Positions 1 through 64,000 of a DNA stretch of 64,000 nt are shown one piece after another. The stretch comes from Lepidodermella squamata (Eukaryota; Animalia; Gastrotricha). Under the pieces are notes generated by a model. It was not told the DNA's origin, made no database searches, and saw only the letters and a program-made list of their open reading frames with translations. The DNA is taken from the NCBI GenBank assembly GCA_047495785.1, contig JBLDXI010000001.1, forward strand, positions 2,976,001-3,040,000, written 5' to 3'. The translations under genes were made by a program, and so were the position numbers. Each line of letters starts with the position of its first letter. The first letter of the stretch is position 1.

Positions 1-1286
1 CTGGCGGCCGTCAACTCACGGCGAACGGGCTTTCTACGTCTGCATTGCTGGCTACGTCTTGGTCGGAAATGACTCTCTAACCTGCTCATTCGGACGATGG
101 GCCCCGTCAGGTGGGTCGCTTCCAACATGCCGCGAGTCATTCTGCGCGTATCCAGGCGCTTTGCTGAATGGCGACATCGTCATCCTTGGACGCTTTGGGC
201 TCTACGAATTCACGCCAGAGGTTAGCCGACTACGGCACGGCGAACAAATCGAGTTCGTCTGCAAGCCAGACTACCGCCTTATCGGATCACGGAAGGCTAC
301 ATGCGTTAACGGGCGCTGGTCACCCGCTTTCAAGCCTCTTTGCATTCAAAGTGAGTTTCGGAACTTTGGCGCAGTTATGAATATTTTATTTGCTGCCAGA
401 CAGCATTTACTTCCGTGATTTAGACCCGAACCCGGAACATGCAGCGGCGTGGGCTCTCGCTAGTGGCAACAACTTTTCGTTGCCATCAGTAATGAGGCGC
501 CCCGCTGCTGATGTGTCCGGGATCCAGTTGTATCGTAGTCGGCGTGACGCTGACCGCGTTACTATCTCACAGAGTAAGATCCCTTCCAATGCCCATCTCT
601 TACTTGGCTATTCTTTCATATGAACAATATCAGCTTTCATCTTTCATCTTTTCTTCAATTTTCTAAGGCAAGTCCCAACTTTCTCTATCTGCTCTATCAG
701 CGCATGCAAAAAGGCTTCCGAAATGACCGCTCACACTTTCTATAGCGCACCCTTAATATAAAACGTTTCCGAACTTTCATTTTGTGGTTCAATTGTTTCA
801 GAGAACTGCGAAGCAATACTCAGCGCTGAGTACCGGCGCGTTGAAGCTGTCAACTCTTTCAAACTCCTCGGCGAGCAAAACTCCCAGCAGTCACAGACCT
901 CACTTCACCAACAACAGTGGCTACAACGCGATCAAAAAGCCCAAGTTCAAGTGTCACTAACCGGCGCCGGAATCGACCCTGCCACAGCCGCGACCGAGAC
1001 AGTCCGCATCAATTGCCCACCTGGGCTGCGGCCCGTGCCTCCGGACGCCATAGCCACATGTATCGGTGGCAAGTGGTACCCGGCCGTGCCGTCTTGTGTT
1101 GCGATGGCTGAAACGCCGCCTAGCAGCAACACCGGGCTGAAAAAACGCGCGCATGGTGATAACAGCAATTTTTACAACGCAGCAGCTATGTACACTCGGG
1201 CAAGTCATTACGTGGATCCTTACTCGGACAATCGTGACGACGACGAGCGTATTGTTGTGCTGTCGGCTGATGATAACAGGCTGTAA
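1..1286 (+). CDS. 3' part of a multi-Sushi/CCP-domain secreted protein, LEV-9/Hasp-like (5' end lies outside the window)
   Basis: Tandem CCP repeats (CIAGYVLVGNDSLTCSFGRW..PTC; CAYPG..IEFVCKPDYRLIGSRKATCVNGRWSP..KPLC). Exons <1-350, 400-573 and 802-1286 join in frame, including an RSRR site and a final degenerate CCP (C..CPPG..CIGGKWYPAVPSC). The 'ILGRFGLYEF' insert resembles, from memory, the late CCP of LEV-9/Hasp proteins. Confidence 0.75.
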
Positions 1287-1472
1287 CGATCACGGCGGAA
1301 ATCTGTAATACGACTGATTCCTGTTAACAGTGCAATCAACGTGTTCTTTTGATATAGCTGAATGTCTTTTTTATGCCTATTTATGTGTGCCAATAATGAA
1401 TTTGATAACTACTGTTGATAAATAAAGGAAAATTTACGAACTTCAAAAGCGTCCTATGCAACGCCGAGAAAG

Positions 1473-1560
1473 AAATCCGGGAAAATTCGGTCTATAAAAC
1501 CGAGTAAAGTACCGAACCGGGTACTTTCGGGTTTTTTCGGGTTTTCTTCGGTAAAAATTG
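1473..1560. repeat. Dispersed ~90-bp repeat rich in ACCG/CGGT/CGGG (copy 1), probable transposon remnant
   Basis: aaatccgggaaaattcggt..aaaaccgagtaaagtaccgaacc..tcgggttttttcgggttttctt..taaaa aligns by eye with 26308-26400. Internally quasi-palindromic. Confidence 0.55.
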
Positions 1561-4273
1561 CAATAAGAATCATCTTGCAATGACTAGCGAAAAATTCCTT
1601 TGCGCCAGGTCGGGTCAAAGTTAATCGCCGCCGAATTCACCAGATGTTTATGACATTCACTTGTACTTGTATACAGAAAATTTTGAAACTTGACCTAATT
1701 TTCCCTTATTTTCTGCAATTCTCAAAAAATTACTCCAAGATTTTTAAGTGTAATTTTTGCCTTGAGGGCGAGATAAGACGGACATAATCCCTGACAATGT
1801 CCCGTTTACTTAGAATAGAGAGATTATGCGATGAGCCATGAGCTCGCAGAAAAACCTTTCAATCGATATGCAACATTTTATTTTTATTCACTCAATGCTT
1901 TGTTTTATATGGGGCGACAATGTGCACCATGATTTGCTTTCTCAAAAATAATTGGCGCAAAAACCAGGCCTATATGGCTCATCGATCGATTTCGAATCGT
2001 CCATCCTTCATCTCGCTGACTATCTCATTATTTCCCACAGGTGTGTATAGGGAAAAATAAAAGATGGACGCCTTTTTTACTTATCGATTCAAGTCTTAAC
2101 TATTCAACATTTTCGGTTGCGGCGATCGATTGGAAACTGTCGCAAATTGATATCAAACAACACCATCGCTAAAGCCAGGATATGTCAGAATCTATAGCTT
2201 TTGCAATATATTTCTTGCCGATTTTTTTCAGCTTCATAAAAACGCCCAGTTCCGATTTCACATATCAAAGCAGGCAATATATACGATTTATCGAGAAGTT
2301 TAAAGTGGGCATGTATCGACGCGGACATCGACATCGAACTTAGTTAAAGAGTCATTTAAAGCATGTTAATTGAATTTCGATTGTTCTTTATAGATTTATC
2401 GGAAAAGCAAGACTGCGCAATTTAATGTTTAGACGCGCTTTACATCATGTCGTGCCTAATAACGATAATTAATAATAATGCCCATTTCAACCAGACCAAG
2501 GCTTCCTAGCCGATATTCAGACTTTTTCCGCTTCATTTTTCGGACCAGCCAAAACCAGAAATTTACTAGGAACAAAATATTATTTCTCCTAACTATAACC
2601 CAACTAAAAGTCAAACAAAAATTCTTAGGCAACCGAAAGTTCAAGGGCACCTTTTGCCTGTTTCGGAACCGATTTTCAAAATTTGGTTGCCAGGCGAAGG
2701 CATGCCAACTAGAAATATTTTAAATTCCGAAAAAGGCGAAAGCTATAGGAAATAGGAATTTCGATCTTCGAATTTAATGTTGTTTCGATCTTGGCCAGGC
2801 GAGCGTTTTATTTTTCTGGAAATGCCCTAATACGAATAAAAAATTAAGGACAGTGCCTAATAATTTGGTATTTACGGTAAATTTCTGTTACATTGAAATT
2901 GAGAATCGAGTAGGGTTACAAATAAATCGCAAAATAAATGCCCGAAATTTCCGAAAGCGCATGTTTTTGGTACCCTTTTCAGTCCATTTTTAGTTCCGCA
3001 GTAGCCAAATTTACTTCCGCTAAAAGTAAAGCCCTTTTTATCAGTATTCGGCCATATACCTGGGTTGAAAGTTTCCGTTAGAAAAGCATTATTATATAGA
3101 GATAAACGAAAAATGCACCGAACACTTTGGTAAAACTAATGTATTTATGACCGGCGCATTTTTTGCGAGTGTAATTTTATATCCAACAAAAAACAGTCTG
3201 TAATATAATGTCGGGTCGCAAAAATGAGCGCTAAAAAGGCGCTTAAGACCGGCTTGGGAGGCAAAAAAATCACCAATTAAGTTGTCGCACATGTCGTCTC
3301 GTATTATTTTCTGTTTTTTTCTCTTATATTTTTCGAATCACCAGTTTCGAATCGGTCATTTGAGACGACGTGTTTCACGCTGTTAAAATTCGCACTATAT
3401 ATCGCCTCAGCTGAGTAGAATAAAGCGGAAATTGGCGCGCCCTGAGACTTGTTCATTCGCTTGGCCGGCGTGCAACAAAACAGCCGCCGGCCGTTATCAT
3501 ATCGCCGCTCATTAAATGCGCACAAGAAGTAAATAAAACAATAATTTTTCACGCTCGAACGAGCGAAACAAGTTGTATGGCGAGTCACGCATCACCAGCG
3601 TCGCAGGCGATTTATTCACAGCTATGCTAAAAGGTCCCAGTGAGACATTATAGTTGGGGAAAATGTGTCGAAAACAGCGCGAATTTCGCTGTAAGCACAA
3701 AAAAACGAGGATTTTGCGATTTTTTACACATTATTAGGGACATAGACCATTTGACTCGCCTTGATTTGCTCTTTAATTCTAGGTATAGCTCTAAATGCAT
3801 TTTTCGGAATGTTCGAAATTCGATTTCTGCTTCTTATTTATTGGTGCATGGTGATTTCTTTGCTTTATGCGCCCTTTATTATTATGAGTGTATAATATAA
3901 TACGATATTTCCCCCTGCCTCTTTTAGTTTATACGCTATATAATAATGATAAGTTGTGTGGAAAATAGCGCCCATGCGCCGGTAGCAAGAAAATATTATA
4001 CGAGCTCTTCATCACCACATTTATCGGCGGTTATTCGGTGTTCAGCCGAGCGTGTATAAATATATTGATATCGAAAAAATCCGCCGCTCTTTTATTATCA
4101 TTACACGCAACATCTGTGAGCACTGAGCGCGAAAAATACCAGCGAAAAATCGAGTGTCACAAGGCGCTGTTTCTTATCGCTTTTCTCTACTATTTTCATT
4201 TAATTTTTAGGCAAAAATATTATTATGTGTGTATATGAAAAATGCGTTATTAAATTGAGTTGATTTAGCTGTT

Positions 4274-4939
4274 ATGATGAAAATAAAGGCCGATGATTGG
4301 CGCCAACTGCAGCCGCGCCTTGTCATCATCGTCGGCAGTTATTTCTTCGTTATAATCGGATTGTTGGCGAAAACGAGCGCATCGATCCAGCAGCCGCAGC
4401 AGCCGCAGCCGGACGAAATAGCTTTCAGCAGCGGTAGTTACAGCAACTATTCGATCGTAAACAAGTCATCGACGGCCATGAGCTGTAAATGCAGTTATGG
4501 CAATAACGGCGGCAACCTAACGGCGGTCAATTCCTCGTCGAAATTGGCGCCGATTCTATTCATAAACAGCTCGTCGGTTAATAGCGGATTGGCTAATCGC
4601 AGCAACTCGTCTTTGTCATCGTCGTCATCGCTGCTCGTCTTCGATTGCCCGTGCATGGAGCCGGCGACCACGCCCGACTACTTGGCCATCATCGACACGC
4701 GCGAGCTGCCCGAGATAATACTGTGGAGCTTCCTGTCGTCCGCCATCGGCGTCATGGCCGTCGCCATCTGCCTCGGCGGCTACTACGTCAAGTACCTCAT
4801 CTACGACCGGCCCAACGACCTGGCGCGCGGCATCGGAACCGGCGGCGAGGGCGGTTCCGCACGGCCGGGCCCGAGTCGCGGCGCGGGTGGTGCGAACCCG
4901 GCGTTTCCCAAGTCGGGCAAATTGCATGCAATGACATGA
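4274..4939 (+). CDS. Single-exon type I membrane protein of unknown function (221 aa)
   Basis: N-terminal hydrophobic segment, Ser/Asn-rich ectodomain with many NxS/T sequons and 4 Cys (CKC, CPC), TM segment IILWSFLSSAIGVMAVAICLGGYY, short tail. The 3' half has strong C/G third-position bias typical of real coding sequence. Confidence 0.7.
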   Translation: MMKIKADDWRQLQPRLVIIVGSYFFVIIGLLAKTSASIQQPQQPQPDEIAFSSGSYSNYSIVNKSSTAMSCKCSYGNNGGNLTAVNSSSKLAPILFINSSSVNSGLANRSNSSLSSSSSLLVFDCPCMEPATTPDYLAIIDTRELPEIILWSFLSSAIGVMAVAICLGGYYVKYLIYDRPNDLARGIGTGGEGGSARPGPSRGAGGANPAFPKSGKLHAMT

Positions 4940-7282
4940 TGTTGAATTGTATATCGATTAGCACTTCTGCAATTTTTTCGATATATTTATTGCTCATGGA
5001 AACCTACTCGTAACTCTATGTATCCATATCTCTTCCGACACGTGGTTTTCATCGCACAAAAAAATCTCTTTTTTTTAACCTAAAAAATAGGCGTAATAAT
5101 TTTTCGAGCGATTCTGAATAATTTGCTTTTTTTAATCTGTCCGATCTTGAAAATTAAGCCTGTAGAAATCATCACTTGAATAATTCTTTCAAATTAATTC
5201 TTCAATTCGATAGGCGTTATTCGATAATAGATTTTTTACAATTTTCAGTCGTTGATTTTTGACTTGGAAATATTCAGAAATTTGTTGCGCTCTGCGCATA
5301 GCCAAATTTGAAGTTTTACAATATTTTAGTTCTCAAAATAATTTCCGATAATTACGAAAAATGATGCTTTATGATTCCCTTTATATAGGCCTCACCTCGT
5401 TAATTTGATTTTTCTTGATTTTAAGAGAACATTTGATAGTTGACATTTTTTACATGTTGAGCATGGAAAGTTTGTAAATGGGTCGCGCAATTTCGGTCCC
5501 ATATAATTTAGTCCCTTTACTTCTAGCACCTATCCTATCCTGCCTTGGTTTCTATAAATCACTGTTATCACTCCACAAGGGCAGAATCTTTGAATTATTA
5601 CAAAAACGTTCGAAATTCGGCCTTCAACGTTCAGTCCCGGTTTCTTTTGTCAGATTTCCAAGTTGAAATGAAAATCTGATGATAAATTGCAGCTTTCAGC
5701 TTTCATCTCCGTCCATCAACTTCTGGTCAGTCGGCAGAAAATGAGCGTGCGGCGATGATTAATTACCACGCCGCTTTTTTCACTGCGAAATACTATGTTA
5801 ATGTCCTGATTACGAGTGCTTTGCTAATTATACATATGACATTATTACCATTCATTCGATTATACCATATATTAAATTTTTCTTAGATGAATGATGAAAA
5901 CGTGTAAAAAGAAATGCTGCTTGCCTTTTGCGTTTATTCCTCTTGTATATATTATTTGTCATCGCATTCTGTAAACATCGCGAAAACAATGCCTTAAAAT
6001 AACTTTTGTAAAATTAATTGCCAGCAGTCGACGCGCGCGCGATATAAATAATAATGCAAAATCTCTGCGCATATCATCTCTCTCTCTCATTTTTTTCAAG
6101 AGTGTTTTTTATGTAAAAACTAAACTCTGATATGATGTGAACAAACGCTGTACGTTTTATATACGAAACTGACGTAACGCGAATTATGTGACACGGCAAG
6201 ATGCGGATACAATTTTTTTGATATGGAAATAAAAACAAACACAAATGATGTATGAAATTGTTGCCTAGTTTTTATTTTGGAGAAAATAATAATTATAGCG
6301 GGCACTCTTTCAAAGACCTTAATATACGCCAGATATATAATCCGGCTGCAGGCTTCACGTGCTGCTTTCGCCCGCCAGTGATGAAAGCTACTTTACTTGA
6401 GCGTTACACAAGCGACTTTGGGAAATAAAAAAGCACTCATATGAGAAATCAAATTAATTCCTATATTTTTGACATGTTTACCTTAGAAAGCATGAAATCG
6501 TAGTATTTCAACAAGCAAGTTCAGGTAAGTTGTTGGTCATTTGGATCTGACTTCATCAATAAAGCCTTAAACAAAATTCAAAGAAATTTGCCTTCGAACA
6601 TCCTTCGAATTCATAACATCTTATAACTCGGAATCATAAGGCTTGAATTTGAATTTTTTTTAATTTTTATCGCCGACATATTTGCACTTGATTTGGCCAA
6701 TTTCTTACCGCCAATAAAGCACTGAGACCGTGCCGATGTGCGACAAACAATGCGGGGCCCTTTTCATGTTTAGTTCACGTCAAACTGTTTTTTTTTCGAT
6801 TATATGCTATATGCACCGGTTTTATGGCCCATATACTTGTACATTGAGATTTGGGTCGGACAATTTTACCGCTGCGCCAACTCGTAAACAAGCGTAAATC
6901 CGATTTATTCAACCGCGTCAGACTTCCCGTAAAGCATCTTGTTTGACAGCTTTCTTAATTTTTTATAATCTTTCGACCGTCAAAGCAGCAAATACCTGAA
7001 ACAGCAAACGCGACAAATCAGCAAATTTCCCTTCGAACGATGATGCCTTCTTCATTTAGTAAGTTTTCGCTGGTTTGTCGCGAAATAAAAATGTGCTGTT
7101 TTGTCGCATTCGCTGTTCTGCGTAGTTGCTGTTATGTTGCCGTACTCTTCTCTGACATCCCGTTTCATCTAAAATAATTGTTATCCGAAAAATTGGGGAA
7201 AAACTTGAGTTGGGATCCACTCAATTTTAATTTCCCTTTACATTCCATATTTTTCGATCTGATTTTGGGGCTTCGGCTTATT

Positions 7283-7588
7283 CAGTCCCATTCTTGAAAG
7301 TGGGGTCGTGACCTTTTGTGGGGTCGTGGGATCGCGAAGGTCGCGTCGAGAAACACTTTCTTTTTTTTCAAAATTCACCGTAATTTCATTTCTTTTAAAG
7401 CAAGTTTAGCCCATTTTCAGAAATAATTATGGAAAAATACCATAACTTATTCGCTTGCATGCCAATACATTGCGTAAAATTTCATTATCACTTTTTCACA
7501 AAAATTTTGACTTTTTGAGAGTCATGGGTCGCGACTTCAGTTGAATGAGCAATTAAGGGTCGCGCTAAATTTTAGTCAAGAACCGCTG
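7283..7588. mobile_element. Degenerate hAT(Charlie-like) MITE
   Basis: Ends CAGtcccaTTCTTGA ... TCAAGAAccgCTG, repeated GGGTCGCG/GGGTCGTG subterminal motifs, imperfect 8-bp flanks ggcttatt / ggctaaat (6/8 match). Confidence 0.55.
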
Positions 7589-9034
7589 GGCTAAATATGG
7601 AAAATGTCGGCTGGAGTGGAAATCGAACAAATCACATATAACATCGAATTCGAGTTTTTTAGAATTTCTCAAATCAATCCATGATTATTTCCATTTATCT
7701 AGAGTCATATGGAATCCGCAGAAGCAGATTAAAAAATCGAAAAGCTTATTTTCGTAACCGATAAAATTTGTAATTATATAGTGAGCTCACAGGCCCAAAA
7801 AATATAAGAACAGTGAATTTTCCTTCTTTACCATACAGTTATATTTGTCTCCCCTTAAAAATAATTTTCCGAATATTCCATTCGCGCACTTTTTAGGCAT
7901 CATAGTCGAAGGATTTGATATTTTTCAAGTTGGGCTAATATTTACCTTAGAGTTTTGCAAAATGGTCGCAAAATTGGTATGATCACCTCAATGAGAGCGC
8001 AACATTTATTCTACCTTTAATTTAATTTTGTTCATTAATTATCATGTTTGGATGCACCTTTTTGAGATAATCAAACACTATAATAAAGGCAAAATGCGTT
8101 TTCAATTTAAAGAGCAGATTTGGTAGCGTTTGAGATAAAACGACCATTTTGTTGATGAAACAATTTTATTCACGAGGACAAGTCAAGCACAGGTGAAGAG
8201 CGAACTTAATTTCACCTGAAAAATATTGAAATGAGGCAAAAAGCGGCGCACTCTTTTTGTTGTGGCCAACACGGTTGGCTCGTTTTCACCCGGTGAATAA
8301 ACAAATACCGCAGAAAACGCTGAAACTACTGCTATTTAGGTCTTAACAAGAAAGAGACGTGCATCTGCTCAGCTGACAGGTTGGTATATACGCACTTGTA
8401 ATATATTGTTACGGATTCGGTTTTTATAAATTAAAAATAATAAAGTGAGCGCGCGCGCGGCCGCAAAAACACGTCGCGCGTGTTTTGGCGCGTCGACAAT
8501 GCATATCTCTCGAGGCTTTGAGAGCTTTTACTGTTATTACGCGTCATTATAGGCCCAGCCATATGCGCGCGCCTGCGAGATCTTTAAGGCTGCTGCCACA
8601 AGTAAATAACAACTACTTAGCGCAACAAAGGCACATCTCGACATCGTGGTGGTGAAAAAACGAGGCGCAGCGCGACTAAATTTAACCGCCGATTATTCAT
8701 CTCTCGCTATTGAGCTGAACGTTATACGCGCAGCGCCTATATTACGATTGTAAATATGTTATTTGAAAACCATCACCATTCCGCCGTGAAAATTCAGCCC
8801 CGAGTCATTTCTTTGCTCTGCCTTCCTTTCACATATATATAGCCCCGGCTTAATGTCTTTATTTTTGTAAACAAACCGAAAGTCGTCGAAAGTCAGGCTC
8901 TAGTACCAGAAAAACAACACTTCGACCCAATTTTTTTCTAGTTATTTTTGTCCGACCTTGTACACACATGAAAACAAAAATGGGACATGTCTGTCATTAT
9001 TTCGGCTAATTTTTTCTCTTATAGGGTTTTAATC

Positions 9035-12000
9035 ATGCGGAAACCCTGCGCATTGGTGACAAGTTACGTCACCTTGCTGATTATCGAAAGTGTTCGAAGT
9101 CAATTTTTGAACCAGCCCTGCTTCTCACATGCCGACTGCTCACCGCCGAATTCGTTCTGCAGCCGGTCGCAAATGGCGGCGTGGAAGGGCGTGTGTTCTT
9201 GCCTGCCCGGCTACGTCGCCACAAGTTTGCGGACGTGCTCGAAGGAGAACCGGTTCAAATTAGCGCTTTCTTCCTCATCGGCGGTGAGCGTTCTCGGGAA
9301 GTCTTGTACGCGGCATGCGGATTGCACGGCGGTGGACATCAATTCCGTGTGCCAGCAAGCTCCGCCCGTTTGCAAGGAACCTAATGCATTTTGCGCCTGT
9401 CCAACCGGATTCAAAGCTGAAAACGGGAAATGTAGAAGAGGTAAGAATCTTTCTCAGAATTTCGCAGAGAAGCTATTCTCAAAGCCTCATGATTGAGCTT
9501 ACTTAAAATCAGCAATCATCCTTCATCCTTAAGAGATAAGTAAAAAATGGAGAAATTAGTTCTTTTCGGGGTTTTGCAATGGAGTAAGGATGCCTTCCTA
9601 GTATGTATAACTTCGAACTGGGGAAATACCAGGTTCCAAAACTTATGGGACATGCTCTAGAATTGCTTTTTATTTCCAGCTGTCCATTTGGGTCAACATT
9701 GTGGCGACGGATTTGTCTGCATCGATCCGCGGACGAAATGTGACTCAGCGACGCGAAAATGCGCATGTGATGCCTCTTCAAAGGTCCACCCTACAAATTC
9801 TAGCAAATGCGTAGCCAACACTTCGAAATCTGACTTTGGCAAGCACTGCGCTGTAGATGCTGATTGTTTCGATGGTCTCGAGTGTAGCAGCGGCTTTGAA
9901 TGCACCTGCCCGCCCGGGTTCAGCTACGACCCGACTAAGAAGATCTGTATGGCAAACGAATTCGGCGATCCTTGCACTGGAGATGATGATTGCTTTGCCC
10001 TGAAATCTTCCCGGTGCGATAACAAGTCTTTAACATGCGCTTGCTCAGAAAGGGCTAATCCAACCGTGGTTAGTATCAGTGGAACCACGAAAACAGTCTG
10101 CCTTCCTGTTCCCAGTAAGTTTTGAAGAACTTCAATCATTCATTTGCTTATCGATTATTTTCCTTTTAGGGACGTCTCGGCAAATGGGAGAATCTTGCGA
10201 TGAAAATGAGGGCGAAAGTGTTTTTCGGAACTTTTGCAGACCTCCTCTCACCTGCCAAGCTTGCTCATTGGACGGAACAACAAAAGTGTGTACAATGGCT
10301 TCAGTACCCTCGGTAGACACTACTGCGAAATCTCCTACAACCGCGAAAGTTAGTATACCGAAAGTTCTACTCGACAACAAGTGTCAGAGCGATTCTGATT
10401 GCCGCGATGTGAAGAACGCGGTTTGCGACACAGTTGCACTGAAATGCACGTGTAATAAGGGTTTCATCCGCGAGGACGACGATTTATGCATTCCATTTGC
10501 GGAAGATGGCCGAAATCTTACCGTTAAACCTAGTCTGTTCTTCAAGCAAGCAAGAGGGAAAGGATCTATTGGAGCGTCTTGCCTTACCAACGACGACTGT
10601 TCTGCTGTGGCTAAAGCTATTTGCGACCCGAATAGCAACTCGCCAAAATGCATCTGCCAGAAGGGTTTATTACCAGTTTCTGGCAATTGCGTTGAAAAAT
10701 TAAGCGTGACAACTGTTGCTGGATCTAGCCTTGGGCGGAGATGCGAATATGACGACGAGTGTCAGTCAACATCAAATGCTATTTGCGACCCCGAATCGGA
10801 TCAACCAACCTGTGTTTGCGATTCAGAGTTAGGGTTCGTCCAAGAAGGTCCAACCTGTGTTAAACCCAGAATTGTCGCCGCGGCCACGACACAAGTGCCT
10901 GTCGGTGCTGTTACCGCAGCTAGACGTCAATCTGGCTCGTTGGGCGATCCATGCGAGTATGACGATGATTGCAAGATTCCCAATTCTCTATGCGACTACG
11001 AAAGCCCCAAGCCTTCCTGCGTTTGCGACTTTGAATACGTAGCTTTAGGCAGTGTCTGTGTTAAAAAAGGCGCCACCATCACCGATAGGCCTCTAGCTGT
11101 CATCACCACCGCTAGGCCTCTAGCTGTCATCACCACCGCAAGGCCACAAGCTGCCGTAACCACTGCTAAACCCTCCTCAATCAAACTTGGAAGCGCATGC
11201 CAATACGACCCAGATTGCAACAAAGCAATTCCTAATGCAATATGTCTGTCTGACGGTACCAAGAAAACTTGCTCATGCGAGTCGGGTTTCTTAGCATCGG
11301 CGGGAAGGTGCATTGGAAGAGTGATACCCGCGATGACCACGGTGAAGTCAATTGTTGCTGCAGTCACCACTGCGAAACCTGTTGCCTCAATGCTGGGGAA
11401 AGACTGCGAGTACGACGACGATTGCACAGTGACTACGCCAAACTCGTACTGCGATGATACCCTCGTCTGTGTTTGCGAAACAGATTTCGTGTCTTCAGGT
11501 GGTCAGTGTGTCAAAGCAAGCTCCGCCCTTACTACAAGAAGACCTGGAGTAACCACAGCTCAGCCGAAAGTTATCGGAAAAGCATGCGAATACGATGATG
11601 AATGCCAGGATGTCCCTAACGCGATTTGCAATGTAGCCCTACCTAAGCCAGTATGCTCTTGCAACGTTGGTTTCGACGATTTCGGGAATATGATGTGCGT
11701 GAAGAAGGGCTCAATTACTACAGCGAAACCTTCGAAAATGCTAACCTTAGATTCTGCATGCAATAGGATTACAGACTGCGCGTCTATCACAAATGGTTAT
11801 TGCGACGATGCCGGTTATTGTTCCTGCAAGATTGGCTTCATGCCATCTGGACCGATGAATTGCAGCCCTGTTAAGCAGAATCAGCCTGCAGCATTACCTC
11901 TCGGAAGTGCTTGTAAAGTTGGGGTCGACAAATGTCAAACAGCTGATGCAGCCTGCGTGAATCAAATCTGCCAATGCCCAAGTGGTTATAAGGCCGGATT

Positions 12001-12732
12001 CAAGGACGATTGCGTCGAAGTTTCCCGGAAATCTTTCATCGACCAGGCTTGCTTAGACCAGCGAGATTGCTACTATAACATGTCTTGCTCGAACTACAAA
12101 TGCAAGTGCCCATCTGGCTATAAAGCTGTTGCGAATTTCGACTGCTCCCCGCGTTTGATTGGCGACATTTGTAGCATTGATAAAGATTGTCGCTACATCA
12201 GGAATGGCGTTTGTTTACGGCAAAGATGCGGATGCGATGTTAGCTACACTCAAACATCGCCTACGGAATGCATGGAGTCTGTATGGGTCGAGCGATCGGT
12301 TCAAGATACTGGTTTGTGGATTTTTTTATCCGAAATGACTGAAATTCAACTTTTTCGTTCTTTCAGTTGTTCAATGTTACACTGATGCTGATTGCCAAGG
12401 ACCTGGCATACCTCTGCAAGCAGTGTGCGGACCGAAATTGACCTGCCAATGTCCGCCGAACAGCGTTTTGGACAGCGACGGCAGATGTCAGATTTACCCT
12501 GCGAAAGATGGTTGGTTTAGCCTGTTTGAAATCCGGATTTCAGCTTCATTATTATTCCTTTTCAGTTATTGGATGGTCTTGTACATTCACGAAAGATTGT
12601 GGACCTGGCTACACTTGCGTCAAAGACCAATGCCAGTTGGCTGGTAAACAAGTCCTCAGTTCCGCGAATACTTTGCTTCAAAACTTGTTAATCATTCCAC
12701 TCACCTCAATAGTGTTACATTATTTGCTCTAA
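9035..12732 (+). CDS. Cys-rich EB-module-like repeat protein, paralog 1 (secreted, mucin-like linkers, probable GPI anchor)
   Basis: Exons 9035-9440, 9680-10114, 10170-12311, 12367-12510, 12566-12732. Signal peptide MRKPCALVTSYVTLLIIESVRS; many (L)G..C....DC....N..C....C.C..G(F/Y)......C modules; TTAKP/TTARP linkers; hydrophobic C-terminus with no cytoplasmic tail. Confidence 0.85.
11087..11167 (+). repeat. Coding 27-bp tandem repeat x3 (RPLAVITTA, RPLAVITTA, RPQAAVTTA)
   Basis: aggcctctagctgtcatcaccaccgc(t/a) twice, followed by a diverged third copy. Confidence 0.9.
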
Positions 12733-13597
12733 AAATGCTGCTATTATTTATTCCTAAAATCAACTCGTTTTTGTACGATGACCGCTGGCTGTGAAGCGTT
12801 TGACGACTCGGATTGAAGAGCAGAAACAAACCCGTGCCACCACATTATATCTCATTGTTGTTTGAAAAGATGTATATGGCCAGCACTCACGGCCCTAAAA
12901 TTATCGTTTGTCATTGTTGCTTGAAGCAGATTATGGTTGTTGCAAATCTTTATTTGTGTCAGATTTTTCTTCTTTACTCGTCATTTATACTTATTCAGTA
13001 TTCTTTATCGCTGCGGAAGCGCTCCTTTGGAGGATAACTGCGATTGCGCAATGAGAAGGCGAGAACAATAAAACTGCTCGATCAAATAAGCTCGGCTTCC
13101 TATAAAATGGACACACTGAATTGATTTTATAAATAAGTCAATCAAACCTAAGTCAAATGGTGGATAGAAATGAAAGAGCCTACCTATAAATTGACGAAAA
13201 CGTTTAAAAAAGACCTTAAGGCAAAATGCCGCTTAAAGCTGAGAAATGACTGATGGGTAGCACGAGCCTGCCGCTGGTTTCTCTAAGCCACGTGGGCTCG
13301 TGCGTCTCTTAAGCCGCTAAGTACCGTGAAAATTAATACTCAGCATGCTGAACACCTGTACTAGAAAGAAAACAGCGCTATGACGATTAAATATTCGTTA
13401 AAAGCTGGGCGCTGAGGCGGGGATTGAATTGCAACAAATAATTGTGATGTGGGCCTGGAGTTAAAAATAGAAGAAACAGTAAATTACAAAATCCCTTCAG
13501 CTTGAAAAGAAATCCTCGGCAGATCAGACCTACGCATGCATTCGGGTTTCATTTAATAGTATAACACTTCGTTATTGTTACTTTGAATCCCTGTGAA

Positions 13598-14907
13598 ATG
13601 AGAATTCTCGCCCCGATCCTTCTAATTTTGGCTCTGGTTTCTGTGGTTAAATGTCAAGATGGCACTGCAGATATCCCAGCCGGGAATACATGCTCAAGTG
13701 ATTCTGATTGCGAGCAAATTGAAAACGCGATCTGTGACCTGAGAAATGAACAGCCGCGATGTGTTTGCTCTACCGGCTACGTCATGAAATCGACCCGAAA
13801 CAGAAACGGTACACCATTTGTTCGTAGCTGTTCACCCTCAGACAAACCGAGGGTGAATGATTCGTCCAGAAAGAATAACACGGCGAAAAGTGACAGTTCT
13901 ATAGGATCAGCATGCACAACTGCTGCGGACTGTTCAGCGATAAGGAACGGGATGTGTGGTTCAAATAAAGTATGTGCCTGTAAAACGGGCTTTGTCACAT
14001 CTACGCCTACGCAATGCGTCCGAGCTAAGCCTGCTTCATCACCAGTTTGTCAAAATAACCTGTGCCCATTGAATGCTACATGCCGGCTGGATGTTGACAA
14101 GTGTCGAACTCGAGATGCCGTTTGCTTGAACGAGAGGTGCCAATGTCCTGCTGGGAAGAAACACGGCTTCAAAGATGACTGCATTGACAGTTCGATGAAA
14201 TCACTGTACAACCAAACCTGCACGAGTAACAGAGATTGCTACTACGACATGGTTTGCCAGGGGGGAATGTGCCAATGCTCAGTTCCTGGGCTAAAAGCGG
14301 CTGGTAATTTCGACTGTGTGTCACGCATGATCGGGGACGATTGCGACAAAGATGGCGATTGTCGAAATATCAAAAACAGTGTTTGTCTACAGAAGCGCTG
14401 CGGCTGTGGTTCGGGCTATACTCAGATATCAACAACAGAATGCAGAGAAACAAACTGGGCACTTCGAACACTCTCTGAAAATGGTATTTTTTATGGCTTG
14501 TTTCGTCTTTTTTTGAAATACAGCTGTTCAATGTGATACAGCTGTTCAATGTGCCAATGATGCTGAGTGCCAAGGTCCTGATTCGCCTTTACAATCAATC
14601 TGCGGCCCGTCCAAGACTTGCATCTGTCCTCCAAACAGCTCTTTGCAAGCTGGGAGGTGCACTTTCGCACCTGCCAATGATGGTAAGTAGATCTAGGCCT
14701 TCTACTCATCTGGAATCGAAAGTTAAACTTTACTTTTTAGTTACCGGTTGGTCCTGCTCAACTAACAAAGACTGCGGGAAAGATGCGATCTGCACTAAGG
14801 ACAAATGCCAAGCTTCGAATACAAAACTGATAAATGGCTCGTCGGTGTTGATTTTTCCTAATATGATGTTCTTAATTTCAATTTTGCTACTTTGTATTCC
14901 TGAATGA
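13598..14907 (+). CDS. EB-module-like Cys-rich protein, paralog 2 (short form, probable GPI anchor)
   Basis: Exons 13598-14483, 14524(or 14542)-14682, 14741-14907. Signal peptide MRILAPILLILALVSVVKC; shares the GFKDDC..KS..DCYY..GNFDC..IGD core and the last two intron positions with paralog 1. Confidence 0.85.
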
Positions 14908-15563
14908 TGATGATTATTAAAATACTTCAGATAAACGAAGTCCATATTTTCAGCGAAAGGCTTGCCATTTGTTACAGCCATGTTGTAGTAGAATTATCCA
15001 AGCGTATCATCTAGTCTTTATAAATTTCCCATTTCTCATATCCTGTACATTTATTTTCTAAAAGTAGCTGCTTTCATCCTGCTGTTGCGAAGATGAAATC
15101 ACTTTTGAAGTTGAGAGACCTGGATGTTTTTCTAACGAAATTCCTCTTACTGCGAATCTTCAATGGCTAGATGTCCAAGGGCCAGGCCGGTATGCGTAAG
15201 CTTCTTAGAACCCTCCATGAAAAAAACATATTAGGTCAACCTGTTACCACTCCGATAAAATCCTGATTATCCATCAGCGGCGAGCCTTGTGGTATAGTTA
15301 ATACGGAATGATGAAAATTCCTCCGCATGAAGGCCCAGAGCGTAAAAATAAAGCTGCGAGAGGAGAGCATTTCATAAACAATAGCAGAAAAAAATGAAAT
15401 CTTAACAGCTTATGAAACAATCTCTTGAGCGACAAAAAAAGATTATCAATGAGCGAACAAAGAAAACTAGTCATCATTTTCTCGATAGCCGTACGTAGTA
15501 GTATATTGGAAGCAAAAGGCAGGGGTCAGTTTAAACCCCTGGGTTATACTATCACCGCAAAAA

Positions 15564-16857
15564 ATGCGCAGTATTTATGTGATTGCCCTCGCACCTCTAC
15601 TAGTCGCCCTTGTGAACAGCCAGGTAGCAGACGACGACGAAGAAGCCTCCGCCGGTAATTGGTGCGATAGTAACGAAGATTGCAAGAATATCGACAATGC
15701 TGCATGTGACTTGGAAAACGACCCTCCTCGATGTGTTTGCTTCACTGGCTACGTCATGAAATCGACAAGAAACAGAAATGGAGCTCCATTTGTCAGAAGT
15801 TGCGTGACCAAGCCAAAAGTGAACGAAACCACGAGAAGGAACAACACAGATACTACTAAGAAGAACGTCTTGTTAGGTTCATCCTGCACTGCACTGAAGG
15901 ACTGTTCATCAATTCGAAATAGCATCTGCACCGCCAGAGTTTGTGCTTGCTCTGCCGGTTACGAAGCATCTGCACCAGCAAATTGTACCCAATCGAGGCC
16001 ATTAGCTCCAACGCCAACTGGCGGTCTAAACAGTCCATGCCTTGCCGGTTCGAAGTGCAGATCCCGAGATGCTATCTGTACGAACGGAGAGTGCCAGTGC
16101 CCACCGGGCAAGAAACCAGGCCTCAAGGACGATTGCATCGATTTCTCACGAAAATCCCTTTACAACCAAGCATGTGCCAATCAGCTGGATTGTTTTTACA
16201 ACATGACGTGTTCTAAGGGCAAGTGTGGTTGTGATATTGGTTATAGAGCTTCAGGCGATTTCGAATGTGTCCCGCGATACGTTGGCGACGTCTGCGAGTT
16301 CGATCGCGACTGCACTTCCGTTAAAAACGGCATTTGCCTTAGAGGAAAATGCGGTTGTGGCGACGGCTATTGGCCGAGAACAATCTCGGAATGTCAAGAA
16401 TCAATTTGGGCTGAGCGGCGTTTACCATCAGATTCACGTAAATTACAAAAATTAACTGAGGTGTGTTTTTATATTTTGATTCAACAGAAGCGGTGGTACC
16501 CTGTTTCAGTGATGTTGACTGTGGTGGCCTCGATGCGCCTTTACAATCCATTTGCGGCTCTAGTAAGACCTGCGTATGTCCACCAAAAAGTGAGCTCATA
16601 AGCGGGAGATGTGTAGCTTCCCCGGCGAAAGATGGTAAAGCTCTTTTGAGAGTCAAATTTTATGTATTAATATGTAACGTTTTTAAGCTTCCGGATGGGC
16701 TTGCGCAGTCGACAAAGATTGCGGGAATGGATTCGAATGTGCCAAAAACATTTGTCAGGTTTCAACCAAGAAAATTATGTCCAGCGGTTCAAAGCTAACA
16801 ATTCAAAATCTGGTGGTCATTCCGCCTACTCTTTATGCGATATTTCTCAGCCTGTGA
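15564..16857 (+). CDS. EB-module-like Cys-rich protein, paralog 3 (closest to paralog 2)
   Basis: Exons 15564-16437, 16488/16491-16634, 16688-16857. Shares TGYVMKSTRNRNG.PFVRSC with paralog 2; last exon GWACAVDKDC...LVVIPPTLYAIFLSL*. Confidence 0.85.
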
Positions 16858-17177
16858 GTTAGGATGAAAAATAAGCCTGGATATTTTTAGGAATAGTTGA
16901 GATGTTGCGACGGATTGTTGCTATTCTTTTCCCTACATTTTAGAGTTGCGATTGTAATAAATCAGTTGTAAAGTTTTCACGTTTCAGTCTTTTGTCCCCT
17001 GCTTTTTTTGGTAACAAGATAATGCTGTTATTTCATAGCCTTATCAATTTAGCGTGCCGGCAATGATAAGAGCAATTCTTGGAATTGATGGCTACCGCCT
17101 ACTTTTGGCTGAGGTGATAGTGAATAGTAAGTTTGAACGGTGCACTTTTAACACTTCAATGATAATTTCACGTTAAA

Positions 17178-20100
17178 ATGGCTTCATCAGAGTTCAAATT
17201 TCGTTTTAGACATCTATACACGCATCATTCAGGTATGAAATAGCCTTGAAATTTGTAAGTTAGGTAAAAGGGTTTCCATTAACAGCGACTTCAAGTCCGC
17301 TTTCAGCAGAGGAGACTGTTAGTTCCCTACTTGCAAATCCACAAGCTGTCAATGCCAATACTCCCTGTGAAATAGTGGTATCAGAGAAAAACGGGCGTCT
17401 CGAAGTCTACGCGCATTCGCCACCTGAGTCACTTATCGAGGCATTTGAATTCACCCATATTAGTGAGGTGAAATGCCTTAGAACAGATCATTCGAACCCA
17501 TTGCTGATTGACATCTTGGCTATCACGGTCAAAGAAGATACCCACCTATTTTCACCGAGATCGGGGGTTCAGGCAGCTGAAGTTGCTGCTAAATTGAATG
17601 AAGTCATTAAGCAATCGGTTTCTCTGAATCCTCGGAAGTCTGATTACACGAGATTATACGCATCGAGAAGGAGCAGTACTATGGCTGGAAGTAAACCTCT
17701 AAAAATCAAACTCGAGGTTCCAATCGAAACAGAAACGCTGAATAAATGCCTTGAGGAAGTCGAATGGTTTTGCAATCAACTCATGCCTGTGGTAAGTTTC
17801 TCAGTGTTCAGCACGCCATATTCGTAACATGTTTTTAATCAGCATATCCAGGAGGTAAACAACATTGCCACTTTAAATCAGCAATTGCGAGACCTGGAAT
17901 CTAAACTTGGCTCGAAAAGTTCATCGACTCGTAAGAAAGCCGAGACTGAAAAGCTGCAAATACAAGCCCAGCTCGGTCAACTTCAGACGGCAACCAAATC
18001 AACAGCCGAAGCTTACGTCAATATTGTTCAAAAAATCAGGCTCGCGTATTTCCTAACTGCTAGATTGAAAGCACAGCTGAGCGCTCAACAGCCACCCTCA
18101 TACGAGCCAATTCTGCAGTCGATAACAGCGAGATTTCTGGCTATAGCGAAGTTCACTGAAGCTAGATTTCCTTTCCAGGGTAGCCTGGTCAATGCTATTA
18201 AGATTCCAATGTTCAATCGAGATGTTCTTACCGCTCTTTCTGAACATTTCTTTCAAATGGACCTGGCTACTAAAGGCTTCTGGGAATCGCTTGGTCCAAA
18301 CTGGAAGGTAGCTATGTAAGGATTCCTCAACAATAATTTTCCTACTAATTTATAGCTTTTGTAATGCAGAGAAGATTGGACGGGTGACATCGATTTCTAT
18401 CAGCCAACATTCCGCCAAAATCCATCCCAGCCCATTTTACTCCGATTTTTGGACCCTGAAGTTATCAAGGCCTGGTTGGTAGCAGTTCGCGACAGAGAGA
18501 AGGCGGCGTTGGCAGCAGAAAGGATGAACTCGATGGTTCAAGATAGCTTCAAACAAGAGCTCATTTCCGATAAAAGAACTGTCTGTGTAATCACCTCACT
18601 CGAAGGCATCGACCCATCGCAAGATTTGGCTGTAGAGATGGGCGAGATCCTAGAGTACTGCGCTTTGCTGAAGGGCGGCATTGTTCGAGTGAGAAACGCT
18701 ATCGGAGAGGTCGGGACACTTCCTCAGGAGGTTGTAACCAAACTAGAGGAACAGAGACAGTCCACGTCTATACCAAAGGAAGTGGAAAGCATTGACGAAG
18801 CCAAGGAAGACACGTTTGTAAGGCAATTGAAAAAAGAGAACAAACGGATTGCCATCGTGTTGAAAGAATCGAGCAATGCGGATGGCTTTCACGTTCTGCC
18901 TGGGCAAGCTGTTCATATCATCGAACAAGGGGAGTCGGATAGCACGGTAGTAAATGCTGATGGAAAAGCAGGGGTCATACCAAATCGATCCTTCTTCTCG
19001 CAACCAATGATAAAAGACACGTTTGATCTACTGCGAGACGACAGCTCAGGTTCGCCATCCAAAGGATCGGGGGTTCAGTCAAAGGCAAGGTAATTCATTG
19101 GCATGATAAGTAAAACAAATAGCAAATTTTCCGTTCACAGGAGTAGCCGACTTGCAGATTTTCAAACAATTTTCAAACAAGAACTTGAAGAAGCCCGTAA
19201 GGTTGTAGCAGTAGCTCTGACAAAATTTAAAGACGAGGCTGCTGGATTCGAAATCGAGAAAGGAGAAGTTCTGGAGCTCACGGAAGATTTTCGAGACGGA
19301 AACATCCGAGTCGTCAACTACGACAGGGTTTCTGGGATTATTCCCAAATCGAAGGTAGTCATTTCAAAGCCTAAATCTTCAAACAGCGTAACAGCGGAAG
19401 CGTCGTCGGTAAAAGAATCAGAAGAGCGTTCTATTTCCAGGTAAGACTCTATGGAATTTACCAGTGCAACTTTACTTTTGCTTCAGCCAAAGGAGTTCGA
19501 CTTATGCAGAACCAGCGTCAAAACTTCTGGATTCATTGCAGAATGCTTTCAAGACAAAACTAGAGAGGGAAGGCAAGTACATCGGGGTAGCGATCAATTC
19601 AACCTGGGATGAAAAACGAGTCATGTTTATCGAACGTGGTGAGATTTTGGATGTGGTCGATGAATACGAAGATGGAATGGCTTTGGTAGCGAACTGCGAG
19701 GGCAAACAGGGGGTGGTCGAGGCGGCAAAGCTTATCATCACACCTCCTCCTCAAAAACCTGCTGCAGCTCCTTCGCCGGATGACAAGAAGGAACTCGAGA
19801 GTGTTATCAAGAAGTTAAGTGGGAAAATGGAGGCGATGCAAGCTGCTAACGAAGCTAAAGCCAAGGCGATGGCTATTGCTGAAGAAGCTGCGCGAAACAG
19901 GCGGCGACTTGAGTTGGAAAATCAGCAGCTTCAAGCCGCATTACGCGAGCAGCAGGAAGTTGCAAGAGCCCAGGAAGAGCTGCGGAAGTTACAAGAAGAA
20001 AATGAGAAGAAAGAGAGACGACTGAAACGAGCTGAATCGAAGAAGATTGTCAAACCAGCCCCTGCCCCAGCCCCACAAATATCGTCTCGAAAGGCACCGG

Positions 20101-21711
20101 GCGTTCAGGATGCTTACAAAGCTAAGTTGGAAGCTAAAGGAGCTAGATTTTGCGTCGCTAAATCTGCGCAACAAGATGGCAATGGATTCTCGGTGGAGGA
20201 AGGAGAGTTTCTTGAGGTTAAGCTCGATATCGGCGAATACTTACGTGTTCAAAATGTTGATGGTGGCATCGGCAATGTAGCTAGTAAAGAGGTTACTGAG
20301 ATCAGCCCAGGTCGTAGGGTTTCCAGGGTTGAAAAGCGAACCTCCACTGCTGAACAGCCAAAATCTGTCCAGTTCTCCGGGCAATCCAGCGATCCAGACA
20401 ACGCAACTGTCGAAATATCAAACAGAGCTACCCCGTCTGATCTAGACAATCCGACGGTGGAGATTGCTCAAAGAGCCAAGTTGGCGAATCGTTACCCGGC
20501 TGGTTCGAGGCGCTTCAAAGACTACCAAGACCATGAAGTGTTAGGAAGCGGATCTTACGGCGTTGTGATTCTATCAACCAGAAAATCTGACCGGCAACTC
20601 ATGGCTATCAAAGAAGTTGCCTTCAAATATGGGGATAATGACAAGACGCGGCAAGAAGCTGTAATCCTTCAGAAATGCTCCCATCCTAACATTGTCAAGT
20701 TTCTAGGGACATTTGAAGGTTCGTAGGACACATTTTGGTCAAAATACAATACAACTACAGTTTTCCTGTGTAGAGAACAACTACCTTTTCATTGAAATCG
20801 AGTACTGTGCAAACGGTGGGTCCTTTAATGGTATCAGGTTATTCAAAAGTAAATTCCCTTAATAAAGGTGCTCTTTCCAAGTTGATTGTCGAAAAGGCCA
20901 AAAACAATAATCCCTTCGACACTCAAGAGGTACTGTCATTAAAAGGTTCAAGCTTTCTGATACGCTGCTAATGCTTTCCTTTTACAGATCAGTAAATGGA
21001 CCAATCAATTAGCAAATGCACTGAGCTATTTACACTCTAAGAAAATCATACACAGAGACGTCAAGGCGGAAGTAGGAAATTGCATCATATTAGGATACGT
21101 TAGGATACCCTTTAAACTTTTCAGAACATTTTTGTTACTAATCAGTCCGATGTGAAGTTGGGCGACCTGGGAGCAGCAACTGACTTGAATGGGTATGTAA
21201 ATGCTTCAACCTTCGATAATTCGATCATCATATTCCCCCTTTCCTCAGAACGATTCAGATGCTAAAGGCGAGAACATTTATTGGCTCTGTTCCAAATATG
21301 GCGCCCGAGCTGCTGAGGGGCGATCCTTACGACGAGAAAATCGACATTTGGGCTCTTGGCGTTGTCATCTTTCAGCTTGCAAGCTTTAGCCAACCTGTGA
21401 GTGTTCTGAACTCGAGAAAATTCGATCCAAATTTTGCAATTTTTTCACAGTTTGGGACCGATTTCATTCAAATTCACAATAACATCTTTGTAGCGTTCGT
21501 TTTACTTTTGATTTTTTTGTTAAATTGTTTAAATATTTCACTTTCCGAAAATAGGAAGAAGAAGCCACTGTTACCTAAAGCTTACCAGAACGATAAAGCT
21601 CTAGTGAACCTGGTTGAGGCTTGCTTGAGCTTCGAAGCTAAATCGAGACCGCCCGCCAGCCTTATTCTTCAACACGCCTTTGTCAAAACCGGAGAAACAA
21701 CGGACTTGTAA
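17178..21711 (+). CDS. EPS8-like PTB/core + five SH3-like repeats + coiled coil + NEK-like Ser/Thr kinase (~1296 aa, 13 exons)
   Basis: Exons 17178-17232, 17286-17791, 17843-18315, 18370-19089, 19141-19440, 19487-20718, 20774-20815, 20868-20929, 20988-21071, 21125-21192, 21249-21396, 21451-21494, 21555-21711 sum to 3891 nt in one frame. EPS8-core-like motifs: ETLNKCLEEVEWF, VQKIRLAYFLTARLK, FWESLGPNW..EDW..FYQPTF. Kinase motifs: GSGSYG, AIKE, HRDVKAEN, KLGDLG, APE, DIWALG. Confidence 0.8.
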
Positions 21712-22344
21712 AAAAAATAATTTGACTTGATAGAACGTGAAGATGAGCAAATATGATTCGATTCAGTATAATTCTGAGGTAATAAAAATCTAATATTTCC
21801 GTACCTGAATATCCGTGTTAGAAAATTGTCCTTATTAATGGAAGTAACGAACAGGCGGATATAATTTTCAAGTGCCGTCGAGCGAACTTCCTATTAAGCT
21901 ATTATAATAATATGGTCCAATAAGCCAGAAAAATGCACAGCTTTTTTGTTACCGACTTTCTCGCTATTTTTTAGATTAGGTAGGTAGGGCATGCAGAAAA
22001 AATGTCACTTTCTCACGACCTTTTCCACCTTTTTATCTATCGTAATTAAAAACGCGCAATATTTGCTATTACGCCATTTTATGGACACCCTATATTGCAG
22101 GTATAAAACTGGGCAAAAATTATACACGGTAGTTTGTTTTTAGCTTTAGTGTTGTAATTATTCAGTTAGGTGTAATAAACTGATGCGCATTATTTCCGCA
22201 TTCTGTTTAAAAATAGATCGCCAAATGAGTGCAAATTCTCACACCCGATCATCAACACAATATACTTCACAGCTTATTATTTATAATTTATAGGAATTTT
22301 CAACGGCTTGAAATACATTTTTATTGCTGCATTTTGTTAACATT

Positions 22345-25300
22345 ATGTCTGAGATTTGTGAATCAACAGGCGGCGTGAAGAGCGATTCGGCGCCTATTAG
22401 GAGGCCATCCGAGTTGCGCCAAATTTTGGATGAGAACGAAGAACTGAAGCGCCGCATCGAGCAGCTCAAAATCAGAGTTATGAACAGCAATGTGGCATCT
22501 ACTGCCACACCGGCAACCGGCGAAGTGAGGTGTGTTTCAACTTTCTGTCCCAACCTCACCAAAGCATGCACCGTATTTGTTCCTATAGCCGGGCTACTAA
22601 CCTCCACCTCGGAAATTTTGAAAAATTTCGGTGTATCGTTCATTTTTCATGTTTTTGAACCGGCCTAACCCCTCAAACCTGGGCTAATATAAGGAATGGG
22701 CGATTATTAGTGACTTGCTGCTATTGGAACAATCTGGTACATTCGAATTCGAATTTCAATTATTTTTCGGATGATTTCTCATACAGTAGGTATATTATAG
22801 GTAGGTTGGACAACTTTTCGCGCACAAATCCACTTTTACCCTTCGATTGCGCTACAAGCGCTTATATGTGGGCACGATGGGCCCGGAATTGAGTCTCTTT
22901 TAATGTTTGTTTTGGGATCTCAAGGCTTCTCTTTGCGTTTCGTGTATTCGAGTTCCCTAATCAGCATTTTTTACTGGCTGATTACTGATTATTTTTTATT
23001 TTCTCCGAAACGGAGTTTATTGCAAACTCAAGTTACCGGTAAAAAAATCATTAGTTTTTTCCTTTTTCCTAAGGTTGATGAACCCCTGATATTTATTCGA
23101 ATTTATCCGAACTAATCGGCAAGTGTCTAGGTAACCAAGATGGCATACATCCCTGAGATTCTACGTAATTTGGCCCTAAATACTTGTCCCTGACCTTTCT
23201 AAGTGCCAAGAGTAGAAATTATATCCAATCAGAATGGCTGAAAATGACCTCATTAGTGAGCTTCAATATTGTCCCTGCCACTAACCCGACATTTATTTTT
23301 CGAACGAACTCTAACCTTTATTTGTGGCTGACAATTTTGTCGGCATTACGTTACATTATATGGAGGAAAATGCCGCATGAGTCATGAAGACGAGTCGGTC
23401 AGAATTAAATGATACATTTTTTTGTGTTCTCAGTACTTTTTATTTCGTCAAAATCCCATCAGCAGTGTGCGACTTTCAGAGGGGGATGGGGGGGGATCAT
23501 CCCCCCCAGCTCGGCCGGGCCAGACAACAAAATGAGAATTTATCCCACTGTTTTGTTAATTTTGGAAGGTTCTGGGGCGTGTTTTAGTGGAAAATCTCCA
23601 AAATGTTCTCGCTTCGCTCGGTTAAAAGCCCAAATGACTCTTCATTTTGGGAAATACAGCAAAAATTTTTTTCCATCCCTGGGAGCTCGGGGATCGAAGA
23701 TCGCACCCTGCCCATCAGGTTAAATTTGAAATCTCATTGACTGACTCAAAACGCGCCATTTATTTTTCCCAAGATCACACTTTTTATTGTCTTTGCGCGT
23801 CTTCAGCCTATTCCGGTTTTGAGGGAGCCGGTCATGTTGACGGTCCCGCATACGATAATTCAGTTCATTAGATCTACATGCCATATCGCGCAAATAGCGA
23901 AAAGCTATTTTTTATTGTTCGCTCAATTTTTTGTTAAAAATTCCTTCCACTTTGATGATCCTCAAAGCGAAAAAAAAAGTAAAAAATCGCATATGACGCT
24001 TGTTTTAGTCGGGTAGCCGCCAGCGTGATCATCGCCGTTCGTGACCGATTCTGCGAAAAAATTACCGACTTGCCCAAATTACCTGGAATCGCTAATGCAT
24101 CCGGTCTTGCCATGGCGGTTCTAGCCAGAAAAAATGATGCACGTCCTGATATAAATCATAAGGAAAAACGTCTCTCAGCCTAACGTCCCTGGGGAGTAAA
24201 CTTTCAACTATGCGTTTTATTCGGTCAGCAGGAAAAAAACGAGACTTTGAGTGCCCAGTCATTACTGTAATTTGGCTGATTGCTTCGAACTCGCGCATGC
24301 TTGACATGATATTGTCACATGATAAAAACGACCTCATTTCGACCCACCTTTGTACTCGCGCTATAAAATCAGCCAATTTCGAAGCGGATATTTCATTTTA
24401 TTAGTTTTTGAAGTTTGAAAAATAAATCTAAGTTGATTTTTTTCGAAAATGATTTACCCACGGCTGCCGAAATTAGTCGAAGATCGCCTGTTGATCATAA
24501 GGTAACGCTATATGACATATTCAATCATAAAATGTTTTATTAAAAAAGTTGGCCAAATTTCCTGTTGTCATTTATATAACAACCGGCATTTTGTCAAGAT
24601 ATATTTGCGCAGCGCCCGGCAGTCTATTTTTCGTAAACAAAATCGGTCCCACATGACTTGTACATATTGGCGAGATTTACGAGCATATTAAAAATATTTT
24701 TACGAGATATATATATGAGAAAAAGGAAGCAATTTGAATTTGTATATCCAGCACTTCCTTTTATTTTATGCTATTATCATCAATATATAGCGATATAATA
24801 TGTCACGAAGCTTCAGCAGTAAATATTGAAAAATTACTATCCCATTAGGGGAGGCACAGAGCGATCGATTTGCGAAATCTCGCGTGTCTCGCTCCATTTT
24901 TTTCAAACAAAAAGGACGCCGAAAACGCTCTATGAGTTTTCACGTGACAAAAATAGAAAGAGCCGAATTTTTTACTGCGATTTATTTAGATTCCTTCCAC
25001 AGTCATGATCCTATAAAGAAAGTGATCGAACGTCTATAATTTTAGCATTTTAAGCTTGAAAGGTACTTGAGTTTTACCGCATTGTTATTTCGTTTTTCCG
25101 GTTAATTTTTTGCTAATATGCGCTATAAGGCGCAAAAGAAGTTCCCGCGGTTTGAAAACTCATGAACCGTGAAACTTCAAAACATGATTTCATTTCCGCT
25201 CTTTATTGCATCATACGTATAGCAGTTGAATATATTAATGAGGGTATTTAAATAGGCTCCAATTACCGTTATTTTTTGAACTATTGGACAATAGGAAGCT

Positions 25301-26148
25301 CGGCCATTTCTCGGGGAATGTACCATTTCTTCATATTTTCACATTTTTTCGGTCCTAATCTCACCAGAAACCAATTTAGAAGGTCGAACCAGTTTTCAGA
25401 ATTTAGAGATAATTTGCCCTGATGAATCATGCAATTTTCAAAATTCGATTTTCTTAAGTTTTGAAATTTTCAGGCCTCGGAATTTTTCTTAATTTTTTCA
25501 ATTTTTTATTTTAGGCGTTCGAGTATGCAACATTACGAGAAAAGTTCGAACAGCAAGCTCCGCCCATCGAAATACAGCCACCGAGCGAGCATCGGAACTA
25601 CTCACCCTGTCAGCTCAAATGAATATCCGGCGAATAGCTCGGCTCGAAGGTCCCTCAACAGTGCTGATATCAGCCCGAAAGTGTTGTCGAAAGCTCTTCA
25701 CGTCACAACAATCCTAGCCTCGCAATCCCTGCAATCACCCCCACCCGCCCCGCCGCCGACCCCGTCGCCGTTCTCGCAACTCGACCTATTCGCACAGCAG
25801 TCATTCAAACGGCAGCTTCAAATCGACGGCAAGCGATTTTGCTCCGTTACAAATGCGTTATATGCACATCGCAACATAGCCTCCTCGGAATTATCTGTCT
25901 GCCAGGGTGAGATATTGGAAATCAGTGCTGATTTAGGCAACGGCATGTGGCGAGTTCGAAATGCTGACGGTGATACGGGCGATATTAACAGTGCCGCGTT
26001 GACTGAGTTGACGCCTCGGCGGAGCTCGCAAACCGACTCGCCGAAATGGACTACGAAATCTCACTTTAACGGTGGAATTAGGCCTAAAATGACGAATATT
26101 CCAACGGAATTCGACCAATTAAAGTTAAGGGTTGCTCCTAAAAATTGA
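22345..26148 (+). CDS. Putative two-exon coiled-coil + Pro-rich + EPS8-type SH3 protein without kinase
   Basis: Exon 22345-22529 (ELRQILDENEELKRRIEQLK) joins in phase 2 to 25515-26148, which encodes PPPAPPPTP and QQSFKRQLQIDGKRFCSVT..ELSVCQGEILEI..WRVRNADGDTGDI. The SH3 exon is well supported; the join across a 3-kb intron is inferred. Confidence 0.6.
23463..23710. mobile_element. hAT-type MITE (248 bp) with perfect 8-bp TSD
   Basis: TIRs CAGTGTGCGA / TCGCACCCTG (9/10); TSD CCCATCAG at 23455-23462 and 23711-23718; internal GGGGGGGATCATCCCCCCC hairpin. Confidence 0.85.
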
Positions 26149-26307
26149 ATTGAGTTTTGCCTCCCAGAAAAATTTATATTGGAAAAAATCAAAGTGCTAT
26201 GGATTGTCCTATAGGTAGCGCAACCGATGCGAGAAAGGGATCAGAAATCAGCCGTGACGTCACGGGCAAAGAAAATTGGCAAATTAAAATGGTGGTCTTA
26301 AGATGAA

Positions 26308-26400
26308 AAAATCCGTAAAATTCGGTAAAACCGGGTAAAATACCGATAATTACCGAACCAGCTACAATCGGGGTTTTCCGGGTTTTCTTTGTTAAAATCA
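26308..26400. repeat. Dispersed ~90-bp repeat (copy 2)
   Basis: Similar to 1473-1560. Confidence 0.55.
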
Positions 26401-26517
26401 CGAAAATCGATAGTGGACAATTTTTTGGAACGAAAATTGGTTGCGAAACTTATATTGGACGCTGTAAGGCCGATTTTTTTGTACTTTATGCATTTTCCGG
26501 TATTTTGCCACCTTTTC

Positions 26518-26536
26518 TACTACTACTACTACTACT
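26518..26536. repeat. (TAC)n microsatellite
   Basis: About 6 perfect TAC units. Confidence 0.8.
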
Positions 26537-28075
26537 CCCAGATGAGCATCTCATCGTTTGAGACGTCCGTTTTTTCACGCCTTCACGTTTTTTTTGTTTG
26601 TTCTGTCTTGCGCATGTAATTTTTAGTTTTCACGTAATATTTATTCAATGAGGAGCTAACCTGTAACTGAAACGCCTATATTTTTCAATTATGCTATATT
26701 ATATAATATGTGTGAAAATGAAGAAAATAAAGGGCGGTTTATTTTGTGCATGTTTTTTTTTCGTGGGAAATTTTCAATTGCTCAGTCAAGCGTGTCTGCC
26801 CATTCAAGAAAAAACGATACATATATGCTTTCGAGTATAAATTAGCAGCGATATCATACATCAACGCCGTGTATAGTAAACAAACAACTTTTTGCACCGA
26901 TGAGTTGTCTAAAAAGCACCCGTTAAATGGTATCGACGCGCGTCAAAACAAGCAGCAACAGCCAGCAGCAAAACCGCGGATCTAAAACCGCGACAAATGG
27001 CACGTGTCAAAAGAATTACACCTCGGCTGATTGATGACTTTTTATATTTTTTTTCCACAATTTTGTAATTTTGTTTAGACAACATAACCATTTATGTCAG
27101 ATTTTATTTCGTGCTATTATTCAACAATTTTTGACATGAGCTTATAACGTGACGCCTAATTTTACTAACTCTTAAACACATAATAATGACCAGGCAGGTG
27201 GGGGCGTAGTGAATTGTTAGATAATATCACTTTTACAAGCGAAAAAACTGCGCTCATTCAGGTGCATCGGGTGCTCACTCGACCAAGGCCACTTGAAATT
27301 TTGGCGCTGATAATAATATTATATTTTCCTCTCTTATAAATCTTCTCTGTTATTTAGAGTGAACATCTTATAGTTTTGTCAAGAGAAAAATGCGCATTTT
27401 TTTCTACTACGACTACTATACAGGGTGCTTGAAAAATTCTTTTCCTTGAAAAATTATGTAATAAGCTTCAAATAATAAATAGCGGCTCATTTCATCGCCG
27501 GGTACATAAACGCGGGCACCAGGCTTAAACGTTAACTTGCTCGCTGCTCTATACCGTGTGATTTATCATTATAATGCGTACGTGCGGCAGACGACCCCGG
27601 TGATATGTGCCGGTAGAGCCGCGAGTCAGCAGTAAAGGCAACAAGAAAATAATCTCGGCTCCTTCACATGCAGTTTTTTCTATATGCGCGAGATGCCCAC
27701 AACACACACAATAAAACCGACTGACCGACGCGCTTTGTTTTTATTTTTTTTTCTTGCCGCTCGTCGACGCTCACTTGATATACTCCATATCGCGCAGTGT
27801 CAATTTACGCGCATGAATTATTAGTATTATTCCAATTGAAAAAAAAGATGTTACGGCTATTTGTTGCGTTTTTAAAGCGCCCTCTTAGGATGCGCACCCA
27901 GGGCGCGTGTCAGTCGCACCTCAATGGCATATTGGCACCTCTTAATTGAGGTGCAAATAAACAAACAAGCCGATATGTATGATGTATGATAAATTACGGT
28001 ACATCCCGCATTTGTTTTTTCCTTTTAGGAAGTAAATTATTACATAAATAAAAATATTTTTATAATTAATAAAAA

Positions 28076-31000
28076 ATGCAACAATTTAATTTGTTGCGTT
28101 TTTGTGCCTGTTTCGGCGTTATTTTTCAATTATCAACCGCGGCCTTGTTAAACGAGGCGTGCAAGTCGAATGCCGACTGCGGCCCCAGCAATTCGGTGTG
28201 TCAACCTCTCGCTCCTGCTTGCACCTCGTACGGCTCGTTTTGCCAATGCAGAACCGGCTACAAGGAGGATAATGGCCTGTGCAGAAAACGTTAGTGTCTT
28301 CGGCCTTTTTTCGCTTCAACAACAAATTTTCATAGAGTTTTATTACGATTATTGGAAGCAAAATCCCCTGATTTGGTTGGAATCATTTCGGCATCGAAAT
28401 TTTTTTCTGAAATTTTTCCAGGATTTTTTTTACGAATACACACCAGCTAAATAATCCCTATTGAAAAAGCGGGATAAATTCCTAAAATATTATATTAATT
28501 TGATGGACCTTTTCATAATTGAATTTTTTATTTGACCTATTCAATTTCAAGGATTACATATTTTCGTTCCGCTTCGGAATGGTTTTGAGCCCTTGGGATT
28601 TTCAATTTTCTCATTTTTATTTGTGTTTTTTTTAATTTTCAAAATGTCAAATTTGCGACCATGAGCGGTTTTAAATTTCACAATTATTTTTAAATATTAG
28701 AAAATTATTCGATTATTTGAAAATTATGTCCGAATCCAGGCCATCTTAATTTTCAGAATTCATTTCATCTATAGTTAAAAATTTATTAGCTGAATTATTT
28801 TGCTGGAATTTTCGATAACCTAATGATAATTTTATAAATGGTTCTTATTTTCATTTTAGTTTCATATTTCAACGAGACGTGCGGCACCCAAGCAACAATA
28901 TGCGCCAACGGCGACAGCAATCTAGTGTGCAATTCGGCTTCGGGCCGGTGCGAGTGCAACATCGGCTACCAGGCGAACACCCGGTCGCGGCCGGTCACCT
29001 GCGAGCCAAGAATCGCGCTCGGCATGGTCGGCGACGATTGCGAAATATTACCCACCGACACGTGCGGCCCGCGCACATTTTGCGACCAGGGCGTCTGCTC
29101 GTGCCAGATCGGCTTCGCGTACTCGTCCGTAGCCGATTCCTGCGTTCCGATTGGACTCGGGGAAGTTTGCGCCAATGACGGTGACTGCAAAAATGTCCCT
29201 CAAGCATTTTGTAAAACCGTCCTGCGGAAGCGTACCTGCGAGTGCCCAGATGGTTACGCCGCAGGGACTGTCACTATCGGGAAGAAAAACGTCCGGGCTT
29301 GTCTGCCCGCAAATAGTAAGAAAATCAGGCAATTAAATAAAATTTCAAAGAAATTTCATTTAATTTTTGAATTTTGAAATTTTGAAATTTCATTTTCTCT
29401 TGGATTTTTGATAGGGTCTCTCCAGACTCTCCAGGGTTTTTCAACAATTCTTCAACAATTAAGAAAATTTAAAAAATTCAGTTTAAGAAATTATCTCCTA
29501 ATTGATCCTAATTTGATAATTTTTGAGGTAAAAAAAATTCAGAATACTTAATCATTGATTTATTTCAAAATAATTAAAAATATTTCTCGCTTTAGGTGCT
29601 CCAAAGGATCTAGGTCAAACTTGCTCTGAAACTGGCGCAATTTTGCAGCGATCCTACTGTAAACAGCCCTTAGTTTGCACTCAATGCAAGCCTGATAACT
29701 CAGCCTCAGTCTGCACAGCGCCTGATATCCTACCTCCAGCTCAAATTACAACAAGGGCCCCATCTAGGGTAACAACAACTGCAGCATCGGACTACTACGA
29801 GTACGAAGACGAGCCGACAACGGCTCGGCCAACGACCAGGCGGCCTAATGTGATTACCGTTCCGGATGATAGCGCGACTAGAAAGCCTTATATTAACCTT
29901 GGAACACCCTGCAGACGAGACGGTGATTGCGTAAGAAATATTTCCGATTATTTTAACCAGAAAAAAAATATATTATTCTTCCTATAGAATGTGATATTTT
30001 CTAACTGCAAAGAGGGCGTCTGTAGGTGTCAAGAAGGCTTCAGGAATCGGAACGACTTCACCTGTATCGAGAAGTTTGATCGTATCCCACTCGGCGAGTT
30101 CTGCAATGAAACAATCGAAGCTGATTTGTGCGGCGCGACTAATTCAATGTGCTCAAATTCAACATGTGTTTGCCGACCTGGCTACAAACCAGGGCCGAAA
30201 AATGGTAAAGAATTTCGATTATTTTTAGACATTTTTTCAATGGTTTTTCTCAGATGATTGCATTGACGTTTCTCGGACGGCTGGTCATGGCGATACGTGC
30301 TCATCGTCTGACGAATGCTTCTATAACCTCGTCTGTTTCCAGTCAAAATGCGTCTGCTCAGCCGGCTACGTCCGAGTCAGTCGATTCGGATGCAGGAAAC
30401 GTAATATTTTTCTCTAAAATTTCCAGCTTTTGTAGAAATTTGAAATAAAATTGCAGTTTTACAATTTAATTTCAGAATTTTTTCAGCTAATTTTAAAATC
30501 AAAATTTTAAATTTAATTCCATTTTAATTTTAATTTTTTAATTTTTCATAATTTTTAATTTTAATAAATATTTCAAATGTTTAATTATTTTCGTGAATTT
30601 TTCTAATTCTCAATTTTTTTAAATAATGAATTTTTCTAAATTTATTTGCTATTTTTAGGTTCTCTTGAAGAATCGTGTCCGAGCACTTTGAACCTGGACT
30701 GTCGGTTTATTGAGAACGCCGTTTGCTCGAACGGCTATTGCAAGTGTCCAAACGGCTACACCCGTCAGAATGCTTACAAATGCACCGAGTTGAAGGTCAT
30801 CCAACAAGAAATCGACTGGTCAAATTTCACTGGTAATTAGCTATTATTTTTTCTATTTTTAATTATTAATTTTTCTGAAATTCAGTCGCATGTTCCAATG
30901 ATAAGGACTGTTTAACGTCGGCAGCACCCAAGCTTTCAAAATGCGTAAACAATAAATGTGACTGCCCCGTTGGCTCAAATAAGGACCTTATCAACAATAA

Positions 31001-31258
31001 ATGCAACTACGCCATTGCGAACAGAGGTAAATTTTCATTAAATTCGAATTATTTTCTTAATTTCTTCTACGGTTTCTACTAGATAATGGATTCGGCTGCA
31101 CTTACGACTCCGATTGCCCGGCCGGCTCTAAATGCACTCAAAACACCTGCGGTGGAAAAGCGCTAATAGCCGGCTCCGAGTCTCGATTATCGCCGAATTT
31201 CGCGAGAATTTCTATAATTGCTTCAGTAATAGCGTTTCTATTAGCCTTTTCGTTGTGA
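28076..31258 (+). CDS. EB-module-like Cys-rich protein, paralog 4 (8 exons, probable GPI anchor)
   Basis: Exons 28076-28289, 28860-29315, 29596-29930, 29988-30204, 30254-30400, 30659-30832, 30886-31026, 31083-31258. Signal peptide; same module order as paralog 1; TTARP/DYYEY linker; ends ISIIASVIAFLLAFSL*. Confidence 0.85.
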
Positions 31259-31611
31259 GCACTGACTCAGTGCCTTCTATCCACGTCAATATAGTCGCAT
31301 TTTTTGAAAATTCAAAATAATTATAAAAACTCCCAAAATAACTAATGTTTGTATCAATTAAACGTGACATAATTTTCCCCGCCGCGCTGTTAATTACTGC
31401 CAAAAAGAGATGTCGTTAAGATAAGACAAAATATGAAAACAAATTTAATGTGTTTGTTACAACTTTTTTCTAATGACCACCGCGCGGGCTTTGTGCTGAT
31501 GATAATGAAGAGCTTCAACGCGCACGGACTTTCCGCTTTGAAATGATGAGAACGAAATCTCTGTGCGATGTGTTCATTATTCCAAGTCTATTACATTCTT
31601 CTGACAATACG

Positions 31612-31629
31612 TATATATATATATATATA
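31612..31629. repeat. (TA)n microsatellite
   Basis: About 9 TA units. Confidence 0.75.
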
Positions 31630-32250
31630 GAAAAAAATCTTGAAAATGAGAGAATGACTTCCGGCATAATGATATATACTGTTGATGTTTTTTTACGTCC
31701 TATTTGTAAATAATTATTATTATATTGAAAATTCTGATGATGATTGATGAAAGGAGCTTTTATCACCTTGTAACTATATCATACGTGTCAAATGATCAAG
31801 TTGAGGATGAGTAAAAGCAACGTTTTTCAATCTTTATAGATTATTTGCTGTATCAATCAAATTCCCATGCAAGATGAAGCGAGAAAATTAATGGAGTTTC
31901 TGAGAATTAAATGTTGAATTTTTGGCTGAAAGCTGAAAAAGCTAATCGTGGAAAGTCGGCCGATAGATGGAAGGTTCTGGGAATTTCATTTTTGCACGAG
32001 TGGCCTATTTGTATGATGTATCAAATATCGGTGAGTGACGTCGAAGAAACTCTGTCATAGCCCAAATTATTTCAGGCAGACTCGAATTTCTCCTAATTGG
32101 CTCTCAATTCGTGCTAAACATTCAATTTTAGCAAAGGTCGAGCACGTTAATGATATTATTCCTGGGTTATGGACCTTTCAGCTCAGGAATTTATGTCTTG
32201 AACTAAACTTTTTTACCCACCGACACTCAGTGCTAACGACGAATTCCAAG

Positions 32251-34666
32251 ATGTTACAATTTTCGAGAATTATTTGGTTGGTTTTGTTTCCTAGCTTGGT
32301 AGAATCCGATAATGGGCCAATAGTACTCAAATCTTCTGGCAATGGACGTCGGCAAGAAATCAAAATTCCTGTTATCACCAACTTGGGTAGGTTATTATTT
32401 TTCACCAGATTTTAGTATGTAATATCAAAAATTAAATAATTCCAATACAGACGGCATTGATGGACTCGGCCCTTTTGAGACTGAGGGGGTTCAGATTGCT
32501 CTAGATGGGATTAGAAATTCGACTAATCTGTTGAAAGACTACGACTTGACCATCGAGCTATTCGATGATTCGTGCGATTCAGCCGTGGGCATTGAGCTTG
32601 CTCTCAAAATTCTAAATGACGAAGAAAGCAATTATTTCCCCATTATCATCGGCCCCAACTGTCCTGCTTGGTTGTACACCGGCCAGGTTCTGCCTTTTTA
32701 CAACTTTGTCGGCGCTTCGACGTGGGTCGGAAGTGTGGGAACGTCTTTCTTCGGCTTACTAAACGCATTCCCAATGGTCTATGAAGCTTTACCGCATTTC
32801 ATAGCTTACAACAAATGGAATCGCGTGTTTCTCATTACCGAACTTCTTACTAGTTGGTTGGGATTGGAGTCTTTCTTGCAAGAAAGCTCTGAAAACCTGA
32901 ATATCACTCTTTCAGCCGTAGTCAAGGTTGAATATGTTGGAACATCTCTTCCTAGCTTTGAGTCCTTTGAATCATCGGTTAAAGAGCTCGCGTCTTATGA
33001 TCCACGAATAATCATAGTGAATTCAAATTTCCCGGGGGCTATGGCTTGTGAATTTTACAAGCAGGGCCTGTACGGACCGCATTATGTCCTCCTGCTTGTT
33101 GGCTTTGCATATTTTACCCCGGAGGTCGAATTTAGGCCGCCTTGGTGCAAAGAGGAGATGATACTTGAAGTTCTGGAGTCAGTCTTCTACTTCTCCTACG
33201 GTAAGAAACTCGACATCGAGCCCGACGAGGAAGATGTCGTGGGATTGACTGGTCGTCGATTTGATGAGCTATTGCGAGCAAGGTCTTCCTCCAGTGAGCA
33301 CAGGTCTATTTGGTTTTTCTTTCGGGATTTCCCTTACACTGAAGTTCTTGCGACGGCTGTGGTTCTAAACCAAACAGATCAAGACCTAAGGAGCAAAGGA
33401 GCCGGCAACCTTTCGGAATGGACGACATCTGGGGGACAATTCAAAGCTAACGGAAGCTTTATCGCCAATATTCTATCTGATAATTTTCTCAATTTACGAA
33501 TGAAGAGCTTCACATTAGACGACAGAGAGCCAATATCTAGCCTGAGTGGTATCACCGCCTTTTATCAAGTCCGAGTGTTTGACAATGAAATTCGGACGAT
33601 CCCAGTTGCCAAAGCTGACTCAACTTTCAGCCCGTCCCGGTTTACTGGAGGTCCCGGTCTCATCAAATGGCGAACTCTAGACGGATTAGCGCCGTCGGAT
33701 AGCGTTAAAGTAGTCCAGAGTCGAAGACCAATATTGAGTAATCCATCCAACATTACGTTTGTCATACTTGCTGGGGCTTTACTGGTGGTAATTTGCTTGG
33801 CTGTTATCCTTTACATGAGAAATCAGAGCTCCGAGACGATTAAGAAAACATTCCCGAAAATGAATTACGGCATTTTGGCGGGTAATTTATTCATAGTAAG
33901 CTCCATTTTCATTCTTCCACGTGAGCTGGCTGAGGACCCGAGTGTTCGATGCATGGCTGCATCTTTCACTATTCTTATCGGATATTCCTTAATCTCATGC
34001 TGTCTCCTTGCTAAGTTGCATGTTGCACTCAAGGTTTGCCTGAAAGCAGAGAGCAGAAGATCAACCCCGGCAAGAGGCTTAAGAATACAATCGATTGATA
34101 TCAGGAATCTGGAGAGATCGACATCAACGTCTCTAATCGCCGCTCTTGCATTCTGCTGTTTCCAAGTCGTCATCATGGCCATTTGGTTCGGCATAGAGCC
34201 TATGGAGAGTTATGCTTACCTAGTGAAGGAAGAAACAATTCACGCAAGTCTTATCAATCAGCAAATCAAAATATCCTGCCGACTGTCCACTAGATCAATT
34301 CTTTCCCTCGGATTTGTCGCATACTTTGGCGCCAGCTTTGCTCTTCTTTACTTGCGAACCCTTTTTAGCCTCTTTTCTTTGAGAAAAGCAGCAGTCATCA
34401 GCGTTGTGGATTTGACTTCAACTCGTGCTGTATCTTACACTATGGGAATAGCTGTTCTCGCCGGTTCCGCTGTTATTGTTATGTTAATTGTATCAAGCAA
34501 CGACCCAGGCGATTTCATGCTAGCCGTTGTCATAGTATTGGAAGTCATCGCAGCCCTCCTGTTTGCGATTCTATATGCTCCAAAGGTAAGCATTGATTAC
34601 AAATCCTCGAGCCACTCTGTTCTCAAACATCACTACATGCAGATTCGCAGGGGCTGGCTGCTGTAA
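32251..34666 (+). CDS. Class C GPCR, GABA-B-receptor-like (paralog A)
   Basis: Exons 32251-32386, 32451-34585, 34643-34666. Signal peptide; Venus-flytrap motifs (LLKDYDL..DDSCD, IIGPNC, RIIIVN, ACEFYKQGLYGPHYV); no Cys-rich domain; 7 hydrophobic helices with TM3 C..GYSL..LLAK, TM4 ..WFGIEP, TM7 ..YAPK; ends IRRGWLL*. Confidence 0.85.
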
Positions 34667-35405
34667 AAAAGATTGCGCCTTCACGTGATGGGTAGAGTAT
34701 TCGATATCCACGTGCTTGACGTTGGACAAATCACATGAACTGAGTTGTAGTGCTCAACAGCTAATTTTGTATAGGCATATTATAATCCGGCTTTGCTGGA
34801 TCAAAATTCAAAATGTGCAAAACTTTGTCACTTTGTCGTCGTTTTCATCATCAACATTCCTTGGAAGGGGGAATAGGTCGTTAGAGTAGCTTAAGCGCAG
34901 TGAACAGGGATGCGATGAAGTAATGGCGGCTTACTTTTCGGAATCTTTTTCTCCTAGTGCCAATACTTTTCCTTGTTTGCCTGTTTTTCATTCTGTGATA
35001 AGTAGGGCCGCGAAGCCACATCTTGTCGAGTCTAGGATCACGAGAATGCCGAGCAGGGCATCCACTAATTATATGAGTTAATTAGTGGAAAATCCCTTCC
35101 AAATCTTGGCAAGATCTTAACCGATCTTTCCAAGATTCATTTATGACCCGAGGAAGATCTTGTACAGATATACTAAGATTTTCTTTCCATAATTTGTACA
35201 AAAGCTCATGGCTGATCATTCGAAAGCTATGCTCGTTTCCCCGGATTTTCTCCTAATTATTATTATTACGTGCTCTTATATATCGCCGCCCCATTTGATT
35301 GCTTTCAGTCATTTTATTCCTTTACGTCATTTCAAGTGACAACAATGAGACTGCTGTGAGTTTGCATCAGCAAAATGAATTGCATATCAAACATCAATAG
35401 TATTA

Positions 35406-37146
35406 CCGTAATCCGGTACAATTTTGAACACTCTCGTCCACGCAAACTACGATTTGCCCTGTACGCATTAAATAAGCTTTTTCCATGCGGTTTTCGATGT
35501 ATCCTGATCGGGGTTGGGTCAAGGATCATCCCCGTATTTTCAAATCTTCGAAATTCTCTTGCGTTAGCATTCTGGAAGGGGTACCCCAAAAGTACAATTT
35601 TGAACAGCTAGGTACAATTTTGAACACTAAGAATTTAGCATCAAAATTAAAAATAAAAATCCACCTAAATTTGCGCGCTAACAAATTTAAATTTTTATTT
35701 AATCGATGATCGGCGCTCTTGCTGCGAATTTTTTTGCGATCCTTGCAAATTTGCTACACCAATGGTTCGAACGGCGAAGAAAAAAACCAGGCTATATAGT
35801 GACGAAGACATGACTGAAGCGGTGATGATGGTTAAATCTGGAATGAAGTCGTTTCGAATGGTTTATCGCGAGCACGTCGAGAAATGGGGGATTTCGATTG
35901 GAACCTTCCACAATCGGGTCCATCAGGCCCATGATGGTACCGTTGGTCATCCGACAGCTTTGTCAGTAGAAGAAGAACAGCACATCACACGGCTCGTTAG
36001 GGCTACTCAAGGCTGGGCAATTCCACTAACTAAGGACGAGATAATGGATATTGGTTCTCAAATTGCATCCGCCAAATTGAGTGATGACTGGTTTAATGCT
36101 TATGTCGAGCGAAATAATTTGTCCCTAAGAACTCCTTCAAACAAAGCCGTGTACCACCGCAGCAAACCTGAAATCATTAAAGATTGGCTCAAGCTTCTTG
36201 AAGAAGCCATACCTGCGGATACTCCGTCGAAAAACATAAAAAATCTCGATGAGAGCGGTTTTGTTTTGGGCCTCGGCTCAAAATAGAAGGTCTTGGTTTG
36301 TCGAGGTGCCCAATACGTCAGGCAGATGGCGCCTGGTTCTGAGAAGGCGATGGTTACTGTGGTTTTTGGCGGGGACATGGCTGGAAATGCGGCGCCGCCA
36401 GTAGTCGTATACAAGTGGGGAAACAGTGACACGACAGTGAATTTCGACTGCGGCCGCTAGGATCGCCGCCGAAGTTGCGGCTAAGAAGAAGCGGCTCTCG
36501 AAAGATTAAAATTCGACGTTTTACTTTACAGCTCTTAATAAATAAATCCACATTATGCATGAAACCCACATTCGCAGTTAATACGCTAAAGAGCACTTTG
36601 GCGTTAGGAGATGACTTCAAAGCTCTGTTTTTGTTCAATTTTTCAAGTTCTCTTGTCCCAAAAATTTTTTTTAGCTTCTTGGAACAGTAAAGTTAGAAGT
36701 TTCTATCATGCGCTAAAATTCAGAAAAGTCCTCCTAAATGGGTGTTCAAAATTGTACTGCTGTTCAAAATTGTACCAACAATTGTTCAAAATTGTACCGC
36801 CTACCCTCTCAACTTTGCATGCATGCCACACGATAACCACTCTATAGAAGTTTGAGCGCTTTTGGGAGCAACATTAACTAATCAGAAACTTCATTTTTGT
36901 CGCTTGTCGCATCTCTGTAGCTACCTCCGTAAAAGCAGGGCAACGCTTCAAAGTTTGCTATTTTCGTGGTTTTTTCGGGATTTTTTATAAAATCAACCGT
37001 GAGGACTGGGTTGGTGAAAGTTTGCGTACCTACATAACTCATTGAGATCTATTCCCAGAAAAATCAGCAAGTTCGCAACCCTCACAGTTTGGGAGATGCG
37101 CGTGGTGTTCAAATTAGTACCTGTTCAAAATTGTACCGGAGTACGG
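35406..37146 (+). mobile_element. pogo/Tigger/Fot1-like (Tc1-mariner superfamily) DNA transposon, defective
   Basis: 25-bp TIRs CCGTA(A/C)TCCGGTACAATTTTGAACA with one mismatch; TA TSD at 35404-05 and 37147-48; extra internal GTACAATTTTGAACA copies near 35592 and 35612, inverted near 36743, 36761 and 36784. Confidence 0.92.
35762..36460 (+). pseudogene. Disrupted pogo-family transposase (psq-type HTH, CENP-B HTH, start of DDE_1)
   Basis: YSDEDMTEAV..G..FR..WGISIGTFHNRV; LSVEEE..L..W.IPLT..SDDWFNAYVERN; NLDESG (first catalytic D). An in-frame TAG at 36284-36286 is followed by the same frame KVLV..VTVVFGGDMAG..PPVVVYK; the rest of the DDE domain is missing. Confidence 0.85.
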
Positions 37147-37241
37147 TAAATATTCATCAAGGTATTAAATTATCACGGCGGCTGATTTATAAATATCTAA
37201 CAATTAAGCACATCGGCAGAATTTGGATCGAGTGTATCACA

Positions 37242-38854
37242 TTATTTTGGTATCACAGCTTGGATTTCACCAAATTTACCCGAATATGACCAGTCAGGCG
37301 ACTCCTTTTGAAGGCGAGTGACAACTTCAGGCGTTAGACCGAAGCCAACCTCGCATCTAAGCGTGCGGGCGAAACATATGGCAGTGCTTCCGTTGCCGTC
37401 ACATCCAAACAGTTTCAGTAGAGGGGCAATAGCCTTAGTCAACGGAGTGACCGGATCCCACTTTAAATCAGCAAACATTTTACGCGCATTGAGATCGCCT
37501 TTAAATAGGATGAGGCTGGAAGTTTTCAATTCCGCAAACAAATCAGGGGCTTTCTCTTCTAATTGCCAGTAGTGAAATGGAAGAGTCCAGAATTGGTGTG
37601 CTTGGACAAGTAGACGGCCGGACGCGATATTATCTTGCAGTCTTTTCACCAGCTCGCTACCTGACGGTTTCTCTAAAAGAATAACAAGAGGATAGGAGAA
37701 TGTATAGAAGAAGTGCTCGCGGCCTTACTTGACATCCAGTCAAGCGTGAAATCGAAATCTTCAATCGTGGCGTCAGAAACAAACCACGGAAACGACTTGC
37801 AATGTAGGACGATAGGCGAAAATAAGAAATTCCCACTTTCATCTCGCTGGTGCAGCAACCAGTCCGTAATCAGAAGATCGTTGACCAATTCGTAGCCCGA
37901 GTTATCAAGAACCTGATGGGGCAAATTTTGCGAGAATAGAGCCTTAATCAAAGTCTGGTAGCAATATTACAATATCAATACGGTGCGCGCATTTATCTCT
38001 CCGTTCGCTGAGCCACTTCCAAACGGCGACTGAATGATCCACCAGTATCCAAGGTTTCAATTGACGTATTTCCTCATCTGGTGTGACGTGCGGCGTAGAT
38101 GCGACCGGTTGGTTCCAGCCTTACATTAAGACTCATATTAGGGCAGGCATGTTGTTAACTTATTTGTAAACTCACCCGACAAAGACAAGTCGCACCGGTT
38201 ACCCCATAACGACAATTGCAGCAGAACGTCGAAATCCTCACTCTTCGCCGAGTGTTTCCCGTTATCAAACATTTTATCCTGGTACCAAACTATCAATGCG
38301 TCAAGCGCCTGTTGCCAAGCAATCAGGCTGTACAGCTTTGCTTCGCCAAACGGGTCGATATATGCTATCGATATCTGGTGAATTCGAAAGGCCTCATGAA
38401 CAGCTCTGTACATGAAGCACTCAACCTCCAACCATGGCGCAGTAAGCCACCTAAAATCTATGTTAGTCCCAATCGCAGTCGAGCATGAAATAAACCTACG
38501 AGTACGAGGGGTTTTCTCGCAGCTTCGATTCGAGCCATTCATTCCAAATGTTAACATCAGACGTGCCATCATCCGAACTAAGCGTCTGCAATGGTTTGCC
38601 AGCGATAATTTCTTCGCCTAGCTGCGACATCTTTGAGATGGCGCTATTACGTTGAGCAATGCTATTCACAGCGTTTCTCCGGTAGAGGGAGTCAATGGTA
38701 TTCGTTAAAATTAGAGGCATGCGTTCTTTTATCATTTTGTATGCGAATGACCTAAATCAATCAATTAAGATTACAAAGATTCGAAATTTTCATTGTCATC
38801 CTACCCGACAAACTTCCCAGACTGCGGTTCCGGAATAGATTCCTTGGACGCCAT
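37242..38854 (-). CDS. ARMT1: Damage-control phosphatase ARMT1 / DUF89 subfamily III (C6orf211 homolog), multi-exon
   Basis: MASKESIPEPQSGKFVG|SFAYKMIKERMPLILT; WLTAPWLEVECFMYR; DPF..K; LWGNRCDLS; VLDNSGYELVNDL; HCKSFPWFVSDAT; FWT; FKGDLN.RK; RTL.CE; W..SGKFG.IQ. Confidence 0.92.
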
Positions 38855-39947
38855 TTCGATTCAAGTTGGAAATATATCCAGGGTTTGAAGCTATATAAAA
38901 GCTACAATATGGATCAAAACGAATTTGAAATAGCCTGCGCCAATTATAAAACAATTAAACTGCAATTCCCGAATTTATATTCCTCGAGGAATGTTATCGT
39001 CCACGATAACAGTCGACATGAATCATTCGATCGCCCACTCGACTGATAAGGCCTGATAAGGGCGGTGCTTCGCTTTTTGACTTCTTTTTCGAAGCAGATT
39101 ATTTCAACCTGGTTGCTGGCTAGATTATCCGGATCCATTCTTTGAACCGGCTACAACCAGACGCAAAAAGGCTCATCGCAACCCATATTTTGTGCCTGCT
39201 CGCATGAATTTACAAAAATGGAATTTGTTTATCGCTGCTAAAATTAATGCTATACTCGCATTATACAAAGATGACATGGTACATCAGGTATTAAGTTGTA
39301 TTAACTTCATCATTAGTTAGTTTCATAGTGGAACAAGAGCTTTACAGTGTCGATAACGATGAGCTGTGGCTCGAGATTCCTCTGTTGCCACGCCAAAAGA
39401 TGATACATGAATAAATCCCGCATTAGACGTCGCCATTTTTACGCGAACAGCTCTAATATGGACTCCGGAATTTGAATTTCAATGCTATTTATTGTGTTGA
39501 TTTGTTAGAGGCTTCTTAGGTGAACCAGCATATCATTGTTGAATCATCCGCCGACTGGGAGCTTCATGAAATAAAAGTTACAAGTTGATGCCCCTAATTT
39601 GACGTATTTTGTGTGAAAGCACCCATTCTCCAACTGAAATTGTCCGCACTTGTGACGACACTAATTAGCTCGTGTACTGTGCGTGAGCGCTAAATTTGAT
39701 ATTGATCCCTCGATAAAGGGCCGACTGTATAAACACCGGCTATCTATAATATGACGTAAGAGCAAGACATTGCAATGGCGTCATCAAATGTTCGCTTAAT
39801 TTGTCGGTTTAATGATTGCTACGACGAATGTTTCTTTTCTTTAACCTCCTTGAACCATTATTTATTATAAGCATTGCCCTTTAAGCCTCTCTTTTCAGGT
39901 GAATTTTCTGTTCACGAAATCATTTGGGCTGCGAAATAATTTCAAGT

Positions 39948-42413
39948 ATGAATTTGATCAGACTATCACTTATATCCTTTAGCTTCATCTCGAACATCAT
40001 CTCAACGGGCGGTCAGAGTTCTGTCTGGCCTCGGACACTGAAAGCTTCTGCTAATCAAAAGACCAACTCGAATCGCCGCTCTTTAAAAATAGCGGTCATC
40101 GGAAATTACGGTAATTCCTCCGAGATACAGCCAGAATTCTGAATTAAAAACTGTTAACAGGTGGAAGTGTGAATCCTGCTGGTCCTTTCGTTACTGATGG
40201 TACACAAATCGCACTGGACCTTCTTAGTAATACAACAGATCTCCTAGACGACTACAACTTAGTGGTTGAGCTTTATGATGATATGTGCAACATCGCAGTT
40301 GGGAAAGACTCGGCGTTTAAAATTTTTGAGAATCCTGCTGGGGATTATTTTCCACTCATCTTAGGTCCACACTGCCCCGGATGGATACACACTGGCAGAG
40401 CTCTTCCTCACTACAACTTTGTCGGAATGGCAACATGGGTCGGCAGTGTGGGCAAATCTTTTTTCGGTCTCATGACGTCCGTCGCAGTTATGTACCGTAC
40501 TCTCCCCTATTTCATAATTGCTAACAAGTGGAACCGCATTTTTCTAATAACTGAGCTAGTAAGAAGTTGGCGAAATCTTGAGACCGCTTTTCAAGATGCC
40601 CTATTAGAAAGCGCAAATATTACGTTGAGTGGGGTGGTCACGATAAATTACGAGGGCACCTTGGTCCCAAGCTTTGATTCTTTCACCGAGACGGTTAGGG
40701 AACTGGCCCGTTTCAACCCTAGAGTCATTGTGATTCACACAAACTTTGCTGGTGTTGTAGCCTGTAATCTCTTCAAATTGGGTCTCTATGGGCCTCATTT
40801 TGTCTTGTTAATGCCGGGAAATGTTTATACCCTGCCAAACACGGCTTTCAGGCCACCGGATTGTACTCAGGCTATGATTTTTGAGGTTTTACAGTCCGTA
40901 ATATACTTCGCGTACGGTAAAAAGTTGGATATTTACCCAGATGAGAAGGATCTACTGGGTCTTTCAGGTAGAGATTTTGACAACATGCTGCGAGCCCGAT
41001 CTGAAAAACCTGATTCGAATACGCGATGGTTTTTCCACCGCGATTGGCACTACACCCAACTTGTAGCAGCGGCTGTCGTTTTGAACCAGACCGATGAGCA
41101 GTTGAAGCGAGAAGGGAAGGGATATCTAACTGACTGGGTCTCTTCTAGCGGAAAATTTAAGCAAAATGGTAGCTACCTGGTTTCACTTTTGCGGGAAAAT
41201 ATTGCGAACTTGAAGATGAAGAGTTTCACCCTAGATGACACAGAACGTATAGAAAGCTTTAGAGGCCTCGCGGCCTTCTACCAAGTCCAGGATAAGGCTA
41301 GAGAAACAGAACAACTGTCTTATGACACGCGCTTGAAAGCAGTACCGATTGCGAGCGTAGATTCCCGCTTAAATCCACCGAGATTCATAAATGGGCCAGG
41401 CTTACTGAGGTGGCGCACGCCTGATGGACATGCTCCCCTCGACATGAAAGTTACAGTTACCCTTATAGAGCCTGTCTTATCACCAACATCGAACATCATT
41501 CTCACAGCTCTCGCTGCGACTTTTATAACTTTAAACACGGCAATATTCGCGCTATACGTTAACAAGTTGAGGCGAAACGTAGTTCGGAAATCCATACCTG
41601 GCGCAAACATTGCAATTTTATTGGGGAATGGTATGCTTGTTACAGCTATCTTCGTTTTCCCGCGGGAGTCAAACCTTCAAGCAAGAATTCACTGCATGGC
41701 GGCATCCGCGTTGAGTCTTCTCGGTTACTCAACCATTTTTGTCGCACTAGCAGTCAAGTTGCACATAGCGATTGTTAGAAAGAAATCCATTATTCGCCAT
41801 AGTTCTACGAGATCGAGATCGAACTCTGCATTTACGTTGGATAGTTTGACTGAGTTCAGGAAAAACGTCAAAAATGGGTTGTTTGCAATTATCGCCTTCC
41901 CTATTGCTCTTCTTTCCGTAATGATTGCTTGGTTTCACTTGGAGCCAATCGAAACTTACTCATACATTGGTGACATCGAGGTAGTTCATGAGAGCCTTTC
42001 GTTACAGCATGTTAGATTCGGTTGTCAACTGAAGCAAATCTCGATTGTTTTTATTGTTTTCTACGCATTCATTTTTGCCACATTGTATTTGCGCGTCATC
42101 TATTTCGTTTACTACTCGAGAAGGCTCAAGTTGGATCACATAAATGATCTTCAGCTCACCCGAATCGCGGCGTATAGTCAAGGAATATTGGCCATCGCTG
42201 GATCTTGTGTTATTCTGGCCTTTCTGCGTGATGCGGATCCTGAAAAGCTGTTCGTAGGGATATCAGCGGTAATACTGGCCATAAGCTCAATTATCTTGGG
42301 TATCCTATTCATCCCTAAAGTGTGTACAATTTTTTCAAAGTGTTTGATTATATTTTTCACAATTTTCATTTACTTTTTACTATTAGCTGCGCCGCGGTTG
42401 GTTAATTCAATAA
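39948..42413 (+). CDS. Class C GPCR, GABA-B-receptor-like (paralog B)
   Basis: Exons 39948-40110, 40161-42319, 42387-42413. Colinear with paralog A (YNFVG..TWVGSVG.SFFGL, YGKKLDI.PDE, MKSFTLDD, GPGL..WRT.DG.AP.D); spliced end LRRGWLIQ*. Confidence 0.85.
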
Positions 42414-43650
42414 CGGTAATGAATTTAGCGCTGCTTGAAGCAACATTTTCCCTGAATCAGCGATTACGAATTACGAAGCACCTTTTTATTGTTCTCGATG
42501 TTGATGCTGTTATAGATGTTCTGCGTGATTTGGGGAATAAAGTACATTTGGCTTAATCTTAATTGAAACTGGTTACTTTAAAAACAATTGGGCGTTATCT
42601 ACTGTTGTCTTTTCATATGACTATCAAGCAAACGATAGTGTCAGTTGTCAGTTGGGAACGGCTTATATTCGTGTATCGCACATCTCAAGCGTAACAGATC
42701 AAGCGTCGTGTATACTAGCCGCACAGGGTACAAATTATGAACATTCATTCTGTATGAAACGAATGACAAAACTCCTTATCCAGATATTGATGTGATTTTA
42801 GAGCTTGATGCATGCATTTTCGCATACCCCGTCGAAATCTATCGTGAAATCTATTTTTCAAAAGCTAATGGCTGACCCTGGACATTCAATTTAGACCGCC
42901 ATATATTTGAGGCATGTCGTTTGTTTACCCTACTAATCATTCTCATCATAACAATCTAATCAGTAATTGACTTTTCAAAATGCCTAGTTTTGATCTTTAG
43001 AGGTATAATTCTTCAGATTTAGAGGCCGATTAACATGTGAAAAGTGGGGTTAGAAAATTCGAGATCGAAAAACTGATTAATAACATCTAGGAATCCAAGA
43101 ATCAAGTCAACACCCTTTTGCATTTTGCTGGAGAATTCAGAAAATACGCAAAACCCTATTTTTCACTTGTTACGGTCATCTACTTTTCTATTGACCTCTA
43201 ACCTCTGAAACTCATTTTGAGGCTGCCAGCTGTCACTCATTGGAGGCCGACTTTATCATCGGTTTTAACATGAAAGGGCAGTACGTGGCAGTAAGGGAGA
43301 AACTTTGTATGGTGGATAAAAAATTAAAACAGTTTGCTCGACAAATCTTACTCAGAAGTGTTATACCTGTATATAGGCTTGGCATGTCGATTTCCAATGT
43401 CTTAAAAAAACTGCCAGTTTATTCGAGACGGGCTTTATTCCACAGGGCCGAAACTCCCTTCAATTCAGGGCCTCCCTATTAGTTTTTCTTCGTCCCGCAC
43501 AAACTTTAGGCCTCACCTAAAATGTCACTAACACTAATCATCAACAAATAAAAGGATTATCATGGCGATAATGCCTCGTGCCAGGAAGTCTACGACATAT
43601 CCACCTGAAATGCATTTTTACTCAAACACTGCGCATTTTGATCATTCAGC

Positions 43651-45292
43651 ATGAAAACAGAAATCTGCCTGGTAGGTCGACAAAACAATGAAAGCCGTAT
43701 GATCTAATAAAATTTGCTCTCATTACCAGGTGTGTGGAGCTTCCACGGACGATAAACCGAAATATGGCATAATCGCTTGTGAAGCTTGCAAGGTGAGTAT
43801 CACCGTAATCTGCCATTTTAGTTTCTAATTTAGTTTCAGAAATTTTTCTCCCGAAATCACGATACTGTCGACGGTCTTCGGTGCATTAAGTTACAGGGCG
43901 AATGTGTGGTTAATAGGGAAACAGTGATTGGTGGCAGTGGGATCCGTAAACGGTTCAACTGCACAAAATGCCGTTTAGAGAAGTGTTATGCAGCTGGAAT
44001 GAGAGTTGGAGGTTATTGCGATATTCAAATATGCCATTTACAGCTAAGTCTGATGAAACTACAGGGAAAAGACGGCCAACAACCAAAAGATTGACGCCTA
44101 GACTCGATCTTGAAGAACCGAGCTCTCGAGCAAGATCCAATAACTATGAGAGCTGCAGTAGTAAACCAATGAAGCCTTCACTCTCAGTTGAAGTCATTCG
44201 GGCTCCGAAGAGGTTTGAATGCTCCGCAGCTGAGTTTATATTGTCTACAGCGGCAGAATCAGTGGTCGTCATGAGCAACGTTGCCAAATTACCAAGCGAT
44301 TACTACTCGAATTTGCACGCCCCTGAAGGCATTTGGCATGACGTGATGACCGATTTTCAGCGATGTTCTGCCATATGCGCCGATTTTGTCCGTAAACTTC
44401 CGAGTTAAGTTCCGCTACTCCTTATGCCCTATATTAACGTTTTTCATTACATATAGGTTATGATGAACTGCCATTTGGAGATCGAGTGGCTTTATTCAGC
44501 ATGGCTTATTATCCAATGTGCGTAGCTGAGAATTGCTTACCGTCAAATTCTACAATATCACCTTTCTATTCGATGAATGAGAAGGTTCGAGAGGCTCTGT
44601 TCCATTTCTTCCCAGTTTTCTCGGTAAGACAGTCTAACTGATTTTTACTTTCTGTTCCACAACCGTACTCATCTGTCAAGTAGCTACTTCAACTCTAAAA
44701 TACATAATAACTATTTTTTGTTGTTTCAGCCGCTTGAAAGATGCGCTGAAACCGTGGCTAATGCTATCGCGAGATGGCGTCCGACATTTGGTGAATATGC
44801 ATTGCTGCAGGCTTTGCTTTTCTATTCAGGTACACTCTTCTTTGGCGACTTGAATTTTGTGAGAATTAAATTTCCAGATCACGAAACGCCTTTGCAGCGA
44901 CCAGATATCGCTAGAAAGGTTCACAGCCTGCTTTTATTCGCCATGAAATCTTTCATGCTGCAACACGGTGATGGCGCTACTGTTAGAGTGAGTTTGAATT
45001 TGACGAAATCACATTGCGACATTTCTAATGAATTTTCACAAAGTGGAATGACTTTTGTGAAGTTTATCGATTGCTAAAGTTTTTCGCTCAACTTTCGATC
45101 GACAGCACTGGGAACTTCGCACGGTCACATCCGGATCTATTTGAACCTTATGCAATTTTCGCTCAGCTATACCCACCTGAAAAAAGCGCAGCCAGCCACG
45201 CTGATTCCTACGGTGATCAGTCAACCGAACTAGCCAACCTTAGCCTTCATCTTACAGACCTGCCATCTCATTTTTCTCTATTGAAGGAATAG
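43651..45292 (+). CDS. Nuclear hormone receptor (C4 zinc-finger DBD + divergent LBD)
   Basis: Exons ~43651-43671, 43730-43792, 43840-44011, 44044-44403, 44457-44623, 44730-44829, 44878-44987, 45044-45292. DBD CLVCG..YGIIACEACKKFFSR..C..C..CTKCRLEKCYAAGM; LBD signature FVRKLPSYDELPFGDRVALF and EYALLQALLFY. Start codon uncertain. Confidence 0.85.
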
Positions 45293-46297
45293 GTCGATAT
45301 AATCAGTGTTTTTAAGGGTGAGTGTTTAAATTGCGCTTAGATAAATAAACTTGGCGAGAAATTTCACACTTAATTGAAGAACAGATAAGTATATTTTAAA
45401 GGTGAATCTAATTCGAAAATTCGTAGCCATCAAAATATGGGGGATCTAGATGAGCACAATCCGAAGAAAAATCCGCGAGCGAGCGCAATTTTTTTGCACA
45501 GTTTAATGCGTACCTGGCAGGTCAAATGTCCTACTTTCAGCGCAGATACGAATTACTGAATTCTGACTTGAGTTACTGGAGGAAGTGACACGAAACCTGA
45601 CAGCGAAACTCTAGGCAGAGATTCTCGCGTTAAATTCCCATCTGGGAAATTCAATCGTTTCTGTGGAGGTTGAAGTGATCTTGACCAAGTGGGGTACCTT
45701 GGGGTACCGTCTGGCAGAAAACAGGGCGATGATTCATCACGCCTTCTCATGTCTAGGGCAAATTTTAGTGCGCATTTCGCACGTTAAAAATCGGCCAAGT
45801 TAACCCACAAAATGCAGGTACTCAATACCGCTCGCGATTATGAGACATCACTTTTCTGGGTGTGACTTTTTTCATCCGACCAATGTCTTATTTCATCCGA
45901 AAAACTGGCATTTGTGTTCTTTTAATTGTTATATAATTGTTTTAATTGTAATTGAAAAGCATGAAAATCAAGTCCGTGATTTACAAGCTTTCGTGAAAAA
46001 CGGGTAGCGAAAATCCTTGTATTTCAGGCCTCAAAGTTAGGACTCGATTTTTCCCCCAAATTTATGGCGCGTGCACAGTTTCATGGATTCGAAAAGTGAA
46101 TTCATGCCTATTTACCTGTGTAGGTTTTCCAGGTCAAGGAAATTCTACACTTTTGCCAATCAGCTGAATTTGTTTGAAACCTTGAAGTAGACAGTAGACA
46201 ACAGTTTGGCTCGATTGGACATCAGTTTAATTAGATGAAGATTTATTTCGCATTCATGAACCGCAGTTTTCATGGAAACTTTTTAATCCTATTATAG

Positions 46298-47452
46298 TCA
46301 GCAATACTGATACCACGATAGTTCGCCAACTTCAACGAAGCAGAAAAAATGCACAGTCATCATAACAAGCGTAATTGATGCCAGTGAAACAGCAATCACG
46401 TCGATTAGCCTGGCTCGCGTTATCCTGAAACTGATCTTCCAACAAGGTTGAACCTCAGCACAGAGCCATCGCTTATATGAGAGGCACAAGCTTGACATAG
46501 CCATGGCGTAGATCATGCAAATGGCTGACAAGAAATTGCACGCCAAAGTGTAATCCGTCAGGAAGGTTGTTGTAGGCTTCGCAGGAATTCGGTTCGCAAT
46601 ATCCATCTGAGTTACTGTGAGCGAGAGGAGAATAGTCACCATATACGCTGTCCTGTCACCATACCGTGGGCTCAGCAGGAATCCAGCTAGCTGCAGGCAC
46701 GAAAGGAAAATTATCGGCAAAATAATATTCAGTTCGAAGTAAATGGGATTCCTTGCAATGACGAGCTCGAAGCTAACTGCTGCCCAATTAGCCATAGCGG
46801 CTTCTTTGATAGCGGCATTCCATAATTTTAGTCTCCACTCACTCCCAACAGTTTCGGCCCATTCCGTCATATTTGTCTTGTACCAGACACTTGTCAGTTG
46901 AGACGACGATTGAATTGAAAAAATGAACCTGCAACGAGCAGTGTCGTAAGGAAACTTTCCGTAATCCATGTCACAAGCGGTTTTAAAGGACCCAGAAATT
47001 CTCAGCTGAAATTTGAGCTCACCATTCTTCTCATTTCTAACTGTTAGTCGCCGCTGAAAACCAATCTCCAATCCATATGGACCTTTTGAGTTCACGTGTG
47101 CGATAAAAGGAGTCCAAATTAGGTCCATGTTTCCGATGAACATCGCATTCAGCCTCGACGCGTTGTAATTCGGGCAGTTTACCACCCATTCGAAGAATAC
47201 AACTCCAACGAGACTCATTGATTCTTCGTCGTCACTGACCTGATCAAGAGAGTCCGCGAGGAAAAAAGCCGTGAAAGCAAGTAGCGGGCATGAATTTGTT
47301 ACAAAATCACTGGAGGTGCAAAGAGGGGTGACTGACTCGGCGGAAACATCGGGGCACTGTTCGATCAATTCCAAGCTTCTGAAATTGTGTATCTGACATG
47401 AAGCAGACAGGATCCTTGAAATAAAAATTAAGAAAGTTTCAATATGTCGCAT
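46298..47452 (-). CDS. Intronless Cys-loop ligand-gated ion channel subunit (divergent nAChR/5-HT3-like, non-alpha)
   Basis: Signal peptide, IWTP, Cys-loop CDMDYGKFPYDTARC, EW, R.PIYF..NII.P (M1), M2 GDRTAYMVTILLSLTV, M3, very short M3-M4 loop, M4 after ARLID. Confidence 0.9.
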   Translation of the reverse strand: MRHIETFLIFISRILSASCQIHNFRSLELIEQCPDVSAESVTPLCTSSDFVTNSCPLLAFTAFFLADSLDQVSDDEESMSLVGVVFFEWVVNCPNYNASRLNAMFIGNMDLIWTPFIAHVNSKGPYGLEIGFQRRLTVRNEKNGELKFQLRISGSFKTACDMDYGKFPYDTARCRFIFSIQSSSQLTSVWYKTNMTEWAETVGSEWRLKLWNAAIKEAAMANWAAVSFELVIARNPIYFELNIILPIIFLSCLQLAGFLLSPRYGDRTAYMVTILLSLTVTQMDIANRIPAKPTTTFLTDYTLACNFLSAICMIYAMAMSSLCLSYKRWLCAEVQPCWKISFRITRARLIDVIAVSLASITLVMMTVHFFCFVEVGELSWYQYC

Positions 47453-48579
47453 TTTCGGTTCGATAAGAAGTTGGATGATAAGTCATTTTTGAGTTTGTTC
47501 TTTCGTAGAAACAAGCTCCGCCGCTTAATTATTTCTTTATGCCATGAAAATCAAATATTTGTTGCAGGAATCGATTTCTAAGGTAAAGATTTCGTTAAAA
47601 TATTTTATAATGTTTTTCTTCAATATTTGAGACGCGCCGCCGTATGAAAAGGGGCTGCGTCTCACAATTGGGTGATTATGCACTAATAACTGTACTACAA
47701 CAATTTACCTTTTTCAAAATCTTACCAAATATGCCAAAAATAAAGAGCGTCTAACAATAACTTTTTTAATTTGACAGCGTAAAGATTTCATTATATATCT
47801 TTTAATACATTAAAAAATCACTGACGTCATATCAGGCGAACCAGGCTTTTAACTCATGTCTGAAATGAAAGCGCCTTCGCTCTTCGCTCCAATTTCAGAT
47901 AGGTAGCGCGTCCTGCCCGATGAAGGGCTCAATGCAAGGCATGCCGATTTTTTGTTAATCTGAAAGTCCTGAATATCTAGGAGGTTCAAAATTTACCTGC
48001 CTAACATTAATATGTACATCAATTTGCCGAACAACACCCTCTATTCAGCCACAAGCTCAGGAGACCGCGTACTTCACCTGTTCACCTGTTTGGGACCGCG
48101 TACTTCGTGTTCAAATTTGGACCGAGCTGCAAATTAGTTTACGATCGAATTTAAGCCAGGTTGCTCTTTTCTTGCGTCGTAGAAGGGTTATCTCTCGCAG
48201 CCTCTGCGGCCTAGTTTCACACCACGGCAATGTTCTTATCATGCTCACTTGAGACCGTTCGCAGGGAAAGTTGAGATTAATATTATGCTGGACTTATGCT
48301 GTCGTAACAAGCCCAGGCATGCAATTTCGATTGTGACTCATCGCATTGTGCAATTTATCGCAGAGTTTCTTGCGGCGGTCTCATTTATCATGCGGTTCAA
48401 TTCGCCATAGGGTGTGTTCATAAACTCAGCGTTCAGAACGCTTTTCTTTCATAATTACTAGTAAATTGCGTTTCCACTCCACTCATATCCCCTTTTTCCG
48501 GATTGAGATGACTAGTTTGAATATTCCACTTACTGTGTTTTAGGGTGTTTTCAGCAATATAATATACATTTTTGCAGCA

Positions 48580-49608
48580 ATGTCAGAGCCATCGGGAACT
48601 GAAAAACAATCGGCCGATGGCAAACAGGGACTAACTAACCACGCGGCAATGATGAACGACTTTGCGGAAGTATTTAGGCCGCTTCGCAACAATGATGAAG
48701 GCGTGCCAATGGCCCTGTTTCACGGACAGTGGCTACCAGCATTCTTGCCGGTCTACTGGCCTCAAATCTACAACTTTCCTGTCAAGCCTGACGACGTTGC
48801 AGTGCTGAGTTTCCCGAAAAGCGGAACCCATTGGCTGCACTACATGGTTTATTTGATAACAACTGGAAATTTCGATAGCTCCCCGCCGCGCGACGAGCGT
48901 GGGCTTCTCGAGCTTCCGCGGCCAGGCGCGCAAGAAGCATTGGAGCGATTAGGCGCAAAACCTGGGCCGAAAGTTTTGAGCTCGCATTTGTCGGCTGACC
49001 TATTGCCGAAGCACATTTTCAACGGCAAAGTTATTTACATCTACCGCAACGCGAAGGATGCTTGTGTGTCTTTCTACCACCATCAACGAGCGATGGATAA
49101 TCCTACCATGCCCTTTAAACTCACGTTTGACGAGTTCGTGAGAAAATTCATCGAGGGCAAATTCATGTTTGGACCCTATCCGTCCCACGTCGAAGGCTAC
49201 GAGAAATTGAAAAAGGATGGCAAGAATATTCTAATTCTTCGATATGAAGATGTGAAAAAGGTTGGTTTTAGAAGCTTTTCCCACCTTAAATTCCACTTCA
49301 ATTTTTATTCTATTTAGGATCACATTGGGTCTATTCGTCAAATTGCTGCGTTTCTCGGCAAGGAGTTGGACGACGCGACGGTTGAGAAGATTCGCGAGAA
49401 AACATCCTTTTCCAGTATGCGCAACAACGATGGCTACAACTGGTCCGAGCTGAAGAAGAGCGGAATGTTTGCTAAAGATGCCGAGTTTATTCGCAAGGGG
49501 GAAGTTGGCGACTGGCGTAATCACTTCAAAGACCCGAAACTGCTGGCGGATTTCGAGGAGTTCATCAAGAAAAGCCTGCCGGCTGACTTAATCATACCTT
49601 GCGAATAA
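48580..49608 (+). CDS. Cytosolic sulfotransferase (SULT1-like)
   Basis: Exons 48580-49260 and 49318-49608. 5'-PSB SFPKSGTHW, catalytic His SSHL, 3'-PB RNAKDACVSFYHH, YED, RKGEVGDWRNHF. Confidence 0.93.
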
Positions 49609-49969
49609 CCAGTATTTTTCGCTATTGTTGTGCAGTAATTCTCGATTTTGTTTACCACTCGTGGATTCATGTGTAAATGCTATCTTCCAAACTTCCGTGA
49701 ATGGGGTATCCTAATTCATGGATAGCTTGAAAAAACTGAATTCATGAGGTTTTTCTTTCAGAATCGTTTCCATGAATTTAATTAAAGGCTTTCAATTGGA
49801 AAAATTGCAACTGATTAATTTTATTCTCGATTTGTGGTATAAAAGCCTAAATATTTTATGCGAGTTCGGTCACGATGTTGGGTGAGTGGTATTGTTGATG
49901 GATTTAGTTGAGTTTGTTACAAAAAGTATCAATCTGAAGAAGATGATGGATTCCTGCTATCGATAAAGC

Positions 49970-50003
49970 CATAGAGAACGTAGTGATCACTACGTTCTCT
50001 ATG
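49970..50003. mobile_element. 34-bp perfect palindrome with 8-bp direct repeats; probable P-element-type excision footprint
   Basis: GATAAAGC-[CATAGAGAACGTAGTGA TCACTACGTTCTCTATG]-GATAAAGC: 17+17 nt arms with no spacer. Confidence 0.7.
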
Positions 50004-50386
50004 GATAAAGCCATTGCATTAGCTAGCTATCTATGGCTTGCAGTCAATGGGATTCAATGTACAGTTGAACTTCGTACATACCACCTGTCGGGCTCCACCC
50101 AGTGAGACGGCAGAGCTCAACTTCGTCCTGCTTGTTCTGATTAGACATTAGACATTCCTCTCTTCCGCGTTTTTAATTCCAGTCCTTTTAGGCGTGAATT
50201 CATTCCTTATGTCAAAGGGCACGAGCAAAAATAGCGTGTGCACTCTTCCTATAATTGGCTCGATTAGTGTCCAACCGGTTTCTTAAAATCGATAGCTTGT
50301 GTGCTCATGTTTCACCACGCCAATAACCAATAAATTACAAGCATTTCTGTCTGAAGGAATATTACAATTTTGACCTGATAGGCATT

Positions 50387-52818
50387 ATGGAATCGAAAAA
50401 GCTAGAATTTTTGCAGATTACTTGGTTAATTTTGATGCCAAGTTTCATGGTGTCAAGTGCAGTACCAAGAGTATTCAAATCATCTAGCCGAGGAGATTCG
50501 CGGCGGCAAGAGATAAAAATCCCAGTGATCTCGAATTACGGTAAGTTATGAGTATGATTAACTCGAAATGAACTAGAAAAGGAGTAGCTTTTGCTTTAGA
50601 TGCATTTTCTATCTAACTGTCTCCTTTTTTAGGTGGATTTGTGGGCATCGGCCCTTTTGCAACTGAGGGTGTTCAAATCGCTGTTGATGCAATAAAAAAC
50701 TCGACGAATCTATTGAAAGACTACGATCTAACAATCGAGATGTACGATGACATGTGTGATTCAGCTTTAGGGATAGATCTTGCACTCACAATTTTAAATG
50801 ACGAGGAGAGGAATTATTTCCCTATTATCATTGGCCCCAGCTGTCCTTCTTGGTTGTACACCGGCCAGGTTCTGCCGTATTACAACTTCGTAGGCGCTGG
50901 GACGTGGGTCGGCAGCGTGGGAACGTCTTTCTTCGGCTTATTGAATGCATTCCCAATGGTCTATGAAGCTTTACCGCATTTCATCGCTAGCAACAAATGG
51001 AAGCGTGTTTTTCTTATCACGGAACTACTGACCAGCTGGTTGGTGTTGGAGTCTTTCTTGCAAGAGAGCTTGAAAAACTTGAATATCACTTTGTCTGCCG
51101 TAGTCAAGGTCGAATATGTTGGAACATCCCTTCCTAGCTTTGAGTCCTTTGATGAATCTGTAAGAGAGCTCGCATCTTATGACCCACGAGTAATCATCGT
51201 GAATTCAAATTTTCCGGGAGCATTGGCATGTGAGTTTTACAGGCAAGGCAAGTACGGACCGCATTACGTCCTCCTGTTTGTTGGCTTTGCATATTTCACG
51301 CCAGAAGTGCAGTTCAAACAGCCGTGGTGCAAGCAGGAGATGATTTTTGAAGTTCTGCACTCAGTCTTCTTCTTTTCTTACGGTAAGAAGCTTGACATCG
51401 AGCCTGACGAGGAAGATATCGTGGGATTGACGGGCCGCCGATTTGATGAATTATTGCGAGCAAGATCGTCCTTTACGAGATACCAGCACTTATGGTTCTT
51501 CTTCCGCGATTTCTCTTACACTCAAGTTCTTGCGACAGCTGTGGTTCTGAACCAAACAGATCTAGAACTTAGGAGTAAAGGAGGTAATCTTTCGAATTGG
51601 GCGATATCTGGGGGACTATTCAAAGCCGACGGAAGCGTCATCGCTGCGGTTCTTGCTGAGAAATACCGCAATCTGCGAATGAAGAGCTTCACCTTAGAAG
51701 ACAGAGAGCCAATATCTAGCCTCAGAGGTGTCACAGCCTTTTATCAAGTACGAGTGGTTGACAACAAAATCCAAGCTATTCCAGTAGCGAAAGTCGACTC
51801 ATCTTTCAGCCCACCGCGATTAACTGGCGGTCCAGGTCTCATCAAATGGCGAACTCCAGACGGATTAGCACCGTCGGATAACGTGATAATAGCTTTGAGC
51901 CGAGGACCAACCCTGACCAATGCATCAAACTTTACGCTAGTCATACTTGCAGCGGTTTTACTGATGGCAAATGGCGTGGTGTTCGCCCTTTACTTGAGGA
52001 ATAGAAACTCTGAGCTGATAAAGAAAAATCTACCGGCTATGAATTTCGGCATTTTAATGGGAAATTTTCTGCTATTAAGCTCAATTTTCATTCTACCACG
52101 TGAGATAGTTGGAAACCCCAGTGTTAGATGTATGGCTGCATCTTTCACTGTTCTTATCGGATATTCCTTAATCTCGTGCTGCCTCCTAGCTAAGCTGCAT
52201 GTTACATGCAAGGTCTGCCTAAAACCGGAGACTAGAAAAAGCAACAAAACGACGACGTTGATCGATACTAAGATTCTGGAGAGATCGAAATCTACTTCTT
52301 TAGTGACTGCTCTTTTATCATGTTGTTTCCAAGTCGTCATCATGGCCGTTTGGTTTGGCATCGAGCCTATAGAGACTTACTCTTATCTGGTGAAGGAGGA
52401 ACTAATTCACGCAAGTCTTGTCAATCAACAAGTCAAAATTTCCTGCCGCCTACCCACTAAAACGAACGCTTCCCTTGGATTCATCGCATACTTTGGTTCT
52501 TATTTTGCCCTTCTTTACTTGAGAACAATTTTTTATGTCTTCTCCCTGAGAAAAGTGAAGGTCAACAGCGTTGTGGATACGACTTCAACTCGTACAGTAT
52601 CCTACACATTGGGAATAGCTGTTGTTGCTGGTTTCGCTGTTCTTTTGATCGTATCAAGTGGAGATCCAGGCGACGTCATTTTAGCTCTAATCATAGTTTT
52701 GGAAATCATTTCATTGCTGTTGCTTGCGATATTATACGCCCCACAGGTAAGAGTTGATGTCAAATTAACAATGAACCCTAATTAAAAATTGCAGATTCGC
52801 CGAGGCTGGCTTCTGTAG
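50387..52818 (+). CDS. Class C GPCR, GABA-B-receptor-like (paralog C, closest to A)
   Basis: Exons 50387-50540, 50633-52746, 52795-52818. Long near-identical stretches with paralog A; ends IRRGWLL*. Confidence 0.85.
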
Positions 52819-53408
52819 GAAACACTGAACATAATCTTAATGTCTGGTTTTCGACAACAATCCAGCCGCTAGCTCTTGATCATGCTCATCAGCTAAATCT
52901 CTGACGATAGCCGGAGAAATAATGAGAGTAGAGTGCGATTATTGCTGTCCCCAGCAGAAGGTTGCGCGGCACAGACATCGGGGTAAATTAGGGTTCTAGC
53001 TACACAGTCTAGCGATAACAGACGTAGCTGCAAAGCTTATGTCAGTTAATAAGAAACTAAAAGGATGGAAATTTAAAAAGATGAATTCATCTCCTGTATT
53101 ATTCCTCAAATATCAACTATAAAAATACCTGTTGGAGGTTTCAGCATCGAGCTACCTGAAACTTTCATTTAATCGGAAGTTTTGTATCGTCACTAAAGCT
53201 ATTTTTACACAATAAAAAGCCAAAATCCAAATAAGCGCGATAATTTGATTTTCGAATGCTGTCGATTGCTCCAATGTCCGAAAAATTGCTTCAGTGTGAC
53301 CATGGACCTGACTCAGATTGATTTATTTCAAATAATCGTGCTGTTGCTAATGGTTTAACTATGTTCTTGTTCTTTTCAAGTTGAGTGTTGTCCAGGTGCA
53401 AGTTTTCT

Positions 53409-55508
53409 TCAAGGTTTCAAGTACCGTCGCAAAAATCTCTCTTGAAACACGTCTTCAATGTCTGGCCGCTGCTCAGGCTCGTACACCAGCAAGTGATCAA
53501 TGAAACGACTCAGCTCTTTGCTTCTTGATTCTGGCAGGCGGGGTGGACGACTTTTCCTAAATTTCGGAAATTTCATGCACTCGATATGCTAATTGAAAAC
53601 TATTTCATTTACGCTGTTAATTCTCGAACAACACTAGGTATGCTTTCGCCAAACGGGTAATCTAGCATCGCCAAGTAATGCACGAGAACCCCCAACGACC
53701 AGACATCAACTTTCTTGCCGTAGGATTCCGTCTTGGCTATTTCAGGTGCCAAATAGGGGAATGTTCCAATAAACGTGTTTGCTTGGTTCCCTTGGAATGT
53801 CCTGAAGATTCGACAAAGCTGAATTGCTTAAATGTTATCTATTGATCATACCCATTCAATTTCGAAGCTGCGCCCAAATCACCAAGCTTGACATCATAAT
53901 TCTCCATTACAAACACATTCTAAGGGGGAAAATTCCAGTAGAAATCTAGATGCTTCTGAAATAAGGTTACCTCAGCCTTAACGTCGCGGTGAATGATGTC
54001 GAGCTTGTGCAGGTGCTCCAGAGCCAAGCTGAGCTGAAAAGCCCACTTTCGAATCTACAAGCAAACTTTACAACGGCTGCCTTTTCAGATTAAAGCGAAC
54101 CTCGTCCTCTGAAAATTGTTCGGTGTTTGATTTCTTTTGATTGATTGCCTTTCGAAGGTTTCCCCTGCTGCAGAACTCAGTTTCTATGTAAAGCTTGCCA
54201 TTCTCTATTTCAAGCACAATTTGGATTTAACGACCGTTAACTGTGATTAATCAGGGTCTAACCAATGAAAGAGCCGAGGTATTTCACTATGTGTTGGTGA
54301 GGGTGTTTTCGTAAAAACTCGGCCTGTTTGAATTTTCATGACAGACATTATGAAATCATTTTAGAATAGACTATAGGCTTACCTCTTTCAAAGTTTTATC
54401 ATCATGCTTCCCGTCTAGCTGGACAGATTTTATGACCAGCTCCCTGTTATCGCGCTTTCGAATAGCTAAGGTTGCCTCGCCGTAGGATCCTGATCCTATC
54501 TTCTGTTTATCAATGTAATCGCTTTCACGCTTGCTTCCGGCTGATGCTGTTTTGCCCCCTGAACTCGCTCTCGACTTGGACCTGTCAAAACACTTGATGT
54601 AAATGCTTGCTCAATTAACTTGGGATCACCAACTGGGATGTGTCTGCAGATTGTTGAGATGATCCACTCTGTGCCCTTCTTAGAGATGATTTTTCTTTGG
54701 CATCCAATATGACGACCGAACTTCTAGGCATATTGCCAGCCTTTCCATCAATATTCTTGACGCGGCAAAGATTAGAATCTTTCAAGTCGTACAGCAGCTC
54801 AAGTATCTCGCCGGCCTCAACCGAAAATCCGTCGTCTAAAGCCGCTGCTTTGCTGCTGATGCAAATCCTTTTACCTTGCTGCTCCAAATTAGCTTTGAAC
54901 AATTGCTGTAGTTCGGGCAGCAAGCGGTTCTTTGCAGTTGAGATGGAGCTGGTTTTCTTGTCACGGGACAATGTCGAGCTTTCGCCAAGCTTTTCAAGAA
55001 GATTAGACGGGACGTAGCCGCTGCTTCCATCAGCAGTTTTCACCTTCCATTTACTGCTCCGGGAATCGTCAATCAGCTCCAATATCTCGCCAGTGTATAC
55101 GGTAACTTCGCGAGAGGTTTCCGCCACGAAGTGATCTTTGACCTTGAGAGCACTGGGACGAACATTTGATAATCCTGGTTGTACCTCTAAATGAAAACTT
55201 ACGTTCCACCTGTTTTTTCAATCATCGACATGAAGGTCGACTGATTCGTCACATGAAGCCGCTCTCTGTTACGAAAAGGTGATGCTCAAGTTTGTCCTTC
55301 TGTTAACAATGACTTACGGTAGTTCTTCGCTAGCATCAGATTCATCATCGTCAGTAGTGTCGGTTTCAGTTACTTCGTCGGTCTCATCTGATTCGGTAGA
55401 TTCGATTTCAATGCTACCCAGATTTTTGGCCAATACAGCCGCCTTCCGCCGCTCCTCTTCTAGTTTCTTCTGAATATCATTCAATTTCCCTACGCTGTTG
55501 GTCGACAT
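53409..55508 (-). CDS. Coiled-coil/acidic N-terminus + two EPS8-type SH3 + NEK-like kinase (paralog of 17178-21711)
   Basis: 5' exons 55508-55318, 55265-55203, 55152-54634, then 54581 onward. SH3 KVKDHFVAETSREVTVYTGEILELIDD..WKVKTADGSSGYVPSNLLE. Kinase split over short exons missed by the ORF track: IGSGSYGEA, LVIK, HPHQHIVKY, IETEFC, HRDVKAE|NVF, KLGDLG, FIGTFPYLAPE, DVWSLG, PEQRP; stop TGA at 53411-53409. Confidence 0.82.
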
Positions 55509-56538
55509 TTTTCTATAATCGTTTCAATATTGCTTGTGTAGAGATTGCAGCCTCCATTTTTTTTGGTCGGATTTGTGAGATAAAAGTTTCTTGGAAAATG
55601 CGACGTAAATTATGCCTCATTGATAACAACTGGTCGCAGCGTTATCTCGCGGCTGTTAGCCTCTCGTTAGCAGACTGAGTTCGGCTGTACTCAGTGGTAA
55701 GGGAAGAAGGTGGAAGTGAAGGAGGTGCTTTGTGTGAACAAGACCTAATAATTATGAGTCATCGCTGCATTTTTTGCATGATTCAATTTGTGCAAAAAGA
55801 TCACACCAAGTGAATGAGCCCATTTCGCGGGGTGGGCGACAGAACGACTTGCCCAGAATAGAAAAAAGTGGCGTAATGCATTTGATAGGCGCAAAAAACT
55901 GGCCTTCTAGTGAACCGGTACACGACTGACTTGGCAGGGATGCAAAAATTTATAGTTTACGCCATTGTTATTCTACAGGGTGTTGCATACATGTTTCCAA
56001 GGGGTCTACAGAAGTAGTTTCTTTGGCGGATCGAGATGAATGACCTTTTCTTTTGAGATTCAACTTCCCTTGAACGTGCTTGGGCTTGAATGAATTATGA
56101 ATCAATTATCTATCAAATAAGCTATGGCTCACGGTCGATGCATGCACAATTACTTCTGTGAACCCCTTGCAAACAAGTATGCAAGTCGTACTGTCGCCCA
56201 CTCCGCGATATCCTGTAACAGTGGCAATCGACTTTTGTTCAACATCCAATATTTTAATCAAATCATTTTCCGAACAGCACCGCAACGTTTTCAGGCCTCA
56301 GCCTTCAGCTTTCAGCCTAGCAAGTGTCACGTAAACACTGAGCAACGCAATTTAATTCAAATACCGAGAGTGCACCCAATATTTTGCGAGGGAACCCTAA
56401 TGTAGGCACACTCGAATAACACACACGCGTACGCAACGTGTTTGCGTCACCCTAACATGTAAGTATAAGTATAACCCGCAAAAATACGCACACCACGCAA
56501 GCGAAAAAAAAAACACATACAACAAATAATGCACACCA

Positions 56539-59500
56539 ATGTCTTTCCTAACTAGACTCAGCTATCTAGTTACAAATTGCTTTATTTTCACGATATTGAT
56601 ATGCTCAATCTTGTCTAACGCGTCTGAGTTGGGTGACAAATGCGAATCGACCTCGGAGTGTGACTATCCCTTTGCGAGGTGTAGACCCCTTGCAGCCGGC
56701 ATCTGCCTCCAGTTCGGCCTATATTGCCAGTGCATTGACGGTTATCAAATATCGCAAGGTGTCTGTAAGAAGCAAGTCATTCTCGGTGAGCAGTGCGGCA
56801 GTAATAACGCGACTTGTTCCGGAGAATCAGTGATATGCCGCTGGTCGGACGACTACAACGGTTACTACTGCGAATGTGACGATGACACCGAGCCGGAAGA
56901 AGACCCGCGAGATAACCAGCCCATCAACTGCGTTCGGAAGTTTTACGTCAAGAAATCCTACAACTCAACCTGCTCTAATAACAACTGCCCTCGAAATCAG
57001 AAATGCATCGATGGAAAATGCTTATGCCCAGCCGGTTACCGCTACTCATCAGGCCGAGATTTTTGCGTTGAGATACAACATGGGGATCTGTGTTCGAGTG
57101 ATATTGATTGCCTTGGACTAGGGATCGGAAGTGGTATGTGTGACCCGAATAGTGGGACATGCCAGTGTGCGCCCGATTATCACCCAATCGCCGTCACATA
57201 CCGCCGCACAGTTCGAACAGTTTGCCACCAAAAGTACATAGTGAATGGTAAGATATTCTTGGCTAGCAAATACTTGACCCATTTTTCCGCGATTTTAGAT
57301 CAGCCTATCAAAGATATAGGTCAACCGTGTAAAGAGGACCCTTTTCAGGGTCCGGATTTGACCTACTGCGCCTCGCCCTCGCTTTGTACATCATGTGTGC
57401 CTGACGGGTCAAGCTCTTACTGTTTGACCTCCGATATAGCAGGTGGAAATTGGACAACGCCACAGCCGCGTCCGATTACGCGAAAATTCACTTCGAGTAC
57501 TACGAAAAAAGCTGTCGTTACTACCGGGCGCCCTAGGCCTCAACTTCGCCCACTTGGGTCACCCTGTACGACTACTTTCGATTGCTTAATTGTTAGCACG
57601 GAGTGTAAGCCGAACAAAACGTGCCATTGTGTTGATGGCTATGTCCAAAAGGGAGATTATCAATGTAGAAGGCCGGAGAAGAACATCGAGCTAGGCCGGA
57701 TCTGCGATTCGAGATTCGACACATGTGCTGTTAAGAATGCTAGCTGTGTTGGTGGCATTTGCAAATGCCCGAACGGACTCAAACCTGGCCCTGAAAGTGA
57801 GCCAAAATCCTATTTATCTAAAAGCATTCATGATGTAGCCGGATAAAAGGCCTCCTAGAGGGCAATTGTGAATTTTTTGAAATTTTAATTCTGAAATTTA
57901 ATGTCAAAGGATTTAATTAGCAATTTTCTAATGTTTAATAATTTTAAGGTGGAATTTTTAGTTTCAATGTTTTTAGAAGATAAATTGCCAAACGGATTTC
58001 TAAAATGTTCTTCCCAACTTTTTCCAACAATTATTTTGCAATTTAGACAAGGATTGCATTGAGGTGACGAGGACGCAAAAGCTCGGCGATCCGTGCCACG
58101 ATATCAATCAGTGCTACTACAACCTGGTTTGTTCGGAAGAGAAAAAATGCGACTGTTTCTCCGGCTTCAAACCGAATGGCGACTATCGATGCGTGAAAAG
58201 TAAGTGGGAAGGTGACCTTTAAAGTGGGGACCCGAATTGTTCCCAAGTGGAACCGCGCTTAAATTTTTCCTCTAATTCATTTTTTCGATTTTTCAACTTT
58301 TAGAGGTGCTTGGCGATCAATGCCCGAGTGGGGAGGATCTGGAGTGCCGTTTTATCAAGAATGGCGTCTGCGACCGGCGGTTTTGCCGTTGCGGCTTCGG
58401 GTATCGCCGGCGCAATGCGACGCTCTGCGAACTTTTCACACGCTCCGAGGACATGTACGCACTTGCGAATGCTAGAGGTAAGCATTTATTGTATATTATT
58501 TATTTTAAATGTGCGCACAAAGGTGCTAATATTTTATTGCCGTCCTGGATTCGCGTGCGCTAGTTACTTTTACCGTGTGTTTGAAATTTTATTGCTTTTA
58601 CAGCTCGGTGCGAAGAAGACAGCGATTGCTGGTACCCACCGGCACCATCGAATAGCTACTGCGAAAAATCCATCGAGGTATGTTCTTGAAGCATAATGTA
58701 TAGAATTGAACGCTTTGGAAAAATTGAAATCAAAATTCAGTTCTATGCAATTAAAAATTTGGTTTTAATAAAATTGCTTGCGAAGATTTTCGGTAAATCA
58801 AATCTATTTTTTAATTCGGAAAATTACAGTAAATTGCAAGTAATTTGCAAATTTTGTGAAAATTGATAATTATCGCTAATCATTATTTTAGGAATTTTTA
58901 AAGATTTGATGGTCTACCATGAAAATAAGCAATCACCATGGAATTCTGCGTGGTTTTAGTGCGACTTGAAAAATTGTGGAAAATACTGAAAGATATGATT
59001 ATGAAGAGGAATAGCCTTGGCAGGTAAAACTGAATCTGAAATATCAGTGAAATTGATTGCAAGGTACTTAAAATTACCCACAGGAACAAGAAACCCTTTG
59101 GGATTATACTCCCTCAAGAATTTTTATACGAAACAAAGTTTAGAAATTGCTTAGAAATTGATCTCATTTCCAACTTGGAACGAGCTTCCCGAACCCTGAC
59201 TGAAAATGAGATCATTAGACTCCCTAAACCTTTTTGTGAGGGACAGGCTCTTTGAAATTCGAATTTTCAAAAAAATTAATTACCTTAGAAATGACCTTTT
59301 CATCGCACTCTAATTATCGGTCTCTTGCTACAACGTTTGTCTAATGATTTTTTTCATATCAGTATTGCGTGTGCGATCGCAATACGACCTATTTCAGTCC
59401 CGATCGCAACGCCTGCGTCTACATTCAGCGGCCGATACGCTTGAAAGCGTGTTCGCGCAATAAAGACTGCGACGACGACCGATTCCCGGTATGCCAGTAC

Positions 59501-59686
59501 TTCCGATGCGTCGCATTGCCGCCGCGCAAGGTGGCCGGGTCATCCGAGGGCAACACCAACGCGACGTCAATTCGAAGCAGCAGCCCTAGCACGATGCACC
59601 CATCATCATCATCACCCGCTTACAATTACGGCTTCATTTTATTCGCATGGACTATTTTTATTGTTTCAGTATTAAAACTTCGCTAA
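56539..59686 (+). CDS. EB-module-like Cys-rich protein, paralog 5
   Basis: Exons 56539-57247, 57299-57796, 58047-58199, 58304-58477, 58604-58677, 59363-59686. Signal peptide, shared core (KPGP..KDCI..RK..QCYYN..GDYRC..LGD.C..CRFIKNGVC), Ser-rich spacer and hydrophobic C-terminus. Confidence 0.82.
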
Positions 59687-60657
59687 AAATGAAAAAGCAG
59701 TTATTATCGTTATTAAAAAAAATAATAAAGTGATAATGAAGATAAGGAGAAGAAGAGAGTTTTCGGTTCTTTTGTTCAACCGGCGGAAAAACGACGACGT
59801 TTTGAATAGCTTACGTTAAAACAGTTACTTATTGTTTAATTTTTTCGCGCGTTCATTCACCGAGCGCGCCACCTTTTTTGATGCGAAACGCGGAACAATA
59901 AAATTTCATCAGCGTCCTCTCTATATTTTTCAATGATGAAAATTTCTCGTTTCTAACCCGGTGCCAAGTTGGTACTAAGAGATGGTCCTTGATGAAATGA
60001 ACACTATGAACAGGTTTCAACTTAACCGTCAGATATTTATCACATTAAATAAATTTTTGTTTTCAGACGCAGCCATTAAAGAACTATCCACAATTTTTTA
60101 CACATATAATTTTTTTACCGGCGTGGATGAGGAAAAACGTGTGCGATATTTATCTGATATCATTACTGCCGCTTCTTCTGTTGGCAAAAAAAAAATTTTT
60201 TACAACGTACTTTTATTGTTAGCGCGCGAGCGAGAGAGTGGGGGTAATTCGCATCATCGAGGCGCCTGTTTGTCGTGTTATTAATATTATTATCACATTT
60301 TAACACTAAATAATATTTCATCTTGACAAAAATCAACCCGCTGGCCACCTGTAAGCCACTACAAAACTGACAGGTTGTGTGTGTATGTGTTTATTTTTTC
60401 CTCCATCTCTTCATGTGATAATTGTTGCTCTCGAGTCACCAAATAACTGTACTACTACTAGTGGGGGTTACGCAAAACTTTTTTCTACGATGCGCGCACT
60501 TTTTCGGTTGTTTATCGCCATTAACCATACTGACAACATGTTGTTGATTTTTACGCTCAATTAATTGCTCAATTGTGCGCCTGTAATAAAATCAATTATA
60601 TTAATTTTTACCAATAATTATCCTAATACATATAGATCAGGCGCTTTAATTCGAACG

Positions 60658-63600
60658 ATGGGCGCCAAGGCGTTTCGATTTGCTGGCGCGGCGATTTTAG
60701 TGTTAAATATTCAGTTATTATTACCTGTTAATGCGGCTGTTCAGCTGTTTGAAGCCTGCACGAGCAACGATGAGTGCTCGCGGACGACCGGCAATTCAAC
60801 GTGTTCGCCTCTGCCTGATGGTTGCGGTTCTAATACAAGGCTGTGCCAGTGCTTGCCCGGGTTCCGGCCTGATAGCGATGCGAAATGCCTCAAAGGTCTG
60901 TCTTAACAGCTAATCTGATTGGATATCAATTTTATTCCTTAGAAAAATTAATTTTATCGTTATAAAAGATAGTATAGGATAAGTTATTGTCGACGTGAAG
61001 ATCAGCTGCTTTAAACTTGAATCCGTCCTATAGGATGGAGTTTTTCCTTCTAACTGAAACGTAGAAGATTTTTACCTTTATTTTTCAATAAAATTCTTGA
61101 TAAAATCCTTGAACTTCCCATTTCAGGGACATTTCACTAATTTTTCCATAATGCGCCAGCTTTAGGGCTAACTTTTACTGAGAAAAAATGAAGCTGTGGG
61201 AAAAGTAGCTAAGGGCCCGAGGTAGCTTTTTCTTATTTTCCGAAACGATTCCTGATGTTTCCTAAATTTTAGGTAAACTTCCTATATGAAATCGCGAATT
61301 TAAAAAAAAATTGAATTTTTCTAGCTTCTCAGATTTTGATGGAGATATATTTCCAGCTTTCATCTTTAGGAGTCTTTTCTTTAATATAGGCCGAGATCCT
61401 TTCAGCAAGTAGCTTGATCGAATGAAATATTTTACATGTATTGCTTCAGCAGAATTACTGCTTGTAGTTCAAGAAATTAAGCGCATTTTTCAATCATAAT
61501 ATTCTTTAATTGTGATGTTTACCGGAATCTTAGATCGCCTACTTCTGAAGTCACCTTGGAAATGTACAACGAAAATAGCTGTGCGTAAAAATATATTTCC
61601 GAGAACCTTCCGTGTGTCATGTTAACAACTTCCAAATTTTGCCTTTAAACTTGAAATTTCGGAAATTTCGGGAAGAATAGAAAACGACGAAATTGTAACA
61701 TTCCTGACTGCAATTTGATAGCCAGAATTTTCCAATGAATTTCTAGCTTCAAAAAATGCCCTCTCAAGATTCCGGAAAATTCCGGAGATTTTGAATGTCA
61801 TTTTCTATTTTCTATCTCACTCTCAAGTTTGAAGTTTGAAATTCTAAGAGATGCTTAGACACCAAGTATTTTAGATCACAATCTAAGCAGCTTCTAGATT
61901 TGAAAATCTTCGTTATCCGTCTTCTCAAGGGTTCCTTTAATTTAAGAAAATATAGATAGTAATTATAGCTGAGAATTCCGGCTGGGAACAGGCTCCAAGT
62001 CGAAGACTTGGGGAATCTTGTAAAGTTCCCACAATTAGCTTTTAAAGTAATGTACATTCATTTTAACTGACCCCAGCCTGACCTTATTAGTATAAAAAAA
62101 TTAAATGTTGCTTCATGTTTCTTTAATAGAAGCCTCACTGGGCCAGAAATGCGGCCCTGGCATTATTTGCTCCGACCCATTGACTACCTGCGAAGCCGGG
62201 CGTTGCGAATGCATGAATGAATACAACCGGCACCCGATCGATCCGAAACGCTGCATCTCCGCCCTTGTCACGTCACTCTACAGCCAACCGTGCTCGAGCG
62301 ATTTCCAGTGCGAGCCAACCCAGGAGTGCCGCTCGGGCCAATGCTCGTGTCTAGGCGGTTACGTTTACTCAAAGACAGCTCAAACCTGCGTTGAAATCCG
62401 AATCGGCGACCAGTGCTCGTCGAACGAAGACTGCCTGGGTGTCTTCAACGCAGTTTGCGCGGGTGACTCAGCGGGCGCCCGGGTGTGCGCCTGCGAGACG
62501 GGTTACTTCGCCACCCCGGTCTCGCTCTACGGCAAGGAAACACGACTTTGCCTGCCGAGCACCGCCGAGCTCCGCGACATCGGCCAACCTTGCAACGACG
62601 ACTTCGCCTCGGAGCGGTTCTGCAAGCCGAACCTACTCTGCACCCAGTGCCCAGTGGGTGTCGTAGGGCGCAATAGTGTCTGCACGAAACCGGTCCCTGT
62701 AACAGCGCAAGCCCCCGACCAGAAACCTGTTCAATCCTTAGCTCAATCCGTCGAAACGGCGGTTAAACCGGCTATAAGCCGGGTCATGGGTGAGGCCAGG
62801 CCATCGGAAAGTGACTACTACGAGTCCAAAGCAAGGACACCTAATTACGATTACTACGGAGATGAAGTAACGACTGCAAGGCCTGGTTATATCGCATCGA
62901 TTTTATCCACCCTAGCCGCGCTTCGGGCGGTGACTACAACACGGCCGCCTGTTACCACGGCCAGGCCAACCACTGTTCGCAATTTCCCGGCATTTTCGAC
63001 AACATTGATCAATCGGCCAACCAGCGTCCGCTTGGTGGATCGGACTACAACGCCGTCGGAAGATTATGAGTACCCGGATGAGACGGATAAGCCGACGACT
63101 CGTCGTGATTTCCCTAACGCGATTCGGGTCGCGGTTGGCGCGACTTGCAACCCGCCGCTTATTGTGTGCAACGTTTCGAACTCCGAGTGTGTCGCGTCCC
63201 GGTGCCAGTGCCGTAATGGCTACCGTCAGTTGGGTGCGAATTTGTGCCAGAAAGCGGGCTTGCCGATTCCGCTCGGCTTGCCCTGCACTCAGCGCACCGA
63301 CGTTTGCGCGACGGTGGGTTCCTCGTGCACAAATGAAATCTGCCAATGTCCGCCTGGCTACAAAGGTGGTGTCAAAAGTAAGCCAAGATAATCCATTAAT
63401 TTTCGTTAATTTACTTGGCACTTTTAACAATTTCGTTAACTTGAAATTTCAAAATTAGTATTTGAATTTGAATAATTTTGAATTTTTCAACAATTTCAAA
63501 ATTTTAAGAAATTCGGACTATTGTCCCCATTTCTAGTGCTCAAATTAATATATATATTTTTTGTTTTCTTTTGTTTTAGATGATTGTATCGACAATGGAA

Positions 63601-63726
63601 AGAAGAGTTTCTTTGGGGATTCGTGCTCGCACACAAACGATTGTTACTACAACCTCACGTGCCAGACCTTCAAATGCCGATGCGAATATGGCATGAAACT
63701 TGTTGGCAATTACGACTGCGTGCCAA
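60658..63726 (+). CDS. EB-module-like Cys-rich protein, paralog 6 (3' end beyond the window)
   Basis: Exons 60658-60895, 62130-63377, 63580-63726. Signal peptide, EB-like modules, long Thr/Pro/Arg linker with DYY motifs, core DDCI..KKS..DCYYN..GNYDC. Confidence 0.82.
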
Positions 63727-64000
63727 GTAATCATGAACTTTTAATTGAGCTTTCCTTTATGCATCAAGGCCCAAAGTTTATTCCGAAGTGCTACTACGGA
63801 TCGAAGGACAATTTTAGTGAACGCTTTTTGCCGAAAAAATTATGCAGAAAATTTCCCATTCCGTGAAGACCACTTTAAGGCCTTATAAAAATCAGGCTCT
63901 CTATCTAAAATTCAGGATTTTTGACCGATGTTGAATTAGGACGCAATTTTTATTTTAAAAATTGAATTTGAATCCGCAAAATCATGACCGAGTTTTGAAA

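Follow-up and report, generated by a model that had tools for sequence, protein, structure and literature searches.

An EPS8-family front, five degenerate SH3 units and an apparently active kinase domain in one gene of the gastrotrich Lepidodermella squamata

The window analysed here, a stretch of 64,000 nucleotides from the genome of Lepidodermella squamata, contains a gene of unusual composition (gene 1, the EPS8-kinase fusion gene) in which an EPS8-family front, an array of SH3-like units, a helical stretch and a protein kinase domain follow one another in a single chain. A search over the possible GT..AG choices splices 13 exons on the forward strand into one frame of exactly 1296 amino acids, in agreement with the frame of about this length given in the original prediction. 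Two further genes of the same genome share parts of this composition.

17178-21711, + strand: gene 1, with its TAA stop codon at 21709-21711.
53409-55508, - strand: gene 2 (SH3-kinase), comprising a coiled coil, 2 SH3 units and a kinase, 32 kb from gene 1.
Contig C1, ~3,105,800-3,115,600: canonical EPS8 gene, 113 kb downstream of gene 1.

The exons of gene 1 are as follows; positions in Pkinase are those of the Pfam profile PF00069, and joints are those seen in the RNA contigs.

17178-17232, + strand: exon 1, ATG, aa 1-18, holding FRFRHLYT (spliced model).
17286-17791, + strand: exon 2, aa 19-187, PTB-like region, then the first part of the EPS8 core with LNKCLEEVEWF.
17843-18315, + strand: exon 3, aa 188-345, EPS8 spectrin-like domain (Pfam PF22975).
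18370-19089, + strand: exon 4, aa 345-584, last part of the EPS8 core with EDW..YQPTF, followed by a helix and by SH3 units 1 and 2.
19141-19440, + strand: exon 5, aa 585-684, SH3 unit 3 (19157-19372).
19487-20718, + strand: exon 6, aa 685-1095, SH3 units 4 and 5, helical stretch, linker and kinase N-lobe (Pkinase 1-68, E 8.7e-11).
20774-20815, + strand: exon 7, kinase beta4-5; loose ends at 20718 and 20772, joint 20814/20867.
20868-20929, + strand: exon 8, kinase alpha-D region; joints 20814>20867 and 20927>20986, both GT..AG.
20988-21071, + strand: exon 9, kinase alpha-E and HRDVKAE (Pkinase 101-127, E 1.8e-7); joint 21071>21125.
21125-21192, + strand: exon 10, kinase, N of HRDxKxxN followed by DLG (Pkinase 128-148).
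21249-21396, + strand: exon 11, activation segment, APE and DIWALG (Pkinase 154-194, E 2.8e-9); joint 21396>21451.
21451-21494, + strand: exon 12, kinase alpha-G region; joints 21396>21451 and 21494>21555, GT..AG.
21555-21711, + strand: exon 13, kinase subdomain XI, KSRP and TAA (Pkinase 226-263).

Junction evidence over 17.2-21.7 kb is provided by spliced RNA contigs (run X1), which confirm at least 8 of the 12 introns (introns 4-9, 11 and 12) and join exon 5 to exon 6. Introns 5, 7, 8, 9, 11 and 12 are skipped in transcript-like contigs, and the GT..AG sites used are precisely those of the model, the two joints of exon 8 each having a depth of 10.2; introns 4 and 6 are bridged by loose contig ends. 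Among the X1 rows listed, introns 1, 2, 3 and 10 lie outside the directly confirmed set; depth is zero at three positions listed for intron 3, and introns 2 and 3 are supported indirectly by the EPS8 domain and by the alignment to the uninterrupted reading frame of the canonical EPS8 paralogue, which cross both junctions. X1 coverage is absent over 16982-17363, including exon 1, for which the sole support is a similar N-terminus in the canonical EPS8 paralogue, with a Met about 10 aa before an xxHLxT motif. At the other end the 3' UTR extends to about 21767 (X1 contig over 21659-21767), and depth falls to zero past about 21950. Of the 26 exonic differences listed against the contigs of a related organism (X2), 22 are synonymous and the other 4 are not; those listed in exon 6 are all synonymous, and 4 of 4 indels are intronic. 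Gene 1 is a single expressed, selectively constrained protein-coding gene.

One question then is whether two adjacent genes have been merged in the model, an EPS8-like adaptor (exons 1-5) and an SH3-coiled-coil-kinase gene like gene 2 (exons 6-13). This we regard as very improbable. A stand-alone gene with a coiled coil, 2 SH3 units and a kinase does exist 32 kb away, and the X1 contigs are short, none of them extending across the whole locus and none covering its 5' end; against this, an X1 contig joins exons 5 and 6 in frame over a GT..AG intron (19437>19484), loose X1 ends at 19090 and 19139 connect exon 4 to exon 5, no stop codon, start context or coverage gap intervenes between the two parts, and the exon phases agree with a single frame. 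Exon 6 itself is one open reading frame that begins before SH3 unit 4 and continues into the N-lobe of the kinase, with X1 contigs along it. Since the X1 evidence is a chain of contigs of at most 420 nt rather than one long molecule spanning gene 1, a shorter SH3-kinase product arising from an internal start is possible in addition.

The assignment of the N-terminal third of the protein to the EPS8 family stands. The motifs FRFRHLYT (aa 8-15), LNKCLEEVEWF (170-180), QKIRLAYFLTARLK (250-263), FWESLGPNW (333-341) and EDW..YQPTF (346-359) lie at the expected places and in the order of the EPS8/EPS8L family (PTB, spectrin-like core, SH3, SAM-like end), and the EPS8 spectrin-like domain (EPS8_2nd, PF22975) in exon 3 is well above the Pfam cut-off (E 2.2e-13, 51.2 bits vs 27), with a weak match of the exon 2 tail to profile positions 3-20. 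The EPS8 core is 28% identical to that of the canonical EPS8 gene over 233 aa; blastp of gene 1 against the core reading frame of this paralogue gives 4e-23, with a single HSP across the exon 2/3 junction, a second colinear match of the front gives 2e-10, and exon 4 and its counterpart are 53% identical over the 36 aa of the EDW/YxPxF piece. Searches of the PDB with the sequence of exon 4 alone gave nothing significant, and a look-alike search of the ESM Atlas with exon 3 gave sub-threshold matches only.

The PTB region is less clear. Residues 43-107 align with the PTB-region exons of the paralogue (z 8.1, a value reached by 0 of 2000 shuffles), one of which matches PF08416 weakly (0.0054); by this alignment the N-terminal region of gene 1 and the part of the canonical EPS8 that bears the PTB are homologous. 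In gene 1 itself no Pfam match to PTB (PF08416) was found at E<1, no PTB structure in the PDB was matched by exon 2 as a single sequence or as a 3-row profile including the paralogue, and an AlphaFold2 model of exon 2 from the single sequence, with no alignment, was unusable (pLDDT 36). A PTB domain of gene 1 is a putative, unproven assignment whose one ground is similarity to the paralogue.

Descriptions of EPS8 proteins present them as adaptors that lack enzymatic activity and have a single SH3 domain. The canonical EPS8 gene of this genome runs from a weak PTB-like region through EPS8_2nd and about 10 units to an SH3_1 and SAM_3 end (SAM_3, PF18016, 7.1e-6). It shares with gene 1 the PTB-like start, the repeated helix-SH3 units and the interspersed coiled-coil stretches, and differs from it in the number of units, which is five in gene 1, and in its end, where gene 1 has a kinase. 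Exons 6-13 of gene 1 contain no Pfam match to the SAM-like actin effector domain (PF18016) and encode the kinase instead; the Trp-bearing canonical SH3 is likewise absent from gene 1. The proposal that the actin-effector end had given way to a kinase is borne out in this respect, the SH3_1/SAM_3 end being missing and a kinase with a full set of motifs occupying its place. The accompanying proposal, that the SH3 domain was multiplied along with the gain of the kinase, fails: the canonical gene already possesses about 10 units, and gene 1 therefore resembles a duplicated 5' part of such an EPS8.

Between the EPS8 core and the kinase lie the following further features, SH3 unit 3 having been given with exon 5.

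18533-18751, + strand: SH3 unit 1, unit HMM match, exon 4.
18800-19009, + strand: SH3 unit 2, unit HMM match, exon 4.
19533-19748, + strand: SH3 unit 4, exon 6.
19773-20057, + strand: helical/coiled-coil stretch between SH3 units 4 and 5, exon 6.
20100-20309, + strand: SH3 unit 5, exon 6.
20391-20429 and 20439-20477, + strand: the two copies of a 13-aa motif duplicated in the linker, exon 6.

That five SH3-like units are present is supported both by profile searches with the units and by the predicted fold. A profile of the five units finds the EPS8 SH3 as its best PDB match (7tzk, 1.4e-4) and the ADAP hSH3 as its second (2.5e-4), all 38 of 38 matches bearing the name of an SH3 protein, and an 18-unit profile matches the EPS8 SH3 at 2.8e-12. 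The AlphaFold2 model of unit 3, built from an 18-row alignment, has a pLDDT of 95.8 and consists of an N-terminal helix (2-12) and a beta barrel, for which the top Foldseek match is again the EPS8 SH3 (7tzk; TM 0.71/0.79, rmsd 1.6 A). In profile and fold the units are thus closest to the SH3 of EPS8, and they are real SH3 folds, helix-extended and degenerate, derived from the EPS8 SH3. The packing of an N-terminal helix on the SH3 barrel in the modelled unit recalls the hSH3 of ADAP/FYB, to which Pfam gives weak matches in gene 1 and a match above the cut-off in gene 2; however, the units of gene 1 are nearer in sequence to the EPS8 SH3, and their helix-extended form is predicted. None of the five units has the ligand-site Trp, and the ALYDY-type aromatics are lost, so that the units probably do not bind ordinary PxxP peptides.

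The coiled coil proposed between SH3 units 4 and 5 is upheld as a helical stretch of about 80 residues with a heptad pattern (heptad contrast 0.70 vs 0.51 in shuffles, of which 16 in 500 reached the observed value); prediction of a coiled-coil homodimer returned a score of 0.00, weighing neither way. A linker of about 70 residues separates SH3 unit 5 from the kinase. In a phmmer search of exon 6 against 1.84 billion representatives, matches were confined to the kinase N-lobe; the exon did not match itself, its SH3 and helical part had no relatives there, and no ortholog of gene 1 was found beyond the source organism and the related X2 organism.

The kinases of gene 1 and gene 2 are sisters (support 100/98, 43-44% identity), and their exon boundaries match at least at HRDVKAE|N and LNG|T. 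The order of SH3 unit, linker and kinase is kept in both genes, and the last units of the two genes, unit 5 in gene 1 and unit 2 in gene 2, each count the other among their closest units (39%). These features, together with the duplicated motif in the linker of gene 1, speak for a reading in which the chief role of the kinase-adjacent SH3 unit and linker would be autoinhibition within the molecule, of the kind known from Src, Abl or MLK3, the EPS8 front then being a release switch and not a localisation device. We consider this unlikely: the SH3 units lack the PxxP-binding aromatics, and the 13-aa linker motif is not shared by gene 2.

The kinase domain occupies the C-terminal end of the protein (aa 1031-1296, beginning at 20523). 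As predicted, the spliced sequence holds the full set of catalytic motifs, namely GSGSYG (1038-1043), AIK (1058-1060), HRDVKAEN (1152-1159), DLG in place of DFG (1172-1174) and APE (1199-1201), in addition to the alpha-C Glu and the subdomain XI Arg, and Pfam matches to exons 6, 9, 10, 11 and 13 are colinear over positions 1-263 of the Pkinase profile. Judged by its sequence, it is apparently an active Ser/Thr protein kinase domain. A real gene whose kinase is a pseudokinase or a purely structural domain, leaving the protein a large adaptor only, is given a low probability. The replaced Phe of DFG, the atypical activation segment GSVPNMAPE and the long branch of an orphan kinase with 33-38% identity to anything known would be compatible with it, but the Gly loop, the AIK Lys, the alpha-C Glu, the HRD Asp, the catalytic Asn, the DLG Asp, APE and the subdomain XI Arg are all present, and the listed X2 differences in the N-lobe are all synonymous. 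NEK6/7 also carry DLG and are active.

Placement of this kinase among the known families is less straightforward. Its best full-length matches are of the NEK1/5 type (33-38% identity), and in comparisons of single exons of 38-49 aa the NEK-type genes of the same genome are as much as 51% identical to it. Further resemblances to NEK kinases are the NIF[LV] signature after HRDxKxxN, an intron just after HRDxKxx shared with one NEK-type gene of the genome, the presence of a coiled coil in the protein and KLGDLG, which we take to resemble NEK6/7. In contrast, the kinase is C-terminal in gene 1 and N-terminal in NEK proteins, in which a regulatory or coiled-coil tail comes after it, and NEK activation segments read GTPYYxSPE. 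In two ML trees, with a panel of NEK, STE20 and some unnamed kinases only, the kinases of genes 1 and 2 have NEK on one side of them and the starred STE20 clade on the other, and in both trees they lie outside the starred NEK1/4/5 clade; in the AU test neither grouping is rejected, whether the kinase is held with NEK (dlnL 1.9, p 0.41) or with STE20 (dlnL 18.8, p 0.18). The original description as NEK-like consequently survives in the best full-length matches and not in membership of the sampled NEK clade, and on these comparisons "NEK-like" is our best guess. Assignment to STE20 from single exons was considered and set aside: the N-lobe alone best matches MAP4K3 and MST1/2, and exon 11 alone MAP3K12, MST4 and MARK, with NEK1 only near rank 57, but such short pieces do not discriminate and the trees put the kinase outside the starred STE20 clade.

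Taken together, the best explanation, to which we assign a probability of about 70%, combines a constrained EPS8-SH3-helical-kinase fusion gene with the following history and mechanism. An EPS8 gene already bearing many SH3 repeats would have been duplicated nearby, and in the copy the canonical SH3 and SAM-like actin effector end would have been replaced by a kinase common to the smaller neighbouring gene 2. The EPS8-type front and the SH3 array could then bring the kinase to those sites at the membrane or cortical actin where scaffolds of the EPS8 type are put together, and the protein would be a kinase tethered to a scaffold, not an actin capper. The degenerate SH3 units may function either as spacers or, like helically extended SH3 domains, as binding modules of a non-canonical kind, perhaps for lipids or partners, and the helical stretch may permit self-association and trans-autophosphorylation. 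The suggested targeting of the kinase to microvilli or cilia is pure speculation. A broader reading, that in this animal lineage an EPS8 scaffold was turned from an actin-capping adaptor into an enzyme, a small family of NEK-related orphan kinases on EPS8-derived SH3 arrays phosphorylating targets at EPS8 sites such as actin protrusion tips or receptor complexes, is doubtful; if true, a pathway whose output in other animals is by adaptors only would here have a direct output through a kinase.

One genome, in a poorly sampled invertebrate lineage and with frequent domain shuffling, thus contains a trio of related genes, namely a canonical EPS8 carrying about 10 SH3-type modules, a kinase-ended copy and a short SH3-kinase relative, a natural experiment in the re-wiring of a cytoskeletal scaffold. 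The degenerate helix-extended SH3 folds are offered for ligand study, and the substrates of the orphan kinase lineage could reveal what EPS8-type scaffolds assemble.

The original prediction knew of no description of the EPS8-kinase architecture, and the databases and literature searched contained no such combination, nor did the literature searched contain an SH3-NEK architecture; as far as searched, we rate gene 1 as a domain architecture that is new although its parts are known. The fish protein P0071, in which NEK-like kinases occur with an SH3, has two kinase domains and a C-terminal SH3, a different architecture. The EPS8/EPS8L proteins are pure adaptors with a SAM_3 end and a Trp-bearing SH3, whereas in gene 1, which has neither, five degenerate SH3 units and a long helical stretch precede a kinase at the C-terminus, and its protein is predicted to be enzymatic. 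The mixed-lineage kinases (SH3, kinase, leucine zipper) likewise combine SH3, a zipper-like helix and a kinase in one chain and, with the Src/Abl-type kinases, provide a precedent for SH3-mediated kinase regulation; gene 1 differs from both in domain order, in the higher scores of its kinase pieces with the Pkinase than with the Tyr/TKL model, and in SH3 units that are degenerate and, by their profile, EPS8-derived.

Gene 1 is an expressed and constrained gene in which an EPS8-like front, five SH3 units, a helical stretch and a kinase are joined in one product. In layout the locus resembles a compact animal gene: GT..AG introns of 46-60 nt separate the coding blocks. When all GT/AG choices near the frame changes were enumerated and open frames alone retained, 16 near-identical solutions were obtained. 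The solution whose splice sites are best comprises 13 exons encoding 1296 aa and contains every motif quoted in the original prediction.

Exons of gene 1 (17178-21711, +) in the splice model; exon 1 is predicted
17178-17232, +, exon 1 (predicted)
17286-17791, +, exon 2
17843-18315, +, exon 3
18370-19089, +, exon 4
19141-19440, +, exon 5
19487-20718, +, exon 6
20774-20815, +, exon 7
20868-20929, +, exon 8
20988-21071, +, exon 9
21125-21192, +, exon 10
21249-21396, +, exon 11
21451-21494, +, exon 12
21555-21711, +, exon 13

Two public sequencing runs contain contigs for the window. The first, X1, is transcriptome-like, with zero contig depth at the listed intron positions and in flanking intergenic DNA; at introns 5, 7, 8, 9, 11 and 12 its contigs are joined across precisely the GT..AG sites of the model, and their loose ends bridge exon 4 to exon 5 and exon 6 to exon 7, so that, among the junctions listed, the predicted splicing is seen in RNA for introns 4-9, 11 and 12. 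The stretch 16982-17363, which includes the predicted exon 1, has no X1 coverage. Exon 6 is a single uninterrupted ORF carrying SH3 unit 4, the helical stretch, unit 5, a linker and the kinase N-lobe, and the join between SH3 array and kinase is thus independent of any splice. Since X1 depth drops to nothing both upstream (past the neighbouring gene's end near 16797) and downstream (past about 21770), gene 1 is separate from its neighbours. The second run, X2, is a DNA run from a differently labelled organism with contigs 90-99% identical to the window; all four of its indels are intronic (introns 3, 8 and 12) and, among the differences listed (40 of 120), 22 of 26 exonic ones are synonymous, as in a reading frame under constraint.

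The EPS8-family assignment of the front is backed by a match of exon 3 to the EPS8 spectrin-like domain PF22975 (E 2.2e-13, over the curated cut-off), and the end of exon 2 aligns with the first 20 positions of this profile. A second PF22975 locus lies in the same genome, 113 kb downstream.

Contig C1, about 3,105,800-3,115,600 (L015:2801 to L016:3063 in assembly G000), 65.8 kb past the window end: canonical EPS8 gene

This paralogue has a VDHLFTT start with a weak PTB match, followed by the EPS8 core and about ten helix-SH3 units with interspersed coiled-coil stretches, an array unusual in itself for an EPS8 gene; but whereas it ends in a Trp-bearing SH3_1 and a SAM_3 effector domain, gene 1 ends in a kinase. 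Residues 120-381 of gene 1 are colinear with the paralogue core (4e-23 and 2e-10), and one alignment pairs the sequence across the exon 2/3 junction with an ORF that is unbroken in the paralogue, which supports intron 2. Further upstream, aa 43-107 are homologous to the PTB-region exons of the paralogue (z 8.1, 0 of 2000 shuffles); a PTB domain in the N-terminus of gene 1 gave no Pfam or PDB match, and the single-sequence AlphaFold model was unusable.

An HMM built from the five SH3 units of gene 1 matches both units of gene 2, the paralogue units including the canonical SH3, and one unit in a 207-aa ORF (25525-26148). Searched against all PDB sequences, the five-unit profile places the EPS8 SH3 first (1.4e-4) and the helically extended SH3 of ADAP second, all 38 matches being SH3-containing proteins; with an 18-unit profile the EPS8 SH3 scores 2.8e-12. 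The AlphaFold2 model of unit 3 from the 18-unit alignment (pLDDT 95.8) shows a barrel preceded by an N-terminal helix, and its best Foldseek match is again the EPS8 SH3 (TM 0.71/0.79, rmsd 1.6 A). The tryptophan and ALYDY-type aromatics, with which SH3 domains bind PxxP peptides, are missing in the alignment from all five units, as is the conserved proline from units 4 and 5. Pairwise identity among units is 16-43%, which indicates old duplications.

The helical stretch has no Pro or Gly in residues 798-874, is composed of E, A, K, R, L or Q to 77% in aa 781-875, and shows a heptad contrast of 0.70, a value reached in 16 of 500 shuffles. A 13-aa motif duplicated in the linker before the kinase is absent from the linker of gene 2.

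20391-20429, +, linker motif, first copy, DPDNATVEISNRA
20439-20477, +, linker motif, second copy, DLDNPTVEIAQRA
25525-26148, +, 207-aa single-exon ORF, one helix-SH3 unit (unit HMM 1.4e-15)
53409-55508, -, gene 2, 9-exon model of about 530 aa

The 207-aa ORF opens with Ser/Pro-rich sequence, including PPPAPPPTPSP, ahead of its SH3 unit, in which the Trp is kept. Kinase exons are not visible further downstream, and the ORF might encode a small adaptor or be a remnant. In gene 2 an acidic coiled coil at the N-terminus precedes two SH3 units and a sister kinase (HRDVKAEN, KLGDLG, APE). The first SH3 unit of gene 2 keeps the tryptophan, exceeds the Pfam cut-offs for SH3_1, SH3_10 and hSH3, and is nearest to the canonical EPS8 SH3 (42%). 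Genes 1 and 2 have kinase exon boundaries in common, at least HRDVKAE|N and LNG|T.

The Pkinase pieces of gene 1 are colinear over profile positions 1-263, outscore the Tyr/TKL model, and carry the full set of catalytic residues, with DLG replacing DFG. Short kinase exon pieces gave mixed top PDB matches (MAP4K, MST, MAP3K12, MARK). When the kinase domain was spliced by script and compared with fetched proteins, NEK1/5-type kinases were the best matches among them: one, P0026, whose own relatives bear the names NEK1, NEK5 or NIMA-related, is 37.5% identical and vertebrate NEK1 33%, and the genome's own MAP4K has about the same per-residue score. Own-genome NEK-type genes reach 51% identity, in single exons only (38-49 aa); in one of these (L014) an intron directly after HRDIKAQ matches the position in the fusion gene (after HRDxKxx). 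In maximum-likelihood trees (LG+C20) the kinases of genes 1 and 2, 43-44% identical, are sisters (100/98 and 96/97) and fall outside the well-supported NEK1/4/5 clade; in the second tree a well-supported branch (100/98) shuts them out of the STE20 clade. AU tests rejected neither a NEK nor a STE20 grouping, the constraint costing 1.9 log-likelihood units with NEK and 18.8 with STE20. Because the tree panel comprised NEK, STE20 and unnamed kinases only, our verdict on these sequences is a probable orphan pair with NEK affinity rather than demonstrated NEKs, and NEK-like is a best guess.

Several NEK-type kinase genes (HRDIKxxNIFL, KLGDFGIA) occur elsewhere in the assembly, which points to an enlarged NEK repertoire.

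C21:938381-941524 (L022), NEK-type kinase gene
C2:2218189-2221401 (L014), NEK-type kinase gene
C54:3974168-3977302 (L020), NEK-type kinase gene
C55 (L028), C3 (L024) and C31 (L025), NEK-type kinase genes

When the 121-Mb assembly was searched exon by exon, the gene 1/gene 2 kinase had no further close copy. With exon 6 as phmmer query, 1.84 billion representative proteins gave zero matches to the SH3 and helical part, and the missing self match means that the lineage is absent from that library; the length window of a word-indexed search with single exons left out full-length relatives. No description of an EPS8-kinase protein was found in the literature searched. With its best matches, of which the top named ones are from molluscs, the genome's MAP4K shares no more than 50-55% identity; this suggests that the animal is divergent and poorly sampled. 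The EB-module proteins, class C GPCRs and Cys-loop channels encoded elsewhere in the window are in keeping with an animal genome.

The simplest history for gene 1 would be a local duplication of a multi-SH3 EPS8 gene, after which the copy would have shed the canonical SH3 and SAM-like end and gained the kinase also carried by gene 2, transfer being conceivable in either direction. What the data show is its architecture, expression and constraint. Its product is a putative scaffold-tethered Ser/Thr kinase, whose localisation, ligands, self-association and activity we infer: the EPS8-type front, perhaps with the degenerate SH3 array, would set its location, the helical stretch may permit self-association, and the kinase would be the output.

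Among the neighbours are five long EB-module ORFs (Pfam PF01683, E 1e-13 to 9e-33), which form a local cluster encoding Cys-rich proteins of secreted type. In the 3' part of the one immediately upstream, a 53-nt GT..AG intron (16633-16687) is spliced in X1 contigs, and about 570 nt free of RNA coverage separate the end of this upstream gene from the covered part of gene 1. Further Cys-loop genes lie just past the canonical EPS8 gene (L016:4748-5923 and 8880-9998).

10079-16601, 56539-57846 and 62105-63391, +, EB-module ORFs
32531-34666, 40169-42556 and 50641-52785, +, class C GPCR genes (ANF receptor and 7tm_3), each a single long ORF
46298-47452, -, Cys-loop channel ligand-binding domain

Follow-up and report, generated by a model that had tools for sequence, protein, structure and literature searches.

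Does the window, by which we mean the whole 64,000-nucleotide stretch of Lepidodermella squamata DNA analysed here, contain a second gene in which EPS8-type SH3 modules are joined to a Ser/Thr kinase, and did the two genes arise from the same fusion? A sequence-only reading had reported a kinase gene with five SH3 modules at 17-21 kb (gene 1, the EPS8-SH3x5-kinase gene at 17.2-21.7 kb on the plus strand) and a second SH3-NEK-like kinase gene on the minus strand of the same window (gene 2, 33 kb away from gene 1), and had concluded that the SH3(EPS8)-kinase architecture is real, duplicated and the mark of a gene family. Our analysis indicates that gene 2 is a real SH3(EPS8)-kinase gene and, with a probability of about 0.74, a duplicate of an ancestral fusion shared with gene 1, a reading that is supported but not proven. 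As for the family, a second gene does exist, but the genes are just two.

Predicted structure of gene 2

Gene 2 was predicted at window positions 55508-53409 (minus strand) as 10 exons separated by nine GT-AG introns of 46-59 nt. Its CDS of 1626 nt starts with the ATG at 55508, ends with a stop codon at 53411-53409 and comprises 541 codons with no internal stops; an in-frame stop lies 6 codons 5' of this ATG, and no alternative ATG was found. In the predicted product, an acidic N-terminus is followed by two SH3 modules, encoded in one exon, and then by a complete kinase domain, as follows:

55318..55508, minus strand: exon 1, a short helical stretch and then a very acidic Ser/Thr/Asp/Glu-rich tail; donor gtaagt
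55203..55265, minus strand: exon 2, 63 nt, no domain; acceptor ...taacag, donor gtaagt; its prediction is based only on splice sites and reading frame
54634..55152, minus strand: exon 3, both SH3 modules and a Ser-rich linker
54990..55145, minus strand: SH3-1, near-canonical EPS8-type module with Trp and GYVPSN kept
54699..54953, minus strand: SH3-2, a helix and then a degenerate SH3 barrel, the same kind of module as the five repeats of gene 1
54582..54633, minus strand: intron 3, 52 nt, donor gttggt, acceptor ...tgacag; connects the SH3 exon with the kinase
54383..54581, minus strand: exon 4, Ser-rich linker, pre-kinase AGSKRESDY, Gly-loop GSGSYG (54479-54496) and VIK Lys (54428-54430)
54263..54323, minus strand: exon 5, helix C and strand 4 (AEFLRKH..IVKYLGSF)
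54101..54204, minus strand: exon 6, hinge with Thr gatekeeper (54179-54181); kinase profile columns 79-118
53971..54054, minus strand: exon 7, 84 nt, with the catalytic loop HRDVKAE at its end (53971-53991)
53852..53919, minus strand: exon 8, 68 nt, starting with the catalytic Asn, followed by DLG (53872-53880) and LNG
53613..53801, minus strand: exon 9, activation segment, APE (53741-53749) and DVWSLG
53409..53556, minus strand: exon 10, end of the C-lobe (EQRP) and stop codon (53409-53411)
53322..53327, minus strand: AATAAA, 82 nt 3' of the stop codon, a candidate poly(A) signal read by eye

Exon 1 matched no Pfam domain and homology support for exon 2 was nil, both exons being predictions placed by splice logic alone; since exon 2 is 63 nt long, the frame would be preserved if it were skipped. 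The AATAAA downstream of exon 10 is likely to be the poly(A) signal of the gene.

SH3 modules and their EPS8 affinity

The description of the first SH3 as a near-canonical EPS8-type domain was borne out, as SH3-1 scored above the Pfam cut-offs of SH3_1 PF00018 (27.8 bits, cut-off 22.9), SH3_2 PF07653 (24.7 bits, cut-off 21.8) and SH3_10 PF17902 (33.3 bits, cut-off 22.8). Its best PDB matches were the EPS8 SH3 1aoj (E 4.9e-10), 7tzk and EPS8L proteins, with EPS8-family chains at ranks 1, 2, 3, 5, 8 and 9 of the search; the rank 2 chain was deposited as 'FLJ21522', which we take to be an EPS8-like protein. With the canonical SH3 of the paralogue EPS8-b, SH3-1 shared 51% identity, and a profile built from all modules likewise had the EPS8 SH3 as its best match.

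The second SH3 is more degenerate, with a Cys in place of the Trp and the ALYDY aromatics gone, and it stayed below the Pfam SH3 thresholds, the only match being hSH3 (E 0.09, 13.8 bits versus a cut-off of 25.7). An AlphaFold2 single-sequence model of SH3-2 had a helix at residues 67-91 and five strands, with a pLDDT of 74-85 for residues 77-150. Residues 89-151 of this model were superposed by VIA-align on SH3 domains with Z values of 7-8.1 and an rmsd of 1.8 A over 54-59 residues, and all of the best 50 rows were SH3 domains. SH3-2 is thus predicted by the model to fold as a five-stranded SH3 barrel, in agreement with the claim that gene 2 carries two SH3 modules.

Twelve residues of the EPS8 SH3 contact the PxxDY ligand, and three of its residues, Arg545, Asn546 and Glu549, hold the hydroxyl of the ligand Tyr (PMC9407544). 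When SH3-1 was aligned to these published contacts, 6 of the 12 were kept (Phe542, Glu549, Trp567, Pro581, Asn583 and Leu584), one was changed conservatively (Phe579 to Tyr) and 5 were altered (Tyr540, Arg545, Asn546, Lys565 and Gln566). An EPS8-like ligand choice of SH3-1 is doubtful because of these five changes, which include Arg545 and Asn546. We also considered the pre-kinase motif AGS(K/R)R..DY as an internal PxxDY-type SH3 ligand, which was ruled out by the lack of a Pro at the right place; its DY and the spacing from there to the Gly-loop presumably resemble the usual N-terminal boundary of NEK2-type kinases.

The EPS8/EPS8L adaptors (1aoj, 1i0c, 7tzk, 2rol), which are the nearest solved relatives of SH3-1, have a PTB domain and a C-terminal actin-binding/SAM-like region, whereas gene 2 has neither. 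In gene 2 the SH3 modules are followed by the kinase, which stands where EPS8 has its effector region, and the gene ends at 53409 directly past kinase subdomain XI. The local cluster, in contrast, includes two bona fide EPS8 genes that keep the C-terminal actin-binding/SAM-like region and whose module order differs from that of gene 2, where the canonical SH3 comes first and the degenerate one second.

Kinase domain and its NEK-like character

When the Pkinase profile PF00069 was scored exon by exon, exon 9 alone reached 46.2 bits versus a cut-off of 31.7, and exons 4, 7 and 10 matched profile columns 1-41, 100-127 and 228-263 in collinear order. The catalytic set of gene 2 was complete (GSGSYG, VIK, helix-C Glu, HRDVKAEN, DLG, APE, DVWSLG and the Arg of RP), the DLG standing for DFG with the DFG Asp present. 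On these motifs, gene 2 apparently encodes a catalytically competent Ser/Thr kinase.

The label NEK-like, proposed from the sequence, held in part. Compared with the kinase domains of vertebrate NEK5, that of gene 2 had a pooled identity of about 40%, and NEK1 was the sole PDB match of exon 4, which encodes the N-lobe. A paralogue (L060) from the clade adjoining genes 1 and 2 in the first of our trees matched NEK1 at 100 bits, as well as proteins named NEK5, NEK1 and NEK3, and gene 2 itself fell in the portion of the tree that contains the named NEKs and the NEK-like paralogues of this genome, with a backbone UFBoot of 18-52. In single-exon PDB searches, the other exons had MARK, CaMKII, MST, PLK and MAP4K/MST kinases as best matches; we did not retain these searches as a way of naming the kinase group, since their results were mutually contradictory (MARK/CaMKII/MST, NEK1, PLK, MAP4K/MST). 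Because they indicate differing kinase groups, the kinase of gene 2 is only tentatively called NEK-like. It departs from the NEKs in its DLG for DFG, in HRDVKAEN and in GTFPYLAPE, the usual activation-segment motif of NEKs being GTPYY.SPE, and it is not followed by a NEK-type C-terminal coiled coil.

Relationship to gene 1 and origin of the fusion

Genes 1 and 2 both have helix-extended, EPS8-derived SH3 modules immediately 5' of the kinase, and all four kinase motifs reported as common were found in both, namely AGS(K/R)R..DY, GSGSYG, HRDVKAE separated by an intron from its N, and VKLGDLGAA..LNG with an intron in the LNG. Four kinase introns are common to the two genes, with equal position and phase. 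As claimed, identical placement was seen for the phase 0 intron after HRDVKAE and for the phase 2 intron that splits the Gly codon of LNG, and the two exons between shared introns have equal lengths in both genes (84 and 68 nt). Exon 4 was 44% identical to gene 1 over 54 aa, gene 1 being its only other match in the 121-Mb genome; identities to gene 1 were 52% for exon 5 (tblastn), 64% for exon 7 with the 84-nt exon and 68% for exon 8 with the 68-nt exon. Similarly, SH3-2 was 42% identical over 66 aa to the last module of gene 1, its best genome-wide matches were gene 1 modules (45.7 and 44.5 bits, versus at most 33.6 bits for the EPS8-b modules), and the kinase-proximal SH3 module with its leading helix was a mutual best match between the two genes. 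Summed per-exon tblastn scores amounted to 234 bits for gene 1 versus 203 for the next locus, and the pooled identity of the two kinases was 44.7%, reciprocal best, compared with 42.7% between gene 1 and the paralogue C2m.

Differences between the genes included those of the sequence-only reading. Gene 1 has a PTB domain, an EPS8 core and a coiled coil, all three of which are missing from gene 2, and the PTB and core exons of gene 1 had no other match within the window. The number of SH3 modules varies (five in gene 1, two in gene 2), the first module of gene 2 is near-canonical whereas gene 1 has no canonical SH3, and the gatekeeper position is occupied by Thr (IETEF) in gene 2 but by Ile (IEIEY) in gene 1. 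Furthermore, gene 2 has an extra intron after LKE and does not have the intron of gene 1 between CANG and A, and the genes lie on opposite strands. Gene 2 is therefore more than a shortened gene 1, since its modules are ordered unlike those of the bona fide EPS8 genes and a canonical SH3 is missing from gene 1. That a second copy exists, and with a different structure, makes it unlikely that gene 1 arose as an error of annotation or assembly.

The phylogeny that had been suggested as a check on monophyly was computed by partitioned maximum likelihood on exon pieces, the paralogue pieces, some of them truncated, having been taken from loci approximately 3 kb long. The kinases of genes 1 and 2 were sisters in the best tree, with an SH-aLRT/UFBoot support of 94.6/83, and of 96.8/87 when named NEKs were added. 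The AU test, in which two alternative placements were compared, kept both of them, gene 1 with C2m (p 0.245) and gene 2 with the paralogue L005 (p 0.234). Since UFBoot values were below 95 and these alternatives were not rejected, monophyly of the two kinases is favoured but not significant. Neighbour-joining on crude pooled distances split the two genes and paired gene 1 with a long branch; the partitioned maximum-likelihood tree was preferred. The shared introns, which had been put forward as independent support, recur at the same positions in many SH3-less kinase paralogues and therefore provide no specific or independent support for duplication of the fusion. The 84-nt HRD exon alone had at least 147 matches in the genome.

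Genes 1 and 2 are among five EPS8-module genes at C1:2.82-3.115 Mb, a stretch of about 300 kb in which EPS8 paralogues cluster. At 33 other kinase loci, no EPS8-type module lay within about 1.5 kb, and no further SH3-kinase gene was found beyond genes 1 and 2. Searched against a representative protein library, from which records of this or near genomes may be absent, the two-SH3 exon retrieved no orthologue and no match with E <1e-30; the best matches were generic multi-SH3 proteins (fungal HET-SH3 and bacterial SH3-lysozymes), and P0065, a nematode MAP3K, was the only match with both SH3 and kinase. A word search with the 420-aa SH3 and kinase exon of gene 1 for relatives of 231-735 aa returned a weak PKR match only, coiled-coil words having probably filled the candidate list.

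We propose that an ancestral EPS8-SH3-kinase fusion formed within the local EPS8 paralogue cluster, a NEK-like kinase taking the place of the EPS8 C-terminal actin-binding part, and that this fusion was then most likely duplicated to give gene 2, whose copy would have lost, or never obtained, the PTB domain and core. NEK-like kinases, which form a family of >100 copies, could instead have been captured twice by different EPS8-module genes. Such convergence would fit the two trees that the AU test leaves standing, the unlike order and type of the modules, and a kinase identity between the two genes that barely exceeds that between gene 1 and C2m (44.7% and 42.7%). We nevertheless regard it as unlikely, given that genes 1 and 2 are sisters in the best tree, with both support measures in favour, that the pre-kinase stretch and the N-lobe exon match only the other gene in 121 Mb, that the kinase-proximal modules with their helices are mutual best matches, and that just 33 kb separate the two genes.

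Alternatively, the gene model could have created the fusion artificially, the locus making an SH3-only adaptor, ended by a stop in intron 3, and a kinase transcribed on its own. Intron 3 does have a weak donor (gttggt), and the SH3 frame meets an in-frame TAA 17 nt beyond it, so that retention of the intron would yield an SH3-only product; an SH3-only isoform of this kind is possible. Weak donors (gttaga, gttcgc) are, however, found elsewhere in gene 2 too. Between the SH3 exon and the first exon of the kinase there are just 52 nt, which leave no promoter-sized space, and the two are joined by an in-frame intron; the alternative GT/AG pairs around it, read from the sequence, either fuse both frames as well or give an intron of at most 37 nt, and every frame-compatible pair fuses both parts. 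The first Met of the kinase frame occurs only in exon 8, past the HRD motif, and the kinase exons are therefore not a separate gene, as no start codon precedes the catalytic loop. Moreover, gene 1 has the same junction inside one exon (19464-20723), which holds SH3 modules and the kinase N-lobe. Two separate products are thus highly improbable, and the assignment of the SH3 and kinase exons to one gene is supported. An intact-looking duplicate that is no longer expressed or functional is likewise very unlikely. The branch of gene 2 is longer than that of gene 1 (0.92 versus 0.47 in the tree with named NEKs), the PTB domain and core are gone and an orthologue was not found, as decay might predict, but ten exons and their splice sites are intact despite about 45% identity to the nearest paralogue, stops and frameshifts are absent from the 541 codons, all catalytic motifs are retained and the AATAAA follows the stop codon.

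In a proposed mechanism, SH3-1 would retain the EPS8 peptide groove in its hydrophobic half and dock the kinase on proline-motif partners, SH3-2, with this groove lost, would act as a spacer or intramolecular regulator, and the kinase would phosphorylate proteins brought near by docking. Proteins combining SH3 and kinase are a classic signalling design. Mixed-lineage kinases have an N-terminal SH3 followed by a Ser/Thr kinase, as in gene 2, and the SH3 of MLK3 has been implicated in autoinhibition (PMC6120190), which by analogy is possible in gene 2. P0065, the Plectus sambesii MAP3K A0A914XTF2, has three SH3 domains and a kinase, but these SH3 domains are generic and not EPS8-type, and its kinase is an unrelated one that grouped in our trees with a STE20/MAP3K-like clade, apart from genes 1 and 2. 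The MLK kinases, too, are unrelated to that of gene 2. We saw no evidence of common descent of gene 2 with MLKs or P0065, and the searchable protein collections and papers yielded no protein in which an EPS8-type SH3 is linked to a NEK-like Ser/Thr kinase.

A broader idea, which we consider rather unlikely, is that the EPS8 adaptor system of this invertebrate lineage has been rewired to a kinase output, so that EPS8-derived SH3 modules carry a NEK-like kinase to sites of actin remodelling and to the proline-motif partners there. If so, the PTB-bearing gene 1 would be the receptor-coupled and the PTB-less gene 2 the constitutive version of one new signalling device, and the pair would add to the products of an animal NEK-like kinase family that expands fast and is unusually prone to fusions. 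The gain is incremental, concerning two genes of one genome known from sequence alone. Gene 2 adds to the signs that this genome has a very large NEK-like kinase family whose members combine freely with domains of other kinds and, with two SH3 modules and a kinase in 541 aa, is a natural minimal version that should be easy to express and assay.

Gene structure and the SH3-kinase junction

The minus-strand gene at 55508-53409 (gene 2) was modelled with ten exons and nine introns, all of them GT-AG and 46-59 nt in length, in a non-human animal genome (121 Mb, 151 contigs) where introns measure about 50 nt; the window corresponds to G000:C1:2976001-3040000. The model was handled one exon at a time for searches, family scans and fold prediction, and the exons were strung together solely for length, frame and stop counts. 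The coding sequence comprises 1626 nt (541 codons plus the stop) with no internal stops; six codons 5' of the start ATG (55508) there is an in-frame stop, with no further ATG upstream, an AATAAA lies 82 nt downstream of the stop codon, and the opposite strand contains only short ORFs. As judged from its sequence, gene 2 is shown to be an intact predicted gene whose product combines a pair of EPS8-derived SH3 modules with a kinase that looks competent.

Only 52 nt separate the SH3 exon from the first exon of the kinase. The donor of this intron (intron 3), gttggt, is weak, and gttaga and gttcgc are likewise used as donors in gene 2; the other frame-compatible GT/AG pairs at the gap all either fuse both parts too or leave an intron of ≤37 nt. 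An independent kinase product was ruled out because the kinase frame has its first Met in exon 8, downstream of the HRD motif. In gene 1, the EPS8-SH3x5-kinase gene at 17.2-21.7 kb on the plus strand, one exon (19464-20723) encodes the final three SH3 modules together with the linker and the N-lobe of the kinase, so that the same SH3-kinase junction exists there without splicing. Since intron 3 of gene 2 holds an in-frame TAA, an SH3-only isoform produced by retention of this intron is conceivable.

Both SH3 modules are encoded by a single exon:

55152-54634, minus strand: exon 3 of the gene model, SH3-1 followed by SH3-2

SH3-1 scored above the curated Pfam values for SH3_1, SH3_2 and SH3_10. 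Its description as EPS8-type was borne out, since its nearest solved structures in a PDB search were EPS8 SH3 domains (1aoj with E 4.9e-10, followed by 7tzk and EPS8L proteins). Its AlphaFold model was poor (pLDDT < 55), and its status as an SH3 domain is therefore based on sequence. Its alignment to the EPS8 SH3 was set against the list of EPS8-SH3/PxxDY contacts (PMC9407544): Phe542, Glu549, Trp567, Pro581, Asn583 and Leu584 are retained, Phe579 is conservatively replaced by Tyr, and Tyr540, Arg545, Asn546, Lys565 and Gln566 are altered. In EPS8, Arg545, Asn546 and Glu549 bind the Tyr hydroxyl of the PxxDY ligand (PMC9407544). The hydrophobic part of the EPS8 groove appears to survive in SH3-1. 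SH3-2 remained below threshold against Pfam, its sole match being hSH3 (E 0.09). A single-sequence AlphaFold model gave residues 77-150 as one helix and a barrel of five strands (pLDDT 74-85), and residues 89-151 of the predicted model matched SH3 domains exclusively in VIA-align (Z 7-8.1, rmsd 1.8 Å). A Cys replaces the Trp of SH3-2, and the groove aromatics are lost.

The kinase domain and its relation to gene 1

Exons 4-10 are collinear with Pfam Pkinase (positions 1-41, 100-127, 151-199 and 228-263), exon 9 exceeding the cut-off by itself. GSGSYG, VIK, HRDVKAEN, DLG, APE, DVWSLG and the RP arginine were found, and the translated exons read Thr at the gatekeeper position, as the sequence-only reading had stated. 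Its term "NEK-like" is a reasonable but tentative label on sequence similarity. A paralogue in the clade adjoining genes 1 and 2 in the first tree described below (L060) matched NEK1 at 100 bits, 30 bits above everything else but one 84-bit EGFR entry without a significant matched stretch, and also matched proteins annotated NEK5, NEK1 and NEK3. Gene 2 itself showed about 40% pooled identity to vertebrate NEK5 over 191 columns, exceeded only by gene 1, and exon 4 matched only NEK1 in the PDB. However, other exons scored highest with MARK/CaMKII/MST3, PLK or MAP4K/MST, and the backbone of the kinase tree is weakly supported.

All of the kinase motifs that the sequence-only reading had listed are common to both genes. 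Two exons, of 84 and 68 nt, have the same length in each gene, and four introns within the kinase match in both position and phase:

Phase 1, in the Glu codon following F(I/E)
Phase 0, preceding I(R/S)KW
Phase 0, following HRDVKAE
Phase 2, splitting the LNG Gly codon

We also positioned exon pieces from 33 other kinase loci on the kinase profile. One paralogue without SH3 modules (L007) has all five gene 2 intron positions, and five more (C2m, L029, L031b, L035 and L043) share several of them; the 84-nt HRD exon has at least 147 genome matches. The intron coincidence is therefore not specific: it marks both genes as belonging to a large family, but does not show that they are sisters.

Other comparisons single out gene 1. 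Exon 4 of gene 2 (the pre-kinase stretch plus N-lobe) matched gene 1 alone across 121 Mb. SH3-2 with its leading helix had gene 1 modules as top genome-wide matches, with 42% identity to the last one, and SH3-1 plus SH3-2 are collinear with the first two. Per-exon tblastn sums were highest for gene 1 (234 bits), the two loci that followed reaching 203 and 199 bits, and the two kinases are reciprocal best matches (44.7% pooled identity, 159 columns).

For phylogeny, stop-to-stop pieces of each locus, taken from the top per-exon matches, were aligned singly to a 237-column kinase profile and analyzed with IQ-TREE (LG+G4) in seven partitions corresponding to gene 2 exon blocks; pieces below 140 columns were excluded, as was L044, identical to L043. 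A second tree also excluded the long branches L053_a, L051 and L039, and added 13 outside kinases, most of them named NEKs. Genes 1 and 2 were sisters in the first tree (33 taxa; SH-aLRT 94.6, UFBoot 83) and in the second (SH-aLRT 96.8, UFBoot 87). Trees constrained to join gene 1 with C2m or gene 2 with the paralogue L005 were 16 and 13 log-likelihood units worse, but the AU test kept both (p 0.245 and 0.234). Monophyly of genes 1 and 2 is thus the best estimate from about 160-200 columns, short of significance.

A 300-kb EPS8 cluster and the extent of the fusion

A profile built from 19 helix-plus-SH3 modules, whose top PDB match was the EPS8 SH3, recovered 22 modules in the genome, of which 20 fall within C1:2.82-3.115 Mb and the other two within C54:3.950-3.953 Mb. 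Two bona fide EPS8 paralogues flank the window and form with its genes a 300-kb EPS8 cluster on C1, listed here followed by the C54 modules:

G000:C1:2818500-2822450 (L027:2500-6450): EPS8-a; core, one degenerate module, canonical SH3, SAM-like C-terminus, no kinase
Window 17.2-21.7 kb, plus strand: gene 1, with kinase
Window 25525-26148, plus strand: single-module ORF; 207 aa, one helix-extended SH3, Trp kept
Window 55508-53409, minus strand: gene 2, with kinase
G000:C1:3106300-3115600 (L025:2332-9932 plus L026:329-1566): EPS8-b; nine degenerate modules, canonical SH3, SAM-like C-terminus, no kinase
G000:C54:3950498-3950731 and 3952909-3953139: the only two modules off contig C1, one with an in-frame TGA

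The single-module ORF, located between the two kinase fusions, brings the genes with EPS8 modules in the cluster to five, and no kinase piece was found near it. None of 33 other kinase loci had a module within about 1.5 kb. Only genes 1 and 2 have modules with an adjoining kinase, and therefore the proposed gene family, as counted by the profile search and these 33 loci, has two members only.

The canonical SH3s of EPS8-b and EPS8-a are the nearest to SH3-1 (51% and 44% identity). The canonical SH3 is last in EPS8-a and EPS8-b, first in gene 2 and absent from gene 1; this difference in SH3 order and type led us to reject gene 2 as a plain truncation of gene 1.

In a representative library of 1.84 billion proteins, from which records of this or a very near genome were possibly excluded, no orthologue of the SH3 exon was found, the best match (92 bits) being a generic multi-SH3 protein; given the possible exclusion, this negative result carries little weight. 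Among the top 150 matches, the sole protein with SH3 and kinase was a Plectus sambesii MAP3K (P0065), which resembles gene 2 in this combination but has a kinase of another clade. No EPS8-NEK or SH3-NEK fusion was found in the literature searched. Gene 2 is a lineage-specific domain-shuffling product of modest interest which corroborates the gene 1 fusion; the original observation was confirmed and its interpretation partly upheld. SH3-1 would tether the kinase to proline-motif partners, and SH3-2 may act as a spacer or, by analogy with MLK3, for which autoinhibition through the SH3 is reported (PMC6120190), as an internal regulator.

Neighbouring and related loci

Gene 2 adjoins an intronless 714-aa ORF (50641-52785, plus strand) which, judged by eye, looks like a class C receptor with a ligand-binding domain and seven helices. 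The NEK-like family is very large genome-wide (e.g., L007, L029, L031, L035, L043 and G000:C2:2217354-2221401), its members sharing introns after HRD.K.E and in the codon equivalent to the LNG Gly. Several are tandem, with three kinase genes within 3 kb at L031. L043 (G000:C28:362979-366062) and L044 (G000:C34:1356322-1359405) scored the same on every exon, and are either two haplotypes that were not collapsed or the outcome of a very recent duplication. L053 (G000:C15:801476-804691) is a 612-aa single open frame with two tandem kinase-domain matches. Finally, a 2370-nt Logan contig of an unrelated public run (L062, SRR23086389), which may come from a related organism, encodes a 248-aa kinase (P0153) with 44% identity to L060, and this kinase clustered with L060, L029 and C2m in the tree.
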